Shown here: in pieces, positions 1 through 64,000 of the stretch
Layout of the letters: each line of letters starts with the position of its first letter
Position numbering within the stretch: the first letter of the stretch is position 1
Origin: a virus
Strand: one strand, 5' to 3'
Length of the DNA stretch: 64,000 bases
Virus record (IMG/VR): IMGVR_UViG_3300008107_000029
Location: 32,833 to 96,832 of that record
The notes under the pieces: model-generated
Told to the model about the DNA's origin: nothing
Database searches by the model: none
The model's input: only the letters and a program-made list of their open reading frames with translations
Translations under genes and position numbers: made by a program

Positions 1-1024
1 CCCTTGCGTGTGGTTTGGATTCGTTTAAACTTGCTATAGATACTGTATCATATTCGGAGTCTTCTTGCAAATCTGACAGGCTGTGAGATCCAGAATAAGA
101 ACACCCTGAGCCTAGGCCTAATCTAAATTTATTTAGACTATCTTCAACTGCCCCCTTGTATGGTACCTTAGTAGATATACCCTCAGAACCTGCAGAATAG
201 CCTCTCCAGGCCTCCTGAGCCTCACTTGAAGCCATCCCACGGAAAGACTTAAAGCCATCAATAATGTCTCCTGGAGCCTCGTCGTGTCCTGCCAAAGCAG
301 ATCCTAGCATAACTGCAGATGCCCCTGCTGCAAAAGACTTAACCATATCTCCTGAGTTCCTAATTCCACCATCTGCAATGATTCCCAGATTAGATACTGA
401 TTCATCATTAAAGCAATCTAAGATGGACTGTAGGGTTGGCCTTCCGTGCCCAGTTACAATCCTAGTAGTGCAGGCTGCACCACCACCAATTCCAACACGA
501 ACAGAGTCTGCACCCATCTGCAATAGCATCTTGTATCCTTCTGCTGTTGAAACATTGCCAGCCATAATGTGTGTAGCAGGATTTAAAACTGCTCTCAATT
601 TCTTTACGGCTTCTAGTGCATAATCACTGTGACCATTTGCTGTATCAACACATATTACTTTTGCTCCAGCCTCTTCTAATTCTAAGGCGTGTGACTCATA
701 GTATCCAGTAGCAGCAACTGCTGCACCAACTACAAATCCCATTTCGGAAACAAGTTTAACTTGTCTTACCTGCTCTACCTCATCCATATACCTATGGATT
801 ATACCTAGACCACCAAGCCTAGACATATGAGAAGCCATCTCCCATTCAGTAACAGTGTCCATAGGTGCAGAGATAATTGGAGTAGACAATGTGATCTGTG
901 CTTCTGGCCTAACTCCAATAGTCATAGATAGGTCTACGTCTGATCTACTTTTAACACCTGACTGTTGTGGCACCAAAAGAATATCATCAAAGCATAGTGC
1001 CTTAACGTTGTTATACTTTCTCAT
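1..1024 (-). CDS. guaB: IMP dehydrogenase / GMP reductase family protein (GuaB-like, no CBS domains); 3' end runs off the window
   Basis: Not in ORF track. Translated by hand from ATG at 1024: MRKYNNVKALCFDDILLVPQ...IISAPMDTVTE...DTANGHS...MAGNV...VRVGIGGGAACTTRIVTG...IIADGGIRNSGDMVK...FRGMAS...EG. No stop before base 1. Confidence 0.9.
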   Translation of the reverse strand, partial: MRKYNNVKALCFDDILLVPQQSGVKSRSDVDLSMTIGVRPEAQITLSTPIISAPMDTVTEWEMASHMSRLGGLGIIHRYMDEVEQVRQVKLVSEMGFVVGAAVAATGYYESHALELEEAGAKVICVDTANGHSDYALEAVKKLRAVLNPATHIMAGNVSTAEGYKMLLQMGADSVRVGIGGGAACTTRIVTGHGRPTLQSILDCFNDESVSNLGIIADGGIRNSGDMVKSFAAGASAVMLGSALAGHDEAPGDIIDGFKSFRGMASSEAQEAWRGYSAGSEGISTKVPYKGAVEDSLNKFRLGLGSGCSYSGSHSLSDLQEDSEYDTVSIASLNESKPHAR

Positions 1025-1219
1025 TTACTCGCCGTCTACTTCGTAAGGGAATCCTAAGTCTTCCAGTTCATTATATTCTTCAATAATTAACATCTCTTTA
1101 TAATAGATGCCATCTTTAATCCATTCAATGGTTGAAGCGTGAACGCCCTCACTAATTAGATTACCAACAACTTCTTCGTCTATGATCCAAACTGGTCTAG
1201 ATAGTTCAATGTCTTTCAT
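1025..1219 (-). CDS. hypothetical protein
   Basis: 64-aa ORF, ATGA overlap with upstream gene, stop abuts guaB start. Confidence 0.7.
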   Translation of the reverse strand: MKDIELSRPVWIIDEEVVGNLISEGVHASTIEWIKDGIYYKEMLIIEEYNELEDLGFPYEVDGE

Positions 1220-1473
1220 TTTTTACCCCTTGGTGGATCTCCTGCTTTGCCGTCAAAATGACACTTGACACCAAAACTTTCAATGATCTTTCTAAGCATC
1301 TGCATATACTCCATGAGGCCTACTTGTCGTTGTTCACTCATAGCCATAACCTGATTTTCATAAGTTCTAAGTCCTATGTAGTCTGGGTATTCAACAAAAT
1401 CTATCACCACGCCATAAGGTGGTTTTAAATCTCGAACAGCCTTTCGCATCTCTGGAGTGAACTTCGTAGCCAT
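1216..1473 (-). CDS. hypothetical protein
   Basis: 85-aa ORF tightly packed in the operon. Confidence 0.75.
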   Translation of the reverse strand: MATKFTPEMRKAVRDLKPPYGVVIDFVEYPDYIGLRTYENQVMAMSEQRQVGLMEYMQMLRKIIESFGVKCHFDGKAGDPPRGKK

Positions 1474-1476
1474 TTC

Positions 1477-1761
1477 TTATCCTATCTTCTCGATTATCTT
1501 ATTCCATGTCTCTGAAGTTTTATGGGCATTCTTCATATTATCTGGCTTTCCATCTGCCAAATAAACTCCACCCCAAACTCCCCAGGACATAGTGTTAGTT
1601 CCATATTCAAAGCACTGCTTTATAACAGGGCAGTTAATACAAATCTTATCTGTAGAGGCAGCAACTTCTTTGTCTTCCTCATATTTATCAAAGAATTCAT
1701 TTACTTCAAGGTCCTGACAAATTCCTCGAACTTGCCAATTAGTCTCTTCGAATAGATTCAT
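1477..1761 (-). CDS. whiB: WhiB family Fe-S transcription factor
   Basis: W...C-x-C..C PV..QC and GVWGG motif. Start placed at ATG 1761 (MNLFEETNW) rather than 1836. Confidence 0.92.
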   Translation of the reverse strand: MNLFEETNWQVRGICQDLEVNEFFDKYEEDKEVAASTDKICINCPVIKQCFEYGTNTMSWGVWGGVYLADGKPDNMKNAHKTSETWNKIIEKIG

Positions 1762-1954
1762 TAGGAAGGTTCCATCCGTCCTTTGTGGGGACATATCTAT
1801 TCGCAAAGCCCCATACGCCCTTGTAACGCATTCCATCTTTGCTAAACTCTGCAGCCTTGCTTCTCTTAAACTTTACAATTGTCCAGCCGTCCCAATGTAG
1901 GTCCTTAGACTTTGCAACGATTGCTTCTGCTTGTTCTAACTTGTTAATCTTCAT
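1739..1954 (-). CDS. hypothetical protein
   Basis: ORF track 1739..1972. ATG at 1954 has AAGGAG upstream and is the likelier start. Confidence 0.7.
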   Translation of the reverse strand: MKINKLEQAEAIVAKSKDLHWDGWTIVKFKRSKAAEFSKDGMRYKGVWGFANRYVPTKDGWNLPNESIRRD

Positions 1955-1968
1955 TTCTCTCCTTGTGA

Positions 1969-2331
1969 TCATTTATAGATCCTTGTAGGTATTTCCATAT
2001 TTTCAGCCTTACTCATAATAGGGTCAAAATACGGATTGTACTCTTTAGCACTAAAATATAATACCATTTCTACAGGACCTTTGTCAAGTTCATCTAGGAA
2101 GAGTTGTTTGGGCACACGATGATACTTTATTTTGATTTTCTTTTGCTTAAAGTAAGCCGAAGTCCTATTGCAATACTCTGCAGTAAAATCATTTAACATG
2201 TGAGGGCCACCACACCAGATGTCGATCCTGTTGTCCTCAGAATTCTTATACGTTTCAATGGCAACTGTCAGCCCACGCATAAAGTCTGCGTAACTGTTAA
2301 AGTCGTCGTGTGCGTATGCATAAATAATCAT
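1969..2331 (-). CDS. hypothetical protein, weak resemblance to SLOG/YspA-like fold
   Basis: 120-aa ORF; N-terminal strand then F.SY..F helix and GG motif; leaderless promoter directly upstream. Confidence 0.6.
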   Translation of the reverse strand: MIIYAYAHDDFNSYADFMRGLTVAIETYKNSEDNRIDIWCGGPHMLNDFTAEYCNRTSAYFKQKKIKIKYHRVPKQLFLDELDKGPVEMVLYFSAKEYNPYFDPIMSKAENMEIPTRIYK

Positions 2332-2337
2332 TGTCGT

Positions 2338-2343
2338 AGTATA
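2338..2343 (-). promoter_or_regulatory. -10 box (TATACT) of a leaderless promoter
   Basis: TATACT-6 nt-ATG(2331), no SD. Confidence 0.55.
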
Positions 2344-2345
2344 CC

Positions 2346-3047
2346 CTATCTATATTCTTTTCTATTCCACCATAGATTTTTATATCTATTGACGAAAGAT
2401 GTGTTGTGCTTATTAAGCATTGTTTGTTGATAACCTCTGCTTTCATCTACTGAGTACTCAGCAGTAAACGAATCTCTTTTAAATGGCACAACGTGACATA
2501 TTGGAGTTCCGTAAGGGATTACACCAGCGAAATCTTTTCTGATGTGAAAAGGAAAGTTAATGACTAAAGGAAATCTGTCAGTGTCTACAAACCCTGGAAT
2601 GATCTTAAATGGAAGATCTTCACGATGTGGTGGTTGAAAAAACATTGTACTGTAACCATCTGGGGTAGTAATTCTCCAAGGATTAATAAACTTTAAAACA
2701 GTATCTTCATAACCATACGGCACTGGATATCCAATTACCTGATCGTCTGTATGTCCCTCTACTGCTTTAGTGTCGTAATCCATAGACCAGGAAACATCTA
2801 CGTTACCATGCCCATCTCTTTTAACCAAGATGTCCGTCCATGTTTTTATTACATAGCCAGTAGACAATGAATCCAAAATAGGAACACATTTTTTCATAGT
2901 AGCGTTCATTCCATCAAACTTACCACCGATGTAAGTATCCATAGACTTATACCAATCTGGAAGGTTCTTATTGGCAGGCTCTGGTTTTGGTGCAGCCTCA
3001 GACAACAGTGGATCAATTAAAGAAAATTGTATTTTTTTACTTGACAT
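2346..3047 (-). CDS. conserved beta-rich phage protein (DUF6065-like / dUTPase-like fold, uncertain); paralog of 24456..25211
   Basis: P.PA...LPDWYK, KKCVPILD...GY, PW.ITTP.GYS..F..P, G.VDTD, GTP...V.PFKR motifs shared with 24456..25211. Confidence 0.65.
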   Translation of the reverse strand: MSSKKIQFSLIDPLLSEAAPKPEPANKNLPDWYKSMDTYIGGKFDGMNATMKKCVPILDSLSTGYVIKTWTDILVKRDGHGNVDVSWSMDYDTKAVEGHTDDQVIGYPVPYGYEDTVLKFINPWRITTPDGYSTMFFQPPHREDLPFKIIPGFVDTDRFPLVINFPFHIRKDFAGVIPYGTPICHVVPFKRDSFTAEYSVDESRGYQQTMLNKHNTSFVNRYKNLWWNRKEYR

Positions 3048-4308
3048 ACCTTTTATTCCAATGCAAAGAGTTTTCTTGTGTAGAAAATGAGTACATTGAA
3101 ATCATCGAGTTAATTAAATTAACAAGACTATTTTTTGACCTATGTGTCTTTGTCTTAAAGACTAGACCTTCCCAATCTATACCAAAGAAAGTATTAAAAT
3201 CAAAGATTAATTTTTCATCTTTTGAATCAATAAAAGAATCTACAATCTCTTTAATTTCTTTATAAGATTCGGTATCTTTAAAGTTTGAATCTTCATATAC
3301 CTTTGTTTCTTCCCAGTCAATGCCCGTCCTTGTAAGGAACAGCCTTGATCCATAGTGCTTATAGATGGGTGTCCATCTCATACTGTAGAAAGAAAAACCT
3401 TCTTTAAAAAACTTTAAAGTAGTTTTAAAGTTGTCTTCATGAATTGATAAAGTCTTTTCCGATGCTTTATTAATTCTATTAATATCTTTGGCTTTGCCAA
3501 ACAAAAAGTATAAAGATAAAGCATTTGTTTTTGCTATAACTTCATTCTCTTTAAACTTAAGTCCATAGTACAATGGGAATCCATTATCAAATAAAAAGTC
3601 TTTGTGCATTTGTAATTCATCATAGAATTCATCTAACTCTTCATCTTTTTGGATTCCTTCTGTGCTGTCTAGAAATCTAACCATAGTAGAGTTTTCCATA
3701 ATGCCAGAACTTGGATACCTTGCACCGTCATACTCTTCTCTTTGTAGAGTAGTCATTTCTTTATGATTCATGTAAAACTTAAAACCTTCTGTTTCGTTGT
3801 CATGTGGCAGATAGGCTCTTGGAAATGCAGTAAGCAAAACCTTTGAATCAAACTCAGCAAGTGACTGATATTGTTTAAGTAGAACAATGTCCCAGTCTGG
3901 ATCAAAACGCATATCAGATCCTATAGTCATGAAGTATGTTTCATTATTGTATTTAGAGTCTGTAAACATTCTTAGTTTGCCATAGGTATCATAGATATAG
4001 TTTTTTTCTTTGCCGTCCAAAGCAACATAAGAAGTAGGAACGTATGAAATTCTTAAATTTGGATGATTGATTGGTGGCTCTAGACCTATATAGTTTTGAA
4101 ATCCATGACCAACTATTCCTATAGTACAACTAACAAATAGGTTTCCTGGATCTCTTGCATTGTTATATAAACTTTCAATAGTGTCATAAACACCTTCGTT
4201 TTCTCCAATAATGCTTACAAAGATAGAAGAAGTTTTTCTTTCGTCAACTAAGTATTCAGGGTCAAAGTTTGTTCCCTCAAATGAGTTTGTTCTGGTTGCT
4301 ATGTTCAT
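3037..4308 (-). CDS. divergent GT60 (Skp1-hydroxyproline GlcNAc-transferase, Gnt1-like) glycosyltransferase
   Basis: SIFVSII...TIESLYNNA.DP.NLFV; YFMTIGSDMRFDPDWD (family pattern Y.LQIDSHMRF...WD); C-terminal ED...F.EGF.FY.....IY.HY. Confidence 0.7.
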   Translation of the reverse strand: MNIATRTNSFEGTNFDPEYLVDERKTSSIFVSIIGENEGVYDTIESLYNNARDPGNLFVSCTIGIVGHGFQNYIGLEPPINHPNLRISYVPTSYVALDGKEKNYIYDTYGKLRMFTDSKYNNETYFMTIGSDMRFDPDWDIVLLKQYQSLAEFDSKVLLTAFPRAYLPHDNETEGFKFYMNHKEMTTLQREEYDGARYPSSGIMENSTMVRFLDSTEGIQKDEELDEFYDELQMHKDFLFDNGFPLYYGLKFKENEVIAKTNALSLYFLFGKAKDINRINKASEKTLSIHEDNFKTTLKFFKEGFSFYSMRWTPIYKHYGSRLFLTRTGIDWEETKVYEDSNFKDTESYKEIKEIVDSFIDSKDEKLIFDFNTFFGIDWEGLVFKTKTHRSKNSLVNLINSMISMYSFSTQENSLHWNKRYVK

Positions 4309-4829
4309 TATCTAGTCTTTTCTTTGTAGTTAAAATACCAATGGTCTGGCTCTGCATAATGTAAGAAGAGCATTAATACTTTATTTCCTGGTGTAAAAGG
4401 TGGTCTGCCATGAAATTGATCTTCACCGTACATTGCAATAGCCTGATTGGCTTTAAGAACATAGTCTTTACCTTCAATAGTAACAGGCCAAGGTTCTTTT
4501 GAATACAGGCAAACGTCGTAACTATAGGTGCATGCATTGCTATCATAGTGAAATGGCAAAGACGATTTGTCGTTTTCGTATAGAGCAACGGTAGCATAAG
4601 TTGGTAGCAATGTCTCACTCCCAAAATCTTTTCTTGCTTTGTCAATGTTAGTTATGAGTATATTGGTTATATAAGGAGAATTATGAAACCATCTATTCAT
4701 ATTATCATTTGACCAAAGCCACTCTTGGTTAAAATTAAATGTATTAATCTTGTTTATAATAGAAGTATAATCTGATTGCTTGAAAAAATTATCAACAATC
4801 CAAGGATCTTTAACCTTACTGTTGACCAC
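4308..4829 (-). CDS. 2OG-Fe(II) oxygenase
   Basis: LPFHYD (HxD), CTYS, YGEDQFHGR (distal His), LFLHY. Confidence 0.85.
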   Translation of the reverse strand: MVNSKVKDPWIVDNFFKQSDYTSIINKINTFNFNQEWLWSNDNMNRWFHNSPYITNILITNIDKARKDFGSETLLPTYATVALYENDKSSLPFHYDSNACTYSYDVCLYSKEPWPVTIEGKDYVLKANQAIAMYGEDQFHGRPPFTPGNKVLMLFLHYAEPDHWYFNYKEKTR

Positions 4830-5481
4830 TGAACCTGTTTCCTTCCAATAAAAATTCAGTTCCAGGCTCTCCTAACCACGTTACAACAGCATATTTAGTT
4901 CCAGAAATTACTGGCTTTGCTTGATGTAGGTATGCATAGTCTGAAGGGAACAAAGCAATAGAAGGTGTTTGTGGATGAATATTTACATCGTGATGTACAA
5001 AATAGGTAGAACCGCCTTCATACTCACTTGGATTTAAATACATTACTGCTGAAAGAGTTCTGTATTCATGTCCTGGTCCTCTATCGCAATGTGCTTTGTA
5101 TTGTTTTCCTGGACCGTACTTTAAAAGTTGTAGGCCTTCGTCAAATGCAATATGTAAATCAAATGAGTCACAATAGTCTCTAACGCTTGCTCCAAGTCTG
5201 TCTCTAATTAATTCTGTTGCCGTTTGCATATCTTTTGCAGTCTTAGAAACAATGTCACAAGAGTCAATTGCCATCACTTGGTTTGACCTTACAGTACCAC
5301 CGTCGTGTCCCTGACCTACTTTTGCACCCTGAAAAGATACTTGACTTGTTACGTCTTGATCTATTGCTTCGTATGCTGCAATAATTTCTGCAGCCTGCTC
5401 TTTAGTAAAGATGTCATTGTATATTGCAATGGCTCCACCAAAAATATCCTTGGTTACTTCCTTTGGCATATCTTTAATCAT
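4816..5481 (-). CDS. prolyl 4-hydroxylase-like 2OG-Fe(II) oxygenase
   Basis: VRSN; QLLKYGPGKQYKAHCD; RTLSAVMYLN; EGG.TYF; HQAKPVISGTKYAVVTW. Confidence 0.92.
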   Translation of the reverse strand: MIKDMPKEVTKDIFGGAIAIYNDIFTKEQAAEIIAAYEAIDQDVTSQVSFQGAKVGQGHDGGTVRSNQVMAIDSCDIVSKTAKDMQTATELIRDRLGASVRDYCDSFDLHIAFDEGLQLLKYGPGKQYKAHCDRGPGHEYRTLSAVMYLNPSEYEGGSTYFVHHDVNIHPQTPSIALFPSDYAYLHQAKPVISGTKYAVVTWLGEPGTEFLLEGNRFSGQQ

Positions 5482-5490
5482 TTTATTCCC

Positions 5491-6102
5491 TTATCTCATA
5501 TAGGATAGGGAGATTGTCCCTATGCCTTTTTCTTTCTCGTACAACTCTGAATCAATATCTTTACCACCGTGAAAAGCAGTAAAGAGACTTAATCTATAAT
5601 GACTCAGGACTGGGTTGACTGAGTGCGTATACATAAAGTCTGCTGGTAATAATAATATTGTACCACCTTTAGGTTTGTATATCAAGTCTTCAAACTGATC
5701 AAATTTAATACTTCCACCCTCGTAATCGTCATTAAGAAAAACATAGCATGCTATCTTTCTTGTAAATGGAAGATAATCTATTTTATCATTGATAGAAGAA
5801 GATGCATTTAGGTTAATATTTTGAATTCCAGATCCTGGATTCATTACAAAAAATTGATACTTTTCTTGCCATTGTAGGGTATGAATAGACTCTTTGTATA
5901 AATCACAATAAGAAACCAAGCACTCTAGCACAGTCTTTTGAAGTTTTTCTAATTTGTAATTAATTTTTTTATCGGAGGATATGATTCTATTAGACTTTAA
6001 TTCAAGTGGAGCCAGTCCATCTTCACCAATAATTAAATCTTCAACGGGAAATTCTACAATTCCTGGGGCAAGAATGTTATACTTCAAATCTTGGTGCCTC
6101 AA
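5491..6102 (-). CDS. P4H-like 2OG-Fe(II) oxygenase fold protein lacking HxD
   Basis: RKIACYVFLNDDYEGG.I.F and YTHSVNPV...R present; HxD position reads NINLN. Confidence 0.75.
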   Translation of the reverse strand: MRHQDLKYNILAPGIVEFPVEDLIIGEDGLAPLELKSNRIISSDKKINYKLEKLQKTVLECLVSYCDLYKESIHTLQWQEKYQFFVMNPGSGIQNINLNASSSINDKIDYLPFTRKIACYVFLNDDYEGGSIKFDQFEDLIYKPKGGTILLLPADFMYTHSVNPVLSHYRLSLFTAFHGGKDIDSELYEKEKGIGTISLSYMR

Positions 6103-6586
6103 TTTCTGTGTCTTTGTTTTCTACAACAGTCTCTTTATAAACAATTAAAGATTTGTTATACAAGAATCCATTGCTATCATAAAGTTTAATGTAATATTCT
6201 CCAAAGGTTTTTGGAGTAAAACGAACTACAAACCTAATGTCTCCTTCTTTTTCTAAAGGATACTCCTCTACTATTTGAATATTTTTTGGATCATCCATAT
6301 CTACTAAATGAAGTTCAATTCTTAAATCTTCCATTTTTTCATAAATTAACCATTCATTTAAATAATAAAGTTCAATTTCTTCTCCTAAAGGAAATGTTTC
6401 TTTTTCTAAAAACACAGTGTTTGTTTCTGGAATGTATACAATTTGAGGCTCTGATGGGTCTTGAAGATATAAATCAATTAAATCAGATTTACCTATAACA
6501 ACTTGTGAGCATTCTGATTGCTGTGCTTTAAATAGAATATCCTCGTCAAGGGTTCGTCCTTCTGGAACGTAATAGATTAATTCCAT
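6077..6586 (-). CDS. hypothetical acidic protein
   Basis: 169-aa ORF overlapping the oxygenase start. Confidence 0.7.
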   Translation of the reverse strand: MELIYYVPEGRTLDEDILFKAQQSECSQVVIGKSDLIDLYLQDPSEPQIVYIPETNTVFLEKETFPLGEEIELYYLNEWLIYEKMEDLRIELHLVDMDDPKNIQIVEEYPLEKEGDIRFVVRFTPKTFGEYYIKLYDSNGFLYNKSLIVYKETVVENKDTEIEAPRFEV

Positions 6587-6588
6587 TA

Positions 6589-7659
6589 TTACACCAATAG
6601 TTCTTTGATAGTTCCTGCTTCATGCCCAGTAACATCAAGTGCTACGGATGAAGGTCTTACAAATTGAGAGACTAGGAGGATTACTCCACCACCTGTTTGG
6701 TATGCCATTGCAGATGAGTTGTAGTATCCAGTTGCATAAACTGTTCCAAATCCAACCATCTTTCTTGCAGAAACTACAACAACTCCACCACCTGGTTGAG
6801 TTCCGTTTCCTGCACCACCACGTAATGGCAGTGGGACTGTTAAAGATCCACCAAAAGCATATCCATTAATAGCATTCATTGGTAAGTTATAGTACTCAGG
6901 ACCACCGTTAGCAACCACTGGAAGGCTACTAGCATAGCCAAGACCATCTCCTCCTAGACTATTTGATACACTAACCTCAGACCCTCCTAGAAGTGATCCA
7001 ACACCACTAAAACCATTCTTAAGTCCAATACTTGTTGTGGCTTGGTTGGCAATTGCCGAACTAAAGGTAAGGATATTTCTTACAAACACCCTATACCCAT
7101 TAGTGTTTACGTGTACGCCTGGGGCAATAGTAAGATTACTATAATACATATCTCTAGTAAGATCTGTGTTTGCTGAGATTGTAACTGTTCCGTCTTTTCC
7201 AGATCCGTAAATTGAATCTGGAATGATATTAAAGTCGTATGTTGCTTGTGTCAGCCTGGTGATTGTTCTAATCTGATTGCCCTTTGCAGCATTAAGGCCG
7301 TCAAAGTAATAGTAGTTTACTGGTGTAGATGAGTTTGGCTGTATAGTTATTTTTCTAGCAGTTGCTGCGTTAAATCCAGAAGCATATGCTGCATAGTTTG
7401 CAACCAAAGTATTGTTTAAGAAATACTTAATTCCATATGCAGAACTCAAGGCACTTCCAGTGCTGTCTGCTACTGTTCCAATACATATTGGATGGCTTGC
7501 GTTGCTAGCATTGTCTTGGTTAATTGTATATGTATCTCCAACTGCCAATGTTAATACTGGGGCTGTAACTGAATTTAAAACATAGTTTGTTGAATAAGTA
7601 GTTGTCTGTGTAAAAGCAGATGATTCTTGACTAACTGATCCAAATTGCGTAATAGGCAT
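6589..7659 (-). CDS. glycine-rich virion fibre/adhesin-like protein
   Basis: IYGSGKDG.VTI...LTRDMYY.NLTI domain paralogous to 7659..9332; GGGVVVV polyglycine motifs. Confidence 0.7.
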   Translation of the reverse strand: MPITQFGSVSQESSAFTQTTTYSTNYVLNSVTAPVLTLAVGDTYTINQDNASNASHPICIGTVADSTGSALSSAYGIKYFLNNTLVANYAAYASGFNAATARKITIQPNSSTPVNYYYFDGLNAAKGNQIRTITRLTQATYDFNIIPDSIYGSGKDGTVTISANTDLTRDMYYSNLTIAPGVHVNTNGYRVFVRNILTFSSAIANQATTSIGLKNGFSGVGSLLGGSEVSVSNSLGGDGLGYASSLPVVANGGPEYYNLPMNAINGYAFGGSLTVPLPLRGGAGNGTQPGGGVVVVSARKMVGFGTVYATGYYNSSAMAYQTGGGVILLVSQFVRPSSVALDVTGHEAGTIKELLV

Positions 7660-9332
7660 TATTTAACATCCTCCTCATTCTTAATAATTATAACACTTCC
7701 TGCTGTAGCGTATCCACCATCACCTGTACCTGCAGCAGATCTAACTTCAATAGTAGAAGGAATATTGTCTTCAGTTACTAGTAAAACAACTCCACCACCA
7801 CCTGCATATCCAATAGTTCCTGGAGTTCCTGGAAGTCCAGCAGTAATAGATCCTCCTGCACCACCTGCTCCTCCTGCTCCACCAGGACCACCCTCAGCAT
7901 ATACTGAAGGAATAAATGATGTTGACTCTGGCTGATATGCTACAAAGAAAAATGAATATTGAGTTGGTCCTTGTCCTACTTGACGAGACTCTGTGTTGCT
8001 TCCAAAGTTTGTATAAGATGCAGCAACTTGTCTTTGTGTAGTAAATGGAAATGGGTTAAAAGATCCAGGGTTTCCTGGGGTTGGGGAGTTTCTTCCAGTT
8101 TGTACATACGACCATGGCTGTCCAGGCTGAAAAAATGAAAATGGGTTGCCTGGTTGAAAGAATGAAAATGGGTTTCCAGGCTGAAAGAATCCACCACCTC
8201 TTGGAAATCTAACAAATCTTCCTGGGTTTGTTCCAAAAACTGTTCTTCCAGGGTTTGTTCCAGAAACAGTTCTTCCTGGAAAGACTCCAAAGATTCCTCT
8301 AGACCAAGCGTTGCCTGGAGTTGGAGCGTTTACATAAGAATATCCTGGTGTAACTGCTGGAGTTACTTGAGTATAGGTATAGTTAAATGTAACAGAAAAT
8401 GGTTGTTGATAAAATTGTGTAACTACTGTTGGTGCATTGTATCCATATGCCAATACATTGTAGTTATATCCTGCTGCATTTACTTGAGTTCTTGAGAATT
8501 GAAAAAAGTCTGGGGCCTTTGCTCCTGTATTTCCTGGTGCACCTGGATTACCAACACTTCCTGCGGTTCCTTCACCTGGTAAAGGTAATGGTCCTGGAGA
8601 CTTTCCGTCAGCACGAATAATTCCAGATCCTATAATTTTTCTTGCAGAAATAACAACTACTCCACCACCTGGACCTCCGTCTCCTCCAAGTCCTGCAGCA
8701 CCTCCAAGCCCTCCAGTTCCTAAGTTTCCTGGAGCACCTGTGTTTCCTGGGGATCCTTTTCCACCTGGGGCACCCACTGTGTTTGTTCTAGATGTAGGAC
8801 TTAAATTTCCTGGTGCACCTGGAGAACCTGCAGGGGCAGGCTGTGCAACTCCGTCTGCACCTTTGTTACCTGGTGTACCTGGTTTTCCACCAGATCCACC
8901 TTGAAGTGTTCTAAGTCTATTTAATGCTGCATCAAATTTATATGCAACAATTGCTTGTGAAAAATTATAAAACTCTGCTTCTCCAAAGAAGTTCTCACCG
9001 TTATTAAGACCACCAGATCCACCAAGAGTATCAGATGCTTTGACTCCCGAAGCCCCACCACCAAAGATAGTTCCTGCAGTTACAGTGTCAGCGAGTCTTC
9101 CGATAACAGAAGTGGCGTCTGCCATTGTTAATGTGTCTTTAACAAAAACTCTAAATCCGTTTGTATCTAATTGTACGTTTGCTAAAATTGTAAGATTGTT
9201 ATAGTACATGTCTCTATTCAAAGATATGTTTGAAATAACAGTGACATCGCCATCTGTTCCTGGTCCATAAATCTCAAGGCCACCCTTACGGGAAGCCAAG
9301 ACAACAGGCTCTGGAACTCTTACATCAGACAT
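7659..9332 (-). CDS. Gly/Pro-rich (polyglycine/collagen-like) fibre protein with aromatic repeat insert
   Basis: G-X-P/G-X-X runs, GGGVVVI motifs, ~200-aa F/Y/N/P/Q/T-rich insert. Confidence 0.75.
   Translation of the reverse strand: MSDVRVPEPVVLASRKGGLEIYGPGTDGDVTVISNISLNRDMYYNNLTILANVQLDTNGFRVFVKDTLTMADATSVIGRLADTVTAGTIFGGGASGVKASDTLGGSGGLNNGENFFGEAEFYNFSQAIVAYKFDAALNRLRTLQGGSGGKPGTPGNKGADGVAQPAPAGSPGAPGNLSPTSRTNTVGAPGGKGSPGNTGAPGNLGTGGLGGAAGLGGDGGPGGGVVVISARKIIGSGIIRADGKSPGPLPLPGEGTAGSVGNPGAPGNTGAKAPDFFQFSRTQVNAAGYNYNVLAYGYNAPTVVTQFYQQPFSVTFNYTYTQVTPAVTPGYSYVNAPTPGNAWSRGIFGVFPGRTVSGTNPGRTVFGTNPGRFVRFPRGGGFFQPGNPFSFFQPGNPFSFFQPGQPWSYVQTGRNSPTPGNPGSFNPFPFTTQRQVAASYTNFGSNTESRQVGQGPTQYSFFFVAYQPESTSFIPSVYAEGGPGGAGGAGGAGGSITAGLPGTPGTIGYAGGGGVVLLVTEDNIPSTIEVRSAAGTGDGGYATAGSVIIIKNEEDVK
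8109..8279 (-). repeat. two facing sets of 27-nt (9-aa) tandem repeats
   Basis: PGRTVSGTN-PGRTVFGTN-PGRFVRF, then PRGGG, then FFQPGNPFS-FFQPGNPFS-FFQPGQPWS. Confidence 0.9.
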
Positions 9333-9334
9333 TT

Positions 9335-9670
9335 TTAGGCTATCTCCACTCCACTAATATGTAGGCTGATTGCGTCTGCAACGTTTGCTAGACACTGTAT
9401 TGTAGCACCTGTTGGAACTACGATACTTCCATCTACTAGTTGAGTAGTATTTGCAGGCACTAGGATTTCTCCAAAGGCCTTGTTTGTTGCTAATGCAGTT
9501 CCCCCACTTGGCACAATGTGAATCGTTGCTCTAGCGTCTATACCACTGGTATTCGCTATAAGTATTTGCTTCACAAGTGTAGTTGTGCTTGCTGGAACTG
9601 TATACAATGTTGCAGCCGTAGTAGTTAATCGTGTTACTGCTGCTAGTTGTTTTGGTGTATATGCTGGCAT
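9335..9670 (-). CDS. small virion structural protein (beta-sandwich fibre-associated domain)
   Basis: LYTVPA..T.LVKQILIAN...ISGVEI pattern; related to N-termini of the next two genes. Confidence 0.65.
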   Translation of the reverse strand: MPAYTPKQLAAVTRLTTTAATLYTVPASTTTLVKQILIANTSGIDARATIHIVPSGGTALATNKAFGEILVPANTTQLVDGSIVVPTGATIQCLANVADAISLHISGVEIA

Positions 9671-9686
9671 TTCTTCACCTCTTCTC

Positions 9687-10547
9687 TTATACCTGCATCC
9701 AGATCAATGCTAGATCTGTTGTATTACCTGACAATACAATCTTATTGTTTGCATCGTCATAGGTTGCTGTAATATTATTATGGGTAGTGTGGTCAAACAG
9801 TACGGCAGCAGAGTCTTGGATTAATTCTACATCTCCACCCGTTGCATTTGTACCAGTAAGAACAATTTTATTTGCTAGGTCATCGTAAGTAACAGTAATG
9901 TTTACGTGATCGTTATGTGTTAGGGCTGCTGCTGCAGCATCTTGTGCACGTTCTGAAACATAGTATTGGTTTGTAGTTCCTTCTGGAAGGTTGTCAGTTG
10001 TCTTAGCACCAAAAAGGTTTTCCCATTCAGCATCTGTTACGTACTGTGGGTGTGGGTTTGCTAAGGCCTCGTGAGCGTCAATACTGTTATCAATTGTAGT
10101 CTGGTTAGCAGAGGCAATCCATGCGTTACCTGCCCAAAAATACATTAAGTTAGTAGTAGAGTTAAACCAAATGTCTCCAATTTGTGGAGTTGGTGGCTCT
10201 GTTGGCTGCTGAATAACAAACTGAGATCCAATTGACTCGTAAATACCATTCATAGAGAATGAAGTAACTCCTTGGTCAGAGCGAATGTAAACCTTATCTC
10301 CTACACCAATTGTAAATCTGTAAGTCTCAATGGAGTTTCCACGAGACAAATCTGTGTTATATGTAAGCCAAGCCCATTTAGATTGATTTTGGTCTTCATC
10401 TTTAGGTACTAGATAGATGCTAATTCTGTCATCTACGCTTCCAATGTTTGTAGCAATCACAGAAATCAAAGCGGATCTTGGAGATGCAAACATAACAGTT
10501 GTTGTATCTGCTAATGGTACATTTGTTGCTAGTCTACTAATTGCCAT
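9687..10547 (-). CDS. virion fibre-associated protein
   Basis: N-terminal domain paralogous to 10565..11215; GDIWFNSTT..MY.W.G..W; PHPQY; TDNLPEG..N.YY; H.NIT.TYDD..NKI repeats. Confidence 0.7.
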   Translation of the reverse strand: MAISRLATNVPLADTTTVMFASPRSALISVIATNIGSVDDRISIYLVPKDEDQNQSKWAWLTYNTDLSRGNSIETYRFTIGVGDKVYIRSDQGVTSFSMNGIYESIGSQFVIQQPTEPPTPQIGDIWFNSTTNLMYFWAGNAWIASANQTTIDNSIDAHEALANPHPQYVTDAEWENLFGAKTTDNLPEGTTNQYYVSERAQDAAAAALTHNDHVNITVTYDDLANKIVLTGTNATGGDVELIQDSAAVLFDHTTHNNITATYDDANNKIVLSGNTTDLALIWMQV

Positions 10548-10564
10548 GTGTCTCCCCTAACCTA

Positions 10565-11215
10565 TTATATCCTATTTAACTCACCAAACAAAAGGTATTC
10601 GTTTGGATTTGTTTTAAGAAGTTCTATTACGCTGTGAGCACCTTCGCTAACATTTGTACACCCTGCATTCTTATTTAACGTTACACCAGAGGCTGCTACA
10701 ACTTGCACTGCTGCCTGTGTGCTAGTAACGTAAAACCTTGAACCAAGTGGTGCAGGGTTTACAGTCTCATTTGGAACTGTAAGTGTTACAGTGCTACCGT
10801 TGGTAAGTTTTAGCATTCTATCTATATCTTCAAATACTAATGTATGCGATGAAGCAGCATCAGTACGAGTAAGTAGTTGCTTTGGGGAGTATGCGAGTAG
10901 GTCTGTTTGTTGAATTCCCTCTGCCAGGAATGAGAATCCTTCTCTACTTCCACTAACGTATAGTTTATCACCCTCCACCAAAGCAAATCTGTGTACTTCT
11001 ACTGAGTTTCCTGACTCAATTAGAAGATTTTTTGTTATGTAAACAAAGTTTGCATCGATTCCAGCACCTTCTGGGTCAATGTATATTGTTGTAGATCCAA
11101 TGTTTTCATTTCCATTAGTAACCAATACAGAGGCAAGGTACTCGCCATCCGAAGTAAATATTAGGACTGGTGTATTTGGATCTGGGTTAGCAATTCCTAG
11201 TCGTCTCAGAGCCAT
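10565..11215 (-). CDS. virion fibre-associated protein
   Basis: MALRRLG.. domain paralogous to 9687..10547; C-terminal T.TVP....G...V....GVT..N..LLFGEL fibre-tip-like domain. Confidence 0.7.
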   Translation of the reverse strand: MALRRLGIANPDPNTPVLIFTSDGEYLASVLVTNGNENIGSTTIYIDPEGAGIDANFVYITKNLLIESGNSVEVHRFALVEGDKLYVSGSREGFSFLAEGIQQTDLLAYSPKQLLTRTDAASSHTLVFEDIDRMLKLTNGSTVTLTVPNETVNPAPLGSRFYVTSTQAAVQVVAASGVTLNKNAGCTNVSEGAHSVIELLKTNPNEYLLFGELNRI

Positions 11216-11218
11216 CTG

Positions 11219-14200
11219 TTACGCCTGCGATTCTGTCCATGAGACACGAGCAGAGATTTTAAGAGGTATTGCTTCAGTTACTGAGGCAGGCTCTACGACA
11301 ACTGCTGCTACTGTAAGAACATCTGGTCCGTCTGGGAACACACCGTCTCCACCAAGGATTGAGTTACCTAAAGTTGCAAGTTCTGCAAGAGATAATGTAG
11401 TATCTTGTGAGTTTACGGTTCCAGTACCTGCTGCACGGAAGTTGTAGAGAACAATTCCACCAGTGTACAAATCTCCCTTAGAGTGTTTAATCAACTGGCT
11501 GAGTGAAGGCTTGTTCACGAATGTCCAGTTAGTGTTATCTAAAGTTGAGTTAAGAATCAAGTAGATTTCGCAGTCGTAGTTTGTAAGAATACCAACAGAG
11601 TTAAGAATTGTCTGCATTCTATTTACTACTTCTTTTGAACCTAAGTTACCAGTGTTAGCATTATCTACTGAAGGAGCAAGACGTGCTGATACTAGAGGGA
11701 TTACTGATGGAACAATGTCTGTTCCTGATCCAATATTGTATGTTTGTGATGTTGGATATGTAAAGGTTGCTCCATCGTTAGTATAAATAATTACTTGAGC
11801 ACCTGAACCAGTTGAGCCACCAGTGTACCAACGTGCATTGTTAGTAAGAGTTGCAGTTCTTGGGAATGTTCCAGAGCCTGGTGCTACTGTTGAAGCAATA
11901 AACTGTGTAGATGATCCTAGGTAAGGTGTAATATAAACAACTGAACCATTAGAGATTGTTGATCCAGTATAAGATCTACCACCTGATCCACCATAGAAGA
12001 ATGTTGATGGTACAGATGAATCTGCTTCCCATCTAACTCTATGGACAGTTCCTGCAGTCATTCCGTGTCCACTTGCTACGGTAAAGACAGTAAAGTTATT
12101 TGTTGCATCAAATAATTGCTGTTGAGAAGTTACGGTTCTAAATGTGGCACCATCTGTTGCAGAAGGAGCCTGGTCAACATAAACCCAACCAGTGTTATTG
12201 TATCCACGAACTGGCACTCCAATTGTTTTTGTTCCTACTGGAAGTTTTTCATTAAGTGCAGTTGAGTTAGCCACTGCTGTATTATTTTTAATTGCAGCAA
12301 CTACTGCGTTGGTGTATGAATCAAATGTAATTCTGTAAGCAGCAACAGTTGTTGCTGTGTCAGGGTCAGTGATGGTATATGACTTAGTTGTTTCAATTTG
12401 ACCAGGAGCAGTCTTTTGAGTTGAGTTGTTTGTAAACTGAATTGAATCTCCTGCTGCTGTAAACAAATAAGCCTTGTCATCTTGGAACTCTCCATCCATA
12501 ATAATAGATGTACCCCAGTGAGAAAGTGATGGTACGTATGAAGGAATTCCTGTTGAAGTAATTTCATAACGGGCTGGAAGGTTTCCTGCTCTCATGTATG
12601 CTTCAGTAAATATATTGTTGTGGATAAATTCATGGAAGTACTTTACGTGCCCCTTTTGATCTTTAAATCCAAATCTAACTTTACCTGCACCATACCAAGA
12701 GTAGTCAATGTAAGCCATTTGAATCTTTGTAAGATCTAGGTTAAATCCTGATGGGCCAGTTCCATCTGCTGGATCAAGGTTCCAGTTTGCTTGTTCTACT
12801 TTAGTATCTACAACCTTTGAAATGATAACTCCACTCTTAGAGATACCACGATATGCTGGTTGGATATACATAATGTCATTTGAGTCAACCTTTACAACCT
12901 TGTAAGTTTGTCCCTTAATAACAACGCTTTGTCCCTTTGCTACCTGAGAAGAGAATGAAGTGCTAGAACCAACAATTCTTGTAGAGTTAAACGCTACTGT
13001 TGCAGTTCCAGACATCTGTTGTGTAGATGATCGTCTTACACAGTACAACTTGCTACCGTCAAACTCAAAGAAGATTCCATTTTGATCATCAAACAATCCT
13101 GATCTTAGTACACAGTTTACCCAAGAAACTGGATTAAATTGTGGGAATCCTCCTGGACGATCTGTTTGTGGAGTTCCTAAAAGTGTAATGGTGAATGTTC
13201 TTTCATCAATAATTTGATTAATTTCAAAGTTTCCATTCCAGTAATTAGGACCAAGATCGCCAATTCCATTTACAGCATCTACAATTCTAACTGTAACAAC
13301 ATCTGTACAGCGATGTGGGTTTCTTGTTGTAATTGTTGCAGTAGTTCCTACTCTTGTATATGTATCAATCTGAGTTGGAGCGTTAAAGTTAATTGCCTTA
13401 GATACCTGAATACCCTTACCTGACTGGTAACGGAAGTACTTACGGGTCTGACGAATCATAGATGCGTCTGGGTTAGTAGAAGGAGTAAGTTCAACACCAC
13501 CGTCGTAAGGTCTGTGAACTGCGAATCCATCACCCTTAACATACAATGATGTAGAGGTTGCATATGATAAATCGGTTCTAGCAACACCAGAGGCAGTTGA
13601 GATTGGAGTTTGTGCTTCATCTGATCCTGTAACTGGAATAGTATCTTCTACAGTCAAGGCAGTTGCTGATCTAATTCCAGTAATCTTGGAAGCAAACACT
13701 GTTCCTGGAAGTACTGGAGAGATTGTCATGTTACCAGTTCCAAGGCCAGTAATATCAATTCTGTTTGAATCTGCATTAGCATCTGCTGGATTTGGATAGA
13801 ATGCTAAAGTTGAAGTTGTAAGTGCTCTTACATAGTAAATTCTTGATGCTGAAAGCCCAGTTGGCAAAGTAGTACTAGATGAAACTCTTACAGCAAGACC
13901 AGTTGTATATGTATGTGTATCTTGAGTTGTAACAATGTTTGTTGTTAAGTTAATACCACTGGACTGAGTTACAAATTCAAGATTGCTTAATCTAGTATCT
14001 GGTACATATACTTTAAATACATCTCCAATCTTATAAAGATTTGGGAAGTTTGTTCCAAGTCCATTGATTGTTTTTGTTCCTGGAACTAGGCTAACAGTTC
14101 CGCTTGCAGGAAATTCTGCAGCAACGTTAGAACTTGTAATTGAGTGAGTTACACCAGATCCAAATGATGTTAAAACAATTTCTCTTCCAATTTCAGCATC

Positions 14201-17200
14201 ATCTCTGGTTGCTGCAAGTTGGAACCAATCTTGGCTAATTCTAATTGCATAATATGTAGTTCCAGCAACAAGTCCACCGATTTGTGTTCCTGATGTGTTA
14301 TATACTACTGGAGCACCTGTGTAATACTGGTGATTTGTTTGGTTAATAATACTATAGTTAAGGTCAAGTGTGTTCAAAGGATCGAAGGTATAAGTTCTTG
14401 GGCTAAGAATTGCACTTGTTGGGTTAAGGGTAAAGTGTGTATCTGTTGGAATGGTTTGAATTTCATAGATTCCGTCAATAGCATTTGTACCAGTGATTGA
14501 AAGTTCGTGTGTTCCAGTTCCAACAGCACTAAAGTTAATAAGCCCTGGGATCTTTTTAAATGTTCCAGTTCCTCCAAGATTTGTGTCTAGAAGAGGTACA
14601 CGATCATCTACTGGGGCTTCTCCTGCTGCGTTAACAACTAGGGAGGCTGCACTTTCAGGTGAATAGAATAGTGCTAATCTGTTTGCATCCAATCCTCTAA
14701 CAAAGTAAACTGTTCCACTCTTTAAACCACCAATTGGGGTAGTTGAGTTATAGATTGCAGGCTCTGCAGATGCAGTTGAATATCCGTGACCTGCAGATGT
14801 TATGTAAAATGCAACCGTGTCTACAGTGGACAATCCTTGTACTGGGATGTTAAGTGAAGAAAAAGTAGCCGTTGTAGATAGTCTAAAGTAGTTTTCTGTT
14901 GGTGTAAAGACATAGTACTGGTTAGCATTTACAAGTCCAGTAATTGCTGGATTAACACCAGATGAGTATGTAAGAATCTGTCCTTCAGACAAAGCATTCT
15001 GTGGAAGATAGATTCCATCAGCAAAGTCTGTTGCTGTTCTACGTGTAAAGGTCATTGTTCCTGAAGAATATGGAGATGGCAAGAATGCTTGATAAGCACT
15101 TGCCTTTGTTGGCTTAAGTCTAATTCTGTTTTCATTTACCTTTTCAACAAAGTAGTTAATTCTTTGTCCAATTGAAATTGGTCCGAATCCACCAGTAAAT
15201 CTAACGTTTGCGTTTGTTGTACTTGCTGTAAAGTTAATAGATCCTGTGTTGTCAATTGCCTTTTCAGGAGTTGTGTGCAGTGTAAATGTTGTTGATGATA
15301 ATGGTCTAATGTAGTAATTACGGCCTGGAACAACTTGAGGAGTGCTTGTAAAGGGAGTGGTTGTAGTCCCGTCGTCCATTGTAAACAATACTGCTTGTCC
15401 AGTTCTAAAGGTTGTAGCGTCTCCATTTACCATTGTTAAAATTTCTGTTGCAGTATCAATTGCTGATAGGTTGCTTACAGTAGGAGCCACAATAGCCAAC
15501 TGAACTTTTGCTGTTCCAACTGTTGTAATGTCTACAATTGAAGTGTTAGCAATTGCATTTGCTAAAGTAGGATGAAGAGTTAATGTATTGGTTCCTGTCT
15601 TTCTTACAAAATATTTAGTATTGTTTGTCAACCCACCTGCAAGAGTTGGGCTGCTTTGTGTAATAGTAGCAGTTCCAGATCCTGAAGCAGTGATGTTAAC
15701 TAAATTGTTATTTGCAATAGCGTCTGCTGAAGAAGCGTGAAGAGTAAATGTTGTACCACTTGCTACTCTTACATAATAAGTTCCGTTATCAGTTAAACCA
15801 CCTGGTTGTGCATTTACTGGTTTCAATGCTCCAACTCCAGAGCCACGAGCAACTAAGTCTACAGTGTTATTGTTTCCTTGTGCTCCAGCCTTGCTTCCGT
15901 GCAAACTAATTGTTGTTGAGTTAATAACTCTTACAAAGTATGTTGAGCCACTTGTTAATCCGTTAGGTACAACGTCTCCACCATTGTAGTAAACTACTTC
16001 TTGTCCACTTACATAGTTTTCTGTTGATGGTACAGTAATTTGATCAGTTACTGGATCGATTCCGTTTGCCTGCTCAAATGAGAGTGGACGGGCACGATGC
16101 TTTACTGTTACTGCATCTCCAGTTGTAAATCCTGTTGTGCTTGCAACTGTAATAACATCGGTTGCTAGGTTAACACCAGCGTTAGCATTAAATGTTGTTT
16201 CTGCACTTTGTGCAGTTAAAAATACTGGAGTTCCTGTGTTAACCCTTGATCCATCATCAACTGTAATAACGTTTGATGTTGTATTAATTCCAGTTGTTGC
16301 AAGAGCAGTAATTTTTCCATAGTTTTCATCTACTGGTCCACCTTCTCCAGAAGCAGTTTCTACTAGAACAACATCGTCACTAGAAAATCCATGATTTGGA
16401 ACATATACGCTGTCGTAGTTTTCTTCCATAATTCCAACTACAATCCATGTAGTTCCATTAATGGTAGTTCCGTTAATATCTAGAATTCCAGTACCTGCTG
16501 GAGCAGTACCTAATCTTAATGTTCTGTTTTGCTTAATAACTGTACTTGTTCCAGTACCAGTTGATGTTACGTCAACCTGTAATGTGTCGCTAGAGGCACC
16601 TGCTGCAGATGTGTGTAGAGACATTGTTGTGGAAGAACGAACACGAATGTAGTATGTGTTACCACTAGTAAGTCCAGTTGGAATTGTTCCAGAGTTTGAG
16701 TAATATGTTACGGCATCACCAGTTGTAAAACCAGATGTGCTTGGCACTGTAAATACATTTGTAACAACGTCTAAAGATGTTCCACTGTTAGTCCATGTTT
16801 CTCTTGCTTCAGTCTTATTAGCCTGGTTGACATAAAGTTTTACATAGTTAGTTACAGTGTGGTTGTTAGTTGACTTGTGTGGAGAAGCAGCAGTTAGACC
16901 AGTTCCAGTTGAAAAAACAAACACTGGATCGTCTTCTTCTACCCCTTTAAGGTTATTTGTTGTTGTAATAACGTCAGCAACTGTTGCAGAAGCAACTTTG
17001 TTTGCAAAAAATAGTGCATGCTGTCCAAAATTACTTGTTCCATTTCTTGTAAATTGAACTAAAGTTGCTGTATTATATTCGTCAATTTCAGTTGATGAGA
17101 GAGCAACAGTATTGTTATCAATCTTTACTGCATAGTACAAAGAATAGTTTGTAAGTCCACCGACTAGTGTGTCTTCATATGGACCAACATACATAACTGG

Positions 17201-18040
17201 ATCTCCAGTTGTAAATCCATGAGATGTAATTGTAATTGTAGAAGCATTGTAATCTACATTAGATGCTTGGAAGAATCCTGAGACCTTTCCTCTCCAGTCA
17301 TAAGGAACGAATGCAAACTTTGAATAACCTTCAAGGGAAGTTGTTGCATTTGTTTCAACTGTAGCAGTTAGAGTATCTACGTTTGTAGGTATAATACTTG
17401 CTGCATTAAATCTTAAAGTCTTTCCACCAACAGTGTTTGACAAAATAAACTTTGTTCCTACGCTAAATCCGTGTGGATAGATTGTGTCAACGGTAAGGAT
17501 TGAAGGCACTGCACCGTCTGTTCTAATTGAACCTAGTGTATCTAGTTTGTATTGGGTAGCCTGATATAAACGACCACCAAAAATTTGAGTTGTATCATCT
17601 TTAATTTCAACTGTACCACCTGGAGTAACTCCAGCAAAATTCATTGTCTTCTTTGCTTTGTATTCAATAATGAATGCTGAAACAAGACGGCTAACTACGA
17701 ACGCACCTTCTGCAATGTTGGTAGTAAGTCCAGATACGATAATAGGAGAACCAACAGATAGGTTGTGCTCAGTGCTGCATACTACCTGAACAATGTCTGA
17801 GCCTTGTGTGGCAAGGACACTTGTGTGAGAAAGGGCAGTTTGTCCAGGTCTAGAAAAGAAGGTAGGAATGTTGTTAACAAGTTCGATTGTCTCCCAACGT
17901 GTTTCCTGTAGACCATATTCAAAGTCTGTATCAATAAGGTTAGATGGTGTAGAAACACGAATTTTCGATACTGGATCGACATACGTTTCAATTGGCTCAA
18001 AGAGGGTTTCCTCTGTTTGGGGTCTTAAATATCCTGACAT
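11219..18040 (-). CDS. very large virion structural / fibre protein with repeated beta modules
   Basis: 2273 aa, T/S/G/N-rich; many HG.TTG..V.Y....GL....YYV modules; RQTRKYFRYQSGKG and WYGAG.VRFG conserved blocks. Confidence 0.8.
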   Translation of the reverse strand: MSGYLRPQTEETLFEPIETYVDPVSKIRVSTPSNLIDTDFEYGLQETRWETIELVNNIPTFFSRPGQTALSHTSVLATQGSDIVQVVCSTEHNLSVGSPIIVSGLTTNIAEGAFVVSRLVSAFIIEYKAKKTMNFAGVTPGGTVEIKDDTTQIFGGRLYQATQYKLDTLGSIRTDGAVPSILTVDTIYPHGFSVGTKFILSNTVGGKTLRFNAASIIPTNVDTLTATVETNATTSLEGYSKFAFVPYDWRGKVSGFFQASNVDYNASTITITSHGFTTGDPVMYVGPYEDTLVGGLTNYSLYYAVKIDNNTVALSSTEIDEYNTATLVQFTRNGTSNFGQHALFFANKVASATVADVITTTNNLKGVEEDDPVFVFSTGTGLTAASPHKSTNNHTVTNYVKLYVNQANKTEARETWTNSGTSLDVVTNVFTVPSTSGFTTGDAVTYYSNSGTIPTGLTSGNTYYIRVRSSTTMSLHTSAAGASSDTLQVDVTSTGTGTSTVIKQNRTLRLGTAPAGTGILDINGTTINGTTWIVVGIMEENYDSVYVPNHGFSSDDVVLVETASGEGGPVDENYGKITALATTGINTTSNVITVDDGSRVNTGTPVFLTAQSAETTFNANAGVNLATDVITVASTTGFTTGDAVTVKHRARPLSFEQANGIDPVTDQITVPSTENYVSGQEVVYYNGGDVVPNGLTSGSTYFVRVINSTTISLHGSKAGAQGNNNTVDLVARGSGVGALKPVNAQPGGLTDNGTYYVRVASGTTFTLHASSADAIANNNLVNITASGSGTATITQSSPTLAGGLTNNTKYFVRKTGTNTLTLHPTLANAIANTSIVDITTVGTAKVQLAIVAPTVSNLSAIDTATEILTMVNGDATTFRTGQAVLFTMDDGTTTTPFTSTPQVVPGRNYYIRPLSSTTFTLHTTPEKAIDNTGSINFTASTTNANVRFTGGFGPISIGQRINYFVEKVNENRIRLKPTKASAYQAFLPSPYSSGTMTFTRRTATDFADGIYLPQNALSEGQILTYSSGVNPAITGLVNANQYYVFTPTENYFRLSTTATFSSLNIPVQGLSTVDTVAFYITSAGHGYSTASAEPAIYNSTTPIGGLKSGTVYFVRGLDANRLALFYSPESAASLVVNAAGEAPVDDRVPLLDTNLGGTGTFKKIPGLINFSAVGTGTHELSITGTNAIDGIYEIQTIPTDTHFTLNPTSAILSPRTYTFDPLNTLDLNYSIINQTNHQYYTGAPVVYNTSGTQIGGLVAGTTYYAIRISQDWFQLAATRDDAEIGREIVLTSFGSGVTHSITSSNVAAEFPASGTVSLVPGTKTINGLGTNFPNLYKIGDVFKVYVPDTRLSNLEFVTQSSGINLTTNIVTTQDTHTYTTGLAVRVSSSTTLPTGLSASRIYYVRALTTSTLAFYPNPADANADSNRIDITGLGTGNMTISPVLPGTVFASKITGIRSATALTVEDTIPVTGSDEAQTPISTASGVARTDLSYATSTSLYVKGDGFAVHRPYDGGVELTPSTNPDASMIRQTRKYFRYQSGKGIQVSKAINFNAPTQIDTYTRVGTTATITTRNPHRCTDVVTVRIVDAVNGIGDLGPNYWNGNFEINQIIDERTFTITLLGTPQTDRPGGFPQFNPVSWVNCVLRSGLFDDQNGIFFEFDGSKLYCVRRSSTQQMSGTATVAFNSTRIVGSSTSFSSQVAKGQSVVIKGQTYKVVKVDSNDIMYIQPAYRGISKSGVIISKVVDTKVEQANWNLDPADGTGPSGFNLDLTKIQMAYIDYSWYGAGKVRFGFKDQKGHVKYFHEFIHNNIFTEAYMRAGNLPARYEITSTGIPSYVPSLSHWGTSIIMDGEFQDDKAYLFTAAGDSIQFTNNSTQKTAPGQIETTKSYTITDPDTATTVAAYRITFDSYTNAVVAAIKNNTAVANSTALNEKLPVGTKTIGVPVRGYNNTGWVYVDQAPSATDGATFRTVTSQQQLFDATNNFTVFTVASGHGMTAGTVHRVRWEADSSVPSTFFYGGSGGRSYTGSTISNGSVVYITPYLGSSTQFIASTVAPGSGTFPRTATLTNNARWYTGGSTGSGAQVIIYTNDGATFTYPTSQTYNIGSGTDIVPSVIPLVSARLAPSVDNANTGNLGSKEVVNRMQTILNSVGILTNYDCEIYLILNSTLDNTNWTFVNKPSLSQLIKHSKGDLYTGGIVLYNFRAAGTGTVNSQDTTLSLAELATLGNSILGGDGVFPDGPDVLTVAAVVVEPASVTEAIPLKISARVSWTESQA

Positions 18041-18046
18041 GTTTCT

Positions 18047-18052
18047 ATTATA
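18047..18052 (-). promoter_or_regulatory. -10 box (TATAAT) of a leaderless promoter
   Basis: TATAAT-6 nt-ATG(18040), no SD. Confidence 0.65.
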
Positions 18053-18064
18053 CCTCTTTCGTTA

Positions 18065-21022
18065 TTATGCACCCAACCACCATGAGTTGGTTAGTGATCC
18101 TACTGATGCTGCACCTGCTGTTTGAACTTCAAAGACAATTCTATCACTGTCGTCATCATAAACTGCCACAAGGTTTACGTGATTATCGTGTACTAAAGAA
18201 GGTGCTACAAGGTCTGTAACCACTTCTGTTTGGGTATTTCCAATTGGAGTGTATCCAAGAGCAGATGTTATATCTAATAATCCTACAGTTACGTTACCAT
18301 TGACTGCTGGTCTAGTTCCAAACTGAATTAAGTCTACTGAATCTGGAACACTAAGAAGAAGTTGGTTTGGACCATCATCATATGTGACTGTAACGTTTGT
18401 ATGGTTAGTATGATTTAGTAATGGTTCAACCCAATCTTGAATTTCTTCTTGTGTTTTTGGTGTTGGAATCTTAATTTGTATCTGTGGTAATCCAGTAATT
18501 GGATCCTCTGCTACATAATCTACTACAACGTTTTCATGATTAACGTGGTCCAGTGTGTCATAAATGAATGCTGATGTTTGTAATCCATTAAATGCAACTG
18601 GGATTGTAAGTTCAATATCTCCGTGTGCTGATTGAGTGATTGTTGCTGTACCTTCAACATCTCCATCAATGGTAAATGTAACTTCGGCATCTCTTACGGC
18701 AAGAGTTCCAGTGTTGGTAAGGTCATCGTATACAAAGTTTAATCCAAATAGATTTAATTGTCCATCTAAGAAGTTAAAGATTTCATCATCTACTGCTTCT
18801 TGAAAATCTGTAATGTCAGTTGATACGTGGTCGTGTCCTAAGTATGTTAAAGCCTTCCATACAGTTCCACTCTTTATATACAAGTCTCCAGAGTCTGCTA
18901 CATATCCAAAAGCACCAGAGTCTGCACCAGTTGGTAATGCTGCTTGATTTGCATACCCTTGAGTAACAATATTTTCTATAGCAAACAAAACTGGGTCTGA
19001 AGATATGTTGGTTGGTCCACCTAGATAAAAATAATTTTCTTGTAAACTTGGAGCAATTTCTACCTGCCCAGGTCCATACAAATATATGGCTCCATCAAAT
19101 GTTGCTATAGCACTTGATAGTTTAACAAGAATTCCCATTCTCTGTGTAACAAAGTTATATTGTTGTGGGCTTATTGACGGAACTCCGTTTAGCCCAACGT
19201 ATAGTTCTGATCCTACAACTGCACCAGTAATTTCAAAGGTGGATGCTGCTATTAATCCTTGGCTTGTTATGTATCCATTACTTGATGCTGGAATGGTTTC
19301 TTCTGCTATTCCTATTGATGGCATTGTTGATGGAGTTCCAGCACTTGCTAAAACAACATTTGGTACAGTCGATCCACTAGCATATCCACTAATACTAACA
19401 AAACTGCCTGCGTTAATATCGGTAGTGCCGTTATTTCTAACATAAATTTTTGTCTTTGGTGCAAAGTTAACCTCAGCCTGGTAGATTAATGGGTCTCCAG
19501 CAGTTGTTGGCAAAGCCATTGCTGAAGTTATAGATGGATGGGAGGGTGTTCCAAAATAAGAAGAAACTCTACTGTCAACTCTTGGGTTGGTATACCATAA
19601 ATTTGTTGCTGTTCCAGTTTCTGATACATCGTCTGTGTCAAGAACTACTGTACCAATAAAACCATTTACTGAGTCTACTTGGCTAAGAACTTTATATGTA
19701 TCTCCACCGTCTAAACTCCAAGCAAATTGCTGGTTTGCTTCGCTCCAAGCAAGGATTGCATTAGTAAGATCTCCTCTTGCAACTTCAATACCTGACTTTA
19801 AAGTACTTGCTGGAGTGCCAGTTTGTGCTGAGTTAATAAGAATAGTTGTATCTTCTGTTGTAATAGTTCCTGCATTAAATATAGTTTCAGTACCAAGTAC
19901 ACTTAAGTTACCAGTTACTGTTAAATTATTTGGAATGGTTACATCTGTTGCCAAGCCTACAGTGGTAATTCCATTTGTTGTAGTTGCTACTATTTGATTT
20001 GTAGTTCCATTGATTGCTAACACACCAGTGTTAGAAATTGTTAATCCGTTAGTTGCTGAATCGTATGTGGTTGATATACCAGTCTTTGTTGCTCCATTAA
20101 TTAACGCCCCTGCAGAATCTTTTGCACGGTCATCTGTAAACCATAGGTTTGTTGTTGCTGGATCTCCGTCATTGCCTTCAGCAATATCTCCAGTTGTTAT
20201 AGTTACAACTCCTGTTTCGCCATTAACGCTTAGAACATTACCAGCACCAGTCAAAACTATTCTGTTGTTTACGTCATCGTATGATGCTGTAACATTTGTA
20301 TGTCCAGCATGGTTAAGAAGTGGTGCAGCAGAATCCTGTACTGCTTCAGTAAAGTCTGTTACTTGAGTAGAAGGAATTGCAATGTCGACATTTGATGCAC
20401 TTGTAATACGACCATCAACATCTACTGCAAATTGTGATACTGAGTTAGCATCTCCGTATGTTGCTGGTGTAACTCCAGTGTCTGAAAGATCAATAGTAAT
20501 TGTGGTATTACCAAGATTGGTCATTGTTGCTGATCCAGTTGCATCTCCTGCAATACTAATTACTGGATCGTTAACATTAAATGTTAATGTATTTAAGATG
20601 TCGTCATATGATACTGTTAGACCAGAATGTGTGGCTGCTACAACCATAGCCTGTGCAGCATCCTGTACAGCCTCTGTAAAGTCTGTTATGTTGGTAGATA
20701 CGTGGTTGTGTGAGTTATCTGCAACTGTTGTTGTAATGGTTGCGTTAGCAAGGTTTGTTACTGTTCCAGTTCCACTTACATCACCATCTAGGGTTAATGT
20801 AAAGTCACCTACATTGAAGTTTAATTTTCCAGTTGTATCGTCATAAGTAACGTCAATACCAGATTCGGTATTTGTAGTTACCATAGCACCAACTAGGTCT
20901 TGAATATCTTCTGCAACGTTTGTAATATCTGTAACTGTGTGCGTGTGCGATGGATACGCTAACGCCACATCTACTTGAACGACATCATTTGTTCCTTCGT
21001 CTACTATTACATTAATTGCCAT
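18065..21022 (-). CDS. tail fibre protein
   Basis: 985 aa; repeated DF.EAVQD / H.N.TVTYDD units, GDVSGTG, V.SVNG.TG.V motifs. Confidence 0.78.
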   Translation of the reverse strand: MAINVIVDEGTNDVVQVDVALAYPSHTHTVTDITNVAEDIQDLVGAMVTTNTESGIDVTYDDTTGKLNFNVGDFTLTLDGDVSGTGTVTNLANATITTTVADNSHNHVSTNITDFTEAVQDAAQAMVVAATHSGLTVSYDDILNTLTFNVNDPVISIAGDATGSATMTNLGNTTITIDLSDTGVTPATYGDANSVSQFAVDVDGRITSASNVDIAIPSTQVTDFTEAVQDSAAPLLNHAGHTNVTASYDDVNNRIVLTGAGNVLSVNGETGVVTITTGDIAEGNDGDPATTNLWFTDDRAKDSAGALINGATKTGISTTYDSATNGLTISNTGVLAINGTTNQIVATTTNGITTVGLATDVTIPNNLTVTGNLSVLGTETIFNAGTITTEDTTILINSAQTGTPASTLKSGIEVARGDLTNAILAWSEANQQFAWSLDGGDTYKVLSQVDSVNGFIGTVVLDTDDVSETGTATNLWYTNPRVDSRVSSYFGTPSHPSITSAMALPTTAGDPLIYQAEVNFAPKTKIYVRNNGTTDINAGSFVSISGYASGSTVPNVVLASAGTPSTMPSIGIAEETIPASSNGYITSQGLIAASTFEITGAVVGSELYVGLNGVPSISPQQYNFVTQRMGILVKLSSAIATFDGAIYLYGPGQVEIAPSLQENYFYLGGPTNISSDPVLFAIENIVTQGYANQAALPTGADSGAFGYVADSGDLYIKSGTVWKALTYLGHDHVSTDITDFQEAVDDEIFNFLDGQLNLFGLNFVYDDLTNTGTLAVRDAEVTFTIDGDVEGTATITQSAHGDIELTIPVAFNGLQTSAFIYDTLDHVNHENVVVDYVAEDPITGLPQIQIKIPTPKTQEEIQDWVEPLLNHTNHTNVTVTYDDGPNQLLLSVPDSVDLIQFGTRPAVNGNVTVGLLDITSALGYTPIGNTQTEVVTDLVAPSLVHDNHVNLVAVYDDDSDRIVFEVQTAGAASVGSLTNSWWLGA

Positions 21023-21023
21023 A

Positions 21024-21716
21024 TTATGTCAATTGCCCCCTAGTTGTATCTGTTGAAGCAGTTACGCTATATGTAATGTCTTCAACAACATCAATTTCTC
21101 CCTTTAAAATAGTTTGAACAGTCCAGTGATCGTCAAATGCATTAAGTGCATCGTCACCAAAGTCTGTTAAGTTTGTCTTTCTTGCAATTTCAAGATCATA
21201 TACTGCATTGTCTGGTAGTCTTTTGCTTACACCATCTGGCAGGAACATATGAATCTTTCCAGCAGTAATTTCAGATGCTTTGTTTCCAATCTGGAACTCT
21301 GCCTTTACGCTAGAGGTTACTGTTCCAGTTGCATTTTCCTGAGTGACAACGCTACCAGTTGACTGATATGTTATAGTGGTTGCAGTGACTGAAGTAATAA
21401 CTCTAGTTCCATCCCATCCTACACCAACACCTGCTACAGTAATAGTCTGATTAGTATCAAAGTTATGGTTTTGGCTTAATGTTAGGGTTGCGTATGTTGT
21501 TCCACCAACTAATTCTCTTTGTTTTTGTGTGACTGTTGCAGTTGAAGTGAAGGTCAAAGGTTGTAGATCTGGTCCGTAAATCTCTGCTTTAATGCTATAA
21601 TTTGTTAAATTGATGGCTGTGCCACCATTATCTTTTACTGTTGCGATAGCGTAATAAGTATCACCACGGTAAAGCGTGATATTTAATGTTCCTGGAGTAT
21701 TATTGACGCTTGCCAT
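21024..21716 (-). CDS. virion structural protein (baseplate/fibre adaptor-like)
   Basis: LNITLYRGDT...INLT.Y...AEI and VYDLEI...ILKG.I.V..DIT pattern with an inserted beta module. Confidence 0.65.
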   Translation of the reverse strand: MASVNNTPGTLNITLYRGDTYYAIATVKDNGGTAINLTNYSIKAEIYGPDLQPLTFTSTATVTQKQRELVGGTTYATLTLSQNHNFDTNQTITVAGVGVGWDGTRVITSVTATTITYQSTGSVVTQENATGTVTSSVKAEFQIGNKASEITAGKIHMFLPDGVSKRLPDNAVYDLEIARKTNLTDFGDDALNAFDDHWTVQTILKGEIDVVEDITYSVTASTDTTRGQLT

Positions 21717-21722
21717 GATTAC

Positions 21723-21728
21723 ATTATA
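21723..21728 (-). promoter_or_regulatory. -10 box (TATAAT) of a leaderless promoter
   Basis: TATAAT-6 nt-ATG(21716), no SD. Confidence 0.65.
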
Positions 21729-21733
21729 TCCTA

Positions 21734-22186
21734 CTAATGATTCTTAGAACTAGGAATAATCGCACCCTTCCACATTGATTGTTTGATCGGAACACAGTTT
21801 GGAACTTGGCGTCCGTTCTTTTCTTTCATACCTACTTGCTTATAACCAGACCAACATGCTTTTGTAAGATTATCCCATTTATCTTCATCTTCATTGTCTG
21901 ACTCGTATAATTCTTCTGACTTATCCATGCTGTGATCTGATTCAATTTTAACTGCATCTTTGTACATCATTCCAATGCTAAAAGCAGTTGGCTTCCATGT
22001 GCCATCTTTTTCAATATAAATTCTAACTGACATTGCTGGATTGTCTGGAGGCATAGACTCAATAGCAAACTCTGTTCCAGGTGTTCCTAGGGTTCCACCC
22101 TCAATCATAATGTGTTCAATCATGCCATGGACCATACCCTCTGTGGTTTTACCCATTACCATGTCGCCTTCTTTTAGTGTTAGCAT
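21734..22186 (-). CDS. hypothetical protein with CW.GY...VPNCVP motif
   Basis: 150 aa; AGGAGG SD; C-terminal CWSGYKQVGMKEKNGRQVPNCVP. Confidence 0.75.
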   Translation of the reverse strand: MLTLKEGDMVMGKTTEGMVHGMIEHIMIEGGTLGTPGTEFAIESMPPDNPAMSVRIYIEKDGTWKPTAFSIGMMYKDAVKIESDHSMDKSEELYESDNEDEDKWDNLTKACWSGYKQVGMKEKNGRQVPNCVPIKQSMWKGAIIPSSKNH

Positions 22187-22202
22187 ACTTTCCTCCTAGA
22201 CC

Positions 22203-22211
22203 ATTTTATCA
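22203..22211 (-). promoter_or_regulatory. extended -10 promoter
   Basis: TGATAAAAT in the intergenic gap upstream of AGGAGG and ATG 22186. Confidence 0.5.
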
Positions 22212-22214
22212 TAA

Positions 22215-22535
22215 TTAACCTAATGCTGAACGCATATTCTGTAGCAACTCACGCTCAAACGGATCTAGGTCATATAGGTCCATATTTAAACCTTTGTCCG
22301 TTAACCTAAAGATCCACTCTGCTGTATCTGACATAGAAACATCAACCATATCCTTGGTCCACAGTTCAAACATCATCATTGAAATGTCTTCAATATAAGA
22401 ATGGTATAGTTCTGGTGCAATCTCAGCACACTTCTCAGTGATGCTAAACCTATACTCACCGTCATCGTTTAGAGCAACTATTTCAATTGCTCCAGCCTCA
22501 ATGAGGTACTGGATGTAGAGATCCTCTTCTTCCAT
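22215..22535 (-). CDS. hypothetical acidic protein
   Basis: 106-aa ORF. Confidence 0.7.
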   Translation of the reverse strand: MEEEDLYIQYLIEAGAIEIVALNDDGEYRFSITEKCAEIAPELYHSYIEDISMMMFELWTKDMVDVSMSDTAEWIFRLTDKGLNMDLYDLDPFERELLQNMRSALG

Positions 22536-22809
22536 TGCTACGCTTCACTACCTTTCTTCTATCTTTGACCTGCCTAACAACCTTTCCATTTTTATCTGGA
22601 ACTTGATCCGCTTTCCAGTTGTTACACTGTCTGTGGGTCAATCTCAAGTTGTCAATATCCCAAGTGCCACCTTTTGATAATGGAATCCAGTGATCTATTG
22701 TGGCTGCATCTTTGTCAAAGGGAAGTTGACAAATAAAGCATAGATCTCCGTCTCTGCTTATTAGATATTCCAACCGTTCTTTTTTAGTTGCAAATCCTGT
22801 ATATTCCAT
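22498..22809 (-). CDS. HNH endonuclease
   Basis: RDG..CFIC...TIDHWIPLSKGG....NL...HRQCNNWK. Confidence 0.92.
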   Translation of the reverse strand: MEYTGFATKKERLEYLISRDGDLCFICQLPFDKDAATIDHWIPLSKGGTWDIDNLRLTHRQCNNWKADQVPDKNGKVVRQVKDRRKVVKRSNGRRGSLHPVPH

Positions 22810-22818
22810 ACAAGATAA

Positions 22819-22983
22819 TTATACATCTATAAGTTTAAGAACGAACATGCATGGGTCTCCACCATCTTCCCATTCTTGTTGCTCTTCCTCCGTCATATAT
22901 GGATCTCCATCGTGTGTATTACAAAAGGCTTCAGACACCCATCCCTTTTCTTGCCCGTAGGCTACCCACTCATGAATGTCCAT
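22819..22983 (-). CDS. small acidic hypothetical protein (54 aa)
   Basis: Below ORF-track cutoff: MDIHEWVAYGQEKGWVSEAFCNTHDGDPYMTEEEQQEWEDGGDPCMFVLKLIDV; TAATG overlap with thioredoxin stop. Confidence 0.75.
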   Translation of the reverse strand: MDIHEWVAYGQEKGWVSEAFCNTHDGDPYMTEEEQQEWEDGGDPCMFVLKLIDV

Positions 22984-23243
22984 TACAGACCTAACTCTTT
23001 AATAAATCTTGGCTTTGGCATAGCACCAATAACAAACTTAACGATCTCGCCGTCTTCTTCAAGAATGTATGTTGGTACTGACTTGATGTTGTATCTTTGA
23101 ACCATCTCTGCATCAGCATCAATGTCAATCTTTACAATCTTTAAATCTGGGTACTCTTTTTCTAGTTCGTCAATTACTGGGTTCATCATCTTGCATGGTC
23201 CACACCACTCTGCCCAGAAGTCCAACAGGACTCTTTCTTTCAT
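22983..23243 (-). CDS. trxA: thioredoxin
   Basis: DFWAEWCGPCK, SVPT. Confidence 0.95.
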   Translation of the reverse strand: MKERVLLDFWAEWCGPCKMMNPVIDELEKEYPDLKIVKIDIDADAEMVQRYNIKSVPTYILEEDGEIVKFVIGAMPKPRFIKELGL

Positions 23244-23281
23244 AATAACCTCCTAAGTTATAGTTATATTATACCTACTAG

Positions 23282-23355
23282 CGATACTAAGGGGACTTGA
23301 ACCCCTGACCTCCACCGTGACAGGGTGGCGTTCTAACCAACTGAACTATAGTACC
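23282..23355 (-). tRNA. tRNA-Asp (GTC), CCA not encoded
   Basis: GGTACTA-TAGTTCAGTTGGTTAGAAC-G-CCACC-CTGTCAC-GGTGG-AGGTC-AGGGGTTCAAGTCCCCT-TAGTATC-G; complete cloverleaf. Confidence 0.95.
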
Positions 23356-23651
23356 TTGCTACGATTATATGTTCTCATCCTGTGACAGTTAGAACATACT
23401 ATTTCGCACTTTGCTATTTCTTCTAACAACACTTCCATAGGAGTTGCTGTCTTAACCATCTCAGAAATGTTAGCAACCTTATCTCTAAGATGATCAAAAT
23501 CTAAAACTGGTGGTGGGTAGTCAACGTTGCAATCAACACACGTTGGGTGATCTAGTTTGTATTGCCAGACAAACTTTCTTCTTTTATTTTTTCTTTGCTC
23601 ATTTCGGTCAACATAAATATCTTTTGACTTAATGTATTTAAGTTCTGGCAT
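23346..23651 (-). CDS. HNH endonuclease family protein
   Basis: CVDC...LDFDH...EIAKCEIVCSNCHRMRT. Confidence 0.88.
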   Translation of the reverse strand: MPELKYIKSKDIYVDRNEQRKNKRRKFVWQYKLDHPTCVDCNVDYPPPVLDFDHLRDKVANISEMVKTATPMEVLLEEIAKCEIVCSNCHRMRTYNRSKVL

Positions 23652-23700
23652 TTATTCCCTATCTAATTATAAAGAGCAGTTTTGTGTCGTACTCAGGACA

Positions 23701-23729
23701 ATTATAGACTATTAGGCAAGGCCTGTCAA
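23701..23729 (-). promoter_or_regulatory. consensus sigma-70/SigA promoter
   Basis: TTGACA-17 nt-TATAAT upstream of the HNH and tRNA genes. Confidence 0.85.
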
Positions 23730-23733
23730 GTGT

Positions 23734-24312
23734 TTACTTCTTGGCTGCTGGCTTTGCTGCTTTTGGCTTTGGTGGTAGTTTAACTGCTAGTGCAGCACCC
23801 TCTTCACCAACATAGTTAGGACGACCCCAACCAACTACACCATTGATCAACTTCTTCTTGTTGTCTTTAACATATGCACGAGTCTTCTCTACGCACATGC
23901 CACCATTTCGCTGATCTCCTTTTGCAGTTCCTGAAGTGTTTCCTTCAACAACTTGGATTGTTCCGTCGCCATTATTTTTTACACAGATACCTACGTGAGA
24001 TGTTCTGTTGACGCCATCTTCTGGAAAATCAAAATAGATGATATCTCCTGGAGTTGGATCGTCATTACGTGCATCTGCCCAACGATTCATTTTCTTAAAT
24101 GCAGCCTCTCCTGCAGGGGTGTATACGGTATTAGGTACCTTTACTCCTGCTTGGTTAGCACACCACATAACAAATGAACCACACCATGGTTGAAAGTTTG
24201 CTTTTGTAAACTTACCATACTTTGTTTCATTATCTTTTGGACCCTCAATGGTTCCAACTTCAGCAAGTGCTACTTCTACAATTCTTGCTGCTGATCCTTG
24301 TACTGCTGCCAT
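23734..24312 (-). CDS. CHAP-domain endolysin (amidase/peptidase)
   Basis: PWCGSFVMWC, PGDIIYF, SHVGI, VEGNT; basic K/A/P tail; AAGGAG SD. Confidence 0.88.
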   Translation of the reverse strand: MAAVQGSAARIVEVALAEVGTIEGPKDNETKYGKFTKANFQPWCGSFVMWCANQAGVKVPNTVYTPAGEAAFKKMNRWADARNDDPTPGDIIYFDFPEDGVNRTSHVGICVKNNGDGTIQVVEGNTSGTAKGDQRNGGMCVEKTRAYVKDNKKKLINGVVGWGRPNYVGEEGAALAVKLPPKPKAAKPAAKK

Positions 24313-24333
24313 TCTATCTCCTTTTATTTTATA

Positions 24334-24443
24334 GACTGGTGCGAGGTCCTTTTGACCTGCGTCGAATGGGGAAAGCGTTATGCTGTCTCACCTGCTCTAT
24401 GGTATGGTAACTATTCATCCTAAGATAAAGCCTCACACCAGCC
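24334..24443 (-). ncRNA. candidate 110-nt structured RNA / endolysin leader, family unassigned
   Basis: 5' GGCTGGTGTGAGG pairs with 3' CCTCGCACCAGTC (13 bp, 2 G-U); starts exactly 7 nt after TGATATAAT. Confidence 0.7.
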
Positions 24444-24449
24444 TTGATT

Positions 24450-24458
24450 ATTATATCA
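24450..24458 (-). promoter_or_regulatory. extended -10 promoter of the structured RNA
   Basis: TGATATAAT; the TGA is also the stop of 24456..25211. Confidence 0.7.
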
Positions 24459-25211
24459 CTTATAGGATTTTGGAACACGGTAGTGTCTACCGTAAGAACT
24501 TACAATCTTTCTAAGCAATCTTTCTAGCCTTATTTGTTGTTCTACTTCAGGGATGTGAGTGATTTCCATTTCCCACTCATCCCTTTTAAATGGTATTACT
24601 TGAACTATTGGAGTCCCTGCCTCAATAATTCCTTCAAAATCTTTTTGAATAATGAATGGTGGATTCACATCTGTTTCTAACTTATCAGTGTCAACAACAC
24701 CTGCAATTGTTTTAAAAGGTAGGGAGTTGTAGCCAACTGGATGGATAAACAAAGTTGAGTATCCTGGTGGCGTCTTTATAATCCAATGCCCACTCCATTT
24801 GTATACTTGATCTGAATATCCTTCGGGAATGTCATACCCCTTAAATTGATCAGTGCTCCATCTGGTTACTGGGTTGATTGAAGAGGCAAAGAATGCTTCT
24901 TGAGTAGTATTGTTTCTATTGGCACCATCTCTATATGCAAATTCTATATCGCAATGAGACTTAATAATATATCCAGCAGTTAATCCATCTAAGATTGGTA
25001 AGCATCTTTTTAATCCAACATTTGGAACTCCATTGCCAGAAGACTCACCATTCTTACCATCTCTTCTGTAAGCCTGCATGCTAAATTTATCTTCACCCCA
25101 TAAATAATGTGGAAGATCTTTCCACCATTGTGGGATCATTTTAGAAGCAGGTTCTGGCTGTGGAAAAGCCTGAGTTACTGGAGTTCTAGATTCAAATATA
25201 ATTTTTGGCAC
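24456..25211 (-). CDS. conserved beta-rich phage protein; paralog of 2346..3047
   Basis: PEPA...PQWWK, KRCLPILD...GY, W.IKTPPGYS..F.HP, GVVDTD, GTP..QVIPFKR. Confidence 0.7.
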   Translation of the reverse strand: MPKIIFESRTPVTQAFPQPEPASKMIPQWWKDLPHYLWGEDKFSMQAYRRDGKNGESSGNGVPNVGLKRCLPILDGLTAGYIIKSHCDIEFAYRDGANRNNTTQEAFFASSINPVTRWSTDQFKGYDIPEGYSDQVYKWSGHWIIKTPPGYSTLFIHPVGYNSLPFKTIAGVVDTDKLETDVNPPFIIQKDFEGIIEAGTPIVQVIPFKRDEWEMEITHIPEVEQQIRLERLLRKIVSSYGRHYRVPKSYK

Positions 25212-25232
25212 TGCTTACCTTTCGACTTTCTA

Positions 25233-25241
25233 ATTATAACA
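25233..25241 (-). promoter_or_regulatory. extended -10 promoter
   Basis: TGTTATAAT just downstream of the terminator, upstream of GTG 25211. Confidence 0.55.
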
Positions 25242-25242
25242 T

Positions 25243-25272
25243 AAAGGGGATGGGCTGTAAAGCCCACCCCCT
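25243..25272 (-). terminator. intrinsic terminator
   Basis: GGGGTGGGCT-TTAC-AGCCCATCCCC followed by TTT(ATGTT) after 25287..26309. Confidence 0.8.
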
Positions 25273-25286
25273 CTAATATTAAAGGA

Positions 25287-26309
25287 CTACTTAAGTAGTG
25301 CTACCTTTGCACGTGGATTCTTTGCGTTCCACTTCTTTGCAAGAGCATTGTACTTAGCCTTGTATGTAGCAAGTGCTAGATCAGCAGATGCCTTTGCAGT
25401 TGTTGCTGCAGTTGTTGCAGTTGCTGAATCGCTTGCACGACCAGCCTTTTCTGTAGCAAGTGCAGAGGTAAGTTCAAGTACCTTTGCATCTGATGCTGCA
25501 CGAGCAGTACGCTCTGCTGCAAGTTGAGCAACTAGTGATGCGTTTGTTGTTGCAAGGTCTGCAACATCTACGAATCTAGTTACTGTCTTAACTGCTGCAG
25601 GAAGGCCTACAACATCAGTAGCAGTAATTGCAAACTGAAGTGCTGCACGAGAAGCAGTTGCTGGATATGTAATGTTAACCTTAGAAACTCCAGTTGCTGT
25701 ATCAGATGCAGATACTGTTCCTGCTGTTGCTCCAATTGCTGTAACTACTGGAGTTGTTGCAGATGGAACGTTTCCAAAAACATCTGAGACCTTAACTTGT
25801 GCTTCTACGATTGAAGAGGTGCTTACTGAGTCAAGCGTTGTTACAACTAGGTTGTACGCTGGACCAGCAGTTCCCTTTACATAGTAAACGAAAGAATTTC
25901 CCTTTACATTGATTGTTACAGTTCCAACTGCTGTAGTTTTAGTATATACATAAAACTCTGCTGTAGATCCAGTTCCTGTATTAACAGACCATGTTGATGA
26001 TCCTGATGCAGAAGTTACTGGAGCAGCATCTGTATGGAGTGCTGTTACGATTGTAGCATTTGTTGCAACTGCAGTGACTGCAGTTCCTGTCTCAATGCCA
26101 CTGATGGCAAAACGAACTGCATCTGCAGCGTCTACCTTGTTATCTGATGGAACAGTAACTACTGCTGCACCAGCCTGTGTGTTTGCGTCGTTATCGGCAA
26201 CTGTTGCTACCGTAAGTACGACTGTTGGAACGTTTGCACTTGCAGATGTTGCAAGCAAAACTGATCCTAGAAGTGCAGTTACTACTGCACCGATTGTCAT
26301 TTTCTTCAT
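25287..26309 (-). CDS. secreted Ala/Thr/Val-rich surface protein with C-terminal coiled coil
   Basis: Signal peptide MKKMTIGAVVTALLGSVLLATSASA; Ig-like beta region; C-terminus YNALAKKWNAKNPRAKVALLK. Confidence 0.75.
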   Translation of the reverse strand: MKKMTIGAVVTALLGSVLLATSASANVPTVVLTVATVADNDANTQAGAAVVTVPSDNKVDAADAVRFAISGIETGTAVTAVATNATIVTALHTDAAPVTSASGSSTWSVNTGTGSTAEFYVYTKTTAVGTVTINVKGNSFVYYVKGTAGPAYNLVVTTLDSVSTSSIVEAQVKVSDVFGNVPSATTPVVTAIGATAGTVSASDTATGVSKVNITYPATASRAALQFAITATDVVGLPAAVKTVTRFVDVADLATTNASLVAQLAAERTARAASDAKVLELTSALATEKAGRASDSATATTAATTAKASADLALATYKAKYNALAKKWNAKNPRAKVALLK

Positions 26310-26355
26310 TATTACCTTTCGATTGGTTTTGTATTTGGCATGATTGCCAGATACT

Positions 26356-26385
26356 ATTATAGCCTATTGACGTTTTACATGTCAA
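26356..26385 (-). promoter_or_regulatory. sigma-70-type promoter overlapped by an inverted repeat
   Basis: TTGACA-18 nt-TATAAT. Confidence 0.75.
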
Positions 26386-26402
26386 ATAGGAATCTTATAT
26401 TA

Positions 26403-26603
26403 CTAGATCGTGTCTCTTTCGTCTAGTATCTCAAGCATGAAACTCATCATTTTAGCATATCCAATTGGGTCATCAACTATGGCGTTATAGTGGTGTCCAC
26501 AAAATAGCAGTTCACCAGTGATACCTTTGACCTTAACATAGGCCTGTGCCCCACAGGAGTCACATCTGTCTGTAGCATTAAGAACTTTGATTATTGTTTC
26601 CAT
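26403..26603 (-). CDS. small actinobacterial-type Zn-binding protein (DUF7455-like)
   Basis: L.A.DRCD.CGAQAYV......EL.FCGHH. Confidence 0.75.
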   Translation of the reverse strand: METIIKVLNATDRCDSCGAQAYVKVKGITGELLFCGHHYNAIVDDPIGYAKMMSFMLEILDERDTI

Positions 26604-26609
26604 GGCTTA

Positions 26610-26638
26610 ATTATCCCATCCTTTATTGGATATGTCAA
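26610..26638 (-). promoter_or_regulatory. leaderless sigma-70-type promoter
   Basis: TTGACA-17 nt-GATAAT-6 nt-ATG(26603). Confidence 0.75.
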
Positions 26639-26639
26639 G

Positions 26640-27278
26640 TCAGTGCCTATAGTAGTTTGAATACCAGATGTCAGTGTATCCTTTAATTGATTCAAAGTCC
26701 ATTGACCTAAGAGACTCTTCGTCTGGAAAATACTTTAATGTAAAGTTATCCCAGTTTTCTTTTGTTGCCTGATCAAAGTGGAAATCTAAACTTATTAAAA
26801 ACATTAGTTCCATAGACCAAGACCAAAAAGTTTTATGAGGGATCTGGCTAGCAATTTCTTTCATGTTCTTTAAACAGTCTTCTGGATCTTCTAACTCATA
26901 GTGATCTAACAGAAGGGCATCAAATGTTTCCTGAGTTTTAAAGTTATTAATGTCTTCATTGATAATGGTAACATTACTTGGAAGGATGTTTGTATTAAGA
27001 AACATATCAATAACTTCTTTAGATGATTCTACTACGGTAACAGAGTTTACTCCTTTTTTTTGAGCCACCCACAAAGCAAGAATTCCAAAACCAAGACCAG
27101 ACATCAGTACGTTGCCAGTTGCTAGGTCGTATGAAGAATAAAGATCTTCAATTTCGTCCAAATTCTTTTTACCTAAAACCATCCATTGCCTATCATCATT
27201 AAACAAATAATAATTGATATCATCTTCGGTTATTCTAACCTTGTTAATTTTTGATGGAATTATATTAAACTTTGGCAC
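26640..27278 (-). CDS. class I SAM-dependent methyltransferase-fold protein (spermidine-synthase-like motif)
   Basis: GNVLMSGLGFG motif I, VTVVE.S.EVI, II.ED, FD..LLD. Start may be ATT at 27296/27299. Confidence 0.75.
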   Translation of the reverse strand: MPKFNIIPSKINKVRITEDDINYYLFNDDRQWMVLGKKNLDEIEDLYSSYDLATGNVLMSGLGFGILALWVAQKKGVNSVTVVESSKEVIDMFLNTNILPSNVTIINEDINNFKTQETFDALLLDHYELEDPEDCLKNMKEIASQIPHKTFWSWSMELMFLISLDFHFDQATKENWDNFTLKYFPDEESLRSMDFESIKGYTDIWYSNYYRH

Positions 27279-27341
27279 TGTATTTAAATCAAAAATAATC
27301 TAGCCACCTTCCATAAATAATTGGTTAGTGGCTAAATTATA

Positions 27342-27656
27342 CTACTTATTTGCTTTCTTGTCAACTGCACTGAATGCTTCGTTAATCTCAGAAGCACTTA
27401 ACTTACCGTCATCTAGGAACGCTCTTGCTAGTTTTTCAACTACTGTAGCGACTCCAAGAGTTCCAGCCATAATTACTGCTGTGATTGTATCGATTCCAAC
27501 TAGGGAACCTGCACCTATGATTGATAGTCCTGACGCTGCAAAAACTGCAATGATTCTCATAAGAATATTCCATAGGTTAGTTACGGCTGTTGAGCCAATA
27601 ACTTCTTCTCCTGTAGTAGGATCAGTAATCGTTACGTCTACTTTCTTTCTTGCCAT
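27342..27656 (-). CDS. membrane protein, holin-like
   Basis: Two hydrophobic helices; DDGKLS..EIN.AF tail; GGAGGAG SD. Confidence 0.6.
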   Translation of the reverse strand: MARKKVDVTITDPTTGEEVIGSTAVTNLWNILMRIIAVFAASGLSIIGAGSLVGIDTITAVIMAGTLGVATVVEKLARAFLDDGKLSASEINEAFSAVDKKANK

Positions 27657-27658
27657 AT

Positions 27659-27829
27659 TTACTCCTCCTCTCTATTACGAATTGGATAACTTAATATCCA
27701 AGTCGTCATGGTTATTAATATTCCGTAACCAACTACGGTCTTTGCAGACCCGTCTAAAACAACCCAGGCAATAAACATACCAAGGAGAGTCCATTGTTGA
27801 TCTAGGATATCTTTTATTAGTTTTACCAT
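27659..27829 (-). CDS. small two-helix membrane protein (56 aa)
   Basis: Below cutoff: MVKLIKDILDQQWTLLGMFIAWVVLDGSAKTVVGYGILITMTTWILSYPIRNREEE; overlaps the stop of the PA14 gene. Confidence 0.75.
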   Translation of the reverse strand: MVKLIKDILDQQWTLLGMFIAWVVLDGSAKTVVGYGILITMTTWILSYPIRNREEE

Positions 27830-30084
27830 TTTCCATTCCTCCTTGTAGCACCTGAATTTGTTCCACCACTAGGTCCACCACCTGATGATCCACCACCTGC
27901 TGGTGAAGAACCACCTGCTGCAAGGCCAACAGCATTCAATGCTGCTCCCGTTGCCACAACTGTTGCTACAACCATATCTGTAGCCTCTTCTCTTTCTTCT
28001 GCAGTCATATCTGCACCAATACTTCCTAGTGCTGCTAATGCTGCTCCTGGATCTGTAAACGCTGCTTCTAATAATGCACCTGGATCTTGAACAAGTTCAA
28101 CATTTGCAGCAACCTGGGCTGTAATAATTAATGCGTTTCCGTTTTCATCTGTACGAACTTCAACTGGTGTTGAAGGTGGTAGGTCTGAATAAGAAACTCC
28201 AGATGCTTTAATATCTGCAGCAGATAAAGATTCTCCAGGCTTGAGATCTTCAAGCAACGAAGCAACAACAACTTCTTTTTGTTCTTCAGTTAATTCCTTA
28301 CCTTCTTTTGCATCTTCAAGAATCTTATCTAGTTTTTCTTCTTCAGCCTTTGCTGCTTCCTCCTCAGCCTTAGCGTTTTCTAATTCTTTTTCTTTTGCTT
28401 CAGCCTCTGCTTTAGCATCTTCTGCTGCTTGTTTAGCAGCCTCTTCTTCTGCTTTCTTTGCTTCTGCTTCAGCCTTTGCATCTTCCTCTGCCTGTCGTGC
28501 TGCCTCTGCTTCTGCTTCTAATCTTTCTGCCTCTGCTTTTTCAGCATCAGCCTTTGCCTTTGCTGCTTCTTCTTCTGCAGCAATTCTGTCAGCCTCTGCT
28601 TTTGCTGCAGCCTCTTCTGCTGCTATACGATCAGCCTCTGCTTTGGCTGCTGCTTCCTCTGCTGCGATTCTATCTGCTTCTGCTTTTGCTGCTGCTGCCT
28701 CTGCAGCAAGTCTTGCTTGTTCTGCTTGATATGCTTGCTCTGCAGCAATACGTGCATTCTCTGCTGCGATTGCAGCAAGTCTTGCAGCCTCTGCTGCTGC
28801 AGCAGCCTGTCGTGCTGCTTCTTCTTCTGCTAGTTTGCTATCAACTGCTGCATCTGCTGCTGAAACTGCAGCATTCATATTTGAAATAGCAGGAGCAATT
28901 GCTGAGATTGCTTGAGTTGTTGCATTGGTAGCAGATGTTAAATTATTTATTGCTACTGTTGCAGACTCATTTTTTTGTGTTGCAATATTTTGTGCACTAG
29001 TCTGTTGTCCAATATATGTATTTAAAACTTGAGTGTCTGTTACAAGAGTCTGCTTGGCAGTCTCCAGTGCTTGAACCAATGCTGGATCTTGAGTTGTTGT
29101 GATGGTTGAAAATGCTGATGCCTGTGGAAATGTAAAGTAACCAGTTCCGTTAGCACGAAAAATTAACCATCCTAAATGAACTTCTGCCCCTCCACCATTT
29201 TCATAATACCAAAGAACAAAATCTTGCTTCTTGTCTGTAGAAACATCATATGTTTGGCTATAAGGACTATAAGATGTTCCTTGATCTACCCAGTTGTTAA
29301 TTGCTACCTGACCATCAATATAAAGTCTAGTTCCATCATCTGCATATGTGTTATATCTAACTAGGGCTGCTTCTTCTGGAAGTGTGATGGTTCCTTCAAA
29401 CTTAACTATAACTCGGTCAACTTTTCCTGAGTTAAGAACCTGACCACCTTCCCAAACATGAGAAAGAGATGCAACAGTTGTTGTTGAAAGTGGGGTTGTG
29501 CTTGCTGTAGGTAGTTGAGCGTTTGGATTTCCACTGTATTCGTAGGTAGTTGCCTTGACACCGTTTACAACAGTTTCAACTACTGAAGCATTAACTGCAG
29601 CCTGAGCAGATGTTACAGTTGCACTGTCTGAGGCTACAATTTGAGTTTGAGTATTGACCCTAGCAGTGGCTGTCTCTACATTTGCAAGGGCTATATTCTT
29701 TTCTTGCACTGCTGCATTTGCTACAACGGTTGCAGATTCTTGATTAGCAATAGCCACAGTAGCACTATCAACTACTGCCTTGGCCTGTTGTATTGAGTTC
29801 TGAGCCTCTGTGATAGTGGCTGTAACAGTCTCTGTAGGCTGTGTGATGGCTGTTGCTTGTGTTTGGATCAACGCCGTTGCTGTTTCAGCCTGAGTTATAG
29901 CAACCTGGGCTGCCTCTATAGTGGCTGTTGGCGTTAAGATTATAGTTGTGGCAGTAGATGATTCTGAGGGGGTTATTTGGACAGTGGTAACTTCTTCAGC
30001 GTAGGCTTCTTTTTGTGATAATAGTAGTAGCCAAAACACCAACAATGTTGTTATAAATGCTGACCTTAGTACTAATCTCTTAAT
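27823..30084 (-). CDS. exported PA14-domain protein on a long Ala/Glu coiled-coil stalk with C-terminal membrane segment
   Basis: ADDG.RLYIDG...INNW.DQ and YYENGGGA (PA14); EA-rich repeats; hydrophobic C-terminal stretch. Start extended from TTG 30045 to ATT 30084 (SD plus full signal peptide). Confidence 0.8.
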   Translation of the reverse strand: MKRLVLRSAFITTLLVFWLLLLSQKEAYAEEVTTVQITPSESSTATTIILTPTATIEAAQVAITQAETATALIQTQATAITQPTETVTATITEAQNSIQQAKAVVDSATVAIANQESATVVANAAVQEKNIALANVETATARVNTQTQIVASDSATVTSAQAAVNASVVETVVNGVKATTYEYSGNPNAQLPTASTTPLSTTTVASLSHVWEGGQVLNSGKVDRVIVKFEGTITLPEEAALVRYNTYADDGTRLYIDGQVAINNWVDQGTSYSPYSQTYDVSTDKKQDFVLWYYENGGGAEVHLGWLIFRANGTGYFTFPQASAFSTITTTQDPALVQALETAKQTLVTDTQVLNTYIGQQTSAQNIATQKNESATVAINNLTSATNATTQAISAIAPAISNMNAAVSAADAAVDSKLAEEEAARQAAAAAEAARLAAIAAENARIAAEQAYQAEQARLAAEAAAAKAEADRIAAEEAAAKAEADRIAAEEAAAKAEADRIAAEEEAAKAKADAEKAEAERLEAEAEAARQAEEDAKAEAEAKKAEEEAAKQAAEDAKAEAEAKEKELENAKAEEEAAKAEEEKLDKILEDAKEGKELTEEQKEVVVASLLEDLKPGESLSAADIKASGVSYSDLPPSTPVEVRTDENGNALIITAQVAANVELVQDPGALLEAAFTDPGAALAALGSIGADMTAEEREEATDMVVATVVATGAALNAVGLAAGGSSPAGGGSSGGGPSGGTNSGATRRNGKW
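28559..28690 (-). repeat. three 42-nt tandem repeats encoding AEADRIAAEEAAAK
   Basis: Visible in translation; synonymous divergence at DNA level. Confidence 0.85.
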
Positions 30085-30133
30085 CCTTTTCTCCTAGATG
30101 CCATAAGAATGACATACAAGTTAATTATACAAT

Positions 30134-30172
30134 AAATAGGATAGTGAGTTCAGAAAACCCACTACCCTATTT
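30134..30172 (-). terminator. long hairpin, probable terminator after the M23 gene
   Basis: AATAGGGTAGTGGGTT-TTCTG-AACTCACTATCCTATT then TATTG. Confidence 0.7.
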
Positions 30173-30182
30173 TGTTAATTGA

Positions 30183-30581
30183 TTAAGATGCAAGAATTGC
30201 TGCAGGATCAATATCCTGTCCAGCACTCCATTTAATATTTGATCTCATTTCAAAGTGAAGATGAGGACCAGAAGAATTTCCTGTATTCCCAGATTTTCCT
30301 ATGACCTGTCCTTTCTTTACTGTAGCACCAGGCTTGACATCTGCTGCAGATAGATGAGCATAAATTACCCAACCACCTGAAACTTTTTGTACTAATTGTG
30401 TACCATAACTGGCTCCCCAGTTAGCATTTTCAATCTTTCCATCTGCTACTGCAACAATTGGTGTTCCTCCTGGAACTGCAAAATCCACACCTGTGTGGTA
30501 GCCTTTGCTCCACATCTTACCAAGTTTCTTGTAAGGTGTAGTAATTTTGCCATTTGTAATTGGTAGACCCAAAGTGAGCAC
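30183..30581 (-). CDS. M23 family peptidase
   Basis: HTGVDF, YAHL, GNSSGPHLHFE. Confidence 0.92.
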   Translation of the reverse strand: MLTLGLPITNGKITTPYKKLGKMWSKGYHTGVDFAVPGGTPIVAVADGKIENANWGASYGTQLVQKVSGGWVIYAHLSAADVKPGATVKKGQVIGKSGNTGNSSGPHLHFEMRSNIKWSAGQDIDPAAILAS

Positions 30582-30601
30582 CCCCTTTCATTAACATCCT
30601 A

Positions 30602-32395
30602 TCAGACAATGCGTAATGATCCTAGATAATCTTCAATGTCATTTGGCATTGGATATCTAGGTGTATGGGTAACTCCTTCTTTTTTCATTCTCTTCTCTTC
30701 TTCAAGACGATTATCTCTTTTATTATCTGCGTAAGTGTGGACTTCAATATCACCGAACTCTGTTCTGGTGCTTCTTGTAAGTGCATTGTAGATTGCCCCA
30801 CAGGTGGCGTCTGCAAGGTCTTTAGAGCCTTTTCTTGGGTGATCCACCTTATCCTTAATGATTCGCAATCTTAATAATTCATTAATTAACAATTCAATTC
30901 TTGGTCCCTTAACACGCTCTTCAGATATAACCATAGACATATCTTCATAGTGCTTCTTTGCCACAGACAAATTCTCAGTATAAATACCGACTGCTTTAAG
31001 GTCCGTCATCATTTCAAATGAGTTCCAACGGTCAAACGTAACCATTCTTAATGGGAATCCCATTCTTCTAATGTTAATGATAAACTCTTTTACCTCAGTA
31101 AAACTGACTGCCTCGTTTGGCTTAGGTGTCCAGTATTTAACAAAGTCGACTTTAACAACTGGGACTTTTTGCTCATAGTTATTAAACTGTTTAATATAAA
31201 CCCATCTGTCAATGTGTGCCATAGTGACAGCACAATGGTCATGCTTTTGGGCAAGGTCGACGTGAATAAAATATTCCTTTTCATCCTCTGGACTAAACCA
31301 ATCGTGGAATCTACCATCGTCTGTAATTGGATCAAATTCTGAGAATGCAGTTTCGATCTTTTCTCTGGACTTAAAGAATGCATCAATTGCTTCTGATGGC
31401 ATACAAGCAAAACGAGATAATGCATCTGCTGGATTTGTAAAGAACGCTACCTTAAAGTCATCAATAGTTCTTGTTGGGTTAACCTCCCAAGTAGGTCTCT
31501 TCATTGCAAAGACCTTTGGAATCTTGTATGCATTAATATGGTCTTCTTCCCATTCAATAGTAAACTTGTTTCCTTCTGCGTCTCCTAGTTCTTCATCTAG
31601 GATAAACTCATAGGATCTCATTACAACTTCTTTATCTGCCACCACGGCTTCGTATCTTTGCTGAATGTAGTCACCCTTATATCTTGGGAACGATAGCAGG
31701 ACTACCTTTCCAAAGTCTGGAAAACGGGAGTCTACAGATGCACGATACATATCATAGATTGCATCTCCAGTTTTAGCCTGGTCATTTCCAGATGTAGAGT
31801 CTAGGCTGAATCCAGAAATCTCATCAAGGATAACTGCAATAACGTTGTATCCTTCAAACGCTTCTCTTTCTGAGTGGCCTGAGTAACAAGATATGTTCTT
31901 ATCAAAATCTATGCTGTCAGCCTTCTTAATATATTTGTTTGCAAACCAAGGAGACTTTTCAATTCTATTAGAAAGACCTTTAAAGAAAACATTCTTAGCC
32001 TGCTGTGCGTTAACTGCAATATTGATAATATCAATAGAGTCACCAGGTGGCTTTCCAAAATACTTTGCTGGATCCTTTAAACATAGCAATAAATAAACCA
32101 TATAGGCTACAGCAATTGTAGACATATAGTCTTTTCCAGATCCTTTTCCTAACTGCAAGATAACTTCATTGCAAGTTTGTTGATAACGCTTTAGTCCTTC
32201 TTCTTCGCCATATAGATTAATGAGGGTTGACTTTTTATACACCTGGCTCATTGCACGAATAGATTGATATTGTAATTCTGATAGTGGTGGTAGGTCTAAG
32301 TATTTGGTAGATGTTACAAACTCTTCAATCATTACTGGGCGTTCATCAAAATCATCGCCACCTAGAATATCTAGGAAGTCATTAAATCCTGTCAC
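30602..32395 (-). CDS. terL: terminase large subunit
   Basis: Walker A GKGSGKD, Walker B VILDE, nuclease HVDLA..HD and KD.ADA. Confidence 0.9.
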   Translation of the reverse strand: MTGFNDFLDILGGDDFDERPVMIEEFVTSTKYLDLPPLSELQYQSIRAMSQVYKKSTLINLYGEEEGLKRYQQTCNEVILQLGKGSGKDYMSTIAVAYMVYLLLCLKDPAKYFGKPPGDSIDIINIAVNAQQAKNVFFKGLSNRIEKSPWFANKYIKKADSIDFDKNISCYSGHSEREAFEGYNVIAVILDEISGFSLDSTSGNDQAKTGDAIYDMYRASVDSRFPDFGKVVLLSFPRYKGDYIQQRYEAVVADKEVVMRSYEFILDEELGDAEGNKFTIEWEEDHINAYKIPKVFAMKRPTWEVNPTRTIDDFKVAFFTNPADALSRFACMPSEAIDAFFKSREKIETAFSEFDPITDDGRFHDWFSPEDEKEYFIHVDLAQKHDHCAVTMAHIDRWVYIKQFNNYEQKVPVVKVDFVKYWTPKPNEAVSFTEVKEFIINIRRMGFPLRMVTFDRWNSFEMMTDLKAVGIYTENLSVAKKHYEDMSMVISEERVKGPRIELLINELLRLRIIKDKVDHPRKGSKDLADATCGAIYNALTRSTRTEFGDIEVHTYADNKRDNRLEEEKRMKKEGVTHTPRYPMPNDIEDYLGSLRIV

Positions 32396-32934
32396 TACTC
32401 TGCCCTTGCTGGATAAACTTGAATAATCTCTGCCTTGCCACTGTAATCTGCAAGTCTCTTTCTAACTTCAGATCTGCACTTATCGCAGTCAGCAACTACA
32501 TCTCTAAGGATAGATGCTAAGACTTCTTGCTTTTCTTCTGTCTCTGCAATCATAGATGCGACTTCATTGTTTTCTAGCAAGCCTGCTTTTTGCAGCATCT
32601 CAATTCTTTTTCCTTCAATGTCAGCAACTAGTTTGATCGCAGTGGCTTTTGTTCTTAAGTCTCCTGCTTGATCTGCATCGTCAATTGTTCTCCATGCTTC
32701 TTTAATTAACATTGCATAGTGCTGGTCTGCAGCAGATAAAGCCTCTCTGGCACGTTCGTGAACAGTACTGTTATTGCTAACAATTGCTCTCCACTCATTC
32801 AAAGCCTCAACAACTTCGTTTCTTGACATATTAAGGGCTTTGCCAATTGCAAGTGGGCTTGTGTTGCCTCTGAGGAATTCCTCAACAACCTTTGCAATAG
32901 TTTCTGAACGTTCTGCTACTTCAATTTCACTCAT
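32395..32934 (-). CDS. probable terminase small subunit
   Basis: N-terminal HTH-like segment, helical body, translationally coupled to terL. Confidence 0.55.
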   Translation of the reverse strand: MSEIEVAERSETIAKVVEEFLRGNTSPLAIGKALNMSRNEVVEALNEWRAIVSNNSTVHERAREALSAADQHYAMLIKEAWRTIDDADQAGDLRTKATAIKLVADIEGKRIEMLQKAGLLENNEVASMIAETEEKQEVLASILRDVVADCDKCRSEVRKRLADYSGKAEIIQVYPARAE

Positions 32935-33256
32935 CTTGCTTCTGTCTCTTCCTTGCTACTAATAGAAGAACAAGGTATCCAACTAGATCATCTAGTGTGT
33001 CATCCCCTACGTATTCGTGTCCTCTTGAAAGTCTAGATAACTTGTCATCAATTCTGACGGCAAGTTGTTCCATACTGTTAGCCCTACTAAAGATTCTAAC
33101 AGGTTCAAGGGCACTATTTCCATAGGCCTTATTCTTGTTTACAAGGAGTGATCCAATTCTTAAAGTCTCATTTGCAATTAACTCTTGAGTCTTGTTATCG
33201 CCTTGCAACGCTTCCATTATATCTTCTAAACTAGCATTTGTCAATTTTTTGACCAC
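32927..33256 (-). CDS. DUF1599 / nucleotide-modification-associated domain protein
   Basis: KN..YGNS, RIDDKLSRL, DT..DLVGY. Confidence 0.78.
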   Translation of the reverse strand: MVKKLTNASLEDIMEALQGDNKTQELIANETLRIGSLLVNKNKAYGNSALEPVRIFSRANSMEQLAVRIDDKLSRLSRGHEYVGDDTLDDLVGYLVLLLVARKRQKQDE

Positions 33257-33411
33257 TTTCTTCCTCCCTTAATAAATCCATATTCAACTAAATACCTATA
33301 AATTGTCTGATGTGATACGCCACACTCGTCTGCTATCTCGTCAATAGTAGCCTTTTGAGTTACGTATCTACGCCACATCCAATACCTGTTTTTATAAAAT
33401 GTATTACCCAT
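33241..33411 (-). CDS. small HTH DNA-binding protein (56 aa)
   Basis: Below cutoff: MGNTFYKNRYWMWRRYVTQKATIDEIADECGVSHQTIYRYLVEYGFIKGGRKWSKN. Confidence 0.8.
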   Translation of the reverse strand: MGNTFYKNRYWMWRRYVTQKATIDEIADECGVSHQTIYRYLVEYGFIKGGRKWSKN

Positions 33412-33976
33412 TTGAGTTTACCTTATAAGACCCATAGTATGCAATGCCAAAAGCATCAGCCACGTCATAGTCGCTAACCTCAATACCAAATTGCCGTTTG
33501 ACCCAAGAGGCTGTTCTTCTCTTACGATAATTTCTTTGTTCATTCTTTAACCACGATTCACTCTTTCCTGGATTCATAGAGTTTACTGACAACTTCTCCA
33601 TCTTGGTCAATGGCTTGTTGCCAATAAATGCTTGCCACGCAACTGGCACTACAGTAATCATCTTAGTACTTTTATTCTTCATAAGAGCACCAATACTAGC
33701 ACCATACACATAAGCCAAAAGCGTGGCTGTCTTAGGGGAGTTAACGAAAACTGCACCCTCAAAAGCAACGGAGTCATAATCGAGTAGATCTTTAAGAGAC
33801 TTAACTTTAATGCTAGCGTCTTTAATCTTATCGAAAATGTCATTGCCTTCAAATTCAATTTTACCGTACGATACTGGAACATCATTGTGAAGTAAACACC
33901 ATGCTAAATTATTTGTGCTGCAATCTACGCCTAGAACTTTCTCGCTTACTTGCCTTGTTTGCATATCTTTGGACAT
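33404..33976 (-). CDS. ruvC: RuvC-like Holliday junction resolvase
   Basis: VLGVDCS, VAFEG, D.ADAFGIA. Confidence 0.82.
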   Translation of the reverse strand: MSKDMQTRQVSEKVLGVDCSTNNLAWCLLHNDVPVSYGKIEFEGNDIFDKIKDASIKVKSLKDLLDYDSVAFEGAVFVNSPKTATLLAYVYGASIGALMKNKSTKMITVVPVAWQAFIGNKPLTKMEKLSVNSMNPGKSESWLKNEQRNYRKRRTASWVKRQFGIEVSDYDVADAFGIAYYGSYKVNSNG

Positions 33977-34238
33977 GTTTTAGAGCCTCCTTCACTGCTG
34001 CCTTGTTTTCTTTCTTATCTTTTTCCATACAAAGTTGACAAAGATTTTCTGGATTATATCTACTGATCAAAGCATTGCACTTACAGAATCTTTCTTCTCC
34101 GTTTAGCCTTGCTTTTTTCTCATAGTACTTTTCCATAATCTTTTTGTTAGTTGCTTTACGACAACAAGCGTAAGAGCAATATTTCTGATTATGAGTTTTA
34201 AACTGAAAGTCAATTCCACACTCAGAGCATTTTTTCAA
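33909..34238 (-). CDS. Cys-rich Zn-finger hypothetical protein
   Basis: C..C...F......QKYCS..C; C.C...C..C. Confidence 0.7.
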   Translation of the reverse strand: MKKCSECGIDFQFKTHNQKYCSYACCRKATNKKIMEKYYEKKARLNGEERFCKCNALISRYNPENLCQLCMEKDKKENKAAVKEALKHVQRYANKASKRESSRRRLQHK

Positions 34239-35007
34239 TTGACACCTCCAGTGGTTTGATCTCGATAGTGCCCTCTGCTGCTTCTCTACACATATCTTTT
34301 AATGGACACTTACCACAAATCTTTGCATTCTTTCTAAACACATTCTTTGGAATAGTCCCCAGTTGAAATGCCTTGTTTGTTTCTCTAAGCCATTCCCAAA
34401 CATAAGCCATATAGTCTTTCATCTGTTTTGACATATGCACTGGAATAACCATAAGGTCTTGTGTATTCTTATTCTCGTACATTAAGAATCCTTCTTTAGC
34501 CTTTAGGACCTTCATATAAATAAGAATCTGAAGCAAGTGACTATCATTAGGAGTTCTGGTCATTTCCTTATCGAGGTAGTACTGCTCCTTGATAGTTTTA
34601 ATTTCACCAACAACTTCTGCACCGTCTTGCTCTAAAATCAAGTCAGCAAATCCACGGATAGGTGGATCTATAGACAAGATTTCTCGTTCACTTTCTTTAA
34701 AGAACTCTGTCTTGCTAATAAACTTTTCTAGTCTTGAGTGGGCATAGGTTCCATTCTCCATATTGGCAATAGCCTTACCACTTACTTCTTCCTTCCAAAC
34801 TCCACCAGTAAATGCCAACCACCAAAACCTTGCACAGGTTCCGTGATTGTATCCTAAAGTGCTTGGAGAAAAAGTCTTCTTAACTTGAAACTTTTCGCTT
34901 GGCCTGGTTTCTGCATACGCAGCATCCACATCAGAAAGAAACTTCTTATAGTCAACTAAGGTTTTCTTCTTTTGATTGGCTATGCTTTTAATAAAATTCT
35001 CTACCAT
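34222..35007 (-). CDS. Cas4-like PD-(D/E)xK exonuclease
   Basis: SPS....CAR, G...H, G.AD, EIKT, Q..IY, C-terminal C..C....C. Confidence 0.85.
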   Translation of the reverse strand: MVENFIKSIANQKKKTLVDYKKFLSDVDAAYAETRPSEKFQVKKTFSPSTLGYNHGTCARFWWLAFTGGVWKEEVSGKAIANMENGTYAHSRLEKFISKTEFFKESEREILSIDPPIRGFADLILEQDGAEVVGEIKTIKEQYYLDKEMTRTPNDSHLLQILIYMKVLKAKEGFLMYENKNTQDLMVIPVHMSKQMKDYMAYVWEWLRETNKAFQLGTIPKNVFRKNAKICGKCPLKDMCREAAEGTIEIKPLEVSIEKML

Positions 35008-35345
35008 TAGTTCACCTGATATCTTGCGACATACTTCAAAGCGTCAACAAGTTTGTCTAACGACTCCTTCATTGTATAGTAAAGATTCTTCTTAATGTTG
35101 TTTGGCGTTCCAGATCTATCCTTTGCCATAGTGGAGTACCAAGTAGCAAGGACTCCAAACTTAGCAGACAAAGCAGATAACTTTGCAATCAATGCAGGTG
35201 CCTGCGACGCAGGTACATCTGGCTTCATCATAATCTTTACGATCATGGCTAGTGCTTCGTCTAATTCCTTATCCTGAGCAAACTCATGAATCTCTGTAAA
35301 CTCTGCAATCTCGTTAATCCAATCAATTACTGTTTCGTTTGGCAT
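35007..35345 (-). CDS. hypothetical helical protein
   Basis: 112-aa ORF in the recombination cluster. Confidence 0.7.
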   Translation of the reverse strand: MPNETVIDWINEIAEFTEIHEFAQDKELDEALAMIVKIMMKPDVPASQAPALIAKLSALSAKFGVLATWYSTMAKDRSGTPNNIKKNLYYTMKESLDKLVDALKYVARYQVN

Positions 35346-35628
35346 CTTCTACTAACTCCTCCAATACTGCCCATTCGATTACTGCTAATCTTACTTTTTG
35401 TTTTTCACCAATAACCAACTTTAATGCTGGATATTTTTCTACATCTGTTTTCATTTGATCCGTAACAATCTTTCCCCATACATCTGTTGTTAGGTTAAAT
35501 GACTTTCCTGCTTCTTTGATATCAACAATGAAGCCTTCCCAACTTGCGTCAGCCTTCTGGATATAACCTCTTCCAGAATTCTTATGGGCTTTTGCACCCA
35601 TGCGTTTAATCTCACCACGCTCACTCAT
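35323..35628 (-). CDS. PD-(D/E)xK-like nuclease / resolvase-like protein
   Basis: SGRG..K.D......D.KE pattern. Confidence 0.55.
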   Translation of the reverse strand: MSERGEIKRMGAKAHKNSGRGYIQKADASWEGFIVDIKEAGKSFNLTTDVWGKIVTDQMKTDVEKYPALKLVIGEKQKVRLAVIEWAVLEELVEDAKRNSN

Positions 35629-35813
35629 AGTTTAGCCTCAGCCATCTTGTTACAATCAGAACAGAAATAAATAATTCTTCTGTTGTCCATATTTAGTTTT
35701 GCTTTATTAATTGAAACATTGCATTCTGGACATGCGAAGTTTCCAGTAATATCTACCATATCTTCTTCTGTCTCATCTACAATATTTTTAATAAAGTCTT
35801 TTGGATCTAGCAT
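35625..35813 (-). CDS. Zn-ribbon hypothetical protein
   Basis: CPEC...CSDC. Confidence 0.65.
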   Translation of the reverse strand: MLDPKDFIKNIVDETEEDMVDITGNFACPECNVSINKAKLNMDNRRIIYFCSDCNKMAEAKL

Positions 35814-36814
35814 GCTTCCATTACCTTAGCCTTAAGTTGTTCAAATGCTTCTTTATTCTCACGAAGGTATTCAATTACCTTTGCACGTCCTTGGATTCTT
35901 TGATCTAAGACTGTATACCAAGCACCACCCTTTTCAATAAGACCTAGCATTTCAGCAGTATCAACTACGTCAGCAACCTGGTCTACACCAATGTCATCTC
36001 CAGTAAAGTAAAAGTCATACTTTCCAGTAACAAAGGCAGGAGAGGTCTTAGAGAACTCGATATTGTATGCAACTTCACGACCAACCTTGGACTTAATAAT
36101 CTTGTCTCCGATTACCGTGTCTCCTTCAATTGCATTGTTTGCTGATTCTGAAGAGAATAACTTTACTACGGTTGAAGAATAAAACTTAACTGCATTACCA
36201 CCAGTAAATGTGTGGCTTGCATAAAGTCCACCAATATTAAATCTAACCTGAGAGATTAAGACCAGCAATGTTTTTTCATTGACATAGTTAATCATCTTAA
36301 CGGCATTTCCCAAGTCTCTTGAAATACTACCAATCTGTCCAGTCTGATCCATTGGCTTTAGGTCTGATGAATCCTTTTCAAAGAATATGCCTGGAAGAAG
36401 TGCTGTGATTGAGTCAACAACCACAATATCAATTCCTGCGTTGCAGAGTTCTACTGTAAGGTCTGTAAAATGATTAATGGATTTTACTGGACTGTAAATA
36501 AGTTGCTCAGTGTCTACTCCAAGTTTTTCTGCCCAAGCCTTATCAAAGGTTCCTTCGGCATCAAGGAATGCACAAATCTTTCCTTCCTTTTGTGCCATAC
36601 CAATCATCTGCAGCATAAAAGAAGACTTGCCACTACTCTTAGATCCATAAAATAAAACCTGTCTACCTGCAGGAAGACCACCCTTAAGGTGATAGTTTAA
36701 ACTTAAACTTGGTGTTGGGATCTTTTCATATTCTACCTCAGATGCTGAAAGAACTAACTTTCTAGTCTTTGGGTTTAGTTTTGCTAATAGTTCCTCTAGT
36801 GCTGTCGTTGCCAT
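35807..36814 (-). CDS. recA: RecA-like recombinase
   Basis: G.KSSGKS, DAEG, VVVDSI, ISQVR, GGNAVKFYSS. Confidence 0.93.
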   Translation of the reverse strand: MATTALEELLAKLNPKTRKLVLSASEVEYEKIPTPSLSLNYHLKGGLPAGRQVLFYGSKSSGKSSFMLQMIGMAQKEGKICAFLDAEGTFDKAWAEKLGVDTEQLIYSPVKSINHFTDLTVELCNAGIDIVVVDSITALLPGIFFEKDSSDLKPMDQTGQIGSISRDLGNAVKMINYVNEKTLLVLISQVRFNIGGLYASHTFTGGNAVKFYSSTVVKLFSSESANNAIEGDTVIGDKIIKSKVGREVAYNIEFSKTSPAFVTGKYDFYFTGDDIGVDQVADVVDTAEMLGLIEKGGAWYTVLDQRIQGRAKVIEYLRENKEAFEQLKAKVMEAC

Positions 36815-36968
36815 TGAAATCCTTTTCTAGTTGTTCTGCTAATGTCTTTAGTGCTTTTGATCTTGCGTGTTGTAACTTGCTTATTACTGCCTCTACAACT
36901 TCTTCATCATATCCACGGATAACCAAGATAATTTCTCCGTCGACCCCACGTTTAATGTAGGCATTCAT
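36762..36968 (-). CDS. hypothetical protein
   Basis: 68-aa ORF between MazG-like and recA. Confidence 0.6.
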   Translation of the reverse strand: MNAYIKRGVDGEIILVIRGYDEEVVEAVISKLQHARSKALKTLAEQLEKDFNGNDSTRGTISKTKPKD

Positions 36969-36976
36969 CTATTATA

Positions 36977-37297
36977 TCATCCCAGGACGCCGTGCATTTT
37001 TGGACGATCTTTATTGATATTTGCTTTTTCTTCTAAGATGTCATGTAATGAAAGACTAACTACATTAGCATCCTTTAGTCCTTGATAAAGATCTAAAACT
37101 CTAATCAGGATGTCTGCTAATTCTTCTACTACTTGCTGCTCACCTTTTTCTTTTCTAAGTGCCTCTAGCACTTCAGTTACTTCTGAATGGACCATCGCTA
37201 ACTGCTTTGCAAAGAAAACAAAATCTTGTTCATAGTTCCAAAATCCTTTTTCTACAGCAGTTGAGTGTAGGTCTGATGCAAGTTTATCTAAGTTCAT
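36977..37297 (-). CDS. MazG-like NTP pyrophosphohydrolase
   Basis: HSEVTEVLEA.R, EELADILIR.LD, K..IN..R...HG. Confidence 0.85.
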   Translation of the reverse strand: MNLDKLASDLHSTAVEKGFWNYEQDFVFFAKQLAMVHSEVTEVLEALRKEKGEQQVVEELADILIRVLDLYQGLKDANVVSLSLHDILEEKANINKDRPKMHGVLG

Positions 37298-40200
37298 GAT
37301 ATCTCCTTTAATATTAAACTATCTTCTTTTTCTTGTAGCACTGGAGTTACTCTAGATCCTGGCTTCATTTTAACCATCGCTGCAGCATACATTGATGGGA
37401 AGACAACAACAGAATATAACTCTTTATCTGAATCTGCTAAAACGACAGTTGCCATCTTGTCGCCTTTCTTTGTTTTTCTACCTGCAAATGATACCACATA
37501 ACGCTCATCGTCTGCCATAGGAATAGTCTTAGAAGACAAGTACTTAACAAAAGTATTATCTTTATCTTTAAGATCATCTGTAGTTATGTGTTCCATAATT
37601 CTATTGTCACAGACAAGAACGATATGCATCTTTCCTGTTTCTATTGAAGAGTCTTCTCTATCAAACACCCCAACAGTTCCAGTCTTGTCTACGAACTCAA
37701 CTCTAGACCAGCCGTCTCCTCTTTTAATTGATTTAGCCAAAGCCATCATAATAAAAGAACCTTTGTCTGAGTACTCCTCAATAGGTCTAAAATAGGCCTG
37801 TAGCCACCTTGGGACGTCTGAACGGAACTCTGGTATGCCAAGATACTCATAGTAGTAATCACTTTCATTACCAATCCTAGGATTGTCGTGGAACGAAGCA
37901 CCACCGACTTTGTTTAGGGCATCCAAGGCTCTGCTATTAATGCCAGATCCTTTTGTTCCAACTACATCTTGTACGTGCCTGTAAGAACTAAAAGGTCTTT
38001 GAGCAATAATCTTGTTAGCAATGTTTTCTGAAATAAACTTAACACTACCTAGACCAAATCTAATTGCCTTACCTTCAAGTTTAAAATCAATGTCGGACTC
38101 GTTAATGTGTGGAAGCCTAACCGTAATCCCCATACGCTTTGCCTCAATAAGATACTCAGTACGGGCATCCTTATCCTTTTCATTTTTAAGAATAGAATAC
38201 ATAAACTCTTCTGGGTAATAACGCTTTAGCCATGCAGTCCAGTATGACAATGTTGAATAGGCTACAGCGTGAGACTTGTTAAATGAGTATCCTGCGTGTG
38301 CCTCAAAGTCATGCCAAAGTGCTTTTGCTGCATCCTCTGAAATGTGTTGGGAAGCACCCTTTACGAATCTATCTTTAAACTGATCAAATTCTTTAGCGTC
38401 TTTCTTCTTACCAATAATCTTACGAACCTTGTCAGCCTCAGACATTGACATACCACCCAGATATACACATGCTTGCATAACTTGTTCCTGATAAAGGATA
38501 CAGCCGTAAGTGTCTTTTGTAAATGGCTCCATAATTTCATGAACATAGGTAACTGGCTTTCTTCCTTTTTTACGAGCAATGTACTCAGCACCAATTGTGT
38601 TCATAGCACCTGGACGAACTAACGCATTGGATGCAGACAGTTCATCTAGATTATATACACCCATCTTAATTAACAGGTTTGTATAAGGAACTGCTTCTGC
38701 TTGAAACACTCCCTTTGTCAATCCTGCAGAAAGATCTTGATAAACCTCTGAGTCATCTAGTGGAAGTTCCAAAAGATTAATCTTCTTGTTATATCTTTCT
38801 TCAACTATGTCAATAGTATCTTTTAGCACTGTTAGTGTTTTTAATCCTAAAACGTCTAACTTAATAAGGCCAATATCTGCAGCCTGATCCATATCAACAG
38901 CAACTACTGGAACACGCTCATCGCTTTGTGCGTCTTTTCTAGTTTCAATAGGAGCATACTTACTAATCTGGTCTTTTGCAGTTACAATACCTGCAGCATG
39001 CATTCCAGTTCCACGGATTCGACCACGGAGTTGATTAGCATATTCAACAACCTCTGGATACTTTTCTCTAAAGTCTAGGGTCTGCTTGCTTGCAATAAAT
39101 TCATCCCATGTGTCTGTAAACTTTAGGGCCTTGTCTACTTCAGCAATTGGAACCTTAAATGCTCTTGCAACATCTCGAACTACACCTTTATCTTTAAAAG
39201 TTACAAAGGTTGCAATTGATGCTACGTTTTTGTACTTGTTAGTAAGATATTCTTTTACCTCACCACGACGACGATCTTCAAAGTCTGTATCGATATCTGG
39301 AAAGTCATTACGATCTGGGTTAATAAATCGGAAGAAGAGAAGACCATACTTGATTGGGTCAATGTCAGTAATGCCAAGGGCATAACAAACTAAGGACCCT
39401 GCAGCAGATCCACGACCTGGACCAACAAGAATGTTATTGTTCTTTGCCCAGTTAATCATATCTGCCACAACTAAGAAGTATCCAGAAAACTTCTTGTCTG
39501 AAATAATCTTTAACTCTGAGTTAATTCTTTTAAGGTAATCTGGGTTGCCACCAAAACCTCTATTTGCTAAACCAGTTAAAGTAAGTTCCTTTAGTGTTTG
39601 GTCTGCGTCATTCTTTGGAATTGGAAGAAGGTCTAGATTTTGAACAACCTCGTAAGATCCAATCTTGTCAGTAATCTCTAATGTGTTCTCAAAGATATCT
39701 GCTCTATCAAGACCTTGGTCAATCATTCTTTGCTTTGTCTCGTTGTATCCATCTAGCCAGATGTCTAAATCTTTAAAGGACATCTTTCTTTCACCGTATA
39801 GGTAGTCTAATCTTTCGATCATATCTTTTACCTTACGGCTACTTTCAAAGGTTGCTTCCTTACGAGCATTTGGATGTGTTCCAAGGATAAGCATAATCTC
39901 TTCTGCAATAGCATCTTCTGGTTTTGCAAAGTGACAGTCTAATGTAACAACCGACTTTACACCAACCTTGTCAGCCATATCGATTAAGGCTTTGTTAAGA
40001 AGGTATGTATTGTGTGGCTGAACTTCCATATAGAAGTCATCCTTAAACATATCTTTAAACCAATTTGTGTATTGCAGGGCGAGGGACTCATTGCCTCCTT
40101 GAATTGCATTAGCAATAATGCTATTCATACATCCAGACAAGATAATTAATCCGTCCTTATGCTTTTCAAGAATCTCAAAATCCATTCTTGGCTTATTGAA

Positions 40201-40548
40201 GAATCCCTCGTCCCATGCAATCTCTGATAATTTACCAAGATTCTCAACACCCTTTGCATTCTTAGCAAGAACGATAAGATGGTTATAGATCTTTTCGTCT
40301 GGTGTTCTTTCTTTTTTAGACCTACGGTCATTTCTATCGTTTGTAAAGTATGCCTCTACACCAAGGATTGGCTTTACCGAAGTGCCCTTGGTTGCTAATA
40401 GAAACTCACGATGACCTGACAATGTGCCATGATCCGTTAAGGACATAGCAGTCATGCCAACTTCTTCTGCACGTTTTACATATTCGGCAGGAGAAGAATA
40501 GCCATCTAATAGACTATAGTAAGAATGAGAATGATGGTTGTGAAACAA
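37294..40548 (-). CDS. dnaE: DNA polymerase III alpha subunit
   Basis: H.HS.YSLLDG, TDHG, GPGRGSAAGS, PDIDTD, HAAG, YSFNKSHA. Confidence 0.97.
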   Translation of the reverse strand: MFHNHHSHSYYSLLDGYSSPAEYVKRAEEVGMTAMSLTDHGTLSGHREFLLATKGTSVKPILGVEAYFTNDRNDRRSKKERTPDEKIYNHLIVLAKNAKGVENLGKLSEIAWDEGFFNKPRMDFEILEKHKDGLIILSGCMNSIIANAIQGGNESLALQYTNWFKDMFKDDFYMEVQPHNTYLLNKALIDMADKVGVKSVVTLDCHFAKPEDAIAEEIMLILGTHPNARKEATFESSRKVKDMIERLDYLYGERKMSFKDLDIWLDGYNETKQRMIDQGLDRADIFENTLEITDKIGSYEVVQNLDLLPIPKNDADQTLKELTLTGLANRGFGGNPDYLKRINSELKIISDKKFSGYFLVVADMINWAKNNNILVGPGRGSAAGSLVCYALGITDIDPIKYGLLFFRFINPDRNDFPDIDTDFEDRRRGEVKEYLTNKYKNVASIATFVTFKDKGVVRDVARAFKVPIAEVDKALKFTDTWDEFIASKQTLDFREKYPEVVEYANQLRGRIRGTGMHAAGIVTAKDQISKYAPIETRKDAQSDERVPVVAVDMDQAADIGLIKLDVLGLKTLTVLKDTIDIVEERYNKKINLLELPLDDSEVYQDLSAGLTKGVFQAEAVPYTNLLIKMGVYNLDELSASNALVRPGAMNTIGAEYIARKKGRKPVTYVHEIMEPFTKDTYGCILYQEQVMQACVYLGGMSMSEADKVRKIIGKKKDAKEFDQFKDRFVKGASQHISEDAAKALWHDFEAHAGYSFNKSHAVAYSTLSYWTAWLKRYYPEEFMYSILKNEKDKDARTEYLIEAKRMGITVRLPHINESDIDFKLEGKAIRFGLGSVKFISENIANKIIAQRPFSSYRHVQDVVGTKGSGINSRALDALNKVGGASFHDNPRIGNESDYYYEYLGIPEFRSDVPRWLQAYFRPIEEYSDKGSFIMMALAKSIKRGDGWSRVEFVDKTGTVGVFDREDSSIETGKMHIVLVCDNRIMEHITTDDLKDKDNTFVKYLSSKTIPMADDERYVVSFAGRKTKKGDKMATVVLADSDKELYSVVVFPSMYAAAMVKMKPGSRVTPVLQEKEDSLILKEIS

Positions 40549-40551
40549 TTT

Positions 40552-41205
40552 TTACCACTCAGCGTTTGTTGATAAACTAGCGTTGTCAGTAAGAAGACCC
40601 ATATAGAAGTTTTCTTGATCTGCGTATGCTACTTGACGGACTGCTGTTTCTAGTAGTGGGAATGTTTCCAATGTTGATTGATCAAATGGTTCTGTATCTT
40701 GGTTTAAAGGTAGAAGAACGTAGTTGGTATCTGTACCAGTTCCGTTTCTCTTTAGACGCCAGATAAGATTACTAACTGAACCTGCATCGCCTGCATATTC
40801 AAAAATAGTATTTGTGCTTGTAACCTTTGGGCCAACACTTTGTGACCAGATAGCAACGTACTGCTCTGTACCGTCGTCAACTAGTAGGTTTGTGTAGTAG
40901 CGTAGACGTGCTCTCCAACCAGACTTTGGATCACGACGGTGCATTTCACATCCGAAGCAACGACCTTCATCATTGATTGTACAGATACCCTTTCGCTTGT
41001 AGTCCTTTGGGTTTGTGTGTTCTGCTACAACGATTGCAGAGCCTGCTTTTTCATTGTAGAATGGTGAGTCTTGGTCCAACTCGTTGAGGAATCTGATCTT
41101 TACTGACTGACCATCGTCCAACTTGAGCCAACGTCCCTTTACTCCTTCAGACTTTGGCTTATCCATAACTTGTCTGATATTTTTTAGTCCTGTTATAACT
41201 GACAT
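40552..41205 (-). CDS. single-stranded DNA-binding protein (gp32-like)
   Basis: W.KL.DGQS..IRFL, C.GC, KRNG.GTDT.Y; acidic tail ending in W; between primase and polymerase. Confidence 0.7.
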   Translation of the reverse strand: MSVITGLKNIRQVMDKPKSEGVKGRWLKLDDGQSVKIRFLNELDQDSPFYNEKAGSAIVVAEHTNPKDYKRKGICTINDEGRCFGCEMHRRDPKSGWRARLRYYTNLLVDDGTEQYVAIWSQSVGPKVTSTNTIFEYAGDAGSVSNLIWRLKRNGTGTDTNYVLLPLNQDTEPFDQSTLETFPLLETAVRQVAYADQENFYMGLLTDNASLSTNAEW

Positions 41206-41212
41206 ATTTTTC

Positions 41213-42169
41213 CTATTCTCCTAACATGATATTTAATATATCTTTTGCGTTTTTATATGTTTCCAGTATTTGATTGTCTTCTAAATCTCCAACATCTTTA
41301 ATGCCACTTGCCCATTCGACTTGTCGAATAAACTTGTGAGATAAATGCTTCTTAATACTATCAGCAAGCACTCTTCCTGCATCATCGTTGTCAGACATAA
41401 TAACGATATCACTAAACTTACTATCAAGTAGGGCCACCTGCTGCTTGCTAATCTTGGAACCAAGGGTTGCAATTGCTGGAATGCCTAACTGATGAAGTCT
41501 AATTGCATCGAAAGATGATTCTACCACAACTACCTCATTGTTGTCAACTCTGTGTATGTTGAATAGAACCTTGTTGCGTGGCAGCCCAGGAGTGTTCTTG
41601 AATTCTTTTCCTGTGATTGATCTTGCAACAAACCCTATGCACATACCTTCTGGCGTATGCACAGGAACAATAACCATATCCTGTTTTTCAGAATATCCTA
41701 GATTGAATGTGTCGATTGAATCTTCATTAATCTTTCTGTTCTTAAAATAATCTTTTGCTCTGTCTGATGACAATAACTGAGAGTGACACTTATCAGTTAC
41801 AGTTTTATCATACTCTTCGAAGACTGGCTTTTCTTCGATCTCAGTCTCTACAAACTCAACTAGGTCTACTGAGGTCTCGTGCTTCTTGATAAGTCTTACT
41901 GCTTGATAGTATGTAATGTTTAAAGTCTTCATTACCATATCAAAGATGCTGCCTGTAGCACCGCAAGAGAAGCAAAAGTATAGCCCCTTGGATTTGTCTA
42001 CTTCGCAGGCTGGAGAGTTTGTATTAAAATGGAAAGGACAGAATATTAAGTAATGTGTGTCCAAGTTGCTTTTGATAGTCAACCCACACTCGATCAGGAT
42101 TGAGGCTGTTTGTGTTTCTGATAGGAGGGTCTCTCCATTAGTTTGGTTCCGTATGCTGCTTGATAGCAT
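41213..42169 (-). CDS. dnaG: DNA primase (CHC2 zinc finger + Toprim)
   Basis: CPFH...CFSC, VVES.FD, DNDDAG, KDVGD. Confidence 0.9.
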   Translation of the reverse strand: MLSSSIRNQTNGETLLSETQTASILIECGLTIKSNLDTHYLIFCPFHFNTNSPACEVDKSKGLYFCFSCGATGSIFDMVMKTLNITYYQAVRLIKKHETSVDLVEFVETEIEEKPVFEEYDKTVTDKCHSQLLSSDRAKDYFKNRKINEDSIDTFNLGYSEKQDMVIVPVHTPEGMCIGFVARSITGKEFKNTPGLPRNKVLFNIHRVDNNEVVVVESSFDAIRLHQLGIPAIATLGSKISKQQVALLDSKFSDIVIMSDNDDAGRVLADSIKKHLSHKFIRQVEWASGIKDVGDLEDNQILETYKNAKDILNIMLGE

Positions 42170-42411
42170 TGTGCTTGTGCCTTCCCTATGTATATTCCGT
42201 ATATTGATAATTTAAATTCGAATGCTTTTCCATCATATTGTACACTAAAGATTGGGTCTAAGTCAAGTTGTGGAACGTACCCCATATACTCCATGTAAAG
42301 AGTAATAAGTAACTGATACTGGTCCTTTAGCCTTAGAATGTCCTTCTCGTCGTATATGCTTCCTTCGACTGAGAATCTATGAATTTTTTTGTGTCCTATG
42401 TTTTTTTGCAT
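42094..42411 (-). CDS. hypothetical protein
   Basis: 105-aa ORF with TGTTATAAT upstream. Confidence 0.7.
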   Translation of the reverse strand: MQKNIGHKKIHRFSVEGSIYDEKDILRLKDQYQLLITLYMEYMGYVPQLDLDPIFSVQYDGKAFEFKLSIYGIYIGKAQAQCYQAAYGTKLMERPSYQKHKQPQS

Positions 42412-42435
42412 AGTACTACAATTATAACAGAATAA

Positions 42436-43662
42436 TTAGTTATTCATTGTAGGATCTAACACTTCTTCAAATCTTCCCCTGTCAAAGTCTGCCAATAGAA
42501 TAAAATCTCCCATATAACCATTACGATTCTTTCTAAAAGCACACTCCAAAGCATCGCTGTTAGCCTTTCTTCCCATAGCCAAAACCCAGTCAGCATCGTA
42601 GGCAATTTGCTTTGACCAAGCAACCTGCCCTAGTTGAGGGATTGACTCTAGGTTTGAGGCTTCGTCTGGTGTAGCAGAGGCAATGGCAATAATTGGAACT
42701 GCCTGAGATACAGCCATTAACTTTAACTCTCTAGAAAGGTTCTTAATTTTTACAGTCTCTTGATCGCTCTTGCCGTTATCTGACATCAACTGTAAATAGT
42801 CAACAAAGATAACATCAGGCTTGTACTGATCAATCTTAGCCTTTAAGAAGTTTGGAGTTACTTCTCCAACTCCTTCATTTGAAACAATCTTAAATGGTTG
42901 CTTTCCTTCAATAAACTCTCTAGCAAACTTTTCAAATGCGTCAATGTCAATAAGACCAGATGAAATCATTCTGTGAGAGAACTTACCTTCACCAATAATT
43001 GTGTAGAGTCTGTTACGAACTTCTGCCTCAGTCATTTCAAGAGACATAATCATTGGAACTTTTCCATTCTGCCAAGCACGAACTGCAAACAGCAAAGCCA
43101 ACCAAGACTTACCTACTGCAGGATATGCAAGGAAGATTCCCAACTGACCTGGAGAAATTCCCATTGGCAAACATACGTCGAATGATTCAATACTGGTCTT
43201 TACACCAAGAGCACCATTCTTTGTACGCTGCTTTAATTCTTTAAAGTGTGCAACAGCGTCATCAACGTTTGTTACATCTACGTCTACTACTTTTGTAGTA
43301 ACTCTTGAAATCTTACTGATGTCTCCAGAGACACTCTCTAAAGCCTTTGCAGACTCTCCAGACTGCAGCATCTTTGCAGTCTTAGTAATCGATGCCCTTA
43401 ACTCTTGTTCTAGAAAAGCAGTCTTGAGTTGGTTAACTGCATAAATTGTTGGAGAGGCTTGTCCTGGCATAAACTCTGGAAATCTATCTTGCATGATTTC
43501 TCCAGTTGGTACTTGCTGCGTAGAATCATAATAATCTTTAACAAACCCCCACATGTCTGAGCAGTCTGTCATTAAGTTATCTACGTTGTGCTCAAATAAC
43601 TTATGGATATCTTTGTTGGTCAGTACTGCATTGAGGACTGACATTTCTTCACGCATTGGCAT
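42436..43662 (-). CDS. dnaB: DnaB-like replicative helicase
   Basis: AYPAVGKS, SLEM, VDYLQLM, SRELK, I.YDAD, KNRNG. Confidence 0.93.
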   Translation of the reverse strand: MPMREEMSVLNAVLTNKDIHKLFEHNVDNLMTDCSDMWGFVKDYYDSTQQVPTGEIMQDRFPEFMPGQASPTIYAVNQLKTAFLEQELRASITKTAKMLQSGESAKALESVSGDISKISRVTTKVVDVDVTNVDDAVAHFKELKQRTKNGALGVKTSIESFDVCLPMGISPGQLGIFLAYPAVGKSWLALLFAVRAWQNGKVPMIMSLEMTEAEVRNRLYTIIGEGKFSHRMISSGLIDIDAFEKFAREFIEGKQPFKIVSNEGVGEVTPNFLKAKIDQYKPDVIFVDYLQLMSDNGKSDQETVKIKNLSRELKLMAVSQAVPIIAIASATPDEASNLESIPQLGQVAWSKQIAYDADWVLAMGRKANSDALECAFRKNRNGYMGDFILLADFDRGRFEEVLDPTMNN

Positions 43663-43986
43663 TTATGCCCCCATCTCTTTGATTAACTCTTGTGTTTTCT
43701 TTCTACGTTCTTCTCTTAGTAATCTGTCACGATCATCGTCCATGGATGATTGTAGCAGATTTGTAAAGTTGGCATAGAACCACCCAAGTGGGTGATGGTC
43801 TTTTGCTGTCTTAAAGTAGTAATCTATAATACTTTGAACAACATCAATGTTAAATTCATCAATCAAATCTCGCATTGCCCACTTGTCTTTATATCTATTA
43901 ACTAATGGAGTCTCCTTATATAAAGACTGATAGCGACTGATATAGTAATCAATCGCTGTCATTGCCTTCTTAAAATCTTTAGCCAC
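43663..43986 (-). CDS. hypothetical protein
   Basis: 107-aa ORF coupled to the helicase. Confidence 0.7.
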   Translation of the reverse strand: MAKDFKKAMTAIDYYISRYQSLYKETPLVNRYKDKWAMRDLIDEFNIDVVQSIIDYYFKTAKDHHPLGWFYANFTNLLQSSMDDDRDRLLREERRKKTQELIKEMGA

Positions 43987-44176
43987 GTTTTAAATCTTCC
44001 TGTATCTCATTTGCTTTTTGTTGTAACTTAACCTCTACAAAATTATACACTCTTTCAAAGGCTTCGTCAAGTGACTCGTCTTTTCTTACTTCATCTTCTA
44101 GGCCTATCTCTACGTGAATGCTCTCAAAGTTCCCCAGGTTCATCACGTACTTCAACGTTGTCTTTACTTGTCCCAT
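43979..44176 (-). CDS. hypothetical protein
   Basis: 65 aa, NLGNFES motif, AGGAG SD. Confidence 0.75.
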   Translation of the reverse strand: MGQVKTTLKYVMNLGNFESIHVEIGLEDEVRKDESLDEAFERVYNFVEVKLQQKANEIQEDLKRG

Positions 44177-44489
44177 TTCCTTCTCCTTCTACTTGAAATC
44201 CAAATTTAGTTCTCTGAACATTATCTTCTAACGCCTCACTCAATAATAGCCAACTGTTGGCTATCTTGTCAAGTACGTCTGGTCTTTCTTGCTCTGATGC
44301 TAACTGCATTGCTTCTGCTAGACTCGTTGCTGCTGCTCCAAGGGCTACACTTCTTGTTAATGGTTGCTCCTCTACTTGATCATCTGAACCATCTAACCTT
44401 TCAAGGATCTCGTGAAGCAACTCTTCATGTTTATCTAAACTCTTGTGCTTGCCAAATCGGAACAAACCTGTCATCAGCCGTCTTAACAT
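44124..44489 (-). CDS. hypothetical protein (start uncertain)
   Basis: ORF fills the gap and overlaps both neighbours. Confidence 0.55.
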   Translation of the reverse strand: MLRRLMTGLFRFGKHKSLDKHEELLHEILERLDGSDDQVEEQPLTRSVALGAAATSLAEAMQLASEQERPDVLDKIANSWLLLSEALEDNVQRTKFGFQVEGEGNGTSKDNVEVRDEPGEL

Positions 44490-44943
44490 AAAGTACCTGT
44501 GCCCTTCCCATCATTGCTCTTAGTTCTTCCTTGCTTGGTACGTTCCATGAGAGAACTATACCATCCTTTCTTGGTCTTCCTCTACCAACAGAAGCCATAT
44601 AATCTCTAATGTCCATTACGTGTGATTCGCTAAAATAATAAACGCCACCACGCTTTTGCTTATCTGGTCTTCTTGCAATCGTACCCCATTGAATGTTATT
44701 AGCATACATCCCTTTTCTTATTCTGTCTGGATGTCTATTAATAAACTTTGCAACCTCTCCAATAGTAAAAGCATACTCAAACTCTTTCTTTACTTGAGAA
44801 AGAATGTAAGCACGTTTTTCTTTTGATTCATAATCAAAAGCGTAAAGAATGTTTTGACCACGATCAACTAAATGAATCTCATGTAGTTTTCCGTTAAGAA
44901 AAAACTTTCTTCTCCTTGGGGAGACTGGAGGTCCTACTTTCAT
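44431..44943 (-). CDS. putative DNA-binding protein (MerR-like HTH)
   Basis: FTIGEVAKFINRH; GRGRPRK AT-hook-like motif. Confidence 0.6.
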   Translation of the reverse strand: MKVGPPVSPRRRKFFLNGKLHEIHLVDRGQNILYAFDYESKEKRAYILSQVKKEFEYAFTIGEVAKFINRHPDRIRKGMYANNIQWGTIARRPDKQKRGGVYYFSESHVMDIRDYMASVGRGRPRKDGIVLSWNVPSKEELRAMMGRAQVLYVKTADDRFVPIWQAQEFR

Positions 44944-44946
44944 TGC

Positions 44947-45138
44947 TTAACCCTGTACTATTTTCAGGTATTGTTTTTCAACCTTCATTAGCCATTGTGG
45001 AAAGCGACCTTTGCTTTCAGCATTGTGAAAGATCCATCGCCTTCCACACATAATGCAAGCAAGTTCAATATGGTCTTCGCCTGTTAAAACTCTGTCAACA
45101 AAGATTCGTCCAGAACAGACTTTGCAGTTCATCATCAT
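44947..45138 (-). CDS. Zn-ribbon hypothetical protein
   Basis: C..C.GR.FVDR...C..CG.R. Confidence 0.7.
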   Translation of the reverse strand: MMMNCKVCSGRIFVDRVLTGEDHIELACIMCGRRWIFHNAESKGRFPQWLMKVEKQYLKIVQG

Positions 45139-45887
45139 GCTGAGAATATTTTCCCATCAACAACAGTGGTGTAATCCTTAATCTCGCAGATTTGAACGTG
45201 GACTTCGTTATCTACAACGTGAGCAATAGCAAATCCCATTTGCCAGTTCCAGTTATTAGTATAATCCATTTGAGAAATACTAGACATATGACCAATTTCA
45301 TATCCAGAAAGATCTCTTCCAGATAGTGGACTTGTCTTACGGTAAACACCGATTCTATGTGAGTGTCCTCTAAGAATAGAGACATCGAAGTTATCTACGT
45401 CTTTTCTTACTGACTCTCCAGCATTTTGCGAAATAGCAACTCCATGGTGAACATAGAAGTTTTCAAATCGTTTTACTGGTGGCTCTTGATATGAGTGCCA
45501 AGCAAATCCATGCTTCTTAAGATCATAAAGACTTTCAGGACTAATCAATCCATCTAGTGCTGGAGCCTTCTTTCTAATGTATTCATTGTGTCTTGTCCAT
45601 CCATGATTACCGTCATGGAAGTGCTTATCTGCACCTGGAGCCAACTTAGTCAAATCTCCAAGAAAGTCGTTTACCATCTTAGTATCAATAACAATTTTAT
45701 TATTTACTTCATCAGGTGTGCCGTCGGCCCATCTTGAAGTTCCATCAGCATCATCAATATCTCCTACGAGATCGATACTGTCTGGCTTCCATGCCTTTAC
45801 CACCTTCAAGAACAGTTCGACTGCTCTTGGATCATGGCGTGGGAAATGGATATCTGAGGCAAAGATTGCCTTGTGAACATTTGACAT
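45135..45887 (-). CDS. calcineurin-like metallophosphoesterase
   Basis: SDIH, GD..D, GNH, HG, GHSHR. Confidence 0.9.
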   Translation of the reverse strand: MSNVHKAIFASDIHFPRHDPRAVELFLKVVKAWKPDSIDLVGDIDDADGTSRWADGTPDEVNNKIVIDTKMVNDFLGDLTKLAPGADKHFHDGNHGWTRHNEYIRKKAPALDGLISPESLYDLKKHGFAWHSYQEPPVKRFENFYVHHGVAISQNAGESVRKDVDNFDVSILRGHSHRIGVYRKTSPLSGRDLSGYEIGHMSSISQMDYTNNWNWQMGFAIAHVVDNEVHVQICEIKDYTTVVDGKIFSA

Positions 45888-45897
45888 TTATTTTCCT

Positions 45898-46332
45898 TTA
45901 TCTAGTTCCGACTGCAATAAAGTTTAAAGTAATCGGAGTATTCGCTGGTACCGTTGTTGGTCCGTATAGTGTACCAGTAACTTGTGCATTTGACACGTTT
46001 GAAAGAGACACTTCAAAAGTGTATGTCTTTCCAACGACATTTGGTGTAACTGTTACAACTGGCAAACTGCCAGAAGTTGCTTGAAATACTGATTTAAAAT
46101 CAATTGTAAATTGTTGTGATTGACTTCCAGTCCAAGGAAGAAGTTGCGTTCCAGCAACAATCTTTAATTTTCCTAAGTCAACGTCTACCCCGTTAATGTT
46201 GTGAGTTAGTCTAGTATTCTGTTGAACTCTTTGAATTGAGTTTACCTGAGTCTGAATATTATTTAATTCATTTACAAGATTATTAAACTCTTCAATAGTA
46301 AACGGTGATCCGCTACTTAATTGTTTTGCCAT
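45898..46332 (-). CDS. tail fibre-associated protein
   Basis: Coiled coil then F...P.VTVT...FIAVG beta domain. Confidence 0.6.
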   Translation of the reverse strand: MAKQLSSGSPFTIEEFNNLVNELNNIQTQVNSIQRVQQNTRLTHNINGVDVDLGKLKIVAGTQLLPWTGSQSQQFTIDFKSVFQATSGSLPVVTVTPNVVGKTYTFEVSLSNVSNAQVTGTLYGPTTVPANTPITLNFIAVGTR

Positions 46333-46493
46333 TACTTAGTCTCCTTGGGTTGCTTAAGCAATGCAATCTCTGCATCCTTAGCCTTAAGTTGTTCTGTAGC
46401 AGTAGCCTTCAAGATAGCCATCTTTGCTTCGTAGTCGGCAACAATTTGCCCAATACGTTGCTGAAGTTCTGTTGCTATAAGTTCGTAGTTCAT
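46332..46493 (-). CDS. small coiled-coil protein
   Basis: ORF track 46332..46544; ATG at 46493 (MNYELIATELQQRIG) has AGGAG upstream. Confidence 0.65.
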   Translation of the reverse strand: MNYELIATELQQRIGQIVADYEAKMAILKATATEQLKAKDAEIALLKQPKETK

Positions 46494-46500
46494 ATTTCTC

Positions 46501-47616
46501 CTAGTGGTTGTGTCCCTTAACGCCTGTAATATTTGGTGCTCCAACAGTGGTAAAGTAATCCTCTAATTGAGCAATACGAGATCCGTATGCCTCAAAGTCA
46601 GATATCTTACCCTGTAGTGCAGCATCCAATTTTGCTTCCGCAATTGTAGCATCTGCAATCTTAGCATTAGTGACTGACAAATCTCTAATGTGGTTAGTCG
46701 TCACTGCTCTGTCAGCATCTATTGTAGCAGAGTCTTTAAGTTTTGTCGAGTCTACTGCATCGTTTTGAATCATCAAAGTTGAAATAGTTAATGATGGAAG
46801 CGTAACTGTCCCAGTAAATGTTGGTGATTCTAAAGGAGCCTTTTCTCCAAGGCTTGTCGCAATTGTCGAAGCAAAGTTTGGATCATCTCCCAAGGCTGCT
46901 GCTAATTCATTTAATGTGTTTAATGTAGTTGGTGCAGTGTCAACAAGGTTTGCTATTGCAGTACTTACAAAGGCAGTAGTCGCTATCTGTGTTGTATTTG
47001 TTCCAGATGTAGCAGTAGGGGCAAGCGGAGTTCCTGTTAAACTAGGAGATGCAATATTTGCTTTGAGTCCCAAATCAGTTGTAAGATTGAATATCTTGCT
47101 TTGGGCAATTGCTGCAGTTGCACTTATATCTTCATTAACAATAGTTCCATTAGCAATCTTTGCAGAGGTAACTGAGCCATCTACCAGAGAGGCACCACCC
47201 ATAACTCCAGAGCCAGTTACTGTAAGAGATGAACCATTCCAAATTAGGTAAGATCCGTCAGTAATATAACCTTCGTCTCCAACAACACGAGGAACAATAA
47301 CCTGTTCTCCAAGAACTGTATCTATTTTTACGTTTCCTGCACCAAACTTACCATCTGGTAATACGATAAAGTCATCTACTGGAGTTTCACCTACAGTAAT
47401 AGATCCTGCAGCAAACTGACCACGTACAATAACATCGTTGAACTCTGCGTTTCCAGACTTGTTAATCTTCCATCCAGACTCTTCTGCAACATAGTTTGGA
47501 GAACTAATTGAGTCTACTACAAGTGAAAAGGTTTCAGTAACGATGTTAAATGGGGTCTCTTCGTATGTACCAAAGACTGCCTCTGCTGACTCTATGTCAT
47601 AAAACGTATCTGCCAT
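46501..47616 (-). CDS. tail fibre / host-specificity protein
   Basis: S.NYV....GW.INK.GNAEFN.V.VRG; SP.LTGTP.APT, TQIATTAFV, LNTLNELAAALG.DPNF. Confidence 0.85.
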   Translation of the reverse strand: MADTFYDIESAEAVFGTYEETPFNIVTETFSLVVDSISSPNYVAEESGWKINKSGNAEFNDVIVRGQFAAGSITVGETPVDDFIVLPDGKFGAGNVKIDTVLGEQVIVPRVVGDEGYITDGSYLIWNGSSLTVTGSGVMGGASLVDGSVTSAKIANGTIVNEDISATAAIAQSKIFNLTTDLGLKANIASPSLTGTPLAPTATSGTNTTQIATTAFVSTAIANLVDTAPTTLNTLNELAAALGDDPNFASTIATSLGEKAPLESPTFTGTVTLPSLTISTLMIQNDAVDSTKLKDSATIDADRAVTTNHIRDLSVTNAKIADATIAEAKLDAALQGKISDFEAYGSRIAQLEDYFTTVGAPNITGVKGHNH

Positions 47617-48044
47617 TACACCTTCACCACCTTATATGCTGCTCTAGCAATTCTTTTATCTAGCCCGTCTAAATCTACAATGTGTGCAATGTCTGCAATT
47701 GCACCAGATGTATTATAGTTTACTTCATACCCATTTGGCAAGTTTAATCCTGGAGTCCAAAACTTCCAAAGAAACTCAATCTTGACAGTGTTATTATTGA
47801 TGGCTGGAAGCACAACGCTAACGACCTCTTGTGGCAATCTAATGATATATTTTCCAGGAGCACTTTCTACTACAGGGCTTTTTGTAGACACGTCTGGGAC
47901 CCCTACAGGGGCGTTTAAGACGTAAAGAGGAGACCATTGACCTAACTCTCCACCAGAGCCAACTGCACGATATCTTAACTTGTATTTCTTATTGGGATCT
48001 AAGTTAGGAACAATTTTATCCATTGTAGTCCTATACGAAATCAA
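47616..48044 (-). CDS. minor tail protein with FN3-like segment
   Basis: L.P...Y..R.RA...G.G.WS. Confidence 0.55.
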   Translation of the reverse strand: MISYRTTMDKIVPNLDPNKKYKLRYRAVGSGGELGQWSPLYVLNAPVGVPDVSTKSPVVESAPGKYIIRLPQEVVSVVLPAINNNTVKIEFLWKFWTPGLNLPNGYEVNYNTSGAIADIAHIVDLDGLDKRIARAAYKVVKV

Positions 48045-48900
48045 TACCTAGTTGAATTTCGATATCAACTGGTACGCCACTTAGTTTAGTTGTTAAAGAT
48101 GATAACTTTTGTTTTACAATCATTGCGTTGAATGGTGAAACTGAATCAATTTCTTCAAACTTAAATCCATCTAGGATAACAGTCTGAGAGCCATTATTAA
48201 CAAACTCAAACTTGGTTATCTTACTGAAGTCTACAGTCTGTGTTCCGATTTCTTTCTTTAATGTAACATAAGCATTTGAGCCAACAACGTCATACTTAAC
48301 TACAGAGTTTGCCTGGGTTAGTTGAATTAGCATTGGAGTAGTTGGATTAACAGAGTCATAAACCTTTAGTGTAATATCAAAAGTAGGGGTTGTGTTGTTT
48401 ACGATCAAAGCAAGGTTTACCTTATCCTGTGCTGACACATAGTTATAATTTTTATTGTTTGATGTAAATGCTGAAGATGCAGATCCTTGTAACTTAAGGC
48501 CTTGGGTTCCTACACGAATTAAGGACTCTTGCCCTGTGGTAGCCTTTGATACCATCGTAGAATTAACATTACCAAGGGTATATCCTTCTGAGGCTGAGAA
48601 CAACAATGAAACGCTAGATTTAAAACTATTGATGCCAAGCAAACTAACGTTTGGGTACAATGCAATTTCTCCAAGCACAAACTCAGAGTTGCCTTCTACT
48701 GTTGACTGAAATACTGCTCTTCTTGTAGCCCCTTCAATAGCACCAGAGGATACTTCAAATCTTCCTATCTCAAAGTCTAATGAGGTCTCTGTAGATAGTG
48801 GTGTTGCAAAGCCAGTTCCTACGGCAATATCGCCAGCAAAGGAAGGTGCTACTCCTGCTAGGTATCTTAAAATTAAGTCTTTTCCTTGGTCAGTTATCAT
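48031..48900 (-). CDS. minor tail protein
   Basis: MIT.QGK..I..YLAG...IAVGTG...L.FE..R N-terminus; tail-module position. Confidence 0.7.
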   Translation of the reverse strand: MITDQGKDLILRYLAGVAPSFAGDIAVGTGFATPLSTETSLDFEIGRFEVSSGAIEGATRRAVFQSTVEGNSEFVLGEIALYPNVSLLGINSFKSSVSLLFSASEGYTLGNVNSTMVSKATTGQESLIRVGTQGLKLQGSASSAFTSNNKNYNYVSAQDKVNLALIVNNTTPTFDITLKVYDSVNPTTPMLIQLTQANSVVKYDVVGSNAYVTLKKEIGTQTVDFSKITKFEFVNNGSQTVILDGFKFEEIDSVSPFNAMIVKQKLSSLTTKLSGVPVDIEIQLGIDFV

Positions 48901-50564
48901 GTTATATTCTCCATAATATATTGTACCTCATATGTGGCTATACCTCTACGGTCAGGTAGTTCTAGTTTAAGATCATACTTAGGCATTCCAGACACATCTG
49001 TTTTTACTTTATTCTCTACAAACCCAGTAGTTGAAGATGTTCCAAACTTTGCTTTAGTTGCAAATATAGCAGGGCTTAAGATTGGTGAGTATAGTTTGTA
49101 TCCTGAATCTGGTAGTTGGTTTGCAAATATACTTCCACTTGCCTTTGGTAAATTGTATGAACTATCCTTTGTTCCAATTGTAGAAGAAACGGCTAGCCCA
49201 TCTACCTGTAATAATGTAATTGAAGTTAATAAGTTATTAGGCTCCAGTTCAATGCTTTCAATTATGTTTCCTAAAAATGCATCTAAAACATCCTGACCAA
49301 TATTATCAATGCCCTGTGATATAAGGTCAAGAGTCTGCGTTGAATCCATATTTGGTTTTTCTTCATCTGGATCCTTTTTGCCGTCTTTTTCTTCTTCTTT
49401 CTTTGGTGGCTTGGGATCTGGATCTGGGTCAGTACCACCATCAGTACCACCATCAGTACCACCGTCATTGCCACCGTCATTGCCATCATCTCCATCTGAA
49501 CCATCATCTGGACCATCATCAAGACCACCAATAATTCCTGGAATTTTGGCAATGCCTGCACCTATTCTAATCTTAGTTTTTTTCTTTAACTTCTTGCCAC
49601 CCTTTTTAAGTTTGGCCCCTACTCTTTTTACAATATCTTTTGCCTTTTTTGCACCCTGAGACAATTTTGATTTAAGTGGATTTACAATTTTATTCTTTCC
49701 AAATTTACCAATCTTAGATATGCTACCCTTGACTGCTGCTCCTGCTACTCTTGCTGGTGCTTTTAATTTAGCAGCAGCCTTTCCAACTCCAGGAATATTG
49801 TCAACAACCTTTGTTGCAATTTTTGCTGTCTGTGTCTTTACGGCTCCTGCAGTCTTCTTTCCAACTTGCACCGCAGCCTTAGATGCTTGAGTTGCTTTTG
49901 TTGCACCACTTGATGCTGCTTTCTTAACTACTGTTTGAGCAGTCTTCAATCCATCTTTAGTTTTTGTTGCTGCTTTAGATGCTTGAGAAACAACTTTCTG
50001 GGCCATTGGTTTTGCAACTGCTTGTTTAACTACTTGCTTTGCTCCTACTTTTCCTGCAGTTGCTCCTGCTTTAATTGCTGCACCTGCTGCTGTTCCTACT
50101 CCTGGAACAAGCATTAATGCTGTAGTGCCCATTTCAAATGCACCTGCACCTAATGACTTAGCAGCCTTACCCCAGTCTCCATTCTTTGCATGTTTAATAA
50201 CATTACCAAAGTCATCAAGACCCAGTAGTTCATTACCTACAAAACTTCCTGCTTTCTTCAATGCATTACCAACACTACCAAACAAACCACTGCTTTTTTC
50301 TGGTGGCTTAGGCTTTGGCCCAGGGCTTGGACTTGGTGTTGGCATAGGAAGAACTTTACTTGCAACTTGACTCTTAGCAACTGCTGCAGGTGCTTTAATT
50401 AATTGAGGAATAGATGGAAGTGATGGGGTTGGCTTTGAAGCAGTTTGCTTTACTGGTACTGCTGCAGGACTTGGCTTGGGTGCTGGTGCTGCTTTTGGAG
50501 CAGGTGCTGCTTTAGCAGGAGTTGCTACTTTATTAATAACTTTTACTGGAGCCTTAACTACCAT
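48897..50564 (-). CDS. tail-module protein with long Lys/Ala/Pro-rich N-terminal region
   Basis: 555 aa; basic low-complexity N-terminus, hydrophobic segment, acidic GD linker, ~150-aa globular C-terminus. Confidence 0.65.
   Translation of the reverse strand: MVVKAPVKVINKVATPAKAAPAPKAAPAPKPSPAAVPVKQTASKPTPSLPSIPQLIKAPAAVAKSQVASKVLPMPTPSPSPGPKPKPPEKSSGLFGSVGNALKKAGSFVGNELLGLDDFGNVIKHAKNGDWGKAAKSLGAGAFEMGTTALMLVPGVGTAAGAAIKAGATAGKVGAKQVVKQAVAKPMAQKVVSQASKAATKTKDGLKTAQTVVKKAASSGATKATQASKAAVQVGKKTAGAVKTQTAKIATKVVDNIPGVGKAAAKLKAPARVAGAAVKGSISKIGKFGKNKIVNPLKSKLSQGAKKAKDIVKRVGAKLKKGGKKLKKKTKIRIGAGIAKIPGIIGGLDDGPDDGSDGDDGNDGGNDGGTDGGTDGGTDPDPDPKPPKKEEEKDGKKDPDEEKPNMDSTQTLDLISQGIDNIGQDVLDAFLGNIIESIELEPNNLLTSITLLQVDGLAVSSTIGTKDSSYNLPKASGSIFANQLPDSGYKLYSPILSPAIFATKAKFGTSSTTGFVENKVKTDVSGMPKYDLKLELPDRRGIATYEVQYIMENIT
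49429..49488 (-). repeat. 12-nt tandem repeat (GGTD/GGND linker)
   Basis: tcagtaccacca-type unit x3 plus tcattgccaccg-type unit x2. Confidence 0.85.
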
Positions 50565-53500
50565 TATCTAACCTCCCTTAATTCAATTGACATATCTGGT
50601 CCATTTGAATCAACCTTGTACTCAATAGATGTAATGACAAACTTGGAAGATGGGACGCTGTGCTTTTCTGTATAGATTTTAACAAAGTCACCAATTTCTA
50701 AAAATGGATTTGGGAATATGTCAACATCAACAATATTAAATGGCTTTGAACATTTATCTAGGATCCATTGCATTAACTTACTTGCTTGAGCCTGTGTCTG
50801 AATGTAATCAGAAGCAATGTTAAATGTCTTTAGACCATATTTTCTCTTGCTTTGGTTAATTGAATCTAAGAACATTGTTTTTAAACTTTTGTCTGAAAGG
50901 AGTCCAGAAGCAGTAACCCTCTTGCCTGGATCTTCCTTCATAATGACTCCGTAGATTCCTACTTCATTCTTTGTTCCGTCTGAAAGGATAATGGTTCTTC
51001 CAGTCTTATTTCTAAGTTTTAACTTTCCACCAAATGAGTTGGTATTTAGTTCTTCAATAACATATCCAGCACCAACGGAACTCAAGTCTGAAACTACTGA
51101 CCTTAAAATTGGAGTTGCGTTGTATTTAAAATCATATAGTTTTAGTTCATTAACATCTTTACCAAAAGACTCATAGTATCTTGAAGCACTGTTTTCAACG
51201 GCTGTGTAATCTTCGTTTCCTGCATTGTAAACATTAAATTTTCCATATGAAGGCAGATCAACCAATGTATTGTTTGGATCACTCATAGCAGAAATCTTAT
51301 CAAAGATTGCTATTCCATCTCCACGAACAAACATCATGATGTTATTGGTTTTTGGTAGTGGGCTGGAGTCACGTACGGTTCCAACAATATAATTCTGTGC
51401 TGCTATTTCAAAAGTATTGTCTGTTCCAACATTTACTTTAAGATTTGTCCATCCAGTATCTGCCCCACTTGTAGATAGATCTCCAAATGGTGTAATAACA
51501 TTCTGATTTACATTTTCAATAGTACCTACAAACAAAACCTTGACCTTAAGCATTCCTGCTGAAGAATATACTTTATAAAATCTAAGATTGTTATCAATCA
51601 AGGTCCTTCCACCAGAAGCACCAAATTCAAGATAGTATCCTTCACCCGTTGTAGTATTGACGTGAATCCCAATACCTGCTACTGGAACATTTGATAAATT
51701 TTCTAAGTTTGAAGATCTTGATTGGCTTTGTAGAATTGCCAACCTTGCACTATAAGATGTATATACATGGTCTAGTTTCTTATAGCATCCTTGAATAATT
51801 GCATCTTCTTTTTGTGTTAACTTCATAGATTTAACCATCTCAGCCTCTAGGCCAGTTAGGTCTCCGTCAATTACGCTTTCGTACCATTCTGATATATCTC
51901 CACCAGAATTCATTTTTGTTCCAGTAATAACAACCGCTCCAGTTGTGATAGAACCAATGTTGTCTAAAACTTGTGACTCATTTGATCTTTGCACGGAAAA
52001 TCCATTGTTGTTGGAATTTGGAGAAGCGTTAAATCTCATTGCTGCGTCGTACATATGAATTGATGCATTAGTCCATTCAGAGGTAAGTGCTGACGAAGAG
52101 TTCATCCCTATATGTTCTTTTGGAGTAGTTCCAAACTTTCCTCTACCATCAGATACCACCTTGTAGGTTATTTCTGTAGATGTTGAAGATGTTTGCTCAA
52201 ATTCTAACTTTAGAGCAATTCTCCCAGTCGTAAGTGCAACGTCTCCAACCTTACTTGACTCTTGGTTATTAATTTTATCAACATCTGAGAAGACCATATA
52301 CTTAATAGGGGCTATGTTGCTCATTATCATTGAGTTGTATGGGCCATACTTTTCTGCAATATCTGATCCAGTTTTATTAAACTTAATTGTAAGGTCGTCT
52401 GGAGTGGCTGTAATTGAATAAACTCCATTGATGTCTGACGTTCCAGTAATCACAATAGAGTCATTTATATTAAGTGAATGTGGCTCTACTGTGTTTAAGG
52501 TTATAACGTTTGTGGCTCTGCTATATTTGTTTACTGAATATCCTTTTTTAGAAACTGGAACCTTGATATATTCAATCCCTTTAAACTCCACATATTCATT
52601 GTCAATTCTTAGATAACCAGAATATGGAAAAGTATACATATCTAAACTAGAAAGATTAATGTATTTTGTTTTATCATCTATTGTGGTTGTAGATAAAACC
52701 TTTGCAGTCAATAAGTCGTTTAATGTAGAGTATGGGTTAGATGCTATCTCTGACTTAAGAACAGTAATAGTTTTGTCAGTTAGCCTGCCAGATTTTAAAG
52801 TATCCATCAAGCATGATCCAGCAAGGATGTTTTCTGAATTGCTGCTTCCTTCTCCATCGCTTGATCTGTTTCCAGGACTCCATACTTTTTGAAAAGAAGC
52901 CTTGGATTGAAATGCAAATGGGTTAACTCCAATGTCTTTCTTTGCTGCATTTGAAAATGTATCTGTGGGTAGTGCTTGATAGGACTTCCAAGATCTTGGC
53001 TTGTATGCAACGTCTCCATCATTTACAACATCTGACAATACTTTTTGTAGGCTAGAAACATTTGCTAGGTAATCAACATCAGTAACTGCATAAGAACCAG
53101 AGTATGGGTTGGAGTTAAACGATGGCTTTGATGCAACACCAGCAACAACATCTATATCTTCAGTTGTAATCCACCAAGATTCAGGAGCCTCTGGGTTCAT
53201 TAAATACTCTCTGCTTGCAAACGTTAAATTTCCGTTAGCGTCAATAAATATAGCCGACTGGGTTGCACTGGCAATATCGCTTAAAACTTCTGCAATTGTT
53301 TTTTCTCTAGAAGAAAAAAAGTATTGAATGGAATCTACAGAGTTGGAGTTAGTTAAAATTCTAAAGTTAGTGTGTCCAATGTTATGAAGCATTGATTGAA
53401 TTGCAAGAGTTACAGGTACGTTTGGGTTAGATATAAATATGTCATTAGAACTTTTTGACTGCAAGAACTTCATAAAATCATACAGTTCTCCAGATACTTC

Positions 53501-54727
53501 AAAATTGCTATCTTCTTTCCAAGACTCAGCGTACATCTCTTTTAAGGGAACATTGAAAGATGAGGTGCCATCATTAAGAGTTTGATAAACCTTAATCTTT
53601 GTATTCTTATGCATTGAGTCGTACAGCATTGTTGATGTATTTGTATTTAAGAACATATTGTTTTCATTAGAAAGGGTAATCTCCCCAGTGCCAATAGTGA
53701 CTCCACCCACTGGCAAACCAACTGGATTATCTGGAACACTTGTCTTAAACGATATATTAGACACATAGTCTGTAAGGTTTACAGTTAGTTTTGGAGATAA
53801 TTCTATTAATTCAAATGGGATGTCTGGTGCAGACATTGATTCTACTACCAGCCTTAATCCATAAATCTTAACGGCCTGGTCGCTTGTAATAGATAAATCT
53901 GTTACTGGCTTTGGTGTAAACTCACTAGTTAAAATCTTCCAAGTGTTATCGGCATCGGTATCAAAGTAGATCTCTAGAACACCATTGCTATTCTTTGTTG
54001 GAATTCCAACTGTGTCTGGCAAAACATCGAAGGCTGTTGTCCATACATTTGTAGCATTAAGGAATTGAATCTTATACTGTAGCGGAACCCCAAGATGTGT
54101 TTGATGTACAACTCTAATTGTATTTGTCCATACACCATTTGTATACTTTACAAACGGAGCAATCTTTCCTTTTCCAGTAGAGCCAACCCGTATATCGTAC
54201 TTGGCATTAACAGCAGTTGTTTTAGATGTACCAAGAACTCCTTCTGTTGTAGACCCAAATCTTGCAGAGGTCCAGTAGGTAAAGTCTTGATTATAAGAAC
54301 CAAGATAAGGCTTGTTTATACTTGTTGTGCTCTTGTCTAGGTCATTAACATTAAGAAGGTAAAACATTGGAATGTTAGATCCAAGAGCCATTGGTCTTAC
54401 AACACCTGCTGTTGGTCTAAAATTGTCAAAGCAACTTTCTAGATTATAATATTTATTTAGTTTGGTATTGTCAAACTCTTCTTCTGTAATTACACCTGCA
54501 TTATCAACTGAGTCATAGTACACCTTGTGGTTGCCTGATGAGTAGTTCAGCCCCTTTGTATAGGTTGAGTCTACTAAAACTTGATCGTAGTTTCCAAAGT
54601 CTTCAATTGTTGCAATGCCATTATGGTTCCATTGACCAACGACATAGTGAGTAGACTCTATTGAGTTTGAATTCTTTAGTTTATTTTTGATTATTGTGTC
54701 TGAACCAGAAGGAGTTATGTTAAGCAA
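50564..54727 (-). CDS. large minor tail (tail tip/hub) protein
   Basis: 1387 aa, second gene after TMP; C-terminal YG......YIQT..QA..L and P.LEIGD.V pattern. Confidence 0.78.
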   Translation of the reverse strand: MLNITPSGSDTIIKNKLKNSNSIESTHYVVGQWNHNGIATIEDFGNYDQVLVDSTYTKGLNYSSGNHKVYYDSVDNAGVITEEEFDNTKLNKYYNLESCFDNFRPTAGVVRPMALGSNIPMFYLLNVNDLDKSTTSINKPYLGSYNQDFTYWTSARFGSTTEGVLGTSKTTAVNAKYDIRVGSTGKGKIAPFVKYTNGVWTNTIRVVHQTHLGVPLQYKIQFLNATNVWTTAFDVLPDTVGIPTKNSNGVLEIYFDTDADNTWKILTSEFTPKPVTDLSITSDQAVKIYGLRLVVESMSAPDIPFELIELSPKLTVNLTDYVSNISFKTSVPDNPVGLPVGGVTIGTGEITLSNENNMFLNTNTSTMLYDSMHKNTKIKVYQTLNDGTSSFNVPLKEMYAESWKEDSNFEVSGELYDFMKFLQSKSSNDIFISNPNVPVTLAIQSMLHNIGHTNFRILTNSNSVDSIQYFFSSREKTIAEVLSDIASATQSAIFIDANGNLTFASREYLMNPEAPESWWITTEDIDVVAGVASKPSFNSNPYSGSYAVTDVDYLANVSSLQKVLSDVVNDGDVAYKPRSWKSYQALPTDTFSNAAKKDIGVNPFAFQSKASFQKVWSPGNRSSDGEGSSNSENILAGSCLMDTLKSGRLTDKTITVLKSEIASNPYSTLNDLLTAKVLSTTTIDDKTKYINLSSLDMYTFPYSGYLRIDNEYVEFKGIEYIKVPVSKKGYSVNKYSRATNVITLNTVEPHSLNINDSIVITGTSDINGVYSITATPDDLTIKFNKTGSDIAEKYGPYNSMIMSNIAPIKYMVFSDVDKINNQESSKVGDVALTTGRIALKLEFEQTSSTSTEITYKVVSDGRGKFGTTPKEHIGMNSSSALTSEWTNASIHMYDAAMRFNASPNSNNNGFSVQRSNESQVLDNIGSITTGAVVITGTKMNSGGDISEWYESVIDGDLTGLEAEMVKSMKLTQKEDAIIQGCYKKLDHVYTSYSARLAILQSQSRSSNLENLSNVPVAGIGIHVNTTTGEGYYLEFGASGGRTLIDNNLRFYKVYSSAGMLKVKVLFVGTIENVNQNVITPFGDLSTSGADTGWTNLKVNVGTDNTFEIAAQNYIVGTVRDSSPLPKTNNIMMFVRGDGIAIFDKISAMSDPNNTLVDLPSYGKFNVYNAGNEDYTAVENSASRYYESFGKDVNELKLYDFKYNATPILRSVVSDLSSVGAGYVIEELNTNSFGGKLKLRNKTGRTIILSDGTKNEVGIYGVIMKEDPGKRVTASGLLSDKSLKTMFLDSINQSKRKYGLKTFNIASDYIQTQAQASKLMQWILDKCSKPFNIVDVDIFPNPFLEIGDFVKIYTEKHSVPSSKFVITSIEYKVDSNGPDMSIELREVR

Positions 54728-55297
54728 TTACGCCTCCGTAAGGCTCATAGTGACATTCCAGAGGTCATTATATTTACCTCTTTTTACTACAGTATAAGAA
54801 AAGTCGTCAAAGAAAACTGGGACAACTTCTGAAGGTTTAGTTAACTTATCAAATCTTGTATTGTCTGATCCCATTGAATGGACCTTATCATAAACAAGAG
54901 TCATGTAGAACTGCCCCTTACTGTTCTCATACCAAGAAAGCATGTCATCGCCTGCTAAGTATCTTGTGTTTTGCTGAACATCTGCGTTGTCAAAATATCT
55001 TTCAGAAATAAATGAAAGATCTTGATTTAGTGGGTTGATAGATCTTGATGGGATTAGGTCCCATGAAATATTAAATTTTCTTTTATCTGCAATAAAATAA
55101 GATCGCATCTTACCGTTAATCATTCTTTTACGGTTTTCGATTCTATCAAAAGAAATGTCTAGGGGCTTTCGGTTATCGTCAGTTAGGTAGTAAAAATCAC
55201 CCTCTAGCAGGTTAGTAGTAATGTTTAGCGTTGGCTGTGCTGTTGAGAATGCCATGATCGAGGGACGTGCCCATTTCTTATCACCAAATGTTGCCAT
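54728..55297 (-). CDS. distal tail protein-like
   Basis: Directly after TMP; RIE.RKRMING.MRSY.IADK; W.V.MSL.E end. Confidence 0.7.
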   Translation of the reverse strand: MATFGDKKWARPSIMAFSTAQPTLNITTNLLEGDFYYLTDDNRKPLDISFDRIENRKRMINGKMRSYFIADKRKFNISWDLIPSRSINPLNQDLSFISERYFDNADVQQNTRYLAGDDMLSWYENSKGQFYMTLVYDKVHSMGSDNTRFDKLTKPSEVVPVFFDDFSYTVVKRGKYNDLWNVTMSLTEA

Positions 55298-58200
55298 TAT
55301 GACCTACCTACTCTTCTAGATTTAATTGTATCATTAATTCTAGCAATAACTTGACTTGCAATAGCATTTGGATTTTGATTGCTGTTAATTGTAACATTAA
55401 TTGTTGTTTTATCTCCACCAACAGTTGTAACTGAAACCATTCCTTGGTCGCCAGATGGTTGTGGGACTGAGTATTGTGGACCCATTAATTCTCTAGTTGT
55501 TGGAGCAGGCAATACCATTTCTCCTCTGTGTAGCATTGCTGGAGTTCCATCATTCTTAACAATACCACCTTGACGCAATGGTAAATAGTTTTTAGGATCT
55601 ACATAGTTTCCATCCTTCATCATTCCAAGGTGAAGGTGTGGTCCAGTTGAAAGTCTTCCCATTTCAGAAGCATTTCCAACACGTCCTAATGTGCTTCCTG
55701 CGTTTACATTTCCTGATGCTAATCCATTTGGAGACATATGGTAGTATTCACTATCAAAGCCGTTAGGATGTCTTACAAGAACTTTACCTCCAACGTCTGG
55801 TCCAACACTACTTGAAATTACTTTACCTGGTCCAATTGATGGAACTGCATCTCCAGGTTGCATTCCAAAGTCTATTCCATTGTGCATCTTATTTTCTCTT
55901 GTTACTGGATGAATTCTCATGCCGTATGGACTTGTCATTGCTCCTGGTGGTTTAATAAATCCACTTGAACTTGGAGATCCATAACTAACATTCTCTCCTG
56001 CAGCAATATTAAGAGCCTTCATTCTTAACATATCCATAGGAAGTTGCTGTGTTCTTAATAGAGAGACTGCTGAGTTGGTTCCTACTTCATTCTTGTTGTG
56101 TATCGCTTGAGGAATTCCTGCAGTTGCGTTAAATGGACTTAGTTCTCCACCAGTACCAGAGTTCATTGCCTCTAGTCGTCCTCTACCAATTCTGTTTACT
56201 GCATCTTTATTAAGAACAAACTCTCCACGCTCTAATGTCTTTAATGGCTCTGGATCATTTCCACCAACATATCCACCAGTATGCATAGTTCCAGTTAACT
56301 TCTTTAGATCAGCAAGGCCTGCTGTATTTGCAAGGTTGCCTAGACCCATATTGTTAAGAAGTTTATAAAGAGCATCGCCCTTTTCAATCTTTACATTTTT
56401 CTGACCAAGTGCCTTCTTAAGATCAAGGAAATTCTTTAGTTCTGATGAAGATAAACCTGCAGCCTTTGCAGCATTTTCATAGTAACTTGTAAATGCCTTT
56501 GGAATTGTTGCAGATGCATTCTTAAGGCTGGCTCCTACAGTCTTTGCAACTTGAGAAGTGTGCTTTTGAACAGCAGCGTTAACTGCATTTAAGTTTTGCT
56601 GAGTCCACTCTGAAGGATTCTTAGCGTATAAATCATCAATAGCACTGTTGGCAGCAGAATATCTTCTCTGCTCCATACGCATAAGTTCTTGAGTCTTTTC
56701 AATTTCCTTTTGCTTTCCTTCTATAAACTTTTCTGTAGCCTTTTGAATTGTCTCCATCTGCTCACGACGGAGTTTGATCATTTTTTGTTCTTGATCAATA
56801 ATGGCTTCCTGCTCATCTCTTCTAGCATTAAGAACCTTGTTTGCATTCTCTTGTCTAGTTGTAAGCATATCCTTCGCTTGCTCTCTTACATTAGCACCAG
56901 CGTTTCCTGCCATTGTTTCTCTAGCAGCCATAAATCCTTGAATGTCACCACGAGACAATGCACCAAGAGCATCGTACATAGTCTGTCTTTGTTGAGCGTT
57001 ATATTCTTCTTTCTTATTAATGGCATCTAGAGCATCTAGTTGTCCATCATAAAATTCATTAACAACATCTCTTTCTTTTTCAATTGCATCAATTTTTTCT
57101 TGAGCAGCATCAATTGTCTTTTCACGTTTATCAATTTCATTTTGAATTCCCTCAAGTTGCTTCTTTGTCGCTTCTTGTCGTTTCTTCATTGCCTTTTCAT
57201 CTGCAATGATTTCATCTTCCTTTGCAGTGATATAAGATCTATGGTTATCTTCTAAAGCCTTTTTAGCCTCATCTAAATCTGCTCTTAACGCAGTTTGCAT
57301 TGCTGTTGCAGCATTTGAGGCTGCGTCTGCCTTAATAGCAAAGTCTAATAACTGGTCTGTAACATTACTTAGATCCATGCCAGCCTGTGTTGCTATAATC
57401 ATCTTTAGTTTATTTTCAAATCCATCAGCCTTAAGGATGGCCTCAGCAAGAACTGGATTTGTTTCTTTAATACTATCTGCATAGTCATCTATGCCGTCTG
57501 CAACTGAAGAGGCAAAGAATCCTGTACCATCTGCTTTAACCTTTGCAATGATGTCACTAAAGGCTTTCATTGTTTCGATTGGTGCAGAGTCGTATGCCTT
57601 CATTAACGCCTCAACCCCTACGCCAAGAGCCTTGCCTTGATCTTGTGAGAAGAGGCTATCAAATGCACCAAAGAATCCCTTGCTGTCATCTAGTGAAGCC
57701 ATCACACCAGCCTGAAGTTGCTTTACAACATCTCCTGGTGTTTTAATTGCTTTTAATTCTGCAGTTACAGATAAAAGAATTGGTTCTTTTTCTGCTTGTC
57801 TTGCTACAGATGAAACAAGGTTTTGTGCTTGCTCTGCTGTAAATCCTTGTGAGATAAGGCTTGCGTAGAATGTTTTAAACTCGCTTTGAATTTCTGTCTT
57901 AGAAGTCATATCTTTTAACTTGCCGATAAGAGTACCAAAGTCAGACTTTGCTGCTTGATCTAATGCTGTAGTATCTTCAACTTCATTACCGAATGAGTCC
58001 CACGCTTCACGAAGTGAGTTTAATTGAATTCCAAATACTTTAGCAGACTCTGTTCCAGTAGCAAATGCTGCTGTCATTTCTTTGTTAGTATCTTTAATGT
58101 TCTTAACAAGAAGGGCTAGTGATACACCAATTGCAGCAACGGCAAGTCCAATTGGTCCAGACAAAGCAGTGAGCATTCTTCCACCCATTAGCATTGCTTG

Positions 58201-61200
58201 ACCCATTCCTCTACCTACTGCAGTCTTTCCTCCACCCTTTAACAATGCACCTTGTAAGCCTACCTTTTGACCTACGTTTGCTAGCATTCCTGCTTTTCCA
58301 CCAAGCCCTGCAACTGCTTTTAATGACATAGATGCAGCAGATAGGCCAAGAGCAAAAAGACTTAATTTGTTTGCAGTATTAGCAAGACGCTCATCAATAA
58401 TTCCAAGTGCTGGAAGCATAAAGGCTGCATTCATGCCCATAGACCCTGCCTTGGTTACAGCCTGAGATCCAGCCATCCTCTTAAGTTTGCTTACCTTGCC
58501 ATCTTTAATTTCTGCACCCTCTTCAGCAAGGGCTGCAGGAATAATCATTTCTCCTTCATGAACTCCTACTGGTGTGACTCCTGCTGGCATTGGAACCATA
58601 GTGTCTTTCTTTAATCTTCCAGCAGTTCTACCAGCAGCACCACGTTTCTTTGACGACATTGCTAGGCCTAATCTTGTTAAAAGATCAGCCTTGGTTTTCA
58701 TTCCACCTTTATAGAATCCAGTTGACTCTCTGTATTTAACTGCGGTACTTACCATCTTTCCAAGAGGAGTTCCAGTAAATCTTCCAATTGCTGCCATTGT
58801 TCTTGCACCTTTTAATGTTGTTGGGTGAATTCCACTAGCAAGTTTCTTTAATTCCGATCTATCAATTCCTAATGCTTTAAGTTCTGCATCACTCTTTTTT
58901 AACAATTCTGCAAAAGTTTTTTTGTTTGCTTCCATAAAAAGATTCATGTATCCAGCGTCTGGGGCAATGTTTGCCTGATCGTCCCAACGCTTCATTCCAG
59001 TTGCTGGATCTATATCTGGATTAATGTGAGATGAGTGAATCTGATATGCTGAGTTGTTCTCAATTCCAGTTTTCTTTTTGACATAATCAAATTCTGTTTC
59101 AAATATTTTTGCTGCTTCTTCTTTGTATCGTGCTGGCTTATATGGATCAGAACTCTTTCCTGAACCTCTACCACCACGCTCACGATCTAATCCCTTGAGA
59201 ATTCCACTTTCAGTTATGTTACCCTTTGCTGCTCTTCTATCAAGAATTCCAAGAACCTGTTCTCTTGTTCTAGAAGATCTTTTTCCGCTTGGAGTTATAT
59301 ATGTATACATTCCCGTTTCTGCATTAAACTCCATAGCGTCAAGAATATCTTGTACTGCCTGAGCACTTTGAATAGTTTTTGTAGGGTAAGACTTACCTTC
59401 AAAGTCAACAACTGGTGCAGTCTTTGGTGGTCTTAGTCCTTTAGCAAAGCCTGGGATGTTTCCATCAATAATTCCATTAATTAGTCCACCATACTTCTTT
59501 GTTTGCTTTGCTGGAATAACAGATTCTCCGTTAGACAACATTGCTGGAATAGAATCTGATGTTCCTGTTCCTGGTCCTCTAACAATTCCACCACTAGCAA
59601 GTTTCTTAGGATTCTTTCCTCTTCCAATAAGCATTCCTGGATTTACCATTGCTGTTGCTCTTAGGCTTGCACCATAACGTGCTAACTCAGCATTAAGTCT
59701 AGATAGGGCAACCGCTTGCTCTGTATAAGATACAGTCAAAGTGTCTGTTGCAACGTTTGCAGCCATTAGGTCTGCTGTTAATAATTCAAATTTTTGTACT
59801 GGTAAGCCAAGCATTCTTCTGCCAAGGTTTGTAAAGCCCATGGCCCCCTTGACCATGTATCCTACAAAGTTGCTTAGAAGACCAACAAGCATAATAATAG
59901 GACCTGCAATAACTGTAAATCCTGTAAATAGTTTTAAGAACTTTTGAACTGGACCTGGTAGATTATTAAATCCTTCTACAATGTTATTAATAATATCTGA
60001 GAACTGAGTCATGAATGGGATTACGGTACTTGTAATTGCCTCACCGACAGGAATAAGGGCTGCCTTGATTCCTTCCATTGCTCTTTGGAATCTCATAGAG
60101 GTGGATTCTGTTAAGGTCTTGATTTCACCATCTGCAATTTGTCCAAGTTCCTTTGTTGATGCACCCATAAGTTCCATAACTTTTTGAGTTTGAGATCCAG
60201 ACTCTCCAATGTTATCAAACAAAGCACCCATTCTAGCAAACTGGTACTTACCAAATACTGTTTCAATTGCTTGAGATCTTGTAAATTCATCTACACTATC
60301 AAGTGCTTGCTTAAAGGACATAACTGTAGGAATAAGTTCACCACGGTTTGCTTTAACAATTCCATCAATGTCAATACCAAAACCCATAAGTTGTTCTCTT
60401 GCTTGTCTTGTTGGGTTGATCAAAGAAGCCATACCAGACTTAATTGCGTTTGCTGCTTCTGCTGCTGGAATACCACCTTCACGCATTGCTGTAAGCATTA
60501 AGGCTAAGTCTTTGATATCACCACCAAGTCCACGAACAACTGGACCTGCTTTAGGAATTGCTTCTGTAAAATCTTGAAGGGTGGTTGATGTCTGGTTTTC
60601 AACTGCGTTTAGGAAGTTAATTGACTCAGCGAGTTCTTCTGTGTTTTGCTTAAAAGATGATTGCAATGCAAGAGTAGTTTTCATAGCATCTTGTCTGTCA
60701 ACTTCACCAAGAACTGCAAGGCGTGTAGTTTGTGCTACAGCCCCCACCAACTCTGCCCCTTCAAGACCTGTTGCTGCTATGTCTGCTGCTAAGGCTGCTG
60801 TTTCTTTTGCAGCGACACCATATGTAGAAGCGTAGGTTTTTGCCAAATCTAAAATTTGGCCTTTCATTTGTTCTGTTGCATTTCCATTTGCATCAACAAG
60901 ATCGGATCCATAGACCTTAGCAAATCTTGTTAGTTCGGCATCTACTTCTCTAAATGTTTTAGATACTGCTGCCCCAAAAACTGTAAGTGGTAGTGTTAAT
61001 CCAACCATCAACTGACGTCCAGCCCACTGAGTGTTCTTACCAAAGTTAATTAAGGAGGTTGCTCCATCACTTACTAACTTATTAAAGATAGACCATCTCT
61101 GGGCCGACATCTGAAGTTGAGTGTTATAGTCTTTTAAATTCAGTGCTGCAGGGGTAAAGACTGCTGCTTGTCCTTTACCTATCTGCACCATCTGAGACTG

Positions 61201-61554
61201 TAATACACGTACTTGCTGTTGAGCAAGACGCATTGCATTACTATTTTGCTTAAAAGCATTTCTTGACTCTTGGAAATACTCACGCATTGTGAGTTTATTT
61301 CTGGTGAGAGCCTGACCAAATTTGTCAGTTTGTGTTGTTAAGTCTACAACTGATGACTTAAATCCACCGACAGCACCTACTTGACCTAAAAAGGTTTGAG
61401 CAAGTGCTTTTTGTGTTCTTACTGAATTGGCATCAAGGGAGTTAAACTGTGCATTAAGAGCATTAACTTGACCAATAAGAGATTTGAGTTGGGCAAGCAA
61501 TGGAGCAAAATTAGCATCATACTGAAACGTAGTGTTAATATTGTTATCTGCCAT
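55297..61554 (-). CDS. tape measure protein with C-terminal M23 peptidase domain
   Basis: 2085 aa, helical TMP core, follows chaperones; HNGIDF...YYHM...TGPHLHL. Confidence 0.93.
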   Translation of the reverse strand: MADNNINTTFQYDANFAPLLAQLKSLIGQVNALNAQFNSLDANSVRTQKALAQTFLGQVGAVGGFKSSVVDLTTQTDKFGQALTRNKLTMREYFQESRNAFKQNSNAMRLAQQQVRVLQSQMVQIGKGQAAVFTPAALNLKDYNTQLQMSAQRWSIFNKLVSDGATSLINFGKNTQWAGRQLMVGLTLPLTVFGAAVSKTFREVDAELTRFAKVYGSDLVDANGNATEQMKGQILDLAKTYASTYGVAAKETAALAADIAATGLEGAELVGAVAQTTRLAVLGEVDRQDAMKTTLALQSSFKQNTEELAESINFLNAVENQTSTTLQDFTEAIPKAGPVVRGLGGDIKDLALMLTAMREGGIPAAEAANAIKSGMASLINPTRQAREQLMGFGIDIDGIVKANRGELIPTVMSFKQALDSVDEFTRSQAIETVFGKYQFARMGALFDNIGESGSQTQKVMELMGASTKELGQIADGEIKTLTESTSMRFQRAMEGIKAALIPVGEAITSTVIPFMTQFSDIINNIVEGFNNLPGPVQKFLKLFTGFTVIAGPIIMLVGLLSNFVGYMVKGAMGFTNLGRRMLGLPVQKFELLTADLMAANVATDTLTVSYTEQAVALSRLNAELARYGASLRATAMVNPGMLIGRGKNPKKLASGGIVRGPGTGTSDSIPAMLSNGESVIPAKQTKKYGGLINGIIDGNIPGFAKGLRPPKTAPVVDFEGKSYPTKTIQSAQAVQDILDAMEFNAETGMYTYITPSGKRSSRTREQVLGILDRRAAKGNITESGILKGLDRERGGRGSGKSSDPYKPARYKEEAAKIFETEFDYVKKKTGIENNSAYQIHSSHINPDIDPATGMKRWDDQANIAPDAGYMNLFMEANKKTFAELLKKSDAELKALGIDRSELKKLASGIHPTTLKGARTMAAIGRFTGTPLGKMVSTAVKYRESTGFYKGGMKTKADLLTRLGLAMSSKKRGAAGRTAGRLKKDTMVPMPAGVTPVGVHEGEMIIPAALAEEGAEIKDGKVSKLKRMAGSQAVTKAGSMGMNAAFMLPALGIIDERLANTANKLSLFALGLSAASMSLKAVAGLGGKAGMLANVGQKVGLQGALLKGGGKTAVGRGMGQAMLMGGRMLTALSGPIGLAVAAIGVSLALLVKNIKDTNKEMTAAFATGTESAKVFGIQLNSLREAWDSFGNEVEDTTALDQAAKSDFGTLIGKLKDMTSKTEIQSEFKTFYASLISQGFTAEQAQNLVSSVARQAEKEPILLSVTAELKAIKTPGDVVKQLQAGVMASLDDSKGFFGAFDSLFSQDQGKALGVGVEALMKAYDSAPIETMKAFSDIIAKVKADGTGFFASSVADGIDDYADSIKETNPVLAEAILKADGFENKLKMIIATQAGMDLSNVTDQLLDFAIKADAASNAATAMQTALRADLDEAKKALEDNHRSYITAKEDEIIADEKAMKKRQEATKKQLEGIQNEIDKREKTIDAAQEKIDAIEKERDVVNEFYDGQLDALDAINKKEEYNAQQRQTMYDALGALSRGDIQGFMAARETMAGNAGANVREQAKDMLTTRQENANKVLNARRDEQEAIIDQEQKMIKLRREQMETIQKATEKFIEGKQKEIEKTQELMRMEQRRYSAANSAIDDLYAKNPSEWTQQNLNAVNAAVQKHTSQVAKTVGASLKNASATIPKAFTSYYENAAKAAGLSSSELKNFLDLKKALGQKNVKIEKGDALYKLLNNMGLGNLANTAGLADLKKLTGTMHTGGYVGGNDPEPLKTLERGEFVLNKDAVNRIGRGRLEAMNSGTGGELSPFNATAGIPQAIHNKNEVGTNSAVSLLRTQQLPMDMLRMKALNIAAGENVSYGSPSSSGFIKPPGAMTSPYGMRIHPVTRENKMHNGIDFGMQPGDAVPSIGPGKVISSSVGPDVGGKVLVRHPNGFDSEYYHMSPNGLASGNVNAGSTLGRVGNASEMGRLSTGPHLHLGMMKDGNYVDPKNYLPLRQGGIVKNDGTPAMLHRGEMVLPAPTTRELMGPQYSVPQPSGDQGMVSVTTVGGDKTTINVTINSNQNPNAIASQVIARINDTIKSRRVGRS

Positions 61555-61924
61555 TGCCTACCACCTGATACCCCAATCCCATGTCTTCCGTGATACCTGC
61601 GTTAGCAGCATCAAGGATCGACTGATCGCCAGATAACTTTGCGTTAACTCTGGCATAAATTTCTTGTAGACTTGTTGGTTCCTCTGAGTCAGTTGCCTGA
61701 TCATCTCCTTCAAGATTTACACCTTGAAGTGCAGCGAGGAACTTATTATGTCTACCTTCTCTCTCATGCATTGCGGTTATTGTTGCCATAAGTTCTTTGA
61801 TTGAAAGACTAGACTCTAGTTGTTCGTAATCTTTCCAGTTTCCAAGAAGAAAAACCTCTGATACGAGGGGGGCTAAGTCAAGTTCCTCCCAACCGCTTCC
61901 TGAGCCTCCCTCAGTAGATTTGGG
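61544..61924 (-). CDS. tail assembly chaperone, frameshifted C-terminal part (GT-like)
   Basis: -1 frame open from the slippery site: ...GWEELDLAPLVSEVFLLGNWKDYEQLE...MATIT... Confidence 0.8.
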   Translation of the reverse strand, partial: PKSTEGGSGSGWEELDLAPLVSEVFLLGNWKDYEQLESSLSIKELMATITAMHEREGRHNKFLAALQGVNLEGDDQATDSEEPTSLQEIYARVNAKLSGDQSILDAANAGITEDMGLGYQVVGNGR

Positions 61925-62208
61925 TCGTTCAACTTGATATCAGCAGCCACCTCCAAGATTTTGTACATAGTCTGCAGATCAAGTAATTCTTCCAGTTGTT
62001 CTTTTGTTACATCTGGATTGAATTGACTAAATGCAATGTTCGTGCACTCCAGAAGAATATCAAGGAATTCATCCTCTGATTTTGCTTCTGCAGTTTTGTT
62101 CCATGTCGCCATTAAGCGACGTAAGTTTTTGATATTGATCGGTTTGATAGTAACAGTGCTACCATCTTGCAGTTCAATCTCAACTGTTTCGTAAACCTGT
62201 GTTGCCAT
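61873..62208 (-). CDS. tail assembly chaperone (G-like)
   Basis: Between major tail and TMP; AGGAGG SD. Confidence 0.85.
   Translation of the reverse strand: MATQVYETVEIELQDGSTVTIKPINIKNLRRLMATWNKTAEAKSEDEFLDILLECTNIAFSQFNPDVTKEQLEELLDLQTMYKILEVAADIKLNDPNLLREAQEAVGRNLT
61918..61924 (-). other. -1 ribosomal frameshift slippery site C CCA AAT
   Basis: XXXYYYZ heptamer in the correct phase (GAC CCA AAT), 135 nt upstream of and in frame with ATG 61789. Confidence 0.85.
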
Positions 62209-62260
62209 ATTTCCTCCTAAACGGTTATTCTTATTATACTAGGTGTTCTATCTTCAATAA

Positions 62261-62294
62261 GGAAGGGGGCACGGTTGTTACCGTGCCCCTCTCC
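62261..62294 (-). terminator. intrinsic terminator after major tail gene
   Basis: GGAGAGGGGCACGGT-AACA-ACCGTGCCCCCTTCC then TTATT. Confidence 0.85.
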
Positions 62295-62315
62295 AAACTT
62301 ATATTAAGTTGTAAA

Positions 62316-62990
62316 TCAGGCGTAAACTCTGTCTACGACCTTACCGAACAAGTCCTTAGAACTTGTATCTGTTGAGTTATGTGTTAGTAGTCTGAATGAG
62401 ACTGGGAAGACTGTTGCTTCGTTTCTACGTACTCCTACTGTTGTAGTTTCCATAGAGACTGCACGATATCCCCAATAAATTCTTTCTGCTTTTCCATTTG
62501 TTGTTGCTGCTGCCACTGAATCTGGTGCTGGACCGACTGCGACGATGGTACGCTCAATCGGAGCATATCCAAGGGCACCTGCGTTAACGTCCAACTTACG
62601 TGATTTAGTAGTAGAGTTAATTGCTGAACCTAGATCTGAGTCTGCACCTGATGTTGCTAGAAGCAAGTTCTCTAGTGTAGCCTCTGCTAGCGATGTAGCA
62701 AGGGTCACTCTCATAGACTGCTTGAAGATCTTTGCAACTTCGAGAAGTTGATCAACTTCGATTTCGCCGTAGTCTGGTTCGAATGACAATTCAATACCTT
62801 CTTGTGTAAAACCAACGTTACGGAATGCTCCGTTTGAGTTGGTGTAAGCGTTAATCTTAGTTGCTGCTGATTGTGATGGTGCTGTGTCAGATGTAAACAC
62901 TGACTCGTACTCAACTACTGAGTTCTCATTCTCTGAGACCCAAAATTCTGCTGCTCCTACGATAATATTTTTTGCATTACCTGTTGCCAT
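62316..62990 (-). CDS. major tail (tube) protein
   Basis: NIIVGAA, VGFT.EG.E..F.P.Y.EI.VDQ, LAEATLENL, FPV.FRLL; AGGAGGT SD; own terminator. Confidence 0.85.
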   Translation of the reverse strand: MATGNAKNIIVGAAEFWVSENENSVVEYESVFTSDTAPSQSAATKINAYTNSNGAFRNVGFTQEGIELSFEPDYGEIEVDQLLEVAKIFKQSMRVTLATSLAEATLENLLLATSGADSDLGSAINSTTKSRKLDVNAGALGYAPIERTIVAVGPAPDSVAAATTNGKAERIYWGYRAVSMETTTVGVRRNEATVFPVSFRLLTHNSTDTSSKDLFGKVVDRVYA

Positions 62991-63060
62991 ATTTTCTTTT
63001 CACCTCCTGTTATTTTTGACTTTTTAGACGGGGTGGTCTTTTACTGCTTCCTCAATGATA

Positions 63061-63069
63061 ATTTTAGCA
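63061..63069 (-). promoter_or_regulatory. extended -10 promoter for major tail gene
   Basis: TGCTAAAAT in the intergenic gap. Confidence 0.55.
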
Positions 63070-63078
63070 CGGTAATCT

Positions 63079-63465
63079 TCATAATAGGCTAGAGCCGTTG
63101 CTTCTGTTCCAACGATCAACCGTTGCTTGCTCTTCTACGCTTCTTTGCTCTGGTACCTTAGCAAATGCTGCTGCAGGATAAGGCTCTCTTAGGTAGTCGT
63201 TATTAACTACATAGTCGCAGGTGATAGTCAAGTTTAACTGTGAAAAACTTGTATCTGCTGCAGTTCCATCAAATGCATAGTCTGCCAAGTTATCTTCTGA
63301 TATGTTAGTTTGATCTGCTCTTATTGATCTAAAGGTAATATCTGGTCTACTTGCTGAAGTATACTTATTGACTAGGGTTGCTGAGTCATCAAATCTATTC
63401 AACACATCAATCATCCAGTCTACAATTGGGTAGGTTCTGTCTGGTGCTCCTGTAACGCTAAACAA
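63079..63465 (-). CDS. tail terminator-like protein, apparently N-terminally truncated
   Basis: D.LNRFD.SA..VN motif, upstream of major tail; only a TTG start without SD. Confidence 0.5.
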   Translation of the reverse strand: MFSVTGAPDRTYPIVDWMIDVLNRFDDSATLVNKYTSASRPDITFRSIRADQTNISEDNLADYAFDGTAADTSFSQLNLTITCDYVVNNDYLREPYPAAAFAKVPEQRSVEEQATVDRWNRSNGSSLL

Positions 63466-64000
63466 TACTCTTGCTTTCTTTAAACCATAAAGGTCTTGTG
63501 TTCTTTGACATCTTTGCTGCTGGAGTAATGATTGCAGTTACTGCTCTCATCTGTGCTCTAGAGATAGATTTAAAGAATCCACCTTCAATCAAAGATAGGA
63601 TTGGTAGATTAGATCTAACCCATCCCTTGTAAATCTTTTCAAAAGATCCTTGAACTGAATCTCCACCAGGGTTTTGAACTACTACTGGATAAGGAGTAAA
63701 CACAGTTTCTCCGTCAACTTCAAAAACTAAAACTGATCCATTCTTTGGAGATATTGTAATTGGTCTTCCCAATTCCATAACTGCTGCTTTGTTAGTAAAT
63801 ATTTGAGAAGATCCTCTTGATGGTTTCATTGAAGGCAAGAAAGAAAAAGACAAGACTCCTTTTGATACTACTGGTCTAAACAGTCTTGCACTTGAACTTC
63901 CAGTTTCATCCCATTCGTAAACGTGATGTAAAGAGTCTGGATTAATCATTGCTTGGGCATCTGCATATTCTGCAAAAGAATCACCAATCATTCTTAATGC
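63458..64000 (-). CDS. neck / head-tail joining protein (5' end outside window)
   Basis: P.SLHHVYEW..TG...ARLF, F.NKA.VME.G, V.NPGG; frame open to base 64000. Confidence 0.65.
   Translation of the reverse strand, partial: ALRMIGDSFAEYADAQAMINPDSLHHVYEWDETGSSSARLFRPVVSKGVLSFSFLPSMKPSRGSSQIFTNKAAVMELGRPITISPKNGSVLVFEVDGETVFTPYPVVVQNPGGDSVQGSFEKIYKGWVRSNLPILSLIEGGFFKSISRAQMRAVTAIITPAAKMSKNTRPLWFKESKSIV

What the first reader, a model, noticed from the sequence alone, without database searches (positions are those of the whole stretch)
2346..9332. Putative virion-fibre hydroxylation and glycosylation operon (P4H-like oxygenases + GT60) directly behind Gly/Pro-rich fibre genes
Seen: an unbroken run of abutting or overlapping genes comprising a Gly/Pro-rich fibre (7659..9332), a paralogous fibre (6589..7659), an acidic protein, three 2OG-Fe(II) oxygenase-fold genes, a GT60-like transferase and a conserved beta-rich protein. 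Established: in Dictyostelium the prolyl 4-hydroxylase PhyA and GT60 enzyme Gnt1 act in sequence (Pro to Hyp, then GlcNAc-Hyp on Skp1), and P4Hs act on X-Pro-Gly. Inference: the phage carries its own post-translational pathway to hydroxylate, and possibly glycosylate, the many x-P-G sites (NPG, TPG, QPG, APG, SPG) of its fibre. This could serve stability, receptor binding or shielding. I know of no characterised phage Hyp-glycosylation system.
Basis: partly seen in the sequence, partly recalled or inferred. Interest (0 to 1): 0.85.

Follow-up and report, generated by a model that had tools for sequence, protein, structure and literature searches.

The report
Phage fibre hydroxylase and sugar-transferase cassette
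An uncultured phage places a collagen-type proline hydroxylase, sugar-transferase genes and dUTPase-like proteins directly behind a collagen-like tail-fibre gene, so it probably modifies its own fibre chemically, although no chemistry has been shown.

Summary
The genes are real, abut or overlap on the minus strand, and form a module conserved in many uncultured phage contigs.

**Gene by gene**
- FIB1 (7659-9332) has Gly-X-Y tracts. It holds 26 Pro-Gly dipeptides against 9.4 expected. Across the family, Pro sits in the Y position 238 times and in X 10 times.
- OX_B (4816-5481) is a complete collagen-type prolyl 4-hydroxylase homologue.
- OX_A (5491-6102) is a paralogue with a broken iron site.
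- OX_C (4308-4829) could not be shown to be an oxygenase.
- The "GT60" gene (3037-4308) has a GT-A fold most like polypeptide GalNAc-transferases, but its whole clade lacks the DxH metal motif.
- A canonical PF11397 transferase that keeps DxH lies just outside the window, and every relative that has the degenerate copy also has one.
- The "beta-rich protein" (2346-3047) is a dUTPase-fold, DUF6065-like protein.

**Linkage**
- Hydroxylase and dUTPase-fold genes follow the fibre pair in nearly all related loci.
- They also recur with the transferase in other gene orders.

**Verdict**
- Fibre hydroxylation is the best reading, at about 0.5.
- Hydroxyproline-linked glycosylation is possible but weaker.
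- Follow-ups in this scan reached similar readings of like modules in eight other genomes.
- I class it as a new variant of a known kind.

The parts
9335..9670 (-). Small conserved protein (111 aa) directly upstream of the fibre gene; function unknown
   Evidence: It matches phrog_1276 (E 2.8e-7). A homologue lies directly upstream of the fibre pair in most related loci.
7659..9332 (-). FIB1, a fibre-type protein. It has a conserved N-domain (1-144), a collagen-like Gly-X-Y tract with a beta segment (145-274), a hypervariable aromatic/Asn/Pro-rich insert (275-478) and a Gly-rich C-terminal part (479-557). It is the candidate substrate.
   Evidence: - It has 26 Pro-Gly against 9.4 expected.
- The Gly-X-Y glycines are invariant in 22 homologues.
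- Family-wide, Pro is in Y 238 times and in X 10 times.
- The family profile's best PDB matches are collagens, though these are composition-biased.
- There is no Pfam Collagen hit for this copy, but the distant relative in L046 scores 53 bits.
6589..7659 (-). FIB2, a partial paralogue of FIB1. It has its own N-terminal part plus the shared FIB domain, and no Gly-X-Y tract.
   Evidence: - BLASTP to FIB1 gives 41% over 139 aa, E 2e-18.
- Residues 14-130 match phrog_708, 'baseplate wedge subunit'.
- Residues 32-162 are 35% identical to cyanophage ACG-2014d genes annotated baseplate wedge subunit.
6077..6586 (-). Acidic 169-aa protein of unknown function, possibly an assembly factor
   Evidence: It is 21.9% Asp+Glu and has no family match. 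Homologues lie between the fibre pair and the hydroxylase in related loci.
5491..6102 (-). OX_A, a P4H paralogue with a degenerate iron site (pseudo-hydroxylase)
   Evidence: - PF13640 scores 27.9 bits.
- hhalign to the OX_B family gives 99.4% probability, E 9e-22, with N-x-N aligned to H-x-D.
- No conserved triad residues were found in 17 homologues.
4816..5481 (-). OX_B, a collagen-type prolyl 4-hydroxylase homologue with a complete 2OG/Fe(II) site
   Evidence: - PF13640 scores 57.9 bits.
- H131, D133 and H186 are invariant, and K196 (+10) is 90% or more conserved, in 33 homologues.
- Family-profile matches in the PDB: B. anthracis P4H 7.6e-15, PBCV-1 P4H 9.5e-11, Chlamydomonas P4H 1e-9, human C-P4H alpha-2 3.5e-7.
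4308..4829 (-). OX_C, a 173-aa protein with an invariant H-x-D...H pattern; its fold is not established
   Evidence: - It matches phrog_2954 (E 5.7e-12, labelled 'ferrochelatase').
- R66, Y84, H94, D96, G135 and H140 are invariant in 32 homologues.
- None of 65 homologues has a Pfam domain.
- hhalign to OX_B gives only 4% probability, and there is no PDB match.
3037..4308 (-). GT1, a PF11397 GT-A protein whose clade has lost the DxH and C-terminal His metal ligands
   Evidence: - PF11397 scores 42.2 bits.
- The AF2 model has pLDDT 83.6.
- The top Foldseek PDB matches are polypeptide GalNAc-transferases, E 1.6e-7.
- G130-S131-D132 sits where canonical members have D-x-H.
2346..3047 (-). P8a, a dUTPase-fold, DUF6065-like protein
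   Evidence: - It matches phrog_7084 (E 1.4e-50).
- The nearest Atlas clusters are DUF6065.
- The AF2 model has pLDDT 88.3.
- The top 22 VIA-wide matches are all from the dUTPase/dCTP deaminase fold superfamily, including non-enzymatic herpesvirus derivatives, at Z 10.7-6.2. A baculovirus protein follows at Z 5.4 and everything else is at Z 3.4 or below.
- In a family-profile search of the PDB, all six weak hits are dUTPases, aligned over motifs III-IV.

Best explanation
This is a fibre-tailoring cassette at the end of a late, tail-fibre gene block of an uncultured phage of about 100-110 kb, probably a phage of Actinobacteria.

Proposed mechanism:
- FIB1, and perhaps FIB2, is a receptor-binding fibre or baseplate protein. 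It has collagen-like Gly-X-Pro tracts and a hypervariable tip insert full of X-Pro-Gly(-Asn) units.
- OX_B is an active collagen-type prolyl 4-hydroxylase that converts some of these Y-position prolines to hydroxyproline in the infected cell. Its bacterial host would not be expected to supply this step.
- OX_A is a catalytically dead paralogue that may still bind substrate or partner OX_B.
- OX_C may be a second small oxygenase.
- PF11397 GT-A transferases then add sugar to the fibre, on hydroxyproline or on Ser/Thr. The canonical GT2, just outside the window, is the likely catalyst. GT1, which lacks DxH, is either a metal-independent enzyme or a non-catalytic partner.
- The dUTPase-fold P8 proteins are obligate companions with an unknown, possibly uridine-nucleotide-related, role.

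Shown: the gene identities, motifs, folds, synteny and proline placement.
Inferred: every catalytic step and the identity of the substrate.
For: 1. Tight operon structure.

2. OX_B has all the sequence hallmarks of a collagen-type P4H.

3. Proline placement:
- FIB1 has 26 Pro-Gly against 9.4 expected, and Gly-Pro is depleted.
- In Gly-X-Y runs of the FIB family, Pro is in Y 238 times against 10 in X. In distant FIB relatives it is 181 against 18.
- Other collagen-like ORFs in the same loci show the opposite pattern, X 770 against Y 142.
- X-Pro-Gly is the motif that collagen P4Hs hydroxylate (established knowledge).

4. Linkage picked by the fibre:
- Of 46 distinct loci with at least 2 kb downstream, 44 have OX_B downstream, 37 of them within 1.5 kb.
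- Of 39 loci with at least 6 kb downstream, 37 have P8.

5. Linkage picked by OX_B:
- The loci at 43% identity or more all carry the module. The four that lack one or both fibre ORFs start too close to OX_A to show them.
- More distant loci show FIB-GT-P8-P8-OXB or P8-GT-P8-OXB, so the parts stay linked despite rearrangement.

6. Transferases:
- Every contig with GT1 also has a canonical PF11397 GT2 after the P8 paralogues.
- The window's own genome has P8b-GT2 at G000:C1:30113-31989.

7. The nearest solved folds to GT1 are polypeptide O-glycosyltransferases. GT60 and GT27 share polypeptide O-glycosylation (PMC7185993).

8. Relatives swap in other tailoring genes at the same place: an FkbM methyltransferase, a Trp halogenase and a GT4.
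Against: - There is no biochemical or proteomic evidence.
- No single X-Pro-Gly site is conserved across all FIB1 types.
- Many distant fibres that still have OX_B show no x-Pro-Gly enrichment, with z near 0.
- The closest GT-less group has Gly-X-Y runs of only 4.
- The FIB1 fold is unknown: the Atlas model has pLDDT 0.51. The Gly-rich parts could be polyglycine-II or beta-solenoid rather than triple helix, with Pro-Gly as turn motifs.
- GT1 lacks its metal ligands.
- The GT1-fibre correlation is confined to a single clade.
- The region downstream of tail-fibre genes is a usual site for accessory genes.
- P8 homologues in haloarchaeal viruses lie beside thymidylate synthase and DNA polymerase, which hints at nucleotide chemistry.
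- The literature reads phage 2OG oxygenases as metabolic or DNA-repair genes (PMC3037559) or as secondary-metabolite enzymes (PMC2938197).
Confidence: 0.5

Rival explanations
1. The enzymes are real protein-modifying enzymes, but their target is not FIB1/FIB2. The target could be another virion protein, such as the 2273-aa or 985-aa proteins upstream. It could also be a host protein, as bacterial PF13640 enzymes hydroxylate EF-Tu or ribosomal proteins.
For: - The OX_B family profile also matches Pseudomonas PPHD (4iw3, 4.2e-6) and PKHD-type hydroxylases.
- Several distant FIB proteins have few X-Pro-Gly sites yet keep OX_B.
- OX_B/P8 tandem arrays occur without a FIB gene in the fetched flank (L150, L156, L157).
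Against: - Collagen-type P4Hs outrank the other hydroxylases by 4-9 orders of magnitude.
- In the fibre-picked loci, OX_B starts within 1.5 kb of the fibre pair in 37 of 46 and lies downstream in 44.
- The Y-position proline bias is specific to FIB proteins.
Confidence: 0.2
2. The cassette makes or modifies a small molecule, a nucleotide sugar or the phage DNA. The oxygenases, the dUTPase-fold proteins and the transferases, together with halogenase or methyltransferase in relatives, would form a metabolite or base-modification pathway that merely sits next to the fibre genes.
For: - P8 is a remote dUTPase homologue that keeps part of motif III.
- P8 lies next to thymidylate synthase in haloviruses.
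- A Trp halogenase sits between OX_B and P8 in L046.
- Iyer et al. 2010 read cyanophage dioxygenase/halogenase arrays as secondary metabolism (PMC2938197).
- An IMPDH/GMP-reductase family gene lies between the two halves of the cassette in this genome.
Against: - OX_B is not TET/JBP-like or AlkB-like. Its best matches are peptidyl-prolyl hydroxylases.
- GT1's nearest folds are polypeptide transferases.
- No scaffold-building enzyme (NRPS, PKS or ATP-grasp) was seen in the loci annotated.
- The module tracks the fibre genes, not the replication genes, in this lineage.
Confidence: 0.15
3. Most of the 'enzymes' are non-catalytic. They would be degenerate enzyme folds reused as fibre assembly chaperones or minor structural parts, and the Gly-rich fibre would be a polyglycine-II or beta-solenoid adhesin rather than a collagen.
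For: - OX_A and GT1 have lost their catalytic metal ligands.
- COSMC is a precedent for a GT-A protein without DxD acting as a chaperone (PMC7185993).
- Herpesvirus dUTPase-fold proteins without enzyme activity appear among the P8 fold matches.
- The gp38 adhesin and Mtd_N appear as weak Atlas leads for FIB1.
Against: OX_B and GT2 keep every catalytic residue tested in all relatives. That conservation is hard to explain without catalysis.
Confidence: 0.1

Closest known systems
Skp1 hydroxyproline glycosylation pathway of Dictyostelium/Toxoplasma (PhyA prolyl 4-hydroxylase, then the GT60 enzyme Gnt1)
   Same: A PF13640 prolyl-hydroxylase homologue and PF11397 transferases occur in one functional unit. 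The DxH motif is present in GT2.
   Different: - The candidate substrate is a repetitive fibre protein with many X-Pro-Gly sites, not a single Pro in Skp1.
- OX_B is closer to collagen-type P4Hs than to HIF/PhyA-type enzymes: EGLN1 scores only 7e-4.
- GT1 lacks DxH.
- dUTPase-fold partners are present.
- Hyp linkage of any sugar is untested.
Chlorovirus PBCV-1 prolyl 4-hydroxylase (PDB 5c5t) and Bacillus anthracis P4H (PDB 5hv0)
   Same: - These are the closest solved relatives of OX_B (9.5e-11 and 7.6e-15).
- The H-x-D...H...K(+10) site is the same.
- Both are microbial or viral enzymes thought to act on proline-rich or collagen-like repeats of their own genome (own knowledge).
   Different: Here the enzyme is in a tailed phage, sits directly behind its candidate substrate, and is accompanied by a dead paralogue, transferases and dUTPase-fold proteins.
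Hydroxylase plus collagen-like or tail-collar operons predicted in bacteria, and the Syn9 cyanophage tandem dioxygenase/halogenase cluster (Iyer, Abhiman, de Souza, Aravind 2010, PMC2938197)
   Same: - The logic is the same: co-encoded collagen-like or tail-collar proteins are proposed as substrates of neighbouring 2OG dioxygenases.
- Distant relatives of this module carry a Trp halogenase, as in Syn9.
   Different: - Those bacterial operons use beta-hydroxylase/PhyH-type enzymes with sulfotransferases.
- The phage arrays were read as secondary metabolism, not as fibre tailoring.
- No PF11397 transferase or dUTPase-fold partner was described there.
Mimivirus collagen lysyl hydroxylase/glycosyltransferase (L230) and mycobacteriophage virion O-glycosylation
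   Same: In both, a virus-encoded enzyme modifies the virus's own structural proteins (own knowledge, not tested here).
   Different: The enzyme families, the residues modified (Lys; Ser/Thr) and the virus groups all differ.
COSMC / T-synthase (GT31 pseudo-glycosyltransferase chaperone with its active paralogue)
   Same: A GT-A paralogue without its metal motif is always found together with a canonical paralogue (PMC7185993).
   Different: The GT family differs. A physical or functional GT1-GT2 interaction is untested. GT1 keeps clade-specific invariant polar residues (R164, H182, Q189, R190, D194), so it may be active without metal, as GT14 is.

Membership tests
Collagen-type prolyl 4-hydroxylase (PF13640, 2OG-Fe(II) oxygenase): OX_B, 4816-5481 | Pfam model matched above its gathering score | tested here: met
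   57.9 bits against a cut-off of 27
Collagen-type prolyl 4-hydroxylase (PF13640, 2OG-Fe(II) oxygenase): OX_B, 4816-5481 | H-x-D...H iron triad and a basic residue at +10 that binds 2-oxoglutarate | tested here: met
   H131, D133 and H186 are invariant and K196 is 90% or more conserved in 33 homologues. The alignment to B. anthracis P4H is.
Collagen-type prolyl 4-hydroxylase (PF13640, 2OG-Fe(II) oxygenase): OX_B, 4816-5481 | Closest characterised relatives are peptidyl-prolyl 4-hydroxylases | tested here: met
   PDB profile search: B. anthracis, PBCV-1, Chlamydomonas and human C-P4H rank first.
Collagen-type prolyl 4-hydroxylase (PF13640, 2OG-Fe(II) oxygenase): OX_B, 4816-5481 | Hydroxylates Pro in X-Pro-Gly peptides | not testable with these tools
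   This needs an enzyme assay or mass spectrometry.
2OG-Fe(II) oxygenase: OX_A, 5491-6102 | Iron-binding H-x-D...H triad | tested here: not met
   OX_A is homologous to OX_B (hhalign 99.4%), but N-x-N replaces H-x-D. No triad residue is conserved in 17 homologues.
2OG-Fe(II) oxygenase: OX_C, 4308-4829 | Detectable homology or fold similarity to the double-stranded beta-helix oxygenases | tested here: inconclusive
   - There is no Pfam match in this protein or in 65 homologues.
- hhalign to OX_B gives 4%, and there is no PDB match.
- An invariant H94-x-D96...H140 exists.
GT60 / PF11397 GlcNAc transferase: GT1, 3037-4308 | Pfam model matched above its gathering score | tested here: met
   42.2 bits against a cut-off of 21, but only profile positions 116-199 of 352. 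The family profile reaches hundreds of PF11397-type domains over residues 25-175.
GT60 / PF11397 GlcNAc transferase: GT1, 3037-4308 | GT-A fold | tested here: met
   The AF2 model has pLDDT 83.6 and pTM 0.86. Foldseek top matches are GalNAc-T2, T. gondii GalNAc-T3, GlfT2, K4CP and Mnn9.
GT60 / PF11397 GlcNAc transferase: GT1, 3037-4308 | DxH metal-binding motif (the GT27/GT60 variant of DxD) and the C-terminal His | tested here: not met
   - GT1 has G-S-D at the DxH position, and the rest of its clade has S/G-S/P-x, apart from one member (P0095) that keeps the Asp but not the His.
- K/Y/Q/I/H sits at the C-terminal His position.
- Of the 26 other PF11397 genes in these loci, 25 keep both motifs in full; one reads D-G-H and so keeps the Asp and the C-terminal His.
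GT60 / PF11397 GlcNAc transferase: GT2, outside the window at G000:C1:30113-31276 | Pfam match, DxH and C-terminal His | tested here: met
   81.4 bits. The 'QIDSH' and 'YHRY' motifs are present.
GT60 / PF11397 GlcNAc transferase: GT1 and GT2 | Transfers GlcNAc from UDP-GlcNAc to hydroxyproline (Gnt1) or Thr (T. cruzi enzymes) of a polypeptide | not testable with these tools
   This needs an enzyme assay.
Collagen triple-helix repeat protein (PF01391): FIB1 | Long uninterrupted Gly-X-Y repeats matched by the Pfam model | tested here: inconclusive
   - This copy has no Pfam hit at E 0.01 or below.
- Its longest run has 13 glycines, and there are several shorter runs.
- The repeat glycines are invariant in 22 homologues.
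- The distant relative in L046 scores 53 bits on PF01391.
- PDB profile hits to collagens are composition-biased.
Trimeric dUTPase / dCTP deaminase superfamily: P8, 2346-3047 | dUTPase beta-barrel fold | tested here: met
   VIA-wide ranks 1-22 are all of this fold superfamily, Z 10.7-6.2; a baculovirus protein follows at Z 5.4 and everything else is at Z 3.4 or below. Foldseek agrees.
Trimeric dUTPase / dCTP deaminase superfamily: P8, 2346-3047 | The five dUTPase sequence motifs, including the motif IV Arg and the motif V arm | tested here: inconclusive
   The weak profile alignment covers motifs III-IV only. A 'G-v-V-d-T-D-f/Y' stretch aligns to 'GVVDRDY', and the motif IV Arg is replaced by a conserved Pro. 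Motifs I, II and V were not mapped.

The most novel reading that the evidence does not exclude
The phage runs a complete collagen-style maturation line for its own receptor-binding fibre:
- OX_B makes 4-hydroxyproline at Y-position prolines.
- A pair of PF11397 transferases puts sugar on those hydroxyprolines, with catalytic GT2 working alongside GT1 as an acceptor-binding or chaperone-like pseudo-enzyme.
- The dUTPase-fold DUF6065 proteins serve the UDP-sugar chemistry.

This would be the first hydroxyproline-glycosylated phage virion protein. It would also give a function to the many 'orphan' 2OG oxygenases of aquatic phages.
Probability: 0.2. Interest if true: 0.85.

Novelty: new variant of a known kind. 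Interest (0 to 1): 0.65.

Why it matters
Aquatic phages carry many 2OG-Fe(II) oxygenase genes whose function has been open since the first cyanophage genomes. They have been read as nitrogen or 2OG metabolism, DNA repair or secondary metabolism (PMC3037559, PMC2938197).

This locus offers a concrete, testable alternative: the enzymes tailor the phage's own fibre. It names a substrate (FIB1, with X-Pro-Gly in Gly-X-Y tracts and in the hypervariable tip). It also names a catalyst (OX_B) and a second step (GT2, with or without GT1).

If this is right, three things follow:
- Hydroxyproline-stabilised, possibly glycosylated, collagen-like fibres exist in bacterial viruses.
- Host range and virion stability could depend on phage-encoded post-translational chemistry.
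- A new partner family, the dUTPase-fold DUF6065 proteins, would be tied to protein modification.

Tried and rejected
- **Isolated phages.** Megablast of the region, and tblastn of GT1 and FIB1, against 50,697 isolated phage records found nothing. The lineage is known only from metagenomes.
Neighbourhoods were obtained with the search for related loci instead.
- **P8 as a fourth oxygenase or cupin.** An H-x-D seen by eye in the window copy prompted this idea. It is rejected: no His is conserved in 68 homologues and the fold is dUTPase-like.
- **OX_C as a demonstrable oxygenase.** Pfam on 12 members, precomputed Pfam on 65 homologues, two PDB profile searches and two hhalign runs gave nothing significant.
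- **TET/JBP or AlkB-type DNA hydroxylase reading of OX_B.** This is not supported. Only PF13640 matched in Pfam and P4Hs rank first among solved structures.
- **One universally conserved X-Pro-Gly target site across all FIB1 types.** None was found, and the alignment of the variable parts is unreliable.
- **Promoter and terminator scans.** Counts were close to the shuffle expectation, so they say nothing about operon limits.
- **FIB1 fold.** The Atlas model is poor (pLDDT 0.51).
- **Literature.** Searches for DUF6065/PF19541 found no paper. Searches combining phage, prolyl hydroxylase, collagen-like and hydroxyproline found no report of a hydroxylated phage fibre.

Full report
**Setting**

The window is bases 32833-96832 of a 96.8-kb IMG/VR virus record estimated 85% complete. 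Nearly all long ORFs are on the minus strand.
- The phage has a DnaE-type polymerase, a DnaB-like helicase and a UvsX-like recombinase.
- Its large terminase is 62% identical to those of 128-134-kb Streptomyces phages such as Gilson and Sushi23.
- With a WhiB gene at 1477-1836, this points to an actinobacterial host despite about 38% G+C.
- No isolated phage resembles the region at the DNA level, or by tblastn of FIB1 or GT1.

**The observation**

From 9670 down to 2346, nine minus-strand ORFs abut or overlap, with junctions from -26 to +14 nt.

FIB1 (7659-9332) has four parts:
- a conserved N-domain;
- Gly-X-Y tracts broken by a beta segment (GGGVVVISARK...RADG);
- a 200-residue insert that is hypervariable among homologues and rich in Phe/Tyr/Asn/Pro/Thr;
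- a Gly-rich C-terminal part.

It has 26 Pro-Gly dipeptides against 9.4 +/- 2.7 expected, and none of 2000 shuffles reaches 26. Gly-Pro is depleted.

FIB2 shares only the FIB domain and two short beta segments with FIB1. Its N-terminal part resembles cyanophage proteins annotated as baseplate wedge subunits.

**The enzymes**

OX_B (4816-5481) is a full collagen-type P4H homologue.
- PF13640 scores 57.9 bits.
- H131, D133 and H186 are invariant, and K196 at +10 is 90% or more conserved, together with other positions shared with B. anthracis P4H.
- The family profile ranks, in order, B. anthracis P4H, PBCV-1 P4H, Chlamydomonas P4H and human C-P4H alpha-2. These come ahead of PPHD, PKHD and PHD2.

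OX_A (5491-6102) is clearly a paralogue (hhalign 99.4%). N-x-N aligns to H-x-D, and no triad residue is conserved across 17 homologues. It is a pseudo-hydroxylase.

OX_C (4308-4829) has an invariant H-x-D...H. It could not be tied to any oxygenase family by Pfam, PDB or profile-profile comparison. Its PHROG family is the cyanophage 'ferrochelatase-domain hypothetical' (PMC3037559).

GT1 (3037-4308) passes the PF11397 threshold on part of the model.
- It folds confidently as GT-A.
- Its best solved matches are polypeptide GalNAc-transferases. GT27 is the family closest to GT60 (PMC7185993).
- Aligned with canonical PF11397 proteins, the whole GT1 clade (about 14 representatives among 1.8 billion) has S/G-S/P-x where the others have D-(S/A)-H. 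One member keeps the Asp but not the His, and the clade lacks the later His.

P8 (2346-3047), the 'beta-rich protein', is DUF6065-like and adopts the dUTPase fold.
- The 22 best of 48,161 chains are all from the dUTPase/dCTP deaminase fold superfamily (Z 10.7-6.2). A baculovirus protein follows at Z 5.4 and everything else is at Z 3.4 or below.
- The only, weak, sequence hits of the family profile in the PDB are six dUTPases, aligned over motifs III-IV.

The same genome encodes a second P8 paralogue overlapping the start of a second PF11397 gene, GT2. They lie at G000:C1:31252-31989 and 30113-31276, about 0.8-2.7 kb left of the window.
- GT2 scores 81.4 bits and keeps 'QIDSH' and the later His.
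- Between the two halves lie small ORFs, WhiB and an IMPDH/GMP-reductase family gene.
- In seven related contigs the order is uninterrupted: FIB1-FIB2-(acidic)-OX_A-OX_B-(OX_C)-GT1-P8-P8-P8-GT2.
- GT1 therefore never occurs without a canonical paralogue.

**Linkage tests**

Loci picked by the fibre (78 loci):
- Of 46 distinct loci with at least 2 kb downstream, 44 have OX_B downstream of the fibre pair, 37 of them within 1.5 kb.
- Of 39 loci with at least 6 kb downstream, 37 have P8.

Loci picked by OX_B (80 of 567 matching stretches):
- Those at 43% identity or more all carry FIB-FIB-...-OX_A-OX_B-(OX_C)-P8. The four that lack one or both fibre ORFs start too close to OX_A to show them.
- More distant loci show OX_B/P8 tandem arrays, and the orders P8-GT-P8-OX_B or FIB-GT-P8-P8-OX_B.
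- Of 42 FIB+P8 loci with enough flank, 16 also have a PF11397 gene.

Linkage that survives rearrangement argues for a shared function of OX_B, P8 and the transferase, usually next to the fibre.

Relatives carry other tailoring genes at the same place:
- an FkbM methyltransferase and a PUD-domain protein in L012;
- a Trp halogenase and a GT4 transferase in L046, where the FIB1 homologue itself scores on Pfam Collagen.

In the cultured cyanophage metaG-MbCM1, a 2OG oxygenase also lies among tail-fibre genes.

**Substrate signature**

In Gly-X-Y runs, Pro placement differs sharply between protein sets:

| Protein set | Pro in Y | Pro in X |
|---|---|---|
| Close FIB family | 238 | 10 |
| Distant FIB proteins | 181 | 18 |
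| Other collagen-like ORFs in the same loci | 142 | 770 |

The other collagen-like ORFs mostly have Thr in Y, the usual prokaryotic pattern. Y-position Pro, that is X-Pro-Gly, is what collagen P4Hs hydroxylate, and Hyp there stabilises the triple helix (established knowledge; PMC8233474). The hypervariable inserts of different groups also repeat X-Pro-Gly(-Asn) units.

Caveats:
- Several distant fibres have no x-Pro-Gly excess.
- No single site is conserved.
- The fibre fold is unknown.

**Interpretation**

The best-supported reading is a fibre-tailoring cassette in which OX_B hydroxylates X-Pro-Gly prolines of FIB1 (about 0.5).
- Glycosylation by GT2, with GT1 as a metal-independent enzyme or a COSMC-like partner (PMC7185993), is plausible (about 0.35).
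- Linkage of the sugar to hydroxyproline specifically is a further step (about 0.2).
- The role of the dUTPase-fold proteins is unexplained. Their homologues in haloarchaeal viruses lie beside thymidylate synthase, which keeps a nucleotide-related rival alive.

**Prior knowledge**
- Viral P4H is known from PBCV-1, and collagen modification is known from mimivirus.
- Virion glycosylation is known from mycobacteriophages (own knowledge).
- Hydroxylase/collagen-like pairing was predicted for bacteria by Iyer et al. 2010, who read the phage arrays as secondary metabolism.
- I found no report of a hydroxylated or Hyp-glycosylated phage fibre.

**Earlier notes from this scan**

Twenty notes in at least 18 genomes share these search terms. 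The eight follow-ups shown, each on another genome, reach similar unproven conclusions. They are AI notes, not independent evidence.

This locus adds four things:
- the collagen-like Y-proline signature;
- the degenerate/canonical transferase pair;
- the dead P4H paralogue;
- sequence-level support for the dUTPase kinship.

Noticed in passing
G000:C1:30113-31989, which is 0.8-2.7 kb left of the window start (locus L091:1165-3041, minus strand): A second DUF6065-like gene (245 aa) overlaps the start of a second, canonical PF11397 glycosyltransferase (387 aa, 81.4 bits, DSH motif kept). The two belong to the same cassette but lie outside the window.
   Followed up: yes
window 1477-1836 (-): This is a WhiB-family transcription factor gene (PF02467, E 8e-11). 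The terminase at 30602-32395 is 62% identical to those of Streptomyces phages. Together they suggest an actinobacterial host despite about 38% G+C.
   Followed up: partly
window 2-1024 (-), running off the window start: An IMPDH/GMP-reductase family gene (PF00478, E 5.5e-97) is inserted between the two halves of the cassette. It is a candidate auxiliary nucleotide-metabolism gene.
   Followed up: no
window 2058-2087 (-): This is the best sigma-70-like site in the first 12 kb (11 of 12 matches, with an extended -10 TG). It lies just after P8 and ahead of the small-ORF/WhiB group. It may mark the end of the fibre-cassette transcript.
   Followed up: no
window 7880-8520 (FIB1 residues about 275-478): This insert is hypervariable among 22 homologues, nearly free of charge, and carries 9-residue FFQPGNPFS-type repeats and X-Pro-Gly-Asn units. 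Inserts of different composition sit at the same place in relatives: Tyr/Asn-rich in L012 and His-rich in L046.
   Followed up: partly
L046:14961-16505 and 19478-20536; L012:15451-16164 and 12105-13028: Distant relatives of the module carry other genes in place of GT1. L046 has a tryptophan halogenase (342.7 bits) and a GT4 transferase. L012 has an FkbM methyltransferase and a protein with a pullulanase-associated domain.
   Followed up: partly
L090 (Halovirus HSTV-2, gene 40) and 48 other records of haloarchaeal viruses: P8/DUF6065 homologues (32-36% identical) occur in tailed viruses of haloarchaea. In HSTV-2, the one record examined, the gene lies next to thymidylate synthase and DNA polymerase and is not among fibre genes.
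   Followed up: partly
window 11219-18040 (-) and 18065-21022 (-): Two very large proteins (2273 and 985 aa) lie upstream of the fibre pair and have almost no family matches. They are presumably fibre or tail components.
   Followed up: no
window 37294-40548 (-): This is a complete DnaE-type DNA polymerase III alpha subunit (PHP, NTPase, finger and HhH domains). It lies between the terminase/fibre block and a second block of tail-like genes at 46-62 kb.
   Followed up: no

Follow-up and report, generated by a model that had tools for sequence, protein, structure and literature searches.

A length-balanced, fold-back insert in a predicted tail-fibre protein family of uncultured aquatic phages

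Introduction

Few host-recognition proteins of uncultured aquatic phages have been annotated. The window analysed here, 64,000 nucleotides of the IMG/VR virus record IMGVR_UViG_3300008107_000029, encodes one candidate, P0001, whose family has no Pfam or PHROG match and yet is recurrent. P0001 carries an insert of unusual composition between two glycine-rich tracts. An earlier note on this DNA had proposed that the insert folds back as one very long beta-hairpin needle, whose two arms expanded together. What kind of protein carries such an insert, and how is the insert arranged?

Gene organization and scaffold

The neighbourhood of the P0001 gene is a tail-fibre module (Table 1). None of its full-length homologs has been named. 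No family was matched in Pfam (E<=0.01) or PHROG. A comparison of the locus and of P0001 with 50,697 phage records by megablast and tblastn found nothing, although the low-complexity filter that was on may have hidden some matches. Foldseek returned nothing below E 3.5 from the PDB, and a profile run against the sequences of all PDB chains gave collagen-type matches only. One of these, 8zxl (E 5e-22), is a collagen-repeat fibril and was set aside as a compositional Gly-x-y match only. Judged from its sequence and context, P0001 is probably a structural protein of the tail-fibre or adhesin type, from an uncultured and probably actinobacterial phage, and its virion location and receptor binding are predicted.

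Table 1. Features of the fibre-like gene, its paralog and the neighbouring putative modification genes (positions in the window)
Feature	Position	Strand	Basis or remark
Fibre/adhesin-like gene P0001	7659..9332	-	557 aa; open reading frame list and translation; 33 full-length homologs
N-terminal conserved domain, residues 1-145	8898..9332	-	Conserved block in homolog alignment
Gly-x-x tract 1, residues 146-224	8661..8897	-	First excursion; Gly invariant every third residue
Scaffold rung, residues 225-243 (VVVISARKIIGSGIIRADG)	8604..8660	-	Invariant block; AF2 strand 225-240
Gly-x-x tract 2, residues 244-272	8517..8603	-	Predicted ascending stalk of second excursion; invariant G255/258/261/264/267/270
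Hypervariable fold-back insert, residues 273-480	7893..8516	-	Unalignable across subfamilies; balanced arms; mirror divergence
Basal left arm, residues 276-325	8358..8507	-	Three predicted strands, two AF2 runs
Left-arm 9-aa repeats PGRTVSGTN/PGRTVFGTN/PGRFVRF, residues 352-376	8205..8279	-	Sequence; copy number differs in P0003 and P0080
Turn PRGGG, residues 377-381	8190..8204	-	Within sole conserved insert motif (R375, P377, G380, G381)
Right-arm 9-aa repeats FFQPGNPFS x2, FFQPGQPWS, residues 382-408	8109..8189	-	Sequence and tandem repeat finding
Basal right arm, residues 431-480	7893..8042	-	Three predicted strands, AF2
Gly-rich tract 3, residues 481-514	7791..7892	-	GGx repeats then Gly-x-x; predicted descending stalk; invariant glycines
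C-terminal scaffold rungs, residues 515-557 and stop codon	7659..7790	-	Conserved block
Paralog P0262, 356 aa	6589..7659	-	Same scaffold without either excursion
P4H-like 2OG-Fe(II) oxygenase	4816..5481	-	PF13640, E 2e-15; possible fibre modifier
GT60-type GlcNAc transferase-like gene	3037..4308	-	PF11397, E 9e-11

The N-terminal domain may supply the opening rungs of the single-chain beta-helix predicted for the protein. Its residues 29-78 are modelled by AF2 as strands (pLDDT ~80), and its best VIA-align matches are beta-helices (bactofilin 6ria, Z 8.0, inside the tool's noise band). The AF2 monomer brings the strands at 29-78, 225-240 and 515-551 together, with the Gly tracts at pLDDT 80-89. 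The C-terminal rungs contain AF2 strands at 515-520, 528-531 and 546-551 and are aligned to residues 318-341 of the paralog P0262. The middle rung (225-243) has 65% identity to residues 289-311 of the same paralog. In the Gly-x-y and Gly-x-x tracts, including residues 146-224 and 255-270, the glycine at every third position is invariant across the 33 homologs. Tract 1 is collagen-like by sequence, has no counterpart in P0262, and in the PDB matches collagens and the fibril 8zxl and nothing else.

Composition and repeats of the insert

The insert is 208 aa long in P0001 and 161-274 aa in close relatives. It is unalignable between subfamilies whose scaffolds are 50-80% identical. Residues 275-478 (204 aa) contain 27 Phe, 24 Pro, 23 Gly, 21 Thr, 17 each of Gln, Ser and Val, 16 Asn, 14 Tyr and 10 each of Arg and Ala. 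There are two Glu, one Asp and no Lys or His, so the description of the insert as almost free of Lys, Asp and Glu is accurate. The repeat layout that had been read from the sequence was also recovered. On the left arm, PGRTVSGTN (8253-8279), PGRTVFGTN (8226-8252) and PGRFVRF (8205-8225) precede PRGGG (8190-8204), and on the right arm FFQPGNPFS (8163-8189 and 8136-8162) and FFQPGQPWS (8109-8135) follow it. Further out, NAPTPGN (8310-8330) has its partner in NSPTPGN (8070-8090), and Gly-x-x tracts flank both ends at residues 244-272 and 481-514.

Tandem Repeats Finder identified a 27-nt array on each arm, at 8217-8276 (2.2 copies, 90% matches, score 99) and at 8114-8190 (2.9 copies, 82% matches, score 112). 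No long DNA inverted repeat was found in 7850-8550, where only 12-20 nt matches of the CCAGG/CCTGG type were present. The symmetry of the arms is confined to the protein level. The 641-nt region matches itself alone in the 96.8-kb record (85% complete), with no second copy.

Evidence for the fold-back

The paralog P0262 indicates where the insert leaves and re-enters the scaffold. BLASTP aligns its residues 149-284 to P0001 20-148 (41% identity, E 2e-18), 289-311 to 221-243, and 318-341 to 507-530. The 267-aa excursion at residues 244-510 of P0001 is thus replaced by about 8 residues in P0262. Since the paralog keeps the scaffold with so few residues there, the entry and exit points of the second excursion are adjacent.

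Nearly all homologs tested have the central motif a single time, at the midpoint of the insert; in two no motif is recognisable. Across the alignment P377 is invariant and R375, G380 and G381 are at least 90% conserved. A comparison of P0001 with P0002 gives a mirror-symmetric divergence profile, with its best centre at residue 378.5 (r=0.83), inside PRGGG. In the basal arms the two proteins differ at 45% of positions 273-325 and 52% of positions 433-480, but in the tip at only 4 of 57. No part of the insert is better conserved than the tip motif, unlike what is expected for a variable receptor-contact site. Adjacent entry and exit, the mirror centre and the arm balance described below bear out the proposal that the insert folds back. 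This reading is strongly supported, and the support comes from comparison rather than from structure prediction.

Balance of arm lengths among relatives

A comparison of more than 90 relatives shows that residues added to or lost from one half of the insert are matched in the other half, step for step and in mirror order. In the class with an RxPxR..GG motif, the N-arm minus the C-arm equals exactly -3 in all 31 distinct sequences, at seven arm lengths (N,C): (93,96), (94,97), (95,98), (98,101), (102,105), (109,112) and (111,114). A chance permutation would match these seven distinct states with a probability of 1/5040. The lengths of the N and C arms correlate at r=0.93 in 62 phylogenetically independent contrasts, a value reached by 0 of 10,000 permutations. 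Balance is looser in the VRWR class, where N-C ranges from 4 to 11 and the contrasts give r=0.97.

The earlier note had held that the arms expand together, and independent copy numbers in homologs were looked for as a test of that claim. The lengths of the repeat regions were found to co-vary. P0001 (3+3 units) has arms of 25/27 aa; they lengthen to 32/34 aa in P0003 (about 4+4 units) and to 34/36 aa in P0080 (4+4 units), a change from P0001 of +7/+7 and +9/+9. The constant difference of -3 at all seven arm lengths is evidence of the same covariation. The repeat period is also equal on both arms, 9/9 in P0001 and 7/7 and 4/4 in relatives. Equal-size indel pairs can be seen between individual sequences, as from P0003 to P0080 (+2/+2), from P0097 to P0092 and from P0116 to P0032 (both -3/-3). 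Between P0026 and P0021 there are three such pairs in mirror order. The left arm has +2 at 70, -4 at 20 and -2 at 8 residues from the centre, and the right arm has -2 at 11, -4 at 24 and +2 at 75.

A 623-aa relative (L018) has arms of 134/139 (N-C = -5) with 11+11 [E/Q]xR units. Opposite-charge pairing across its fold is 11:0 or 11:2 at near-midpoint centres, which exceeds all 500 shuffles. In a separate marine subfamily with different repeats and an HxHxH..turn..HxHxH centre, N-C lies between 1 and 3 in 29 of the 31 sequences, at N-arm lengths of 61-84. The two unbalanced ones, L048 (+15) and L068 (+5), may be real or may be short-read assembly errors in repeats. Two repeat types swap arms within this subfamily (L033 compared with L037). 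HxHxH motifs are limited to the marine subfamily and the His-rich relatives, and the inserts of some relatives are 21-27% His. In a His-rich distant subfamily, arms measured from the midpoint motif are inconsistent, (101,105), (102,98), (119,89) and (121,90), and its insert boundaries are uncertain. A search with the P0100 insert alone gave no further relatives.

It is the homologs, and not the P0001 sequence alone, that show the arrangement to exceed chance. At the level of sequence comparison, they show both the fold-back topology and the balance of the arms. Exact compensation of indels serves as a natural mutagenesis experiment, which pins down the topology of a stretch of about 200 residues beyond the reach of structure prediction.

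Proposed arrangement

In P0001 the N-terminal, middle (225-243) and C-terminal segments would together form the core, a small beta-helix of a single chain, and two excursions would leave it. The second excursion (244-510) would be an out-and-back projection with a Gly-rich stalk on each side and then the insert, whose N- and C-terminal halves would lie antiparallel and paired along essentially their whole length. The R-x-P-R-G-G-G motif would be the point of fold-back, and the distal part would consist of short tandem units on both arms (9 aa, 27 nt in P0001). Units could be gained or lost on each arm by ordinary repeat slippage or recombination, with only those variants persisting that change both arms by equal numbers of residues at mirror-equivalent positions. 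Because only mirror-balanced variants would persist, the projection could change its length stepwise and keep its pairing.

The account as a whole, a tail-fibre or adhesin with a beta-helix core and a length-balanced, fold-back projection under selection for balance, is considered likely. Within it, we infer beta pairing between the arms, contact of the projection with the host surface, and selection behind the balance. It suggests a rule by which a phage could alter the length of a receptor-reaching projection without refolding, which is testable and could be useful for engineering fibre length.

The long hairpin needle of the earlier note, taken as one straight element, has less support than the fold-back. 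AF2 splits each basal arm into three strands, at 276-286, 289-298 and 302-323 on the left and, mirroring these, at 433-454, 458-467 and 470-479 on the right (two runs each). Residues 326-430 have pLDDT <50 in both runs, and the second run, on an alignment restricted to the subfamily, did worse (pLDDT 37) and left the centre unmodelled. Paired indels of odd length (3, 7 and 9 residues) also occur, and each of them would exchange the two faces of the ribbon if it were flat and two-stranded. More probably, then, the arms are kinked or bulged at Pro-Gly or belong to a higher-order assembly.

These observations lead to the first alternative, in which the paired arms form a compact beta-sandwich or solenoid, a folded-up hairpin that adds one layer per unit pair. 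The three-strand basal arms with mirrored turn positions fit it, as do the tolerance of odd-length paired indels and the turn-forming motifs NPG and QPGN that occur every 9 residues on both arms. The repeat core, however, has no confident model, and an extended ribbon fits the mirror-ordered indels equally well. A compact fold is possible but less likely than not.

Comparison with known adhesins

The same fold-back could instead be built as a homotrimer, with three chains interwoven into a six-strand needle like the tip of T4 gp37 and the Gly-x-y tracts forming collagen triple helices. The needle of the T4 long tail fibre (PDB 2XGF) is an interwoven homotrimer with His-coordinated iron sites along it (PMC6957217). 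This needle forms the far end of a fibre that recognises the host, and P0001 can be likened to it in topology: in gp37 the chain runs out to the tip and back with its segments in register, and the P0001 insert also folds back, with balanced arms and mirror-ordered indels. Most phage fibres are trimeric, and the strict Gly-x-y triplets match collagens by sequence. Among the relatives of P0001, HxH-type motifs on both sides of the turn (HxHxH), or inserts of 21-27% His, recall the gp37 iron sites (PMC6957217). Residues 275-478 of P0001 itself, in contrast, contain no His, and no sequence similarity to gp37 was found by the PDB profile search or by tblastn, with its low-complexity filter on, against 50,697 phage records. 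The scaffold is moreover predicted as a single-chain beta-helix (pLDDT ~80, Gly tracts 80-89), and adhesins of the gp38 type, which have Gly-rich domains, are monomeric (PMC12032242). A homotrimer is thus regarded as somewhat doubtful. A limited literature search found no report of balanced two-arm tandem-repeat length polymorphism in gp37.

In gp38 adhesins, a beta-helix is formed from the N- and C-termini, and conserved Gly-rich motifs frame hypervariable segments of host specificity (PMC12032242). P0001 resembles the gp38 proteins of T2, S16 and PP01 (PF05268; 6F45, 9V85) in its predicted terminal beta-helix scaffold and in its Gly-rich framing. VIA-align to the structures gave Z 5.8 for 6f45_D (116 aligned) and Z 5.2 for 9v85_C, both inside the tool's noise band, and Atlas placement in a GP38 cluster (feature score 0.75) is merely a lead. 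P0001 differs in having no Pfam GP38 match (E<=0.01). It also has three tracts and one paired, repeat-bearing long insert, whereas gp38 has five Gly-rich motifs and four short hypervariable loops (four-residue beta-turns). In gp38 the Gly-rich motifs form a polyglycine-II sandwich; the Gly tracts of P0001 are modelled at pLDDT 80-89.

Collagen-like phage fibres (PF01391) share with P0001 the strict Gly-x-y pattern, with Pro at y (residues 146-224 and 255-272), and a P4H-like neighbour. P0001, however, has no Pfam Collagen match (P0100 reaches 16.4 bits against a 27.2 cut-off). Its tracts are broken by beta-helix rungs, and its balanced insert has no counterpart in those fibres.

Oxygenase and glycosyltransferase context

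To our knowledge, the roles of 2OG oxygenases in marine phages are largely unknown. The oxygenase at this locus has its closest solved structure in the prolyl 4-hydroxylase of Bacillus anthracis (5hv0/3itq, E 5e-8). A P4H-like oxygenase was found 1.6-2 kb downstream of the fibre gene in all seven related loci examined, with the distant marine subfamily included; for metagenome loci the scan covered the 2.5-kb flanks. A GT60-type gene is also downstream of the fibre gene in L017. It is possible that the oxygenase modifies the fibre and that the insert, named in the earlier note as the most likely substrate, is one candidate. This family-wide linkage offers a concrete candidate substrate for phage 2OG oxygenases.

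A further alternative gives these enzymes the main role. The insert would chiefly serve as a platform on which the co-transcribed P4H-like oxygenases and the GT60 transferase act. It would be Hyp-O-glycosylated and mucin-like, with its shape coming from modification and not from pairing. Besides the synteny in seven of seven loci and GT60 here and in L017, it is favoured by proline content: no segment but the insert is consistently rich in Pro, which makes up 9-12% of it in every subfamily, whereas Pro accounts for about 4 of 254 aa in the marine scaffold. Modification alone, however, leaves the exact arm balance and mirror-ordered indels unexplained. X-Pro-Gly in a collagen-like sequence is the classical P4H site, and the count of X-Pro-Gly in the insert runs from 0 to 12, with one in L017, where the enzymes are nonetheless kept. 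With their 10-18 conserved X-Pro-Gly sites, the collagen-like tracts of this subfamily are an equally good or better candidate substrate than the insert; another protein of the module could also be the substrate. A platform shaped by modification is unlikely.

The preferred fold-back projection can be extended to an adhesin that acts as an adjustable ruler. The reach of its single fold-back ribbon would change in quantised steps balanced on both arms, its Pro-rich arms would be hydroxylated and O-GlcNAc-glycosylated by the phage's own conserved P4H-GT60 pair, and its conserved Arg/aromatic tip (the HxHxH metal site in relatives) would be the element in contact with the surface. This extension is speculative and judged quite improbable. 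If true, it would add a pathway, so far undescribed in phages, for modifying the fibres of the virion.

Origin of the symmetry and distribution

An unstructured, low-complexity linker made symmetric by DNA-level processes (palindrome, gene conversion or a diversity-generating retroelement) would fit the composition and the low central pLDDT, but it is highly improbable, as the arms share no DNA inverted repeat, they differ in sequence and in the residues deleted, and equal-size mirror-ordered indels have no DNA-level explanation. A DNA palindrome and gene conversion between the arms were rejected on the lack of an inverted repeat in 7850-8550. A diversity-generating retroelement (DGR) was rejected because the genome record, which is 85% complete, contains no PF00078 reverse transcriptase and no template repeat.

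Mtd/DGR proteins of Bordetella phage BPP-1 resemble P0001 as tropism proteins with a localized hypervariable region. There is also an N-terminal link. Residues 16-72 of P0001 are a module common to many phage proteins; some distant relatives with the P0001 module carry Mtd_N (PF18454) just upstream, and in P0051 a module of this type comes directly after it. P0001 itself differs in having no Mtd_N. In Mtd/DGR proteins a lectin fold is varied by adenine mutagenesis, whereas variation in P0001 consists of substitutions together with gain and loss of repeats. The P0001 family recurs in freshwater-type and marine metagenomes.

Repeats and Composition of the Insert

The fibre- or adhesin-like protein P0001 carries a hypervariable insert (residues 273-480), and the two arms of this insert lie on either side of a PRGGG motif. 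An earlier note had named repeat units and flanking motifs in both arms, and all of these are present in the ORF at the positions tabulated here. Tandem Repeats Finder, which is independent of that note, identified two 27-nt arrays. The scarcity of Lys, Asp, and Glu that had been described was also borne out. Lys and His are absent from residues 275-478, where Asp occurs once and Glu twice; most of this segment is F, P, G, T, Q, S, V, N, and Y. This is not a rule of the family, since the insert of a relative on viral contig L018 has 24 Glu and 25 Arg. No DNA-level inverted repeat joins the two arms; thus, the symmetry belongs to the protein. With two exceptions that lacked a recognisable motif, each insert tested has exactly one central motif, which is its only conserved element: VRFPR, RFPSRQFGG, or RNPARTFGG in one class and a VRWR-type motif in another.

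Features of the window, of P0001 (residue numbers), and of related loci
Feature	Position	Strand	Evidence
P0001 gene, 557 aa	7659..9332	-	ORF list, translation
Left units PGRTVSGTN, PGRTVFGTN, PGRFVRF	8205-8279	-	Translation
PRGGG	8190-8204	-	Translation
Right units FFQPGNPFS (twice), FFQPGQPWS	8109-8189	-	Translation
NAPTPGN	8310-8330	-	Translation
NSPTPGN	8070-8090	-	Translation
27-nt arrays	8217-8276; 8114-8190		Tandem Repeats Finder
P0262 paralog, 356 aa, next gene after P0001 gene	6589..7659		
2OG-Fe(II) oxygenase, P4H-like	4816..5481	-	PF13640, E 2e-15
GT60 GlcNAc-transferase family match	3037..4308	-	Family search
Conserved gene-order block	window 2346..6586; L017:9324-12995; L031:5842-6567; L037:5907-6623	- (window)	
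L018 homolog gene	L018:7001-8872		
WhiB-like gene	1477..1836	-	PF02467, E 8e-11
DnaE-type DNA polymerase III alpha	37294..40548	-	57% identical to Streptomyces phages' enzymes
N-terminal domain, conserved	residues 1-145		Alignment A1
Gly-x-x tract, strict	residues 146-224		Alignment A1
Invariant rung VVVISAR..IRADG	residues 225-243		Alignment A1
Second Gly-x-x tract	residues 244-272		Alignment A1
APDFF, then 161-227 residues unalignable between subfamilies	after residue 272		Alignment A1
GGxGGxGG.., GLPGSPG, GYAGGGGVVL, then conserved C-terminus	C-terminal to insert region		Alignment A1
Module G.G.DG.V....DMYYNNLT....TNG[FY]R[VI]FVK	residues 16-72 (about 9117..9287)		

Family and Scaffold

The window comes from a 96.8-kb IMG/VR virus record with a completeness estimate of 85%. 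P0001 has neither a Pfam nor a PHROG match. Nucleotide and protein-versus-translated searches of 50,697 phage records, with the low-complexity filter on, found no match to the protein or its locus. A search of 5.8 billion protein clusters identified 33 full-length homologs, all unnamed. The sole PDB sequence matches, to collagens and to a collagen-repeat fibril, fall in the Gly-x-y tracts. The AlphaFold2 model built with the family alignment (A1) has a mean pLDDT of 59. Its Gly tracts reach 80-89, and N-terminal, middle, and C-terminal strands are grouped at about 80. There was no Foldseek match to the model. Its closest structural neighbours are beta-helices, with bactofilin at a Z of 8.0, inside the tool's noise band, as are the gp38 adhesins 6f45_D (Z 5.8) and 9v85_C (Z 5.2). 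The module at residues 16-72 explains most of the weaker matches among 2,698 proteins that match the family profile (E<=0.001). Pfam has no model for it, and in some of these proteins it immediately follows an Mtd_N domain (PF18454).

The adjacent gene encodes a paralog, P0262. Its residues 149-284 align with P0001 20-148 (41% identity), 289-311 with the rung at 221-243, and 318-341 with 507-530. Only about eight residues stand in place of P0001 residues 244-510, so the scaffold is whole without the excursion, which enters and exits at adjacent points. This adjacency alone forces a fold-back topology at a coarse level.

Balanced Arms

Arms were measured with the insert bounded by APDFF and the first GGxGGxGG. 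The earlier note had named independent copy numbers on the two arms as what would refute its reading, and copy number does co-vary. Phylogenetically independent contrasts of arm lengths gave r=0.93, which was matched in 0 of 10,000 permutations (63 distinct sequences, scaffold-only tree). In the RxPxR-type class, which comprises 31 distinct sequences and at least two lineages, N-arm minus C-arm is exactly -3 at seven arm lengths, (93,96), (94,97), (95,98), (98,101), (102,105), (109,112), and (111,114). The VRWR class is looser, with differences of 4 to 11, and its arms still co-vary (raw r 0.98, contrast r 0.97). The repeat arms measure 25/27 aa in both P0001 and its homolog P0002, 32/34 in P0003, and 34/36 in P0080. 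Repeat periods are equal across arms, 9/9 in P0001 and 7/7 and 4/4 in relatives. The 623-aa L018 protein has a mirror-like insert of ExR repeats centred on INPFARNPARQFGGN, with arms of 134 and 139 residues that each carry 11 [E/Q]xR units. The family is distinguished by a well-supported property: repeats drive changes in length that stay balanced between the arms.

A metagenome scan identified a separate marine subfamily (423-552 aa) that shares the P0001 scaffold. Its insert runs from PGNNYSY/GYSY repeats through a HTHYHWH..INN..TG.YHYHY.H centre to TNYGSNP repeats. Of 31 distinct sequences, 29 have an N-C of 1 to 3, with N spanning 61 to 84. The other two, L048 (+15) and L068 (+5), may be transient repeat-slippage products or short-read assembly errors. 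The two repeat types are exchanged between the arms of homologs L033 and L037, as expected if they are pairing partners. In some members (L071, L074, L075, and L078), a further domain of about 90-110 aa interrupts the N-terminal region (..IKFSETSDGTHNSG..YYY..); it extends the protein to 527-552 aa and leaves insert balance unchanged. Four distant proteins (P0128, P0130, P0132, and P0039) keep the scaffold and have inserts of about 205-216 aa with 21-27% histidine, which may be a metal-binding form of the projection. Placement of their midpoint motif is inconsistent between sequences.

Mirror-Ordered Indels

Indels were located by aligning sequences pairwise, arm by arm, with the centre as anchor. 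From P0001 to P0003, the left arm gains seven residues at 8 columns from the centre and the right arm seven at 9 columns; P0003 to P0080 is +2/+2. Two pairs, P0097 to P0092 and P0116 to P0032, show -3/-3 at about 17-23 columns out per side, and the residues lost are non-equivalent. Three indel pairs separate P0026 from P0021: +2 at 70, -4 at 20, and -2 at 8 on the left, and -2 at 11, -4 at 24, and +2 at 75 on the right. Equal size and sign in reversed order match the prediction of antiparallel pairing. Neither tandem equivalence nor gene conversion would give this pattern.

Mismatches between P0001 and P0002 make up 5.5% of N-domain positions, 45% and 52% of positions in the two basal segments, and only 4/57 positions in the repeats and turn. 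Their smoothed mismatch profile, scanned for centres 340 to 415, has its best mirror centre at 378.5, inside PRGGG (r=0.83). This may be a sign of pairing and is supportive rather than decisive, given a broad peak and an autocorrelated profile. Pairing across the fold in L018 puts opposite charges together 11 times and like charges 0 times for one centre; for the geometric midpoint the ratio is 11:2. Each score is above those of all 500 within-arm shuffles, and several registers score well because the repeats are periodic.

Possible Shape and Function of the Projection

The insert had been proposed to be one very long beta-hairpin. The fold-back and the joint expansion of the arms stand, on the balanced arms and mirror-ordered indels. 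The two AlphaFold2 runs share only the mirrored strands at the base (276-286, 289-298, and 302-323; 433-454, 458-467, and 470-479), and residues 326-430 are below pLDDT 50 in both. A kinked ribbon, a folded-up solenoid, and a trimeric interwoven needle are each possible geometries. A flat uninterrupted two-stranded ribbon is disfavoured by the odd-length paired indels and by the recurrence of Pro-Gly motifs in both arms.

P0001 neighbours have weak PHROG matches to tail-fibre, minor-tail, and baseplate families, and the terminase lies upstream, at 30.6 kb. Since the insert is hypervariable and the gene is within a tail-fibre module, we infer that P0001 acts as a host-contacting projection. No part of the insert is more conserved than the fold-back motif, which may therefore be structural or bind a conserved surface component. 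Host specificity may lie along the arms. We class P0001 as a host-recognition protein of a phage that bears a projection of the fold-back kind and belongs to a family not described before.

The known system nearest to it in topology is the T4 gp37 needle. The gp37 chain reaches the tip and then returns, and the trimer uses His residues to coordinate seven iron atoms along its length (PMC6957217). The HxHxH centres and 21-27% His inserts of relatives strengthen this analogy. P0001 itself lacks His in its insert and does not resemble gp37 in sequence. In gp38 adhesins, both termini form a beta-helix and Gly-rich motifs frame hypervariable segments (PMC12032242). The scaffold logic of P0001 is similar, with a predicted beta-helix from the termini and Gly-rich frames around the hypervariable part. 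P0001 does not match the gp38 family in Pfam, and it has one long paired insert rather than four short loops. A diversity-generating retroelement mechanism was excluded for this virus record.

Neighboring Enzymes and Phage Type

Among solved structures, the oxygenase is nearest to Bacillus anthracis prolyl 4-hydroxylase (E 5e-8), with collagen P4H alpha-2 as another close relative. In 5/5 related viral loci, an oxygenase gene follows the fibre gene at 1.6-2 kb downstream; one of these loci (L017) also has GT60 and DUF6065-like genes downstream. An oxygenase is present in 2/2 marine loci examined as well. The linkage is thus family-wide. The conserved order is fibre, scaffold paralog, small ORF(s), and P4H-like oxygenase, then GT60 and the DUF6065-like gene where the flank reaches. 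It spans subfamilies with only about 40-55% fibre identity.

The earlier note had proposed the insert as the oxygenase substrate. The P0001 subfamily has 10-18 conserved X-Pro-Gly sites in the scaffold and 0 to 12 in the insert; the L017 insert has one, and the enzymes are nonetheless kept. In the marine subfamily, X-Pro-Gly and Pro number about 0.4 and 4 in the scaffold and about 4 and 13 in the insert. The insert is thus the only segment rich in Pro in every oxygenase-linked member. As a candidate substrate of the adjacent oxygenases, it has some circumstantial support.

The WhiB-like gene, the Streptomyces-phage-like DnaE, and a GC content of about 39% suggest a phage of low-GC aquatic Actinobacteria.

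Follow-up and report, generated by a model that had tools for sequence, protein, structure and literature searches.

Directly ahead of the endolysin gene of a virus held in IMG/VR (source record of 96.8 kb, mean GC 38.8%) lies a GC-rich stretch of 110 nt whose two ends can pair with each other. The question raised by this locus is what such a stretch represents: an RNA gene in its own right, a leader that governs production of the lysis enzyme, or a piece of DNA lodged between a promoter and its gene. The original prediction, made from the letters of the DNA, described a structured RNA with its own promoter, which might be a small RNA standing alone or a leader controlling lysis. The window analyzed here is the whole 64,000-nt stretch of the record in which the element lies; the element was compared with the complete record, with loci carrying relatives of the neighboring genes, with sister strains and with genomes of candidate hosts.

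Locus, Likely Host and Promoter

The features of the locus and their positions are collected in Table 1. RNA reading through from the DUF6065-like gene would run across the 110-nt element on its way to the endolysin gene. The DUF6065-like family itself is represented by two paralogs in related 100-kb phages.

Table 1. Minus-strand features of the endolysin locus, with the WhiB-like gene of the same phage (positions refer to the window unless marked).
Feature	Position	Strand	Basis or remark
Secreted 340-aa protein gene	5' of the DUF6065-like gene	-	Own terminator at 25233-25275 (hairpin 25242-25275)
DUF6065-like gene (phrog_7084)	24456-25211	-	Own promoter; upstream neighbor of the element
49-codon open frame	24329-24478	-	GTG at 24478; crosses the whole element; overlaps the upstream gene; probably not a gene
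UCCU in last codons of the upstream gene	24464-24467	-	Predicted to pair with SD AGGA, in read-through RNA only
Extended -10 promoter TGATATAAT	24450-24458	-	Sequence; motif common in relatives
GC-rich folded element, 110 nt	24334-24443	-	Insert in the endolysin 5' UTR
Closing helix, 5' arm GGCTGGTGTGAGG	24443-24431 (with A24444: 24431-24444)	-	Sequence, fold
Best-supported internal hairpin	24414-24429 (element positions 15-30)	-	In MFE and centroid folds
Element position C67	24377	-	Probably U in one near-identical strain (ACG to ATG); in a predicted loop
Alternative hairpin AGGUC-AAAAG-GACCU	24344-24358	-	Sequence; absent from the MFE fold
Closing helix, 3' arm CCTCGCACCAGTC	24346-24334 (with U24333: 24333-24346)	-	Sequence, fold
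Shine-Dalgarno (SD) AAGGAG of the endolysin	24318-24323	-	Within the 21-nt A/U-rich unpaired spacer
CHAP endolysin gene, 192 aa	23734-24312	-	ATG at 24312; Pfam CHAP 6.6e-12
HNH-like ORF	23346-23651	-	Consensus promoter ahead; 3' of the endolysin gene
tRNA-Asp	23281-23355	-	Downstream of the HNH-like ORF; thioredoxin gene follows
WhiB-like gene	1564-1737 (= G000:C1:34396-34569)	-	43.6 bits, above the Pfam cut-off

An actinobacterial host is indicated because the phage carries a WhiB-like gene, the usual marker for actinobacterial phages (PMC6802176). The closest cultured relatives of the endolysin belong to Streptomyces and Actinomyces phages (~30–35% identity), and lake metagenomes are the source of hundreds of further relatives; a blastn comparison of the 1.6-kb region with cultured phages gave no match. 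On account of the WhiB gene, the Streptomyces and Actinomyces phage relatives and the lake origin of the metagenome relatives, the host is likely a freshwater low-GC actinobacterium of the acI type.

The extended -10 motif occurs ahead of many genes of the phage. At this locus it has no usable -35, and the TGA inside TGATATAAT doubles as the stop codon of the DUF6065-like gene. The transcription start predicted from a spacing of 6–7 nt after the motif is A24444 or G24443. In a collection of 80 loci with endolysin relatives (68–88% amino acid identity in the best segment), TGnTAnAAT lies 25–60 nt ahead of the endolysin ATG in 50, most commonly at ~29 nt, and most of the remaining 30 have close variants of the motif. 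Since these relatives carry it so widely, the extended -10 belongs to the conserved expression unit of the endolysin, and the promoter that had been credited to the RNA is that of the endolysin.

The promoter–ATG distance of 137 nt is made up here of six bases, the 110-nt element and the 21-nt A/U-rich spacer, the last of which can be aligned with the corresponding bases in L008 and L009–L014. Most relatives have a 20–30 nt unstructured leader before the endolysin, whereas a few others have a hairpin at the start of the leader (-20.7 kcal/mol in L019; small ones in L009–L014 and L027). Between 24300 and 24460 no terminator-like site was reported and no U run is present. As the promoter is conserved in relatives and no terminator precedes the endolysin, the most suitable description of the element is that of an insert within the 5' UTR of the endolysin rather than a separate small RNA gene. 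Of the two forms that the original prediction had allowed, the leader is therefore retained (conserved promoter, no terminator, SD predicted to be free), whereas the stand-alone RNA is not (no terminator, no Rfam family, no distant homolog). The "lysis-controlling" role attached to the leader is unproven. Endolysin alleles of 87–88% identity differ at the N-terminus, as does the allele P0126, and those with readable DNA have a short, element-free leader.

Several other features were observed at and beyond these promoters. Small RNA genes are concentrated at the endolysin junction, which is a hot spot for them: in many relatives the TGnTATAAT promoter of the endolysin is preceded, at a distance of a few bases, by the end of a tRNA gene, at seven loci for tRNA-Asn (L030, positions 2860-3004; L035, L047, L051, L070, L077, and L081) and at three for tRNA-Thr (L010, L012, and L014), and at L030 a compact pseudoknot-like motif of ~28 nt, GAGTCCTAGGCATGACTAAAACTGCC, stands ahead of the tRNA. 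The same short pseudoknot-like motif (consensus ~ACCTRRGYATGTYTTTAAACTGCYC) is found ~30–80 nt upstream of the endolysin ATG, within the leader in L042, L049, L058, L064, L075, L083, and L087 and just before the promoter in L017, L044, L063, and L080. To the left of the window, G000:C1:19204-23514 (+) contains early promoters in which a conserved upstream box, AAAATGTCAGNCCCCYC or AAAATGTCGCAGGA, abuts TGnTATAAT; two of these boxed promoters, at 19204 and 19312, flank a stretch that can form a hairpin, their spacing being ~108 nt.

Fold, Stability and Search for a Family

The description of the element as GC-richer than its surroundings is confirmed by its GC content of 0.50 vs. a genome mean of 0.388 (top 1.6% among 110-nt windows). 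Its arms, GGCTGGTGTGAGG and CCTCGCACCAGTC, form the 13-bp end helix that had been described (8 G-C, 3 A-U, and 2 G-U pairs), which the pair A24444-U24333 lengthens to 14 bp; both wobble positions are indeed G-U on the minus strand and would be C-A mismatches on the plus strand. The helix starts shortly after TGATATAAT, as had been noted, its first G being the seventh base past the motif. Also present is the competing hairpin AGGTC-AAAAG-GACCT, read at 24358-24344, which overlaps, and competes with, the three innermost pairs of that end helix. The sequence contains neither the U-tract whose absence had been remarked upon nor any other terminator-like site, and AAGGAG and the CHAP ATG come next as stated, the ATG lying 21 nt from the end of the element.

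Within the closing helix the internal helices are weak, just three short ones being retained in the centroid fold. The best-supported internal hairpin contains the internal AUG of a 29-codon frame. A nine-base perfect complement links UUACCAUAC in the element (24402-24417) with GUAUGGUAA (24205-24220), which represents endolysin codons 31–33 in the conserved KYGKF region; this match is at the level of chance repeats.

RNAfold gives -37.6 kcal/mol for the 110 nt (z = -3.49 vs. dinucleotide shuffles; -2.37 for the opposite strand). As the earlier reader had fitted the boundaries to the helix, the element was ranked against every genome window: among all 110-nt windows of the 96.8-kb genome its GC-regressed z is -2.3 (top 1.5%), and 95 genome regions are equally extreme in GC-corrected folding energy. 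The total stability of the fold is unremarkable. The closing helix was considered in a census of uninterrupted helices no shorter than 13 bp, containing two G-U pairs at most and with arms no more than 150 nt apart. The genome holds 14 such helices, three of which have at least 8 G-C pairs, namely two terminator hairpins and the closing helix, the sole long-range one. Eight genomes shuffled in 200-nt blocks contain on average 8.25 helices by the same criteria, and none of the eight has a helix with at least 8 G-C pairs. Since no helix so rich in G+C arose in the shuffled genomes, the closing helix is beyond chance.

Some stable folds were noted elsewhere in the genome. The region 30121-30240 (-) of the window, just upstream of the start of a PA14 surface-protein gene, is among the most stable 110-nt windows (GC-corrected z ~ -4.7) and may be a structured leader. 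Very stable folds at 62261-62370 of the window (z ~ -4.5) and at G000:C1:1433-1552 (-) (z ~ -5.6), the latter a 19-bp hairpin, are probably terminators.

The earlier statement that no known family can be assigned agrees with the Rfam searches. Rfam 15, run over the whole window at gathering score, returned only tRNA-Asp at 23282-23355; at E ≤10 the region 24200-24600 gave two chance matches, off the element or on the opposite strand, and the c-di-AMP ydaO/yuaA riboswitch (RF00379) was absent among the E ≤10 matches. ARAGORN, with default and relaxed settings (introns, lower thresholds, mitochondrial and tmRNA modes), detected nothing tRNA- or tmRNA-like in the element.

Homologs were sought with blastn, nhmmer and R1, a single-sequence covariance model built from the element and its MFE structure. 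In the window the element itself is the sole match. No homolog was detected by the three methods in the 80 endolysin-relative loci, in the loci that surround relatives of the upstream gene (6 viral and 80 from metagenomes) or in five complete records of related phages (55–111 kb). Scans of IMG/VR with exact and degenerate arm patterns and with a 23-mer yielded nothing, or chance matches in contigs of 60–74% GC, and an arm-pattern scan of GTDB gave, among the matches listed, chance ones only, in unrelated and mostly high-GC genomes. The collection of homologs from related phages, proposed at the outset as a check, thus produced none beyond near-identical strains (~170 loci, five records), and hence no covariation.

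An origin in the host was addressed with an order of actinobacterial genomes of 1.1–1.6 Mb, reached via a sampled class search; this order, that of G289, we take to be acI/Nanopelagicales, and loci sampled from it have 44–47% GC. BLAST on 401 genomes of the class Actinomycetes and on 401 genomes of this order, together with R1 on 151 genomes of the order, gave short matches in protein-coding genes only (LarA, one orthologous gene sharing a 19-mer, and a 383-aa gene), which we take as chance. No conclusion draws on G272, an unpublished genome in the class sample. Six-frame translations were also compared with all loci and with the rest of the phage, where no related protein that would make the element a gene remnant was seen. 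By these sequence comparisons there is no evidence of a conserved RNA family, and the element should not count as a new one.

Sister Strains and Mosaic Endolysin Alleles

The presence of the element in sister strains is read indirectly, from the protein gene calls P0123 and P0133. P0123, a member of the 90% endolysin cluster, is an identical endolysin with a 22-residue N-terminal extension which, apart from its first codon, is the in-frame translation of the last 66 nt of the element. The substitution C67U is inferred in that strain because the codon ACG of the window is there the start codon (ATG). The first 42 residues of the extended P0123, used as a query, found no match. P0133 is a 54-aa gene call in a sister strain, matched by phmmer with the 49-codon frame; from DIIIK to its stop the call matches the window in all 42 residues, which cover the -10 and the whole 110-nt element, and the residues before DIIIK are an off-frame reading of the final codons of P0002, an allele of the upstream DUF6065-like gene with 80% identity. 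The divergence of this P0002-cluster allele reaches within ~15 nt of the shared promoter. The calls were assigned to common records by the equal nucleotide totals of their contigs, which pairs P0133 with P0136 (83,804 nt), P0139 with P0121, the endolysin of the window (98,621 nt), and P0141 with P0123 (97,824 nt).

Promoter, element and endolysin travel as a single module among the sister strains, since they are essentially unchanged where the adjacent upstream gene has diverged by 20%. The 192-aa endolysin is likewise 100% identical, so this conservation reflects a recently shared module and is not evidence of selection on the RNA. Endolysin alleles of 87–88% identity with readable DNA have a short leader from which the element is absent, and because relatives and alleles manage with a short unstructured leader, the element is dispensable for the endolysin.

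The gene call P0126 has the body of the window's endolysin from about residue 20 to the end, joined to another type of N-terminus. This arrangement suggests a recombination junction within the first codons (near codon 15–20) and, further, that the leader and the first ~15 codons constitute an exchangeable allele. The mosaic character of the endolysin alleles is also seen in P0131, the same protein minus 37 internal residues, on a 72-kb contig.

Candidate Roles of the Leader Insert

The explanation we prefer, to which we give about an even chance, is that of a lineage-restricted, self-contained folded domain in the endolysin 5' leader, which would protect or insulate the mRNA while the SD is kept free. 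Transcription would begin at the first paired base, with the result that the 5' end of the mRNA would be buried in the helix. In an actinobacterial host, RNase E or RNase J would then be hindered in the kind of decay that depends on access to the 5' end. The domain would close on itself, leaving the A/U-rich spacer and the SD single-stranded, so that ribosome entry would stay open and the insert would be tolerated. Stem-loops at the 5' terminus stabilize a number of mRNAs, including Escherichia coli ompA, Bacillus subtilis aprE and ermC, and leaders of phage SP82.

In the own-promoter transcript the closing helix would begin at nucleotide 1 or 2, and the SD has a predicted unpaired probability of 0.93. 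Deletion of the element leaves the predicted pairing of the flanking RNA unchanged, and scrambling of one arm alters pairing; in these folding models the insert acts as a closed module without effect on the surrounding pairing, and this may account for its being tolerated. Protection of the 5' end is, with modest confidence, the most likely function. Against it, the fold is poorly defined in its interior and the folding energy is only in the top 1.5% of genome windows; moreover, a plain hairpin would suffice for 5' protection, which leaves the 84-nt interior unaccounted for.

A neutral insertion or recombination scar, that is, foreign MITE-like DNA harmless to the leader because it folds on itself, is rather unlikely in our judgment. 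Such an origin would fit the restriction of the element to one phage species, its absence from the 87–88% identical endolysin alleles, its GC content of 50% in a genome of 38.8%, its terminal inverted repeat (14-bp arms, 12 of the 14 pairs Watson-Crick as DNA) and P0126, whose shared body and different N-terminus hint at a junction near codon 15–20; the surroundings of the endolysin are, in addition, a mosaic hot spot with tRNA genes, HNH genes and varied junctions. However, the element is single-copy in the phage and lacks a target-site duplication (flanks AATCA and ATAAA), no copy occurs in the ~170 related loci, the five phage records or the 401 acI-type genomes, and the arm-pattern scans gave, among the matches listed, chance ones only, in high-GC DNA. 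Both arm mismatches, furthermore, are G-U on the transcribed strand.

Improbable, with or without the sensing of a ligand or protein, is a lysis timer of the T4 gene e type, in which read-through RNA would be silenced by pairing of the SD and AUG and own-promoter RNA would be translated. The SD and the AUG would find their partners in UCCU and UUCCA, which lie immediately 5' of the -10, and the 110-nt domain would keep the two sides near to each other. A precedent exists in T4 genes e, soc, and 49 (PMC3014915), and the same source describes control of translation by leader RNA structure for e, soc, 49, and I-TevI (PMC3014915; McPheeters et al. 1986 therein). The SD core is predicted to be unpaired with a probability of 0.93 in own-promoter RNA vs. 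0.10 in read-through RNA, where a CCA near UCCU is also predicted to pair with UGG at the endolysin start codon; occlusion of this kind appears with only 2% of upstream sequences when they are shuffled and 5% when they are drawn at random from the genome, and it is relieved (SD to 0.54) when one arm of the closing helix is scrambled. Yet the pairing amounts to 4+3 bp, rich in A/U and G-U, and the isolated duplex is no better than shuffled controls. Occlusion is equal with the element deleted (0.11), and the element is therefore unneeded. The bases opposite the SD serve as upstream-gene codons, for which a sister allele has UCU instead of UCC, and in 40 relatives own-promoter and read-through RNA do not differ consistently (means 0.64 vs. 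0.52), with a marked drop for the SD in just 8 of these 40 distinct sequences; the test was, besides, post hoc.

A somewhat smaller chance still is given to a stand-alone or processed small RNA, cut at the base of the helix (for instance by RNase III, E, or P) and acting in trans, as do the stable RNAs other than tRNAs that come from the T4 tRNA region. Stable RNAs and their precursors typically have a long helix between their 5' and 3' ends, RNA genes typically stand out as GC-rich islands where the genome is AT-rich, the 3' arm includes ACCA, and many relatives have tRNA genes at the equivalent spot before the endolysin promoter. These resemblances are set against the lack of a terminator, the absence of any tRNA- or tmRNA-like match under relaxed ARAGORN settings and of a T-arm-like motif, the absence of an Rfam match in the element at E ≤10, and the fact that the element is conserved in no relative.

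It is very doubtful that the element is the first member of a new, rapidly evolving class of leader RNAs that act as sensors or bind a protein in phages of freshwater acI Actinobacteria, setting endolysin output and lysis timing, with the 84-nt interior as the sensing part and the 14-bp helix coupling it to the 5' end. The expression platform of a riboswitch or attenuator was not found: there is no terminator, and both the MFE fold and the ensemble of the own-promoter transcript leave the SD unpaired. Least probable of all is a small basic peptide translated from the 29-codon frame (internal AUG 24418) or the 49-codon frame (GTG 24478), with possible coupling of translation to the endolysin, for although the frame is open throughout the element, stops at 24329-24331, four bases before the endolysin SD, and was annotated by a gene caller in a sister strain (P0133, 42 identical residues), its start varies (ATG five codons farther upstream in P0133, GTG alone here), it has no SD, its internal AUG directly abuts AGG and lies within a helix of the fold, the residue identity says nothing further given that the entire module is identical, phmmer against 1.84 billion representatives found besides the sister frame one low-complexity repeat protein, and the exact frame of the window is no called gene in a collection of 15 billion proteins.

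The value of this analysis is mainly corrective, the supposed RNA gene being the endolysin promoter together with a strain-restricted leader insert. If, as under the preferred reading of a 5'-terminal protective fold, the helix protects or tunes the mRNA, natural lysis-gene alleles with and without a folded leader would offer a clean comparison system. In it, the influence of 5' structure on lysis-enzyme dose could be followed in phages that infect the most abundant bacteria of fresh water.

Comparison with known systems places the element among features that have been described before. The Correia elements of Neisseria and the ERIC/IRU repeats of enterobacteria are transcribed MITE-type repeats that fold into mRNA hairpins; the element is like them in its size class (~100–150 bp), its terminal inverted repeats, its location between a promoter and a gene and its co-transcription as a long hairpin, but they are multi-copy with target-site duplications, whereas it is single-copy and without such a duplication. 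With T4 gene e it shares a lysis gene whose own-promoter RNA would exclude an upstream strand that pairs with the SD; here, in contrast, the predicted pairing is weak, made of upstream codons, not common to relatives and independent of the element. The c-di-AMP ydaO/yuaA riboswitch is also a structured leader with a terminal helix ahead of an actinobacterial cell-wall hydrolase gene, from which the element differs by having no RF00379 match, no expression platform and no conservation. The 5'-terminal stabilizers of ompA, aprE, ermC, and SP82 are alike in that the helix begins no more than two bases from the 5' end (in this case, the predicted one), in the leader, upstream of a free SD and without a terminator; they are simple hairpins of 10–40 nt, whereas the element is a 14-bp helix around an 84-nt interior. 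Confined to one phage species, the element is a fresh case of a familiar kind of feature rather than a new class of RNA.
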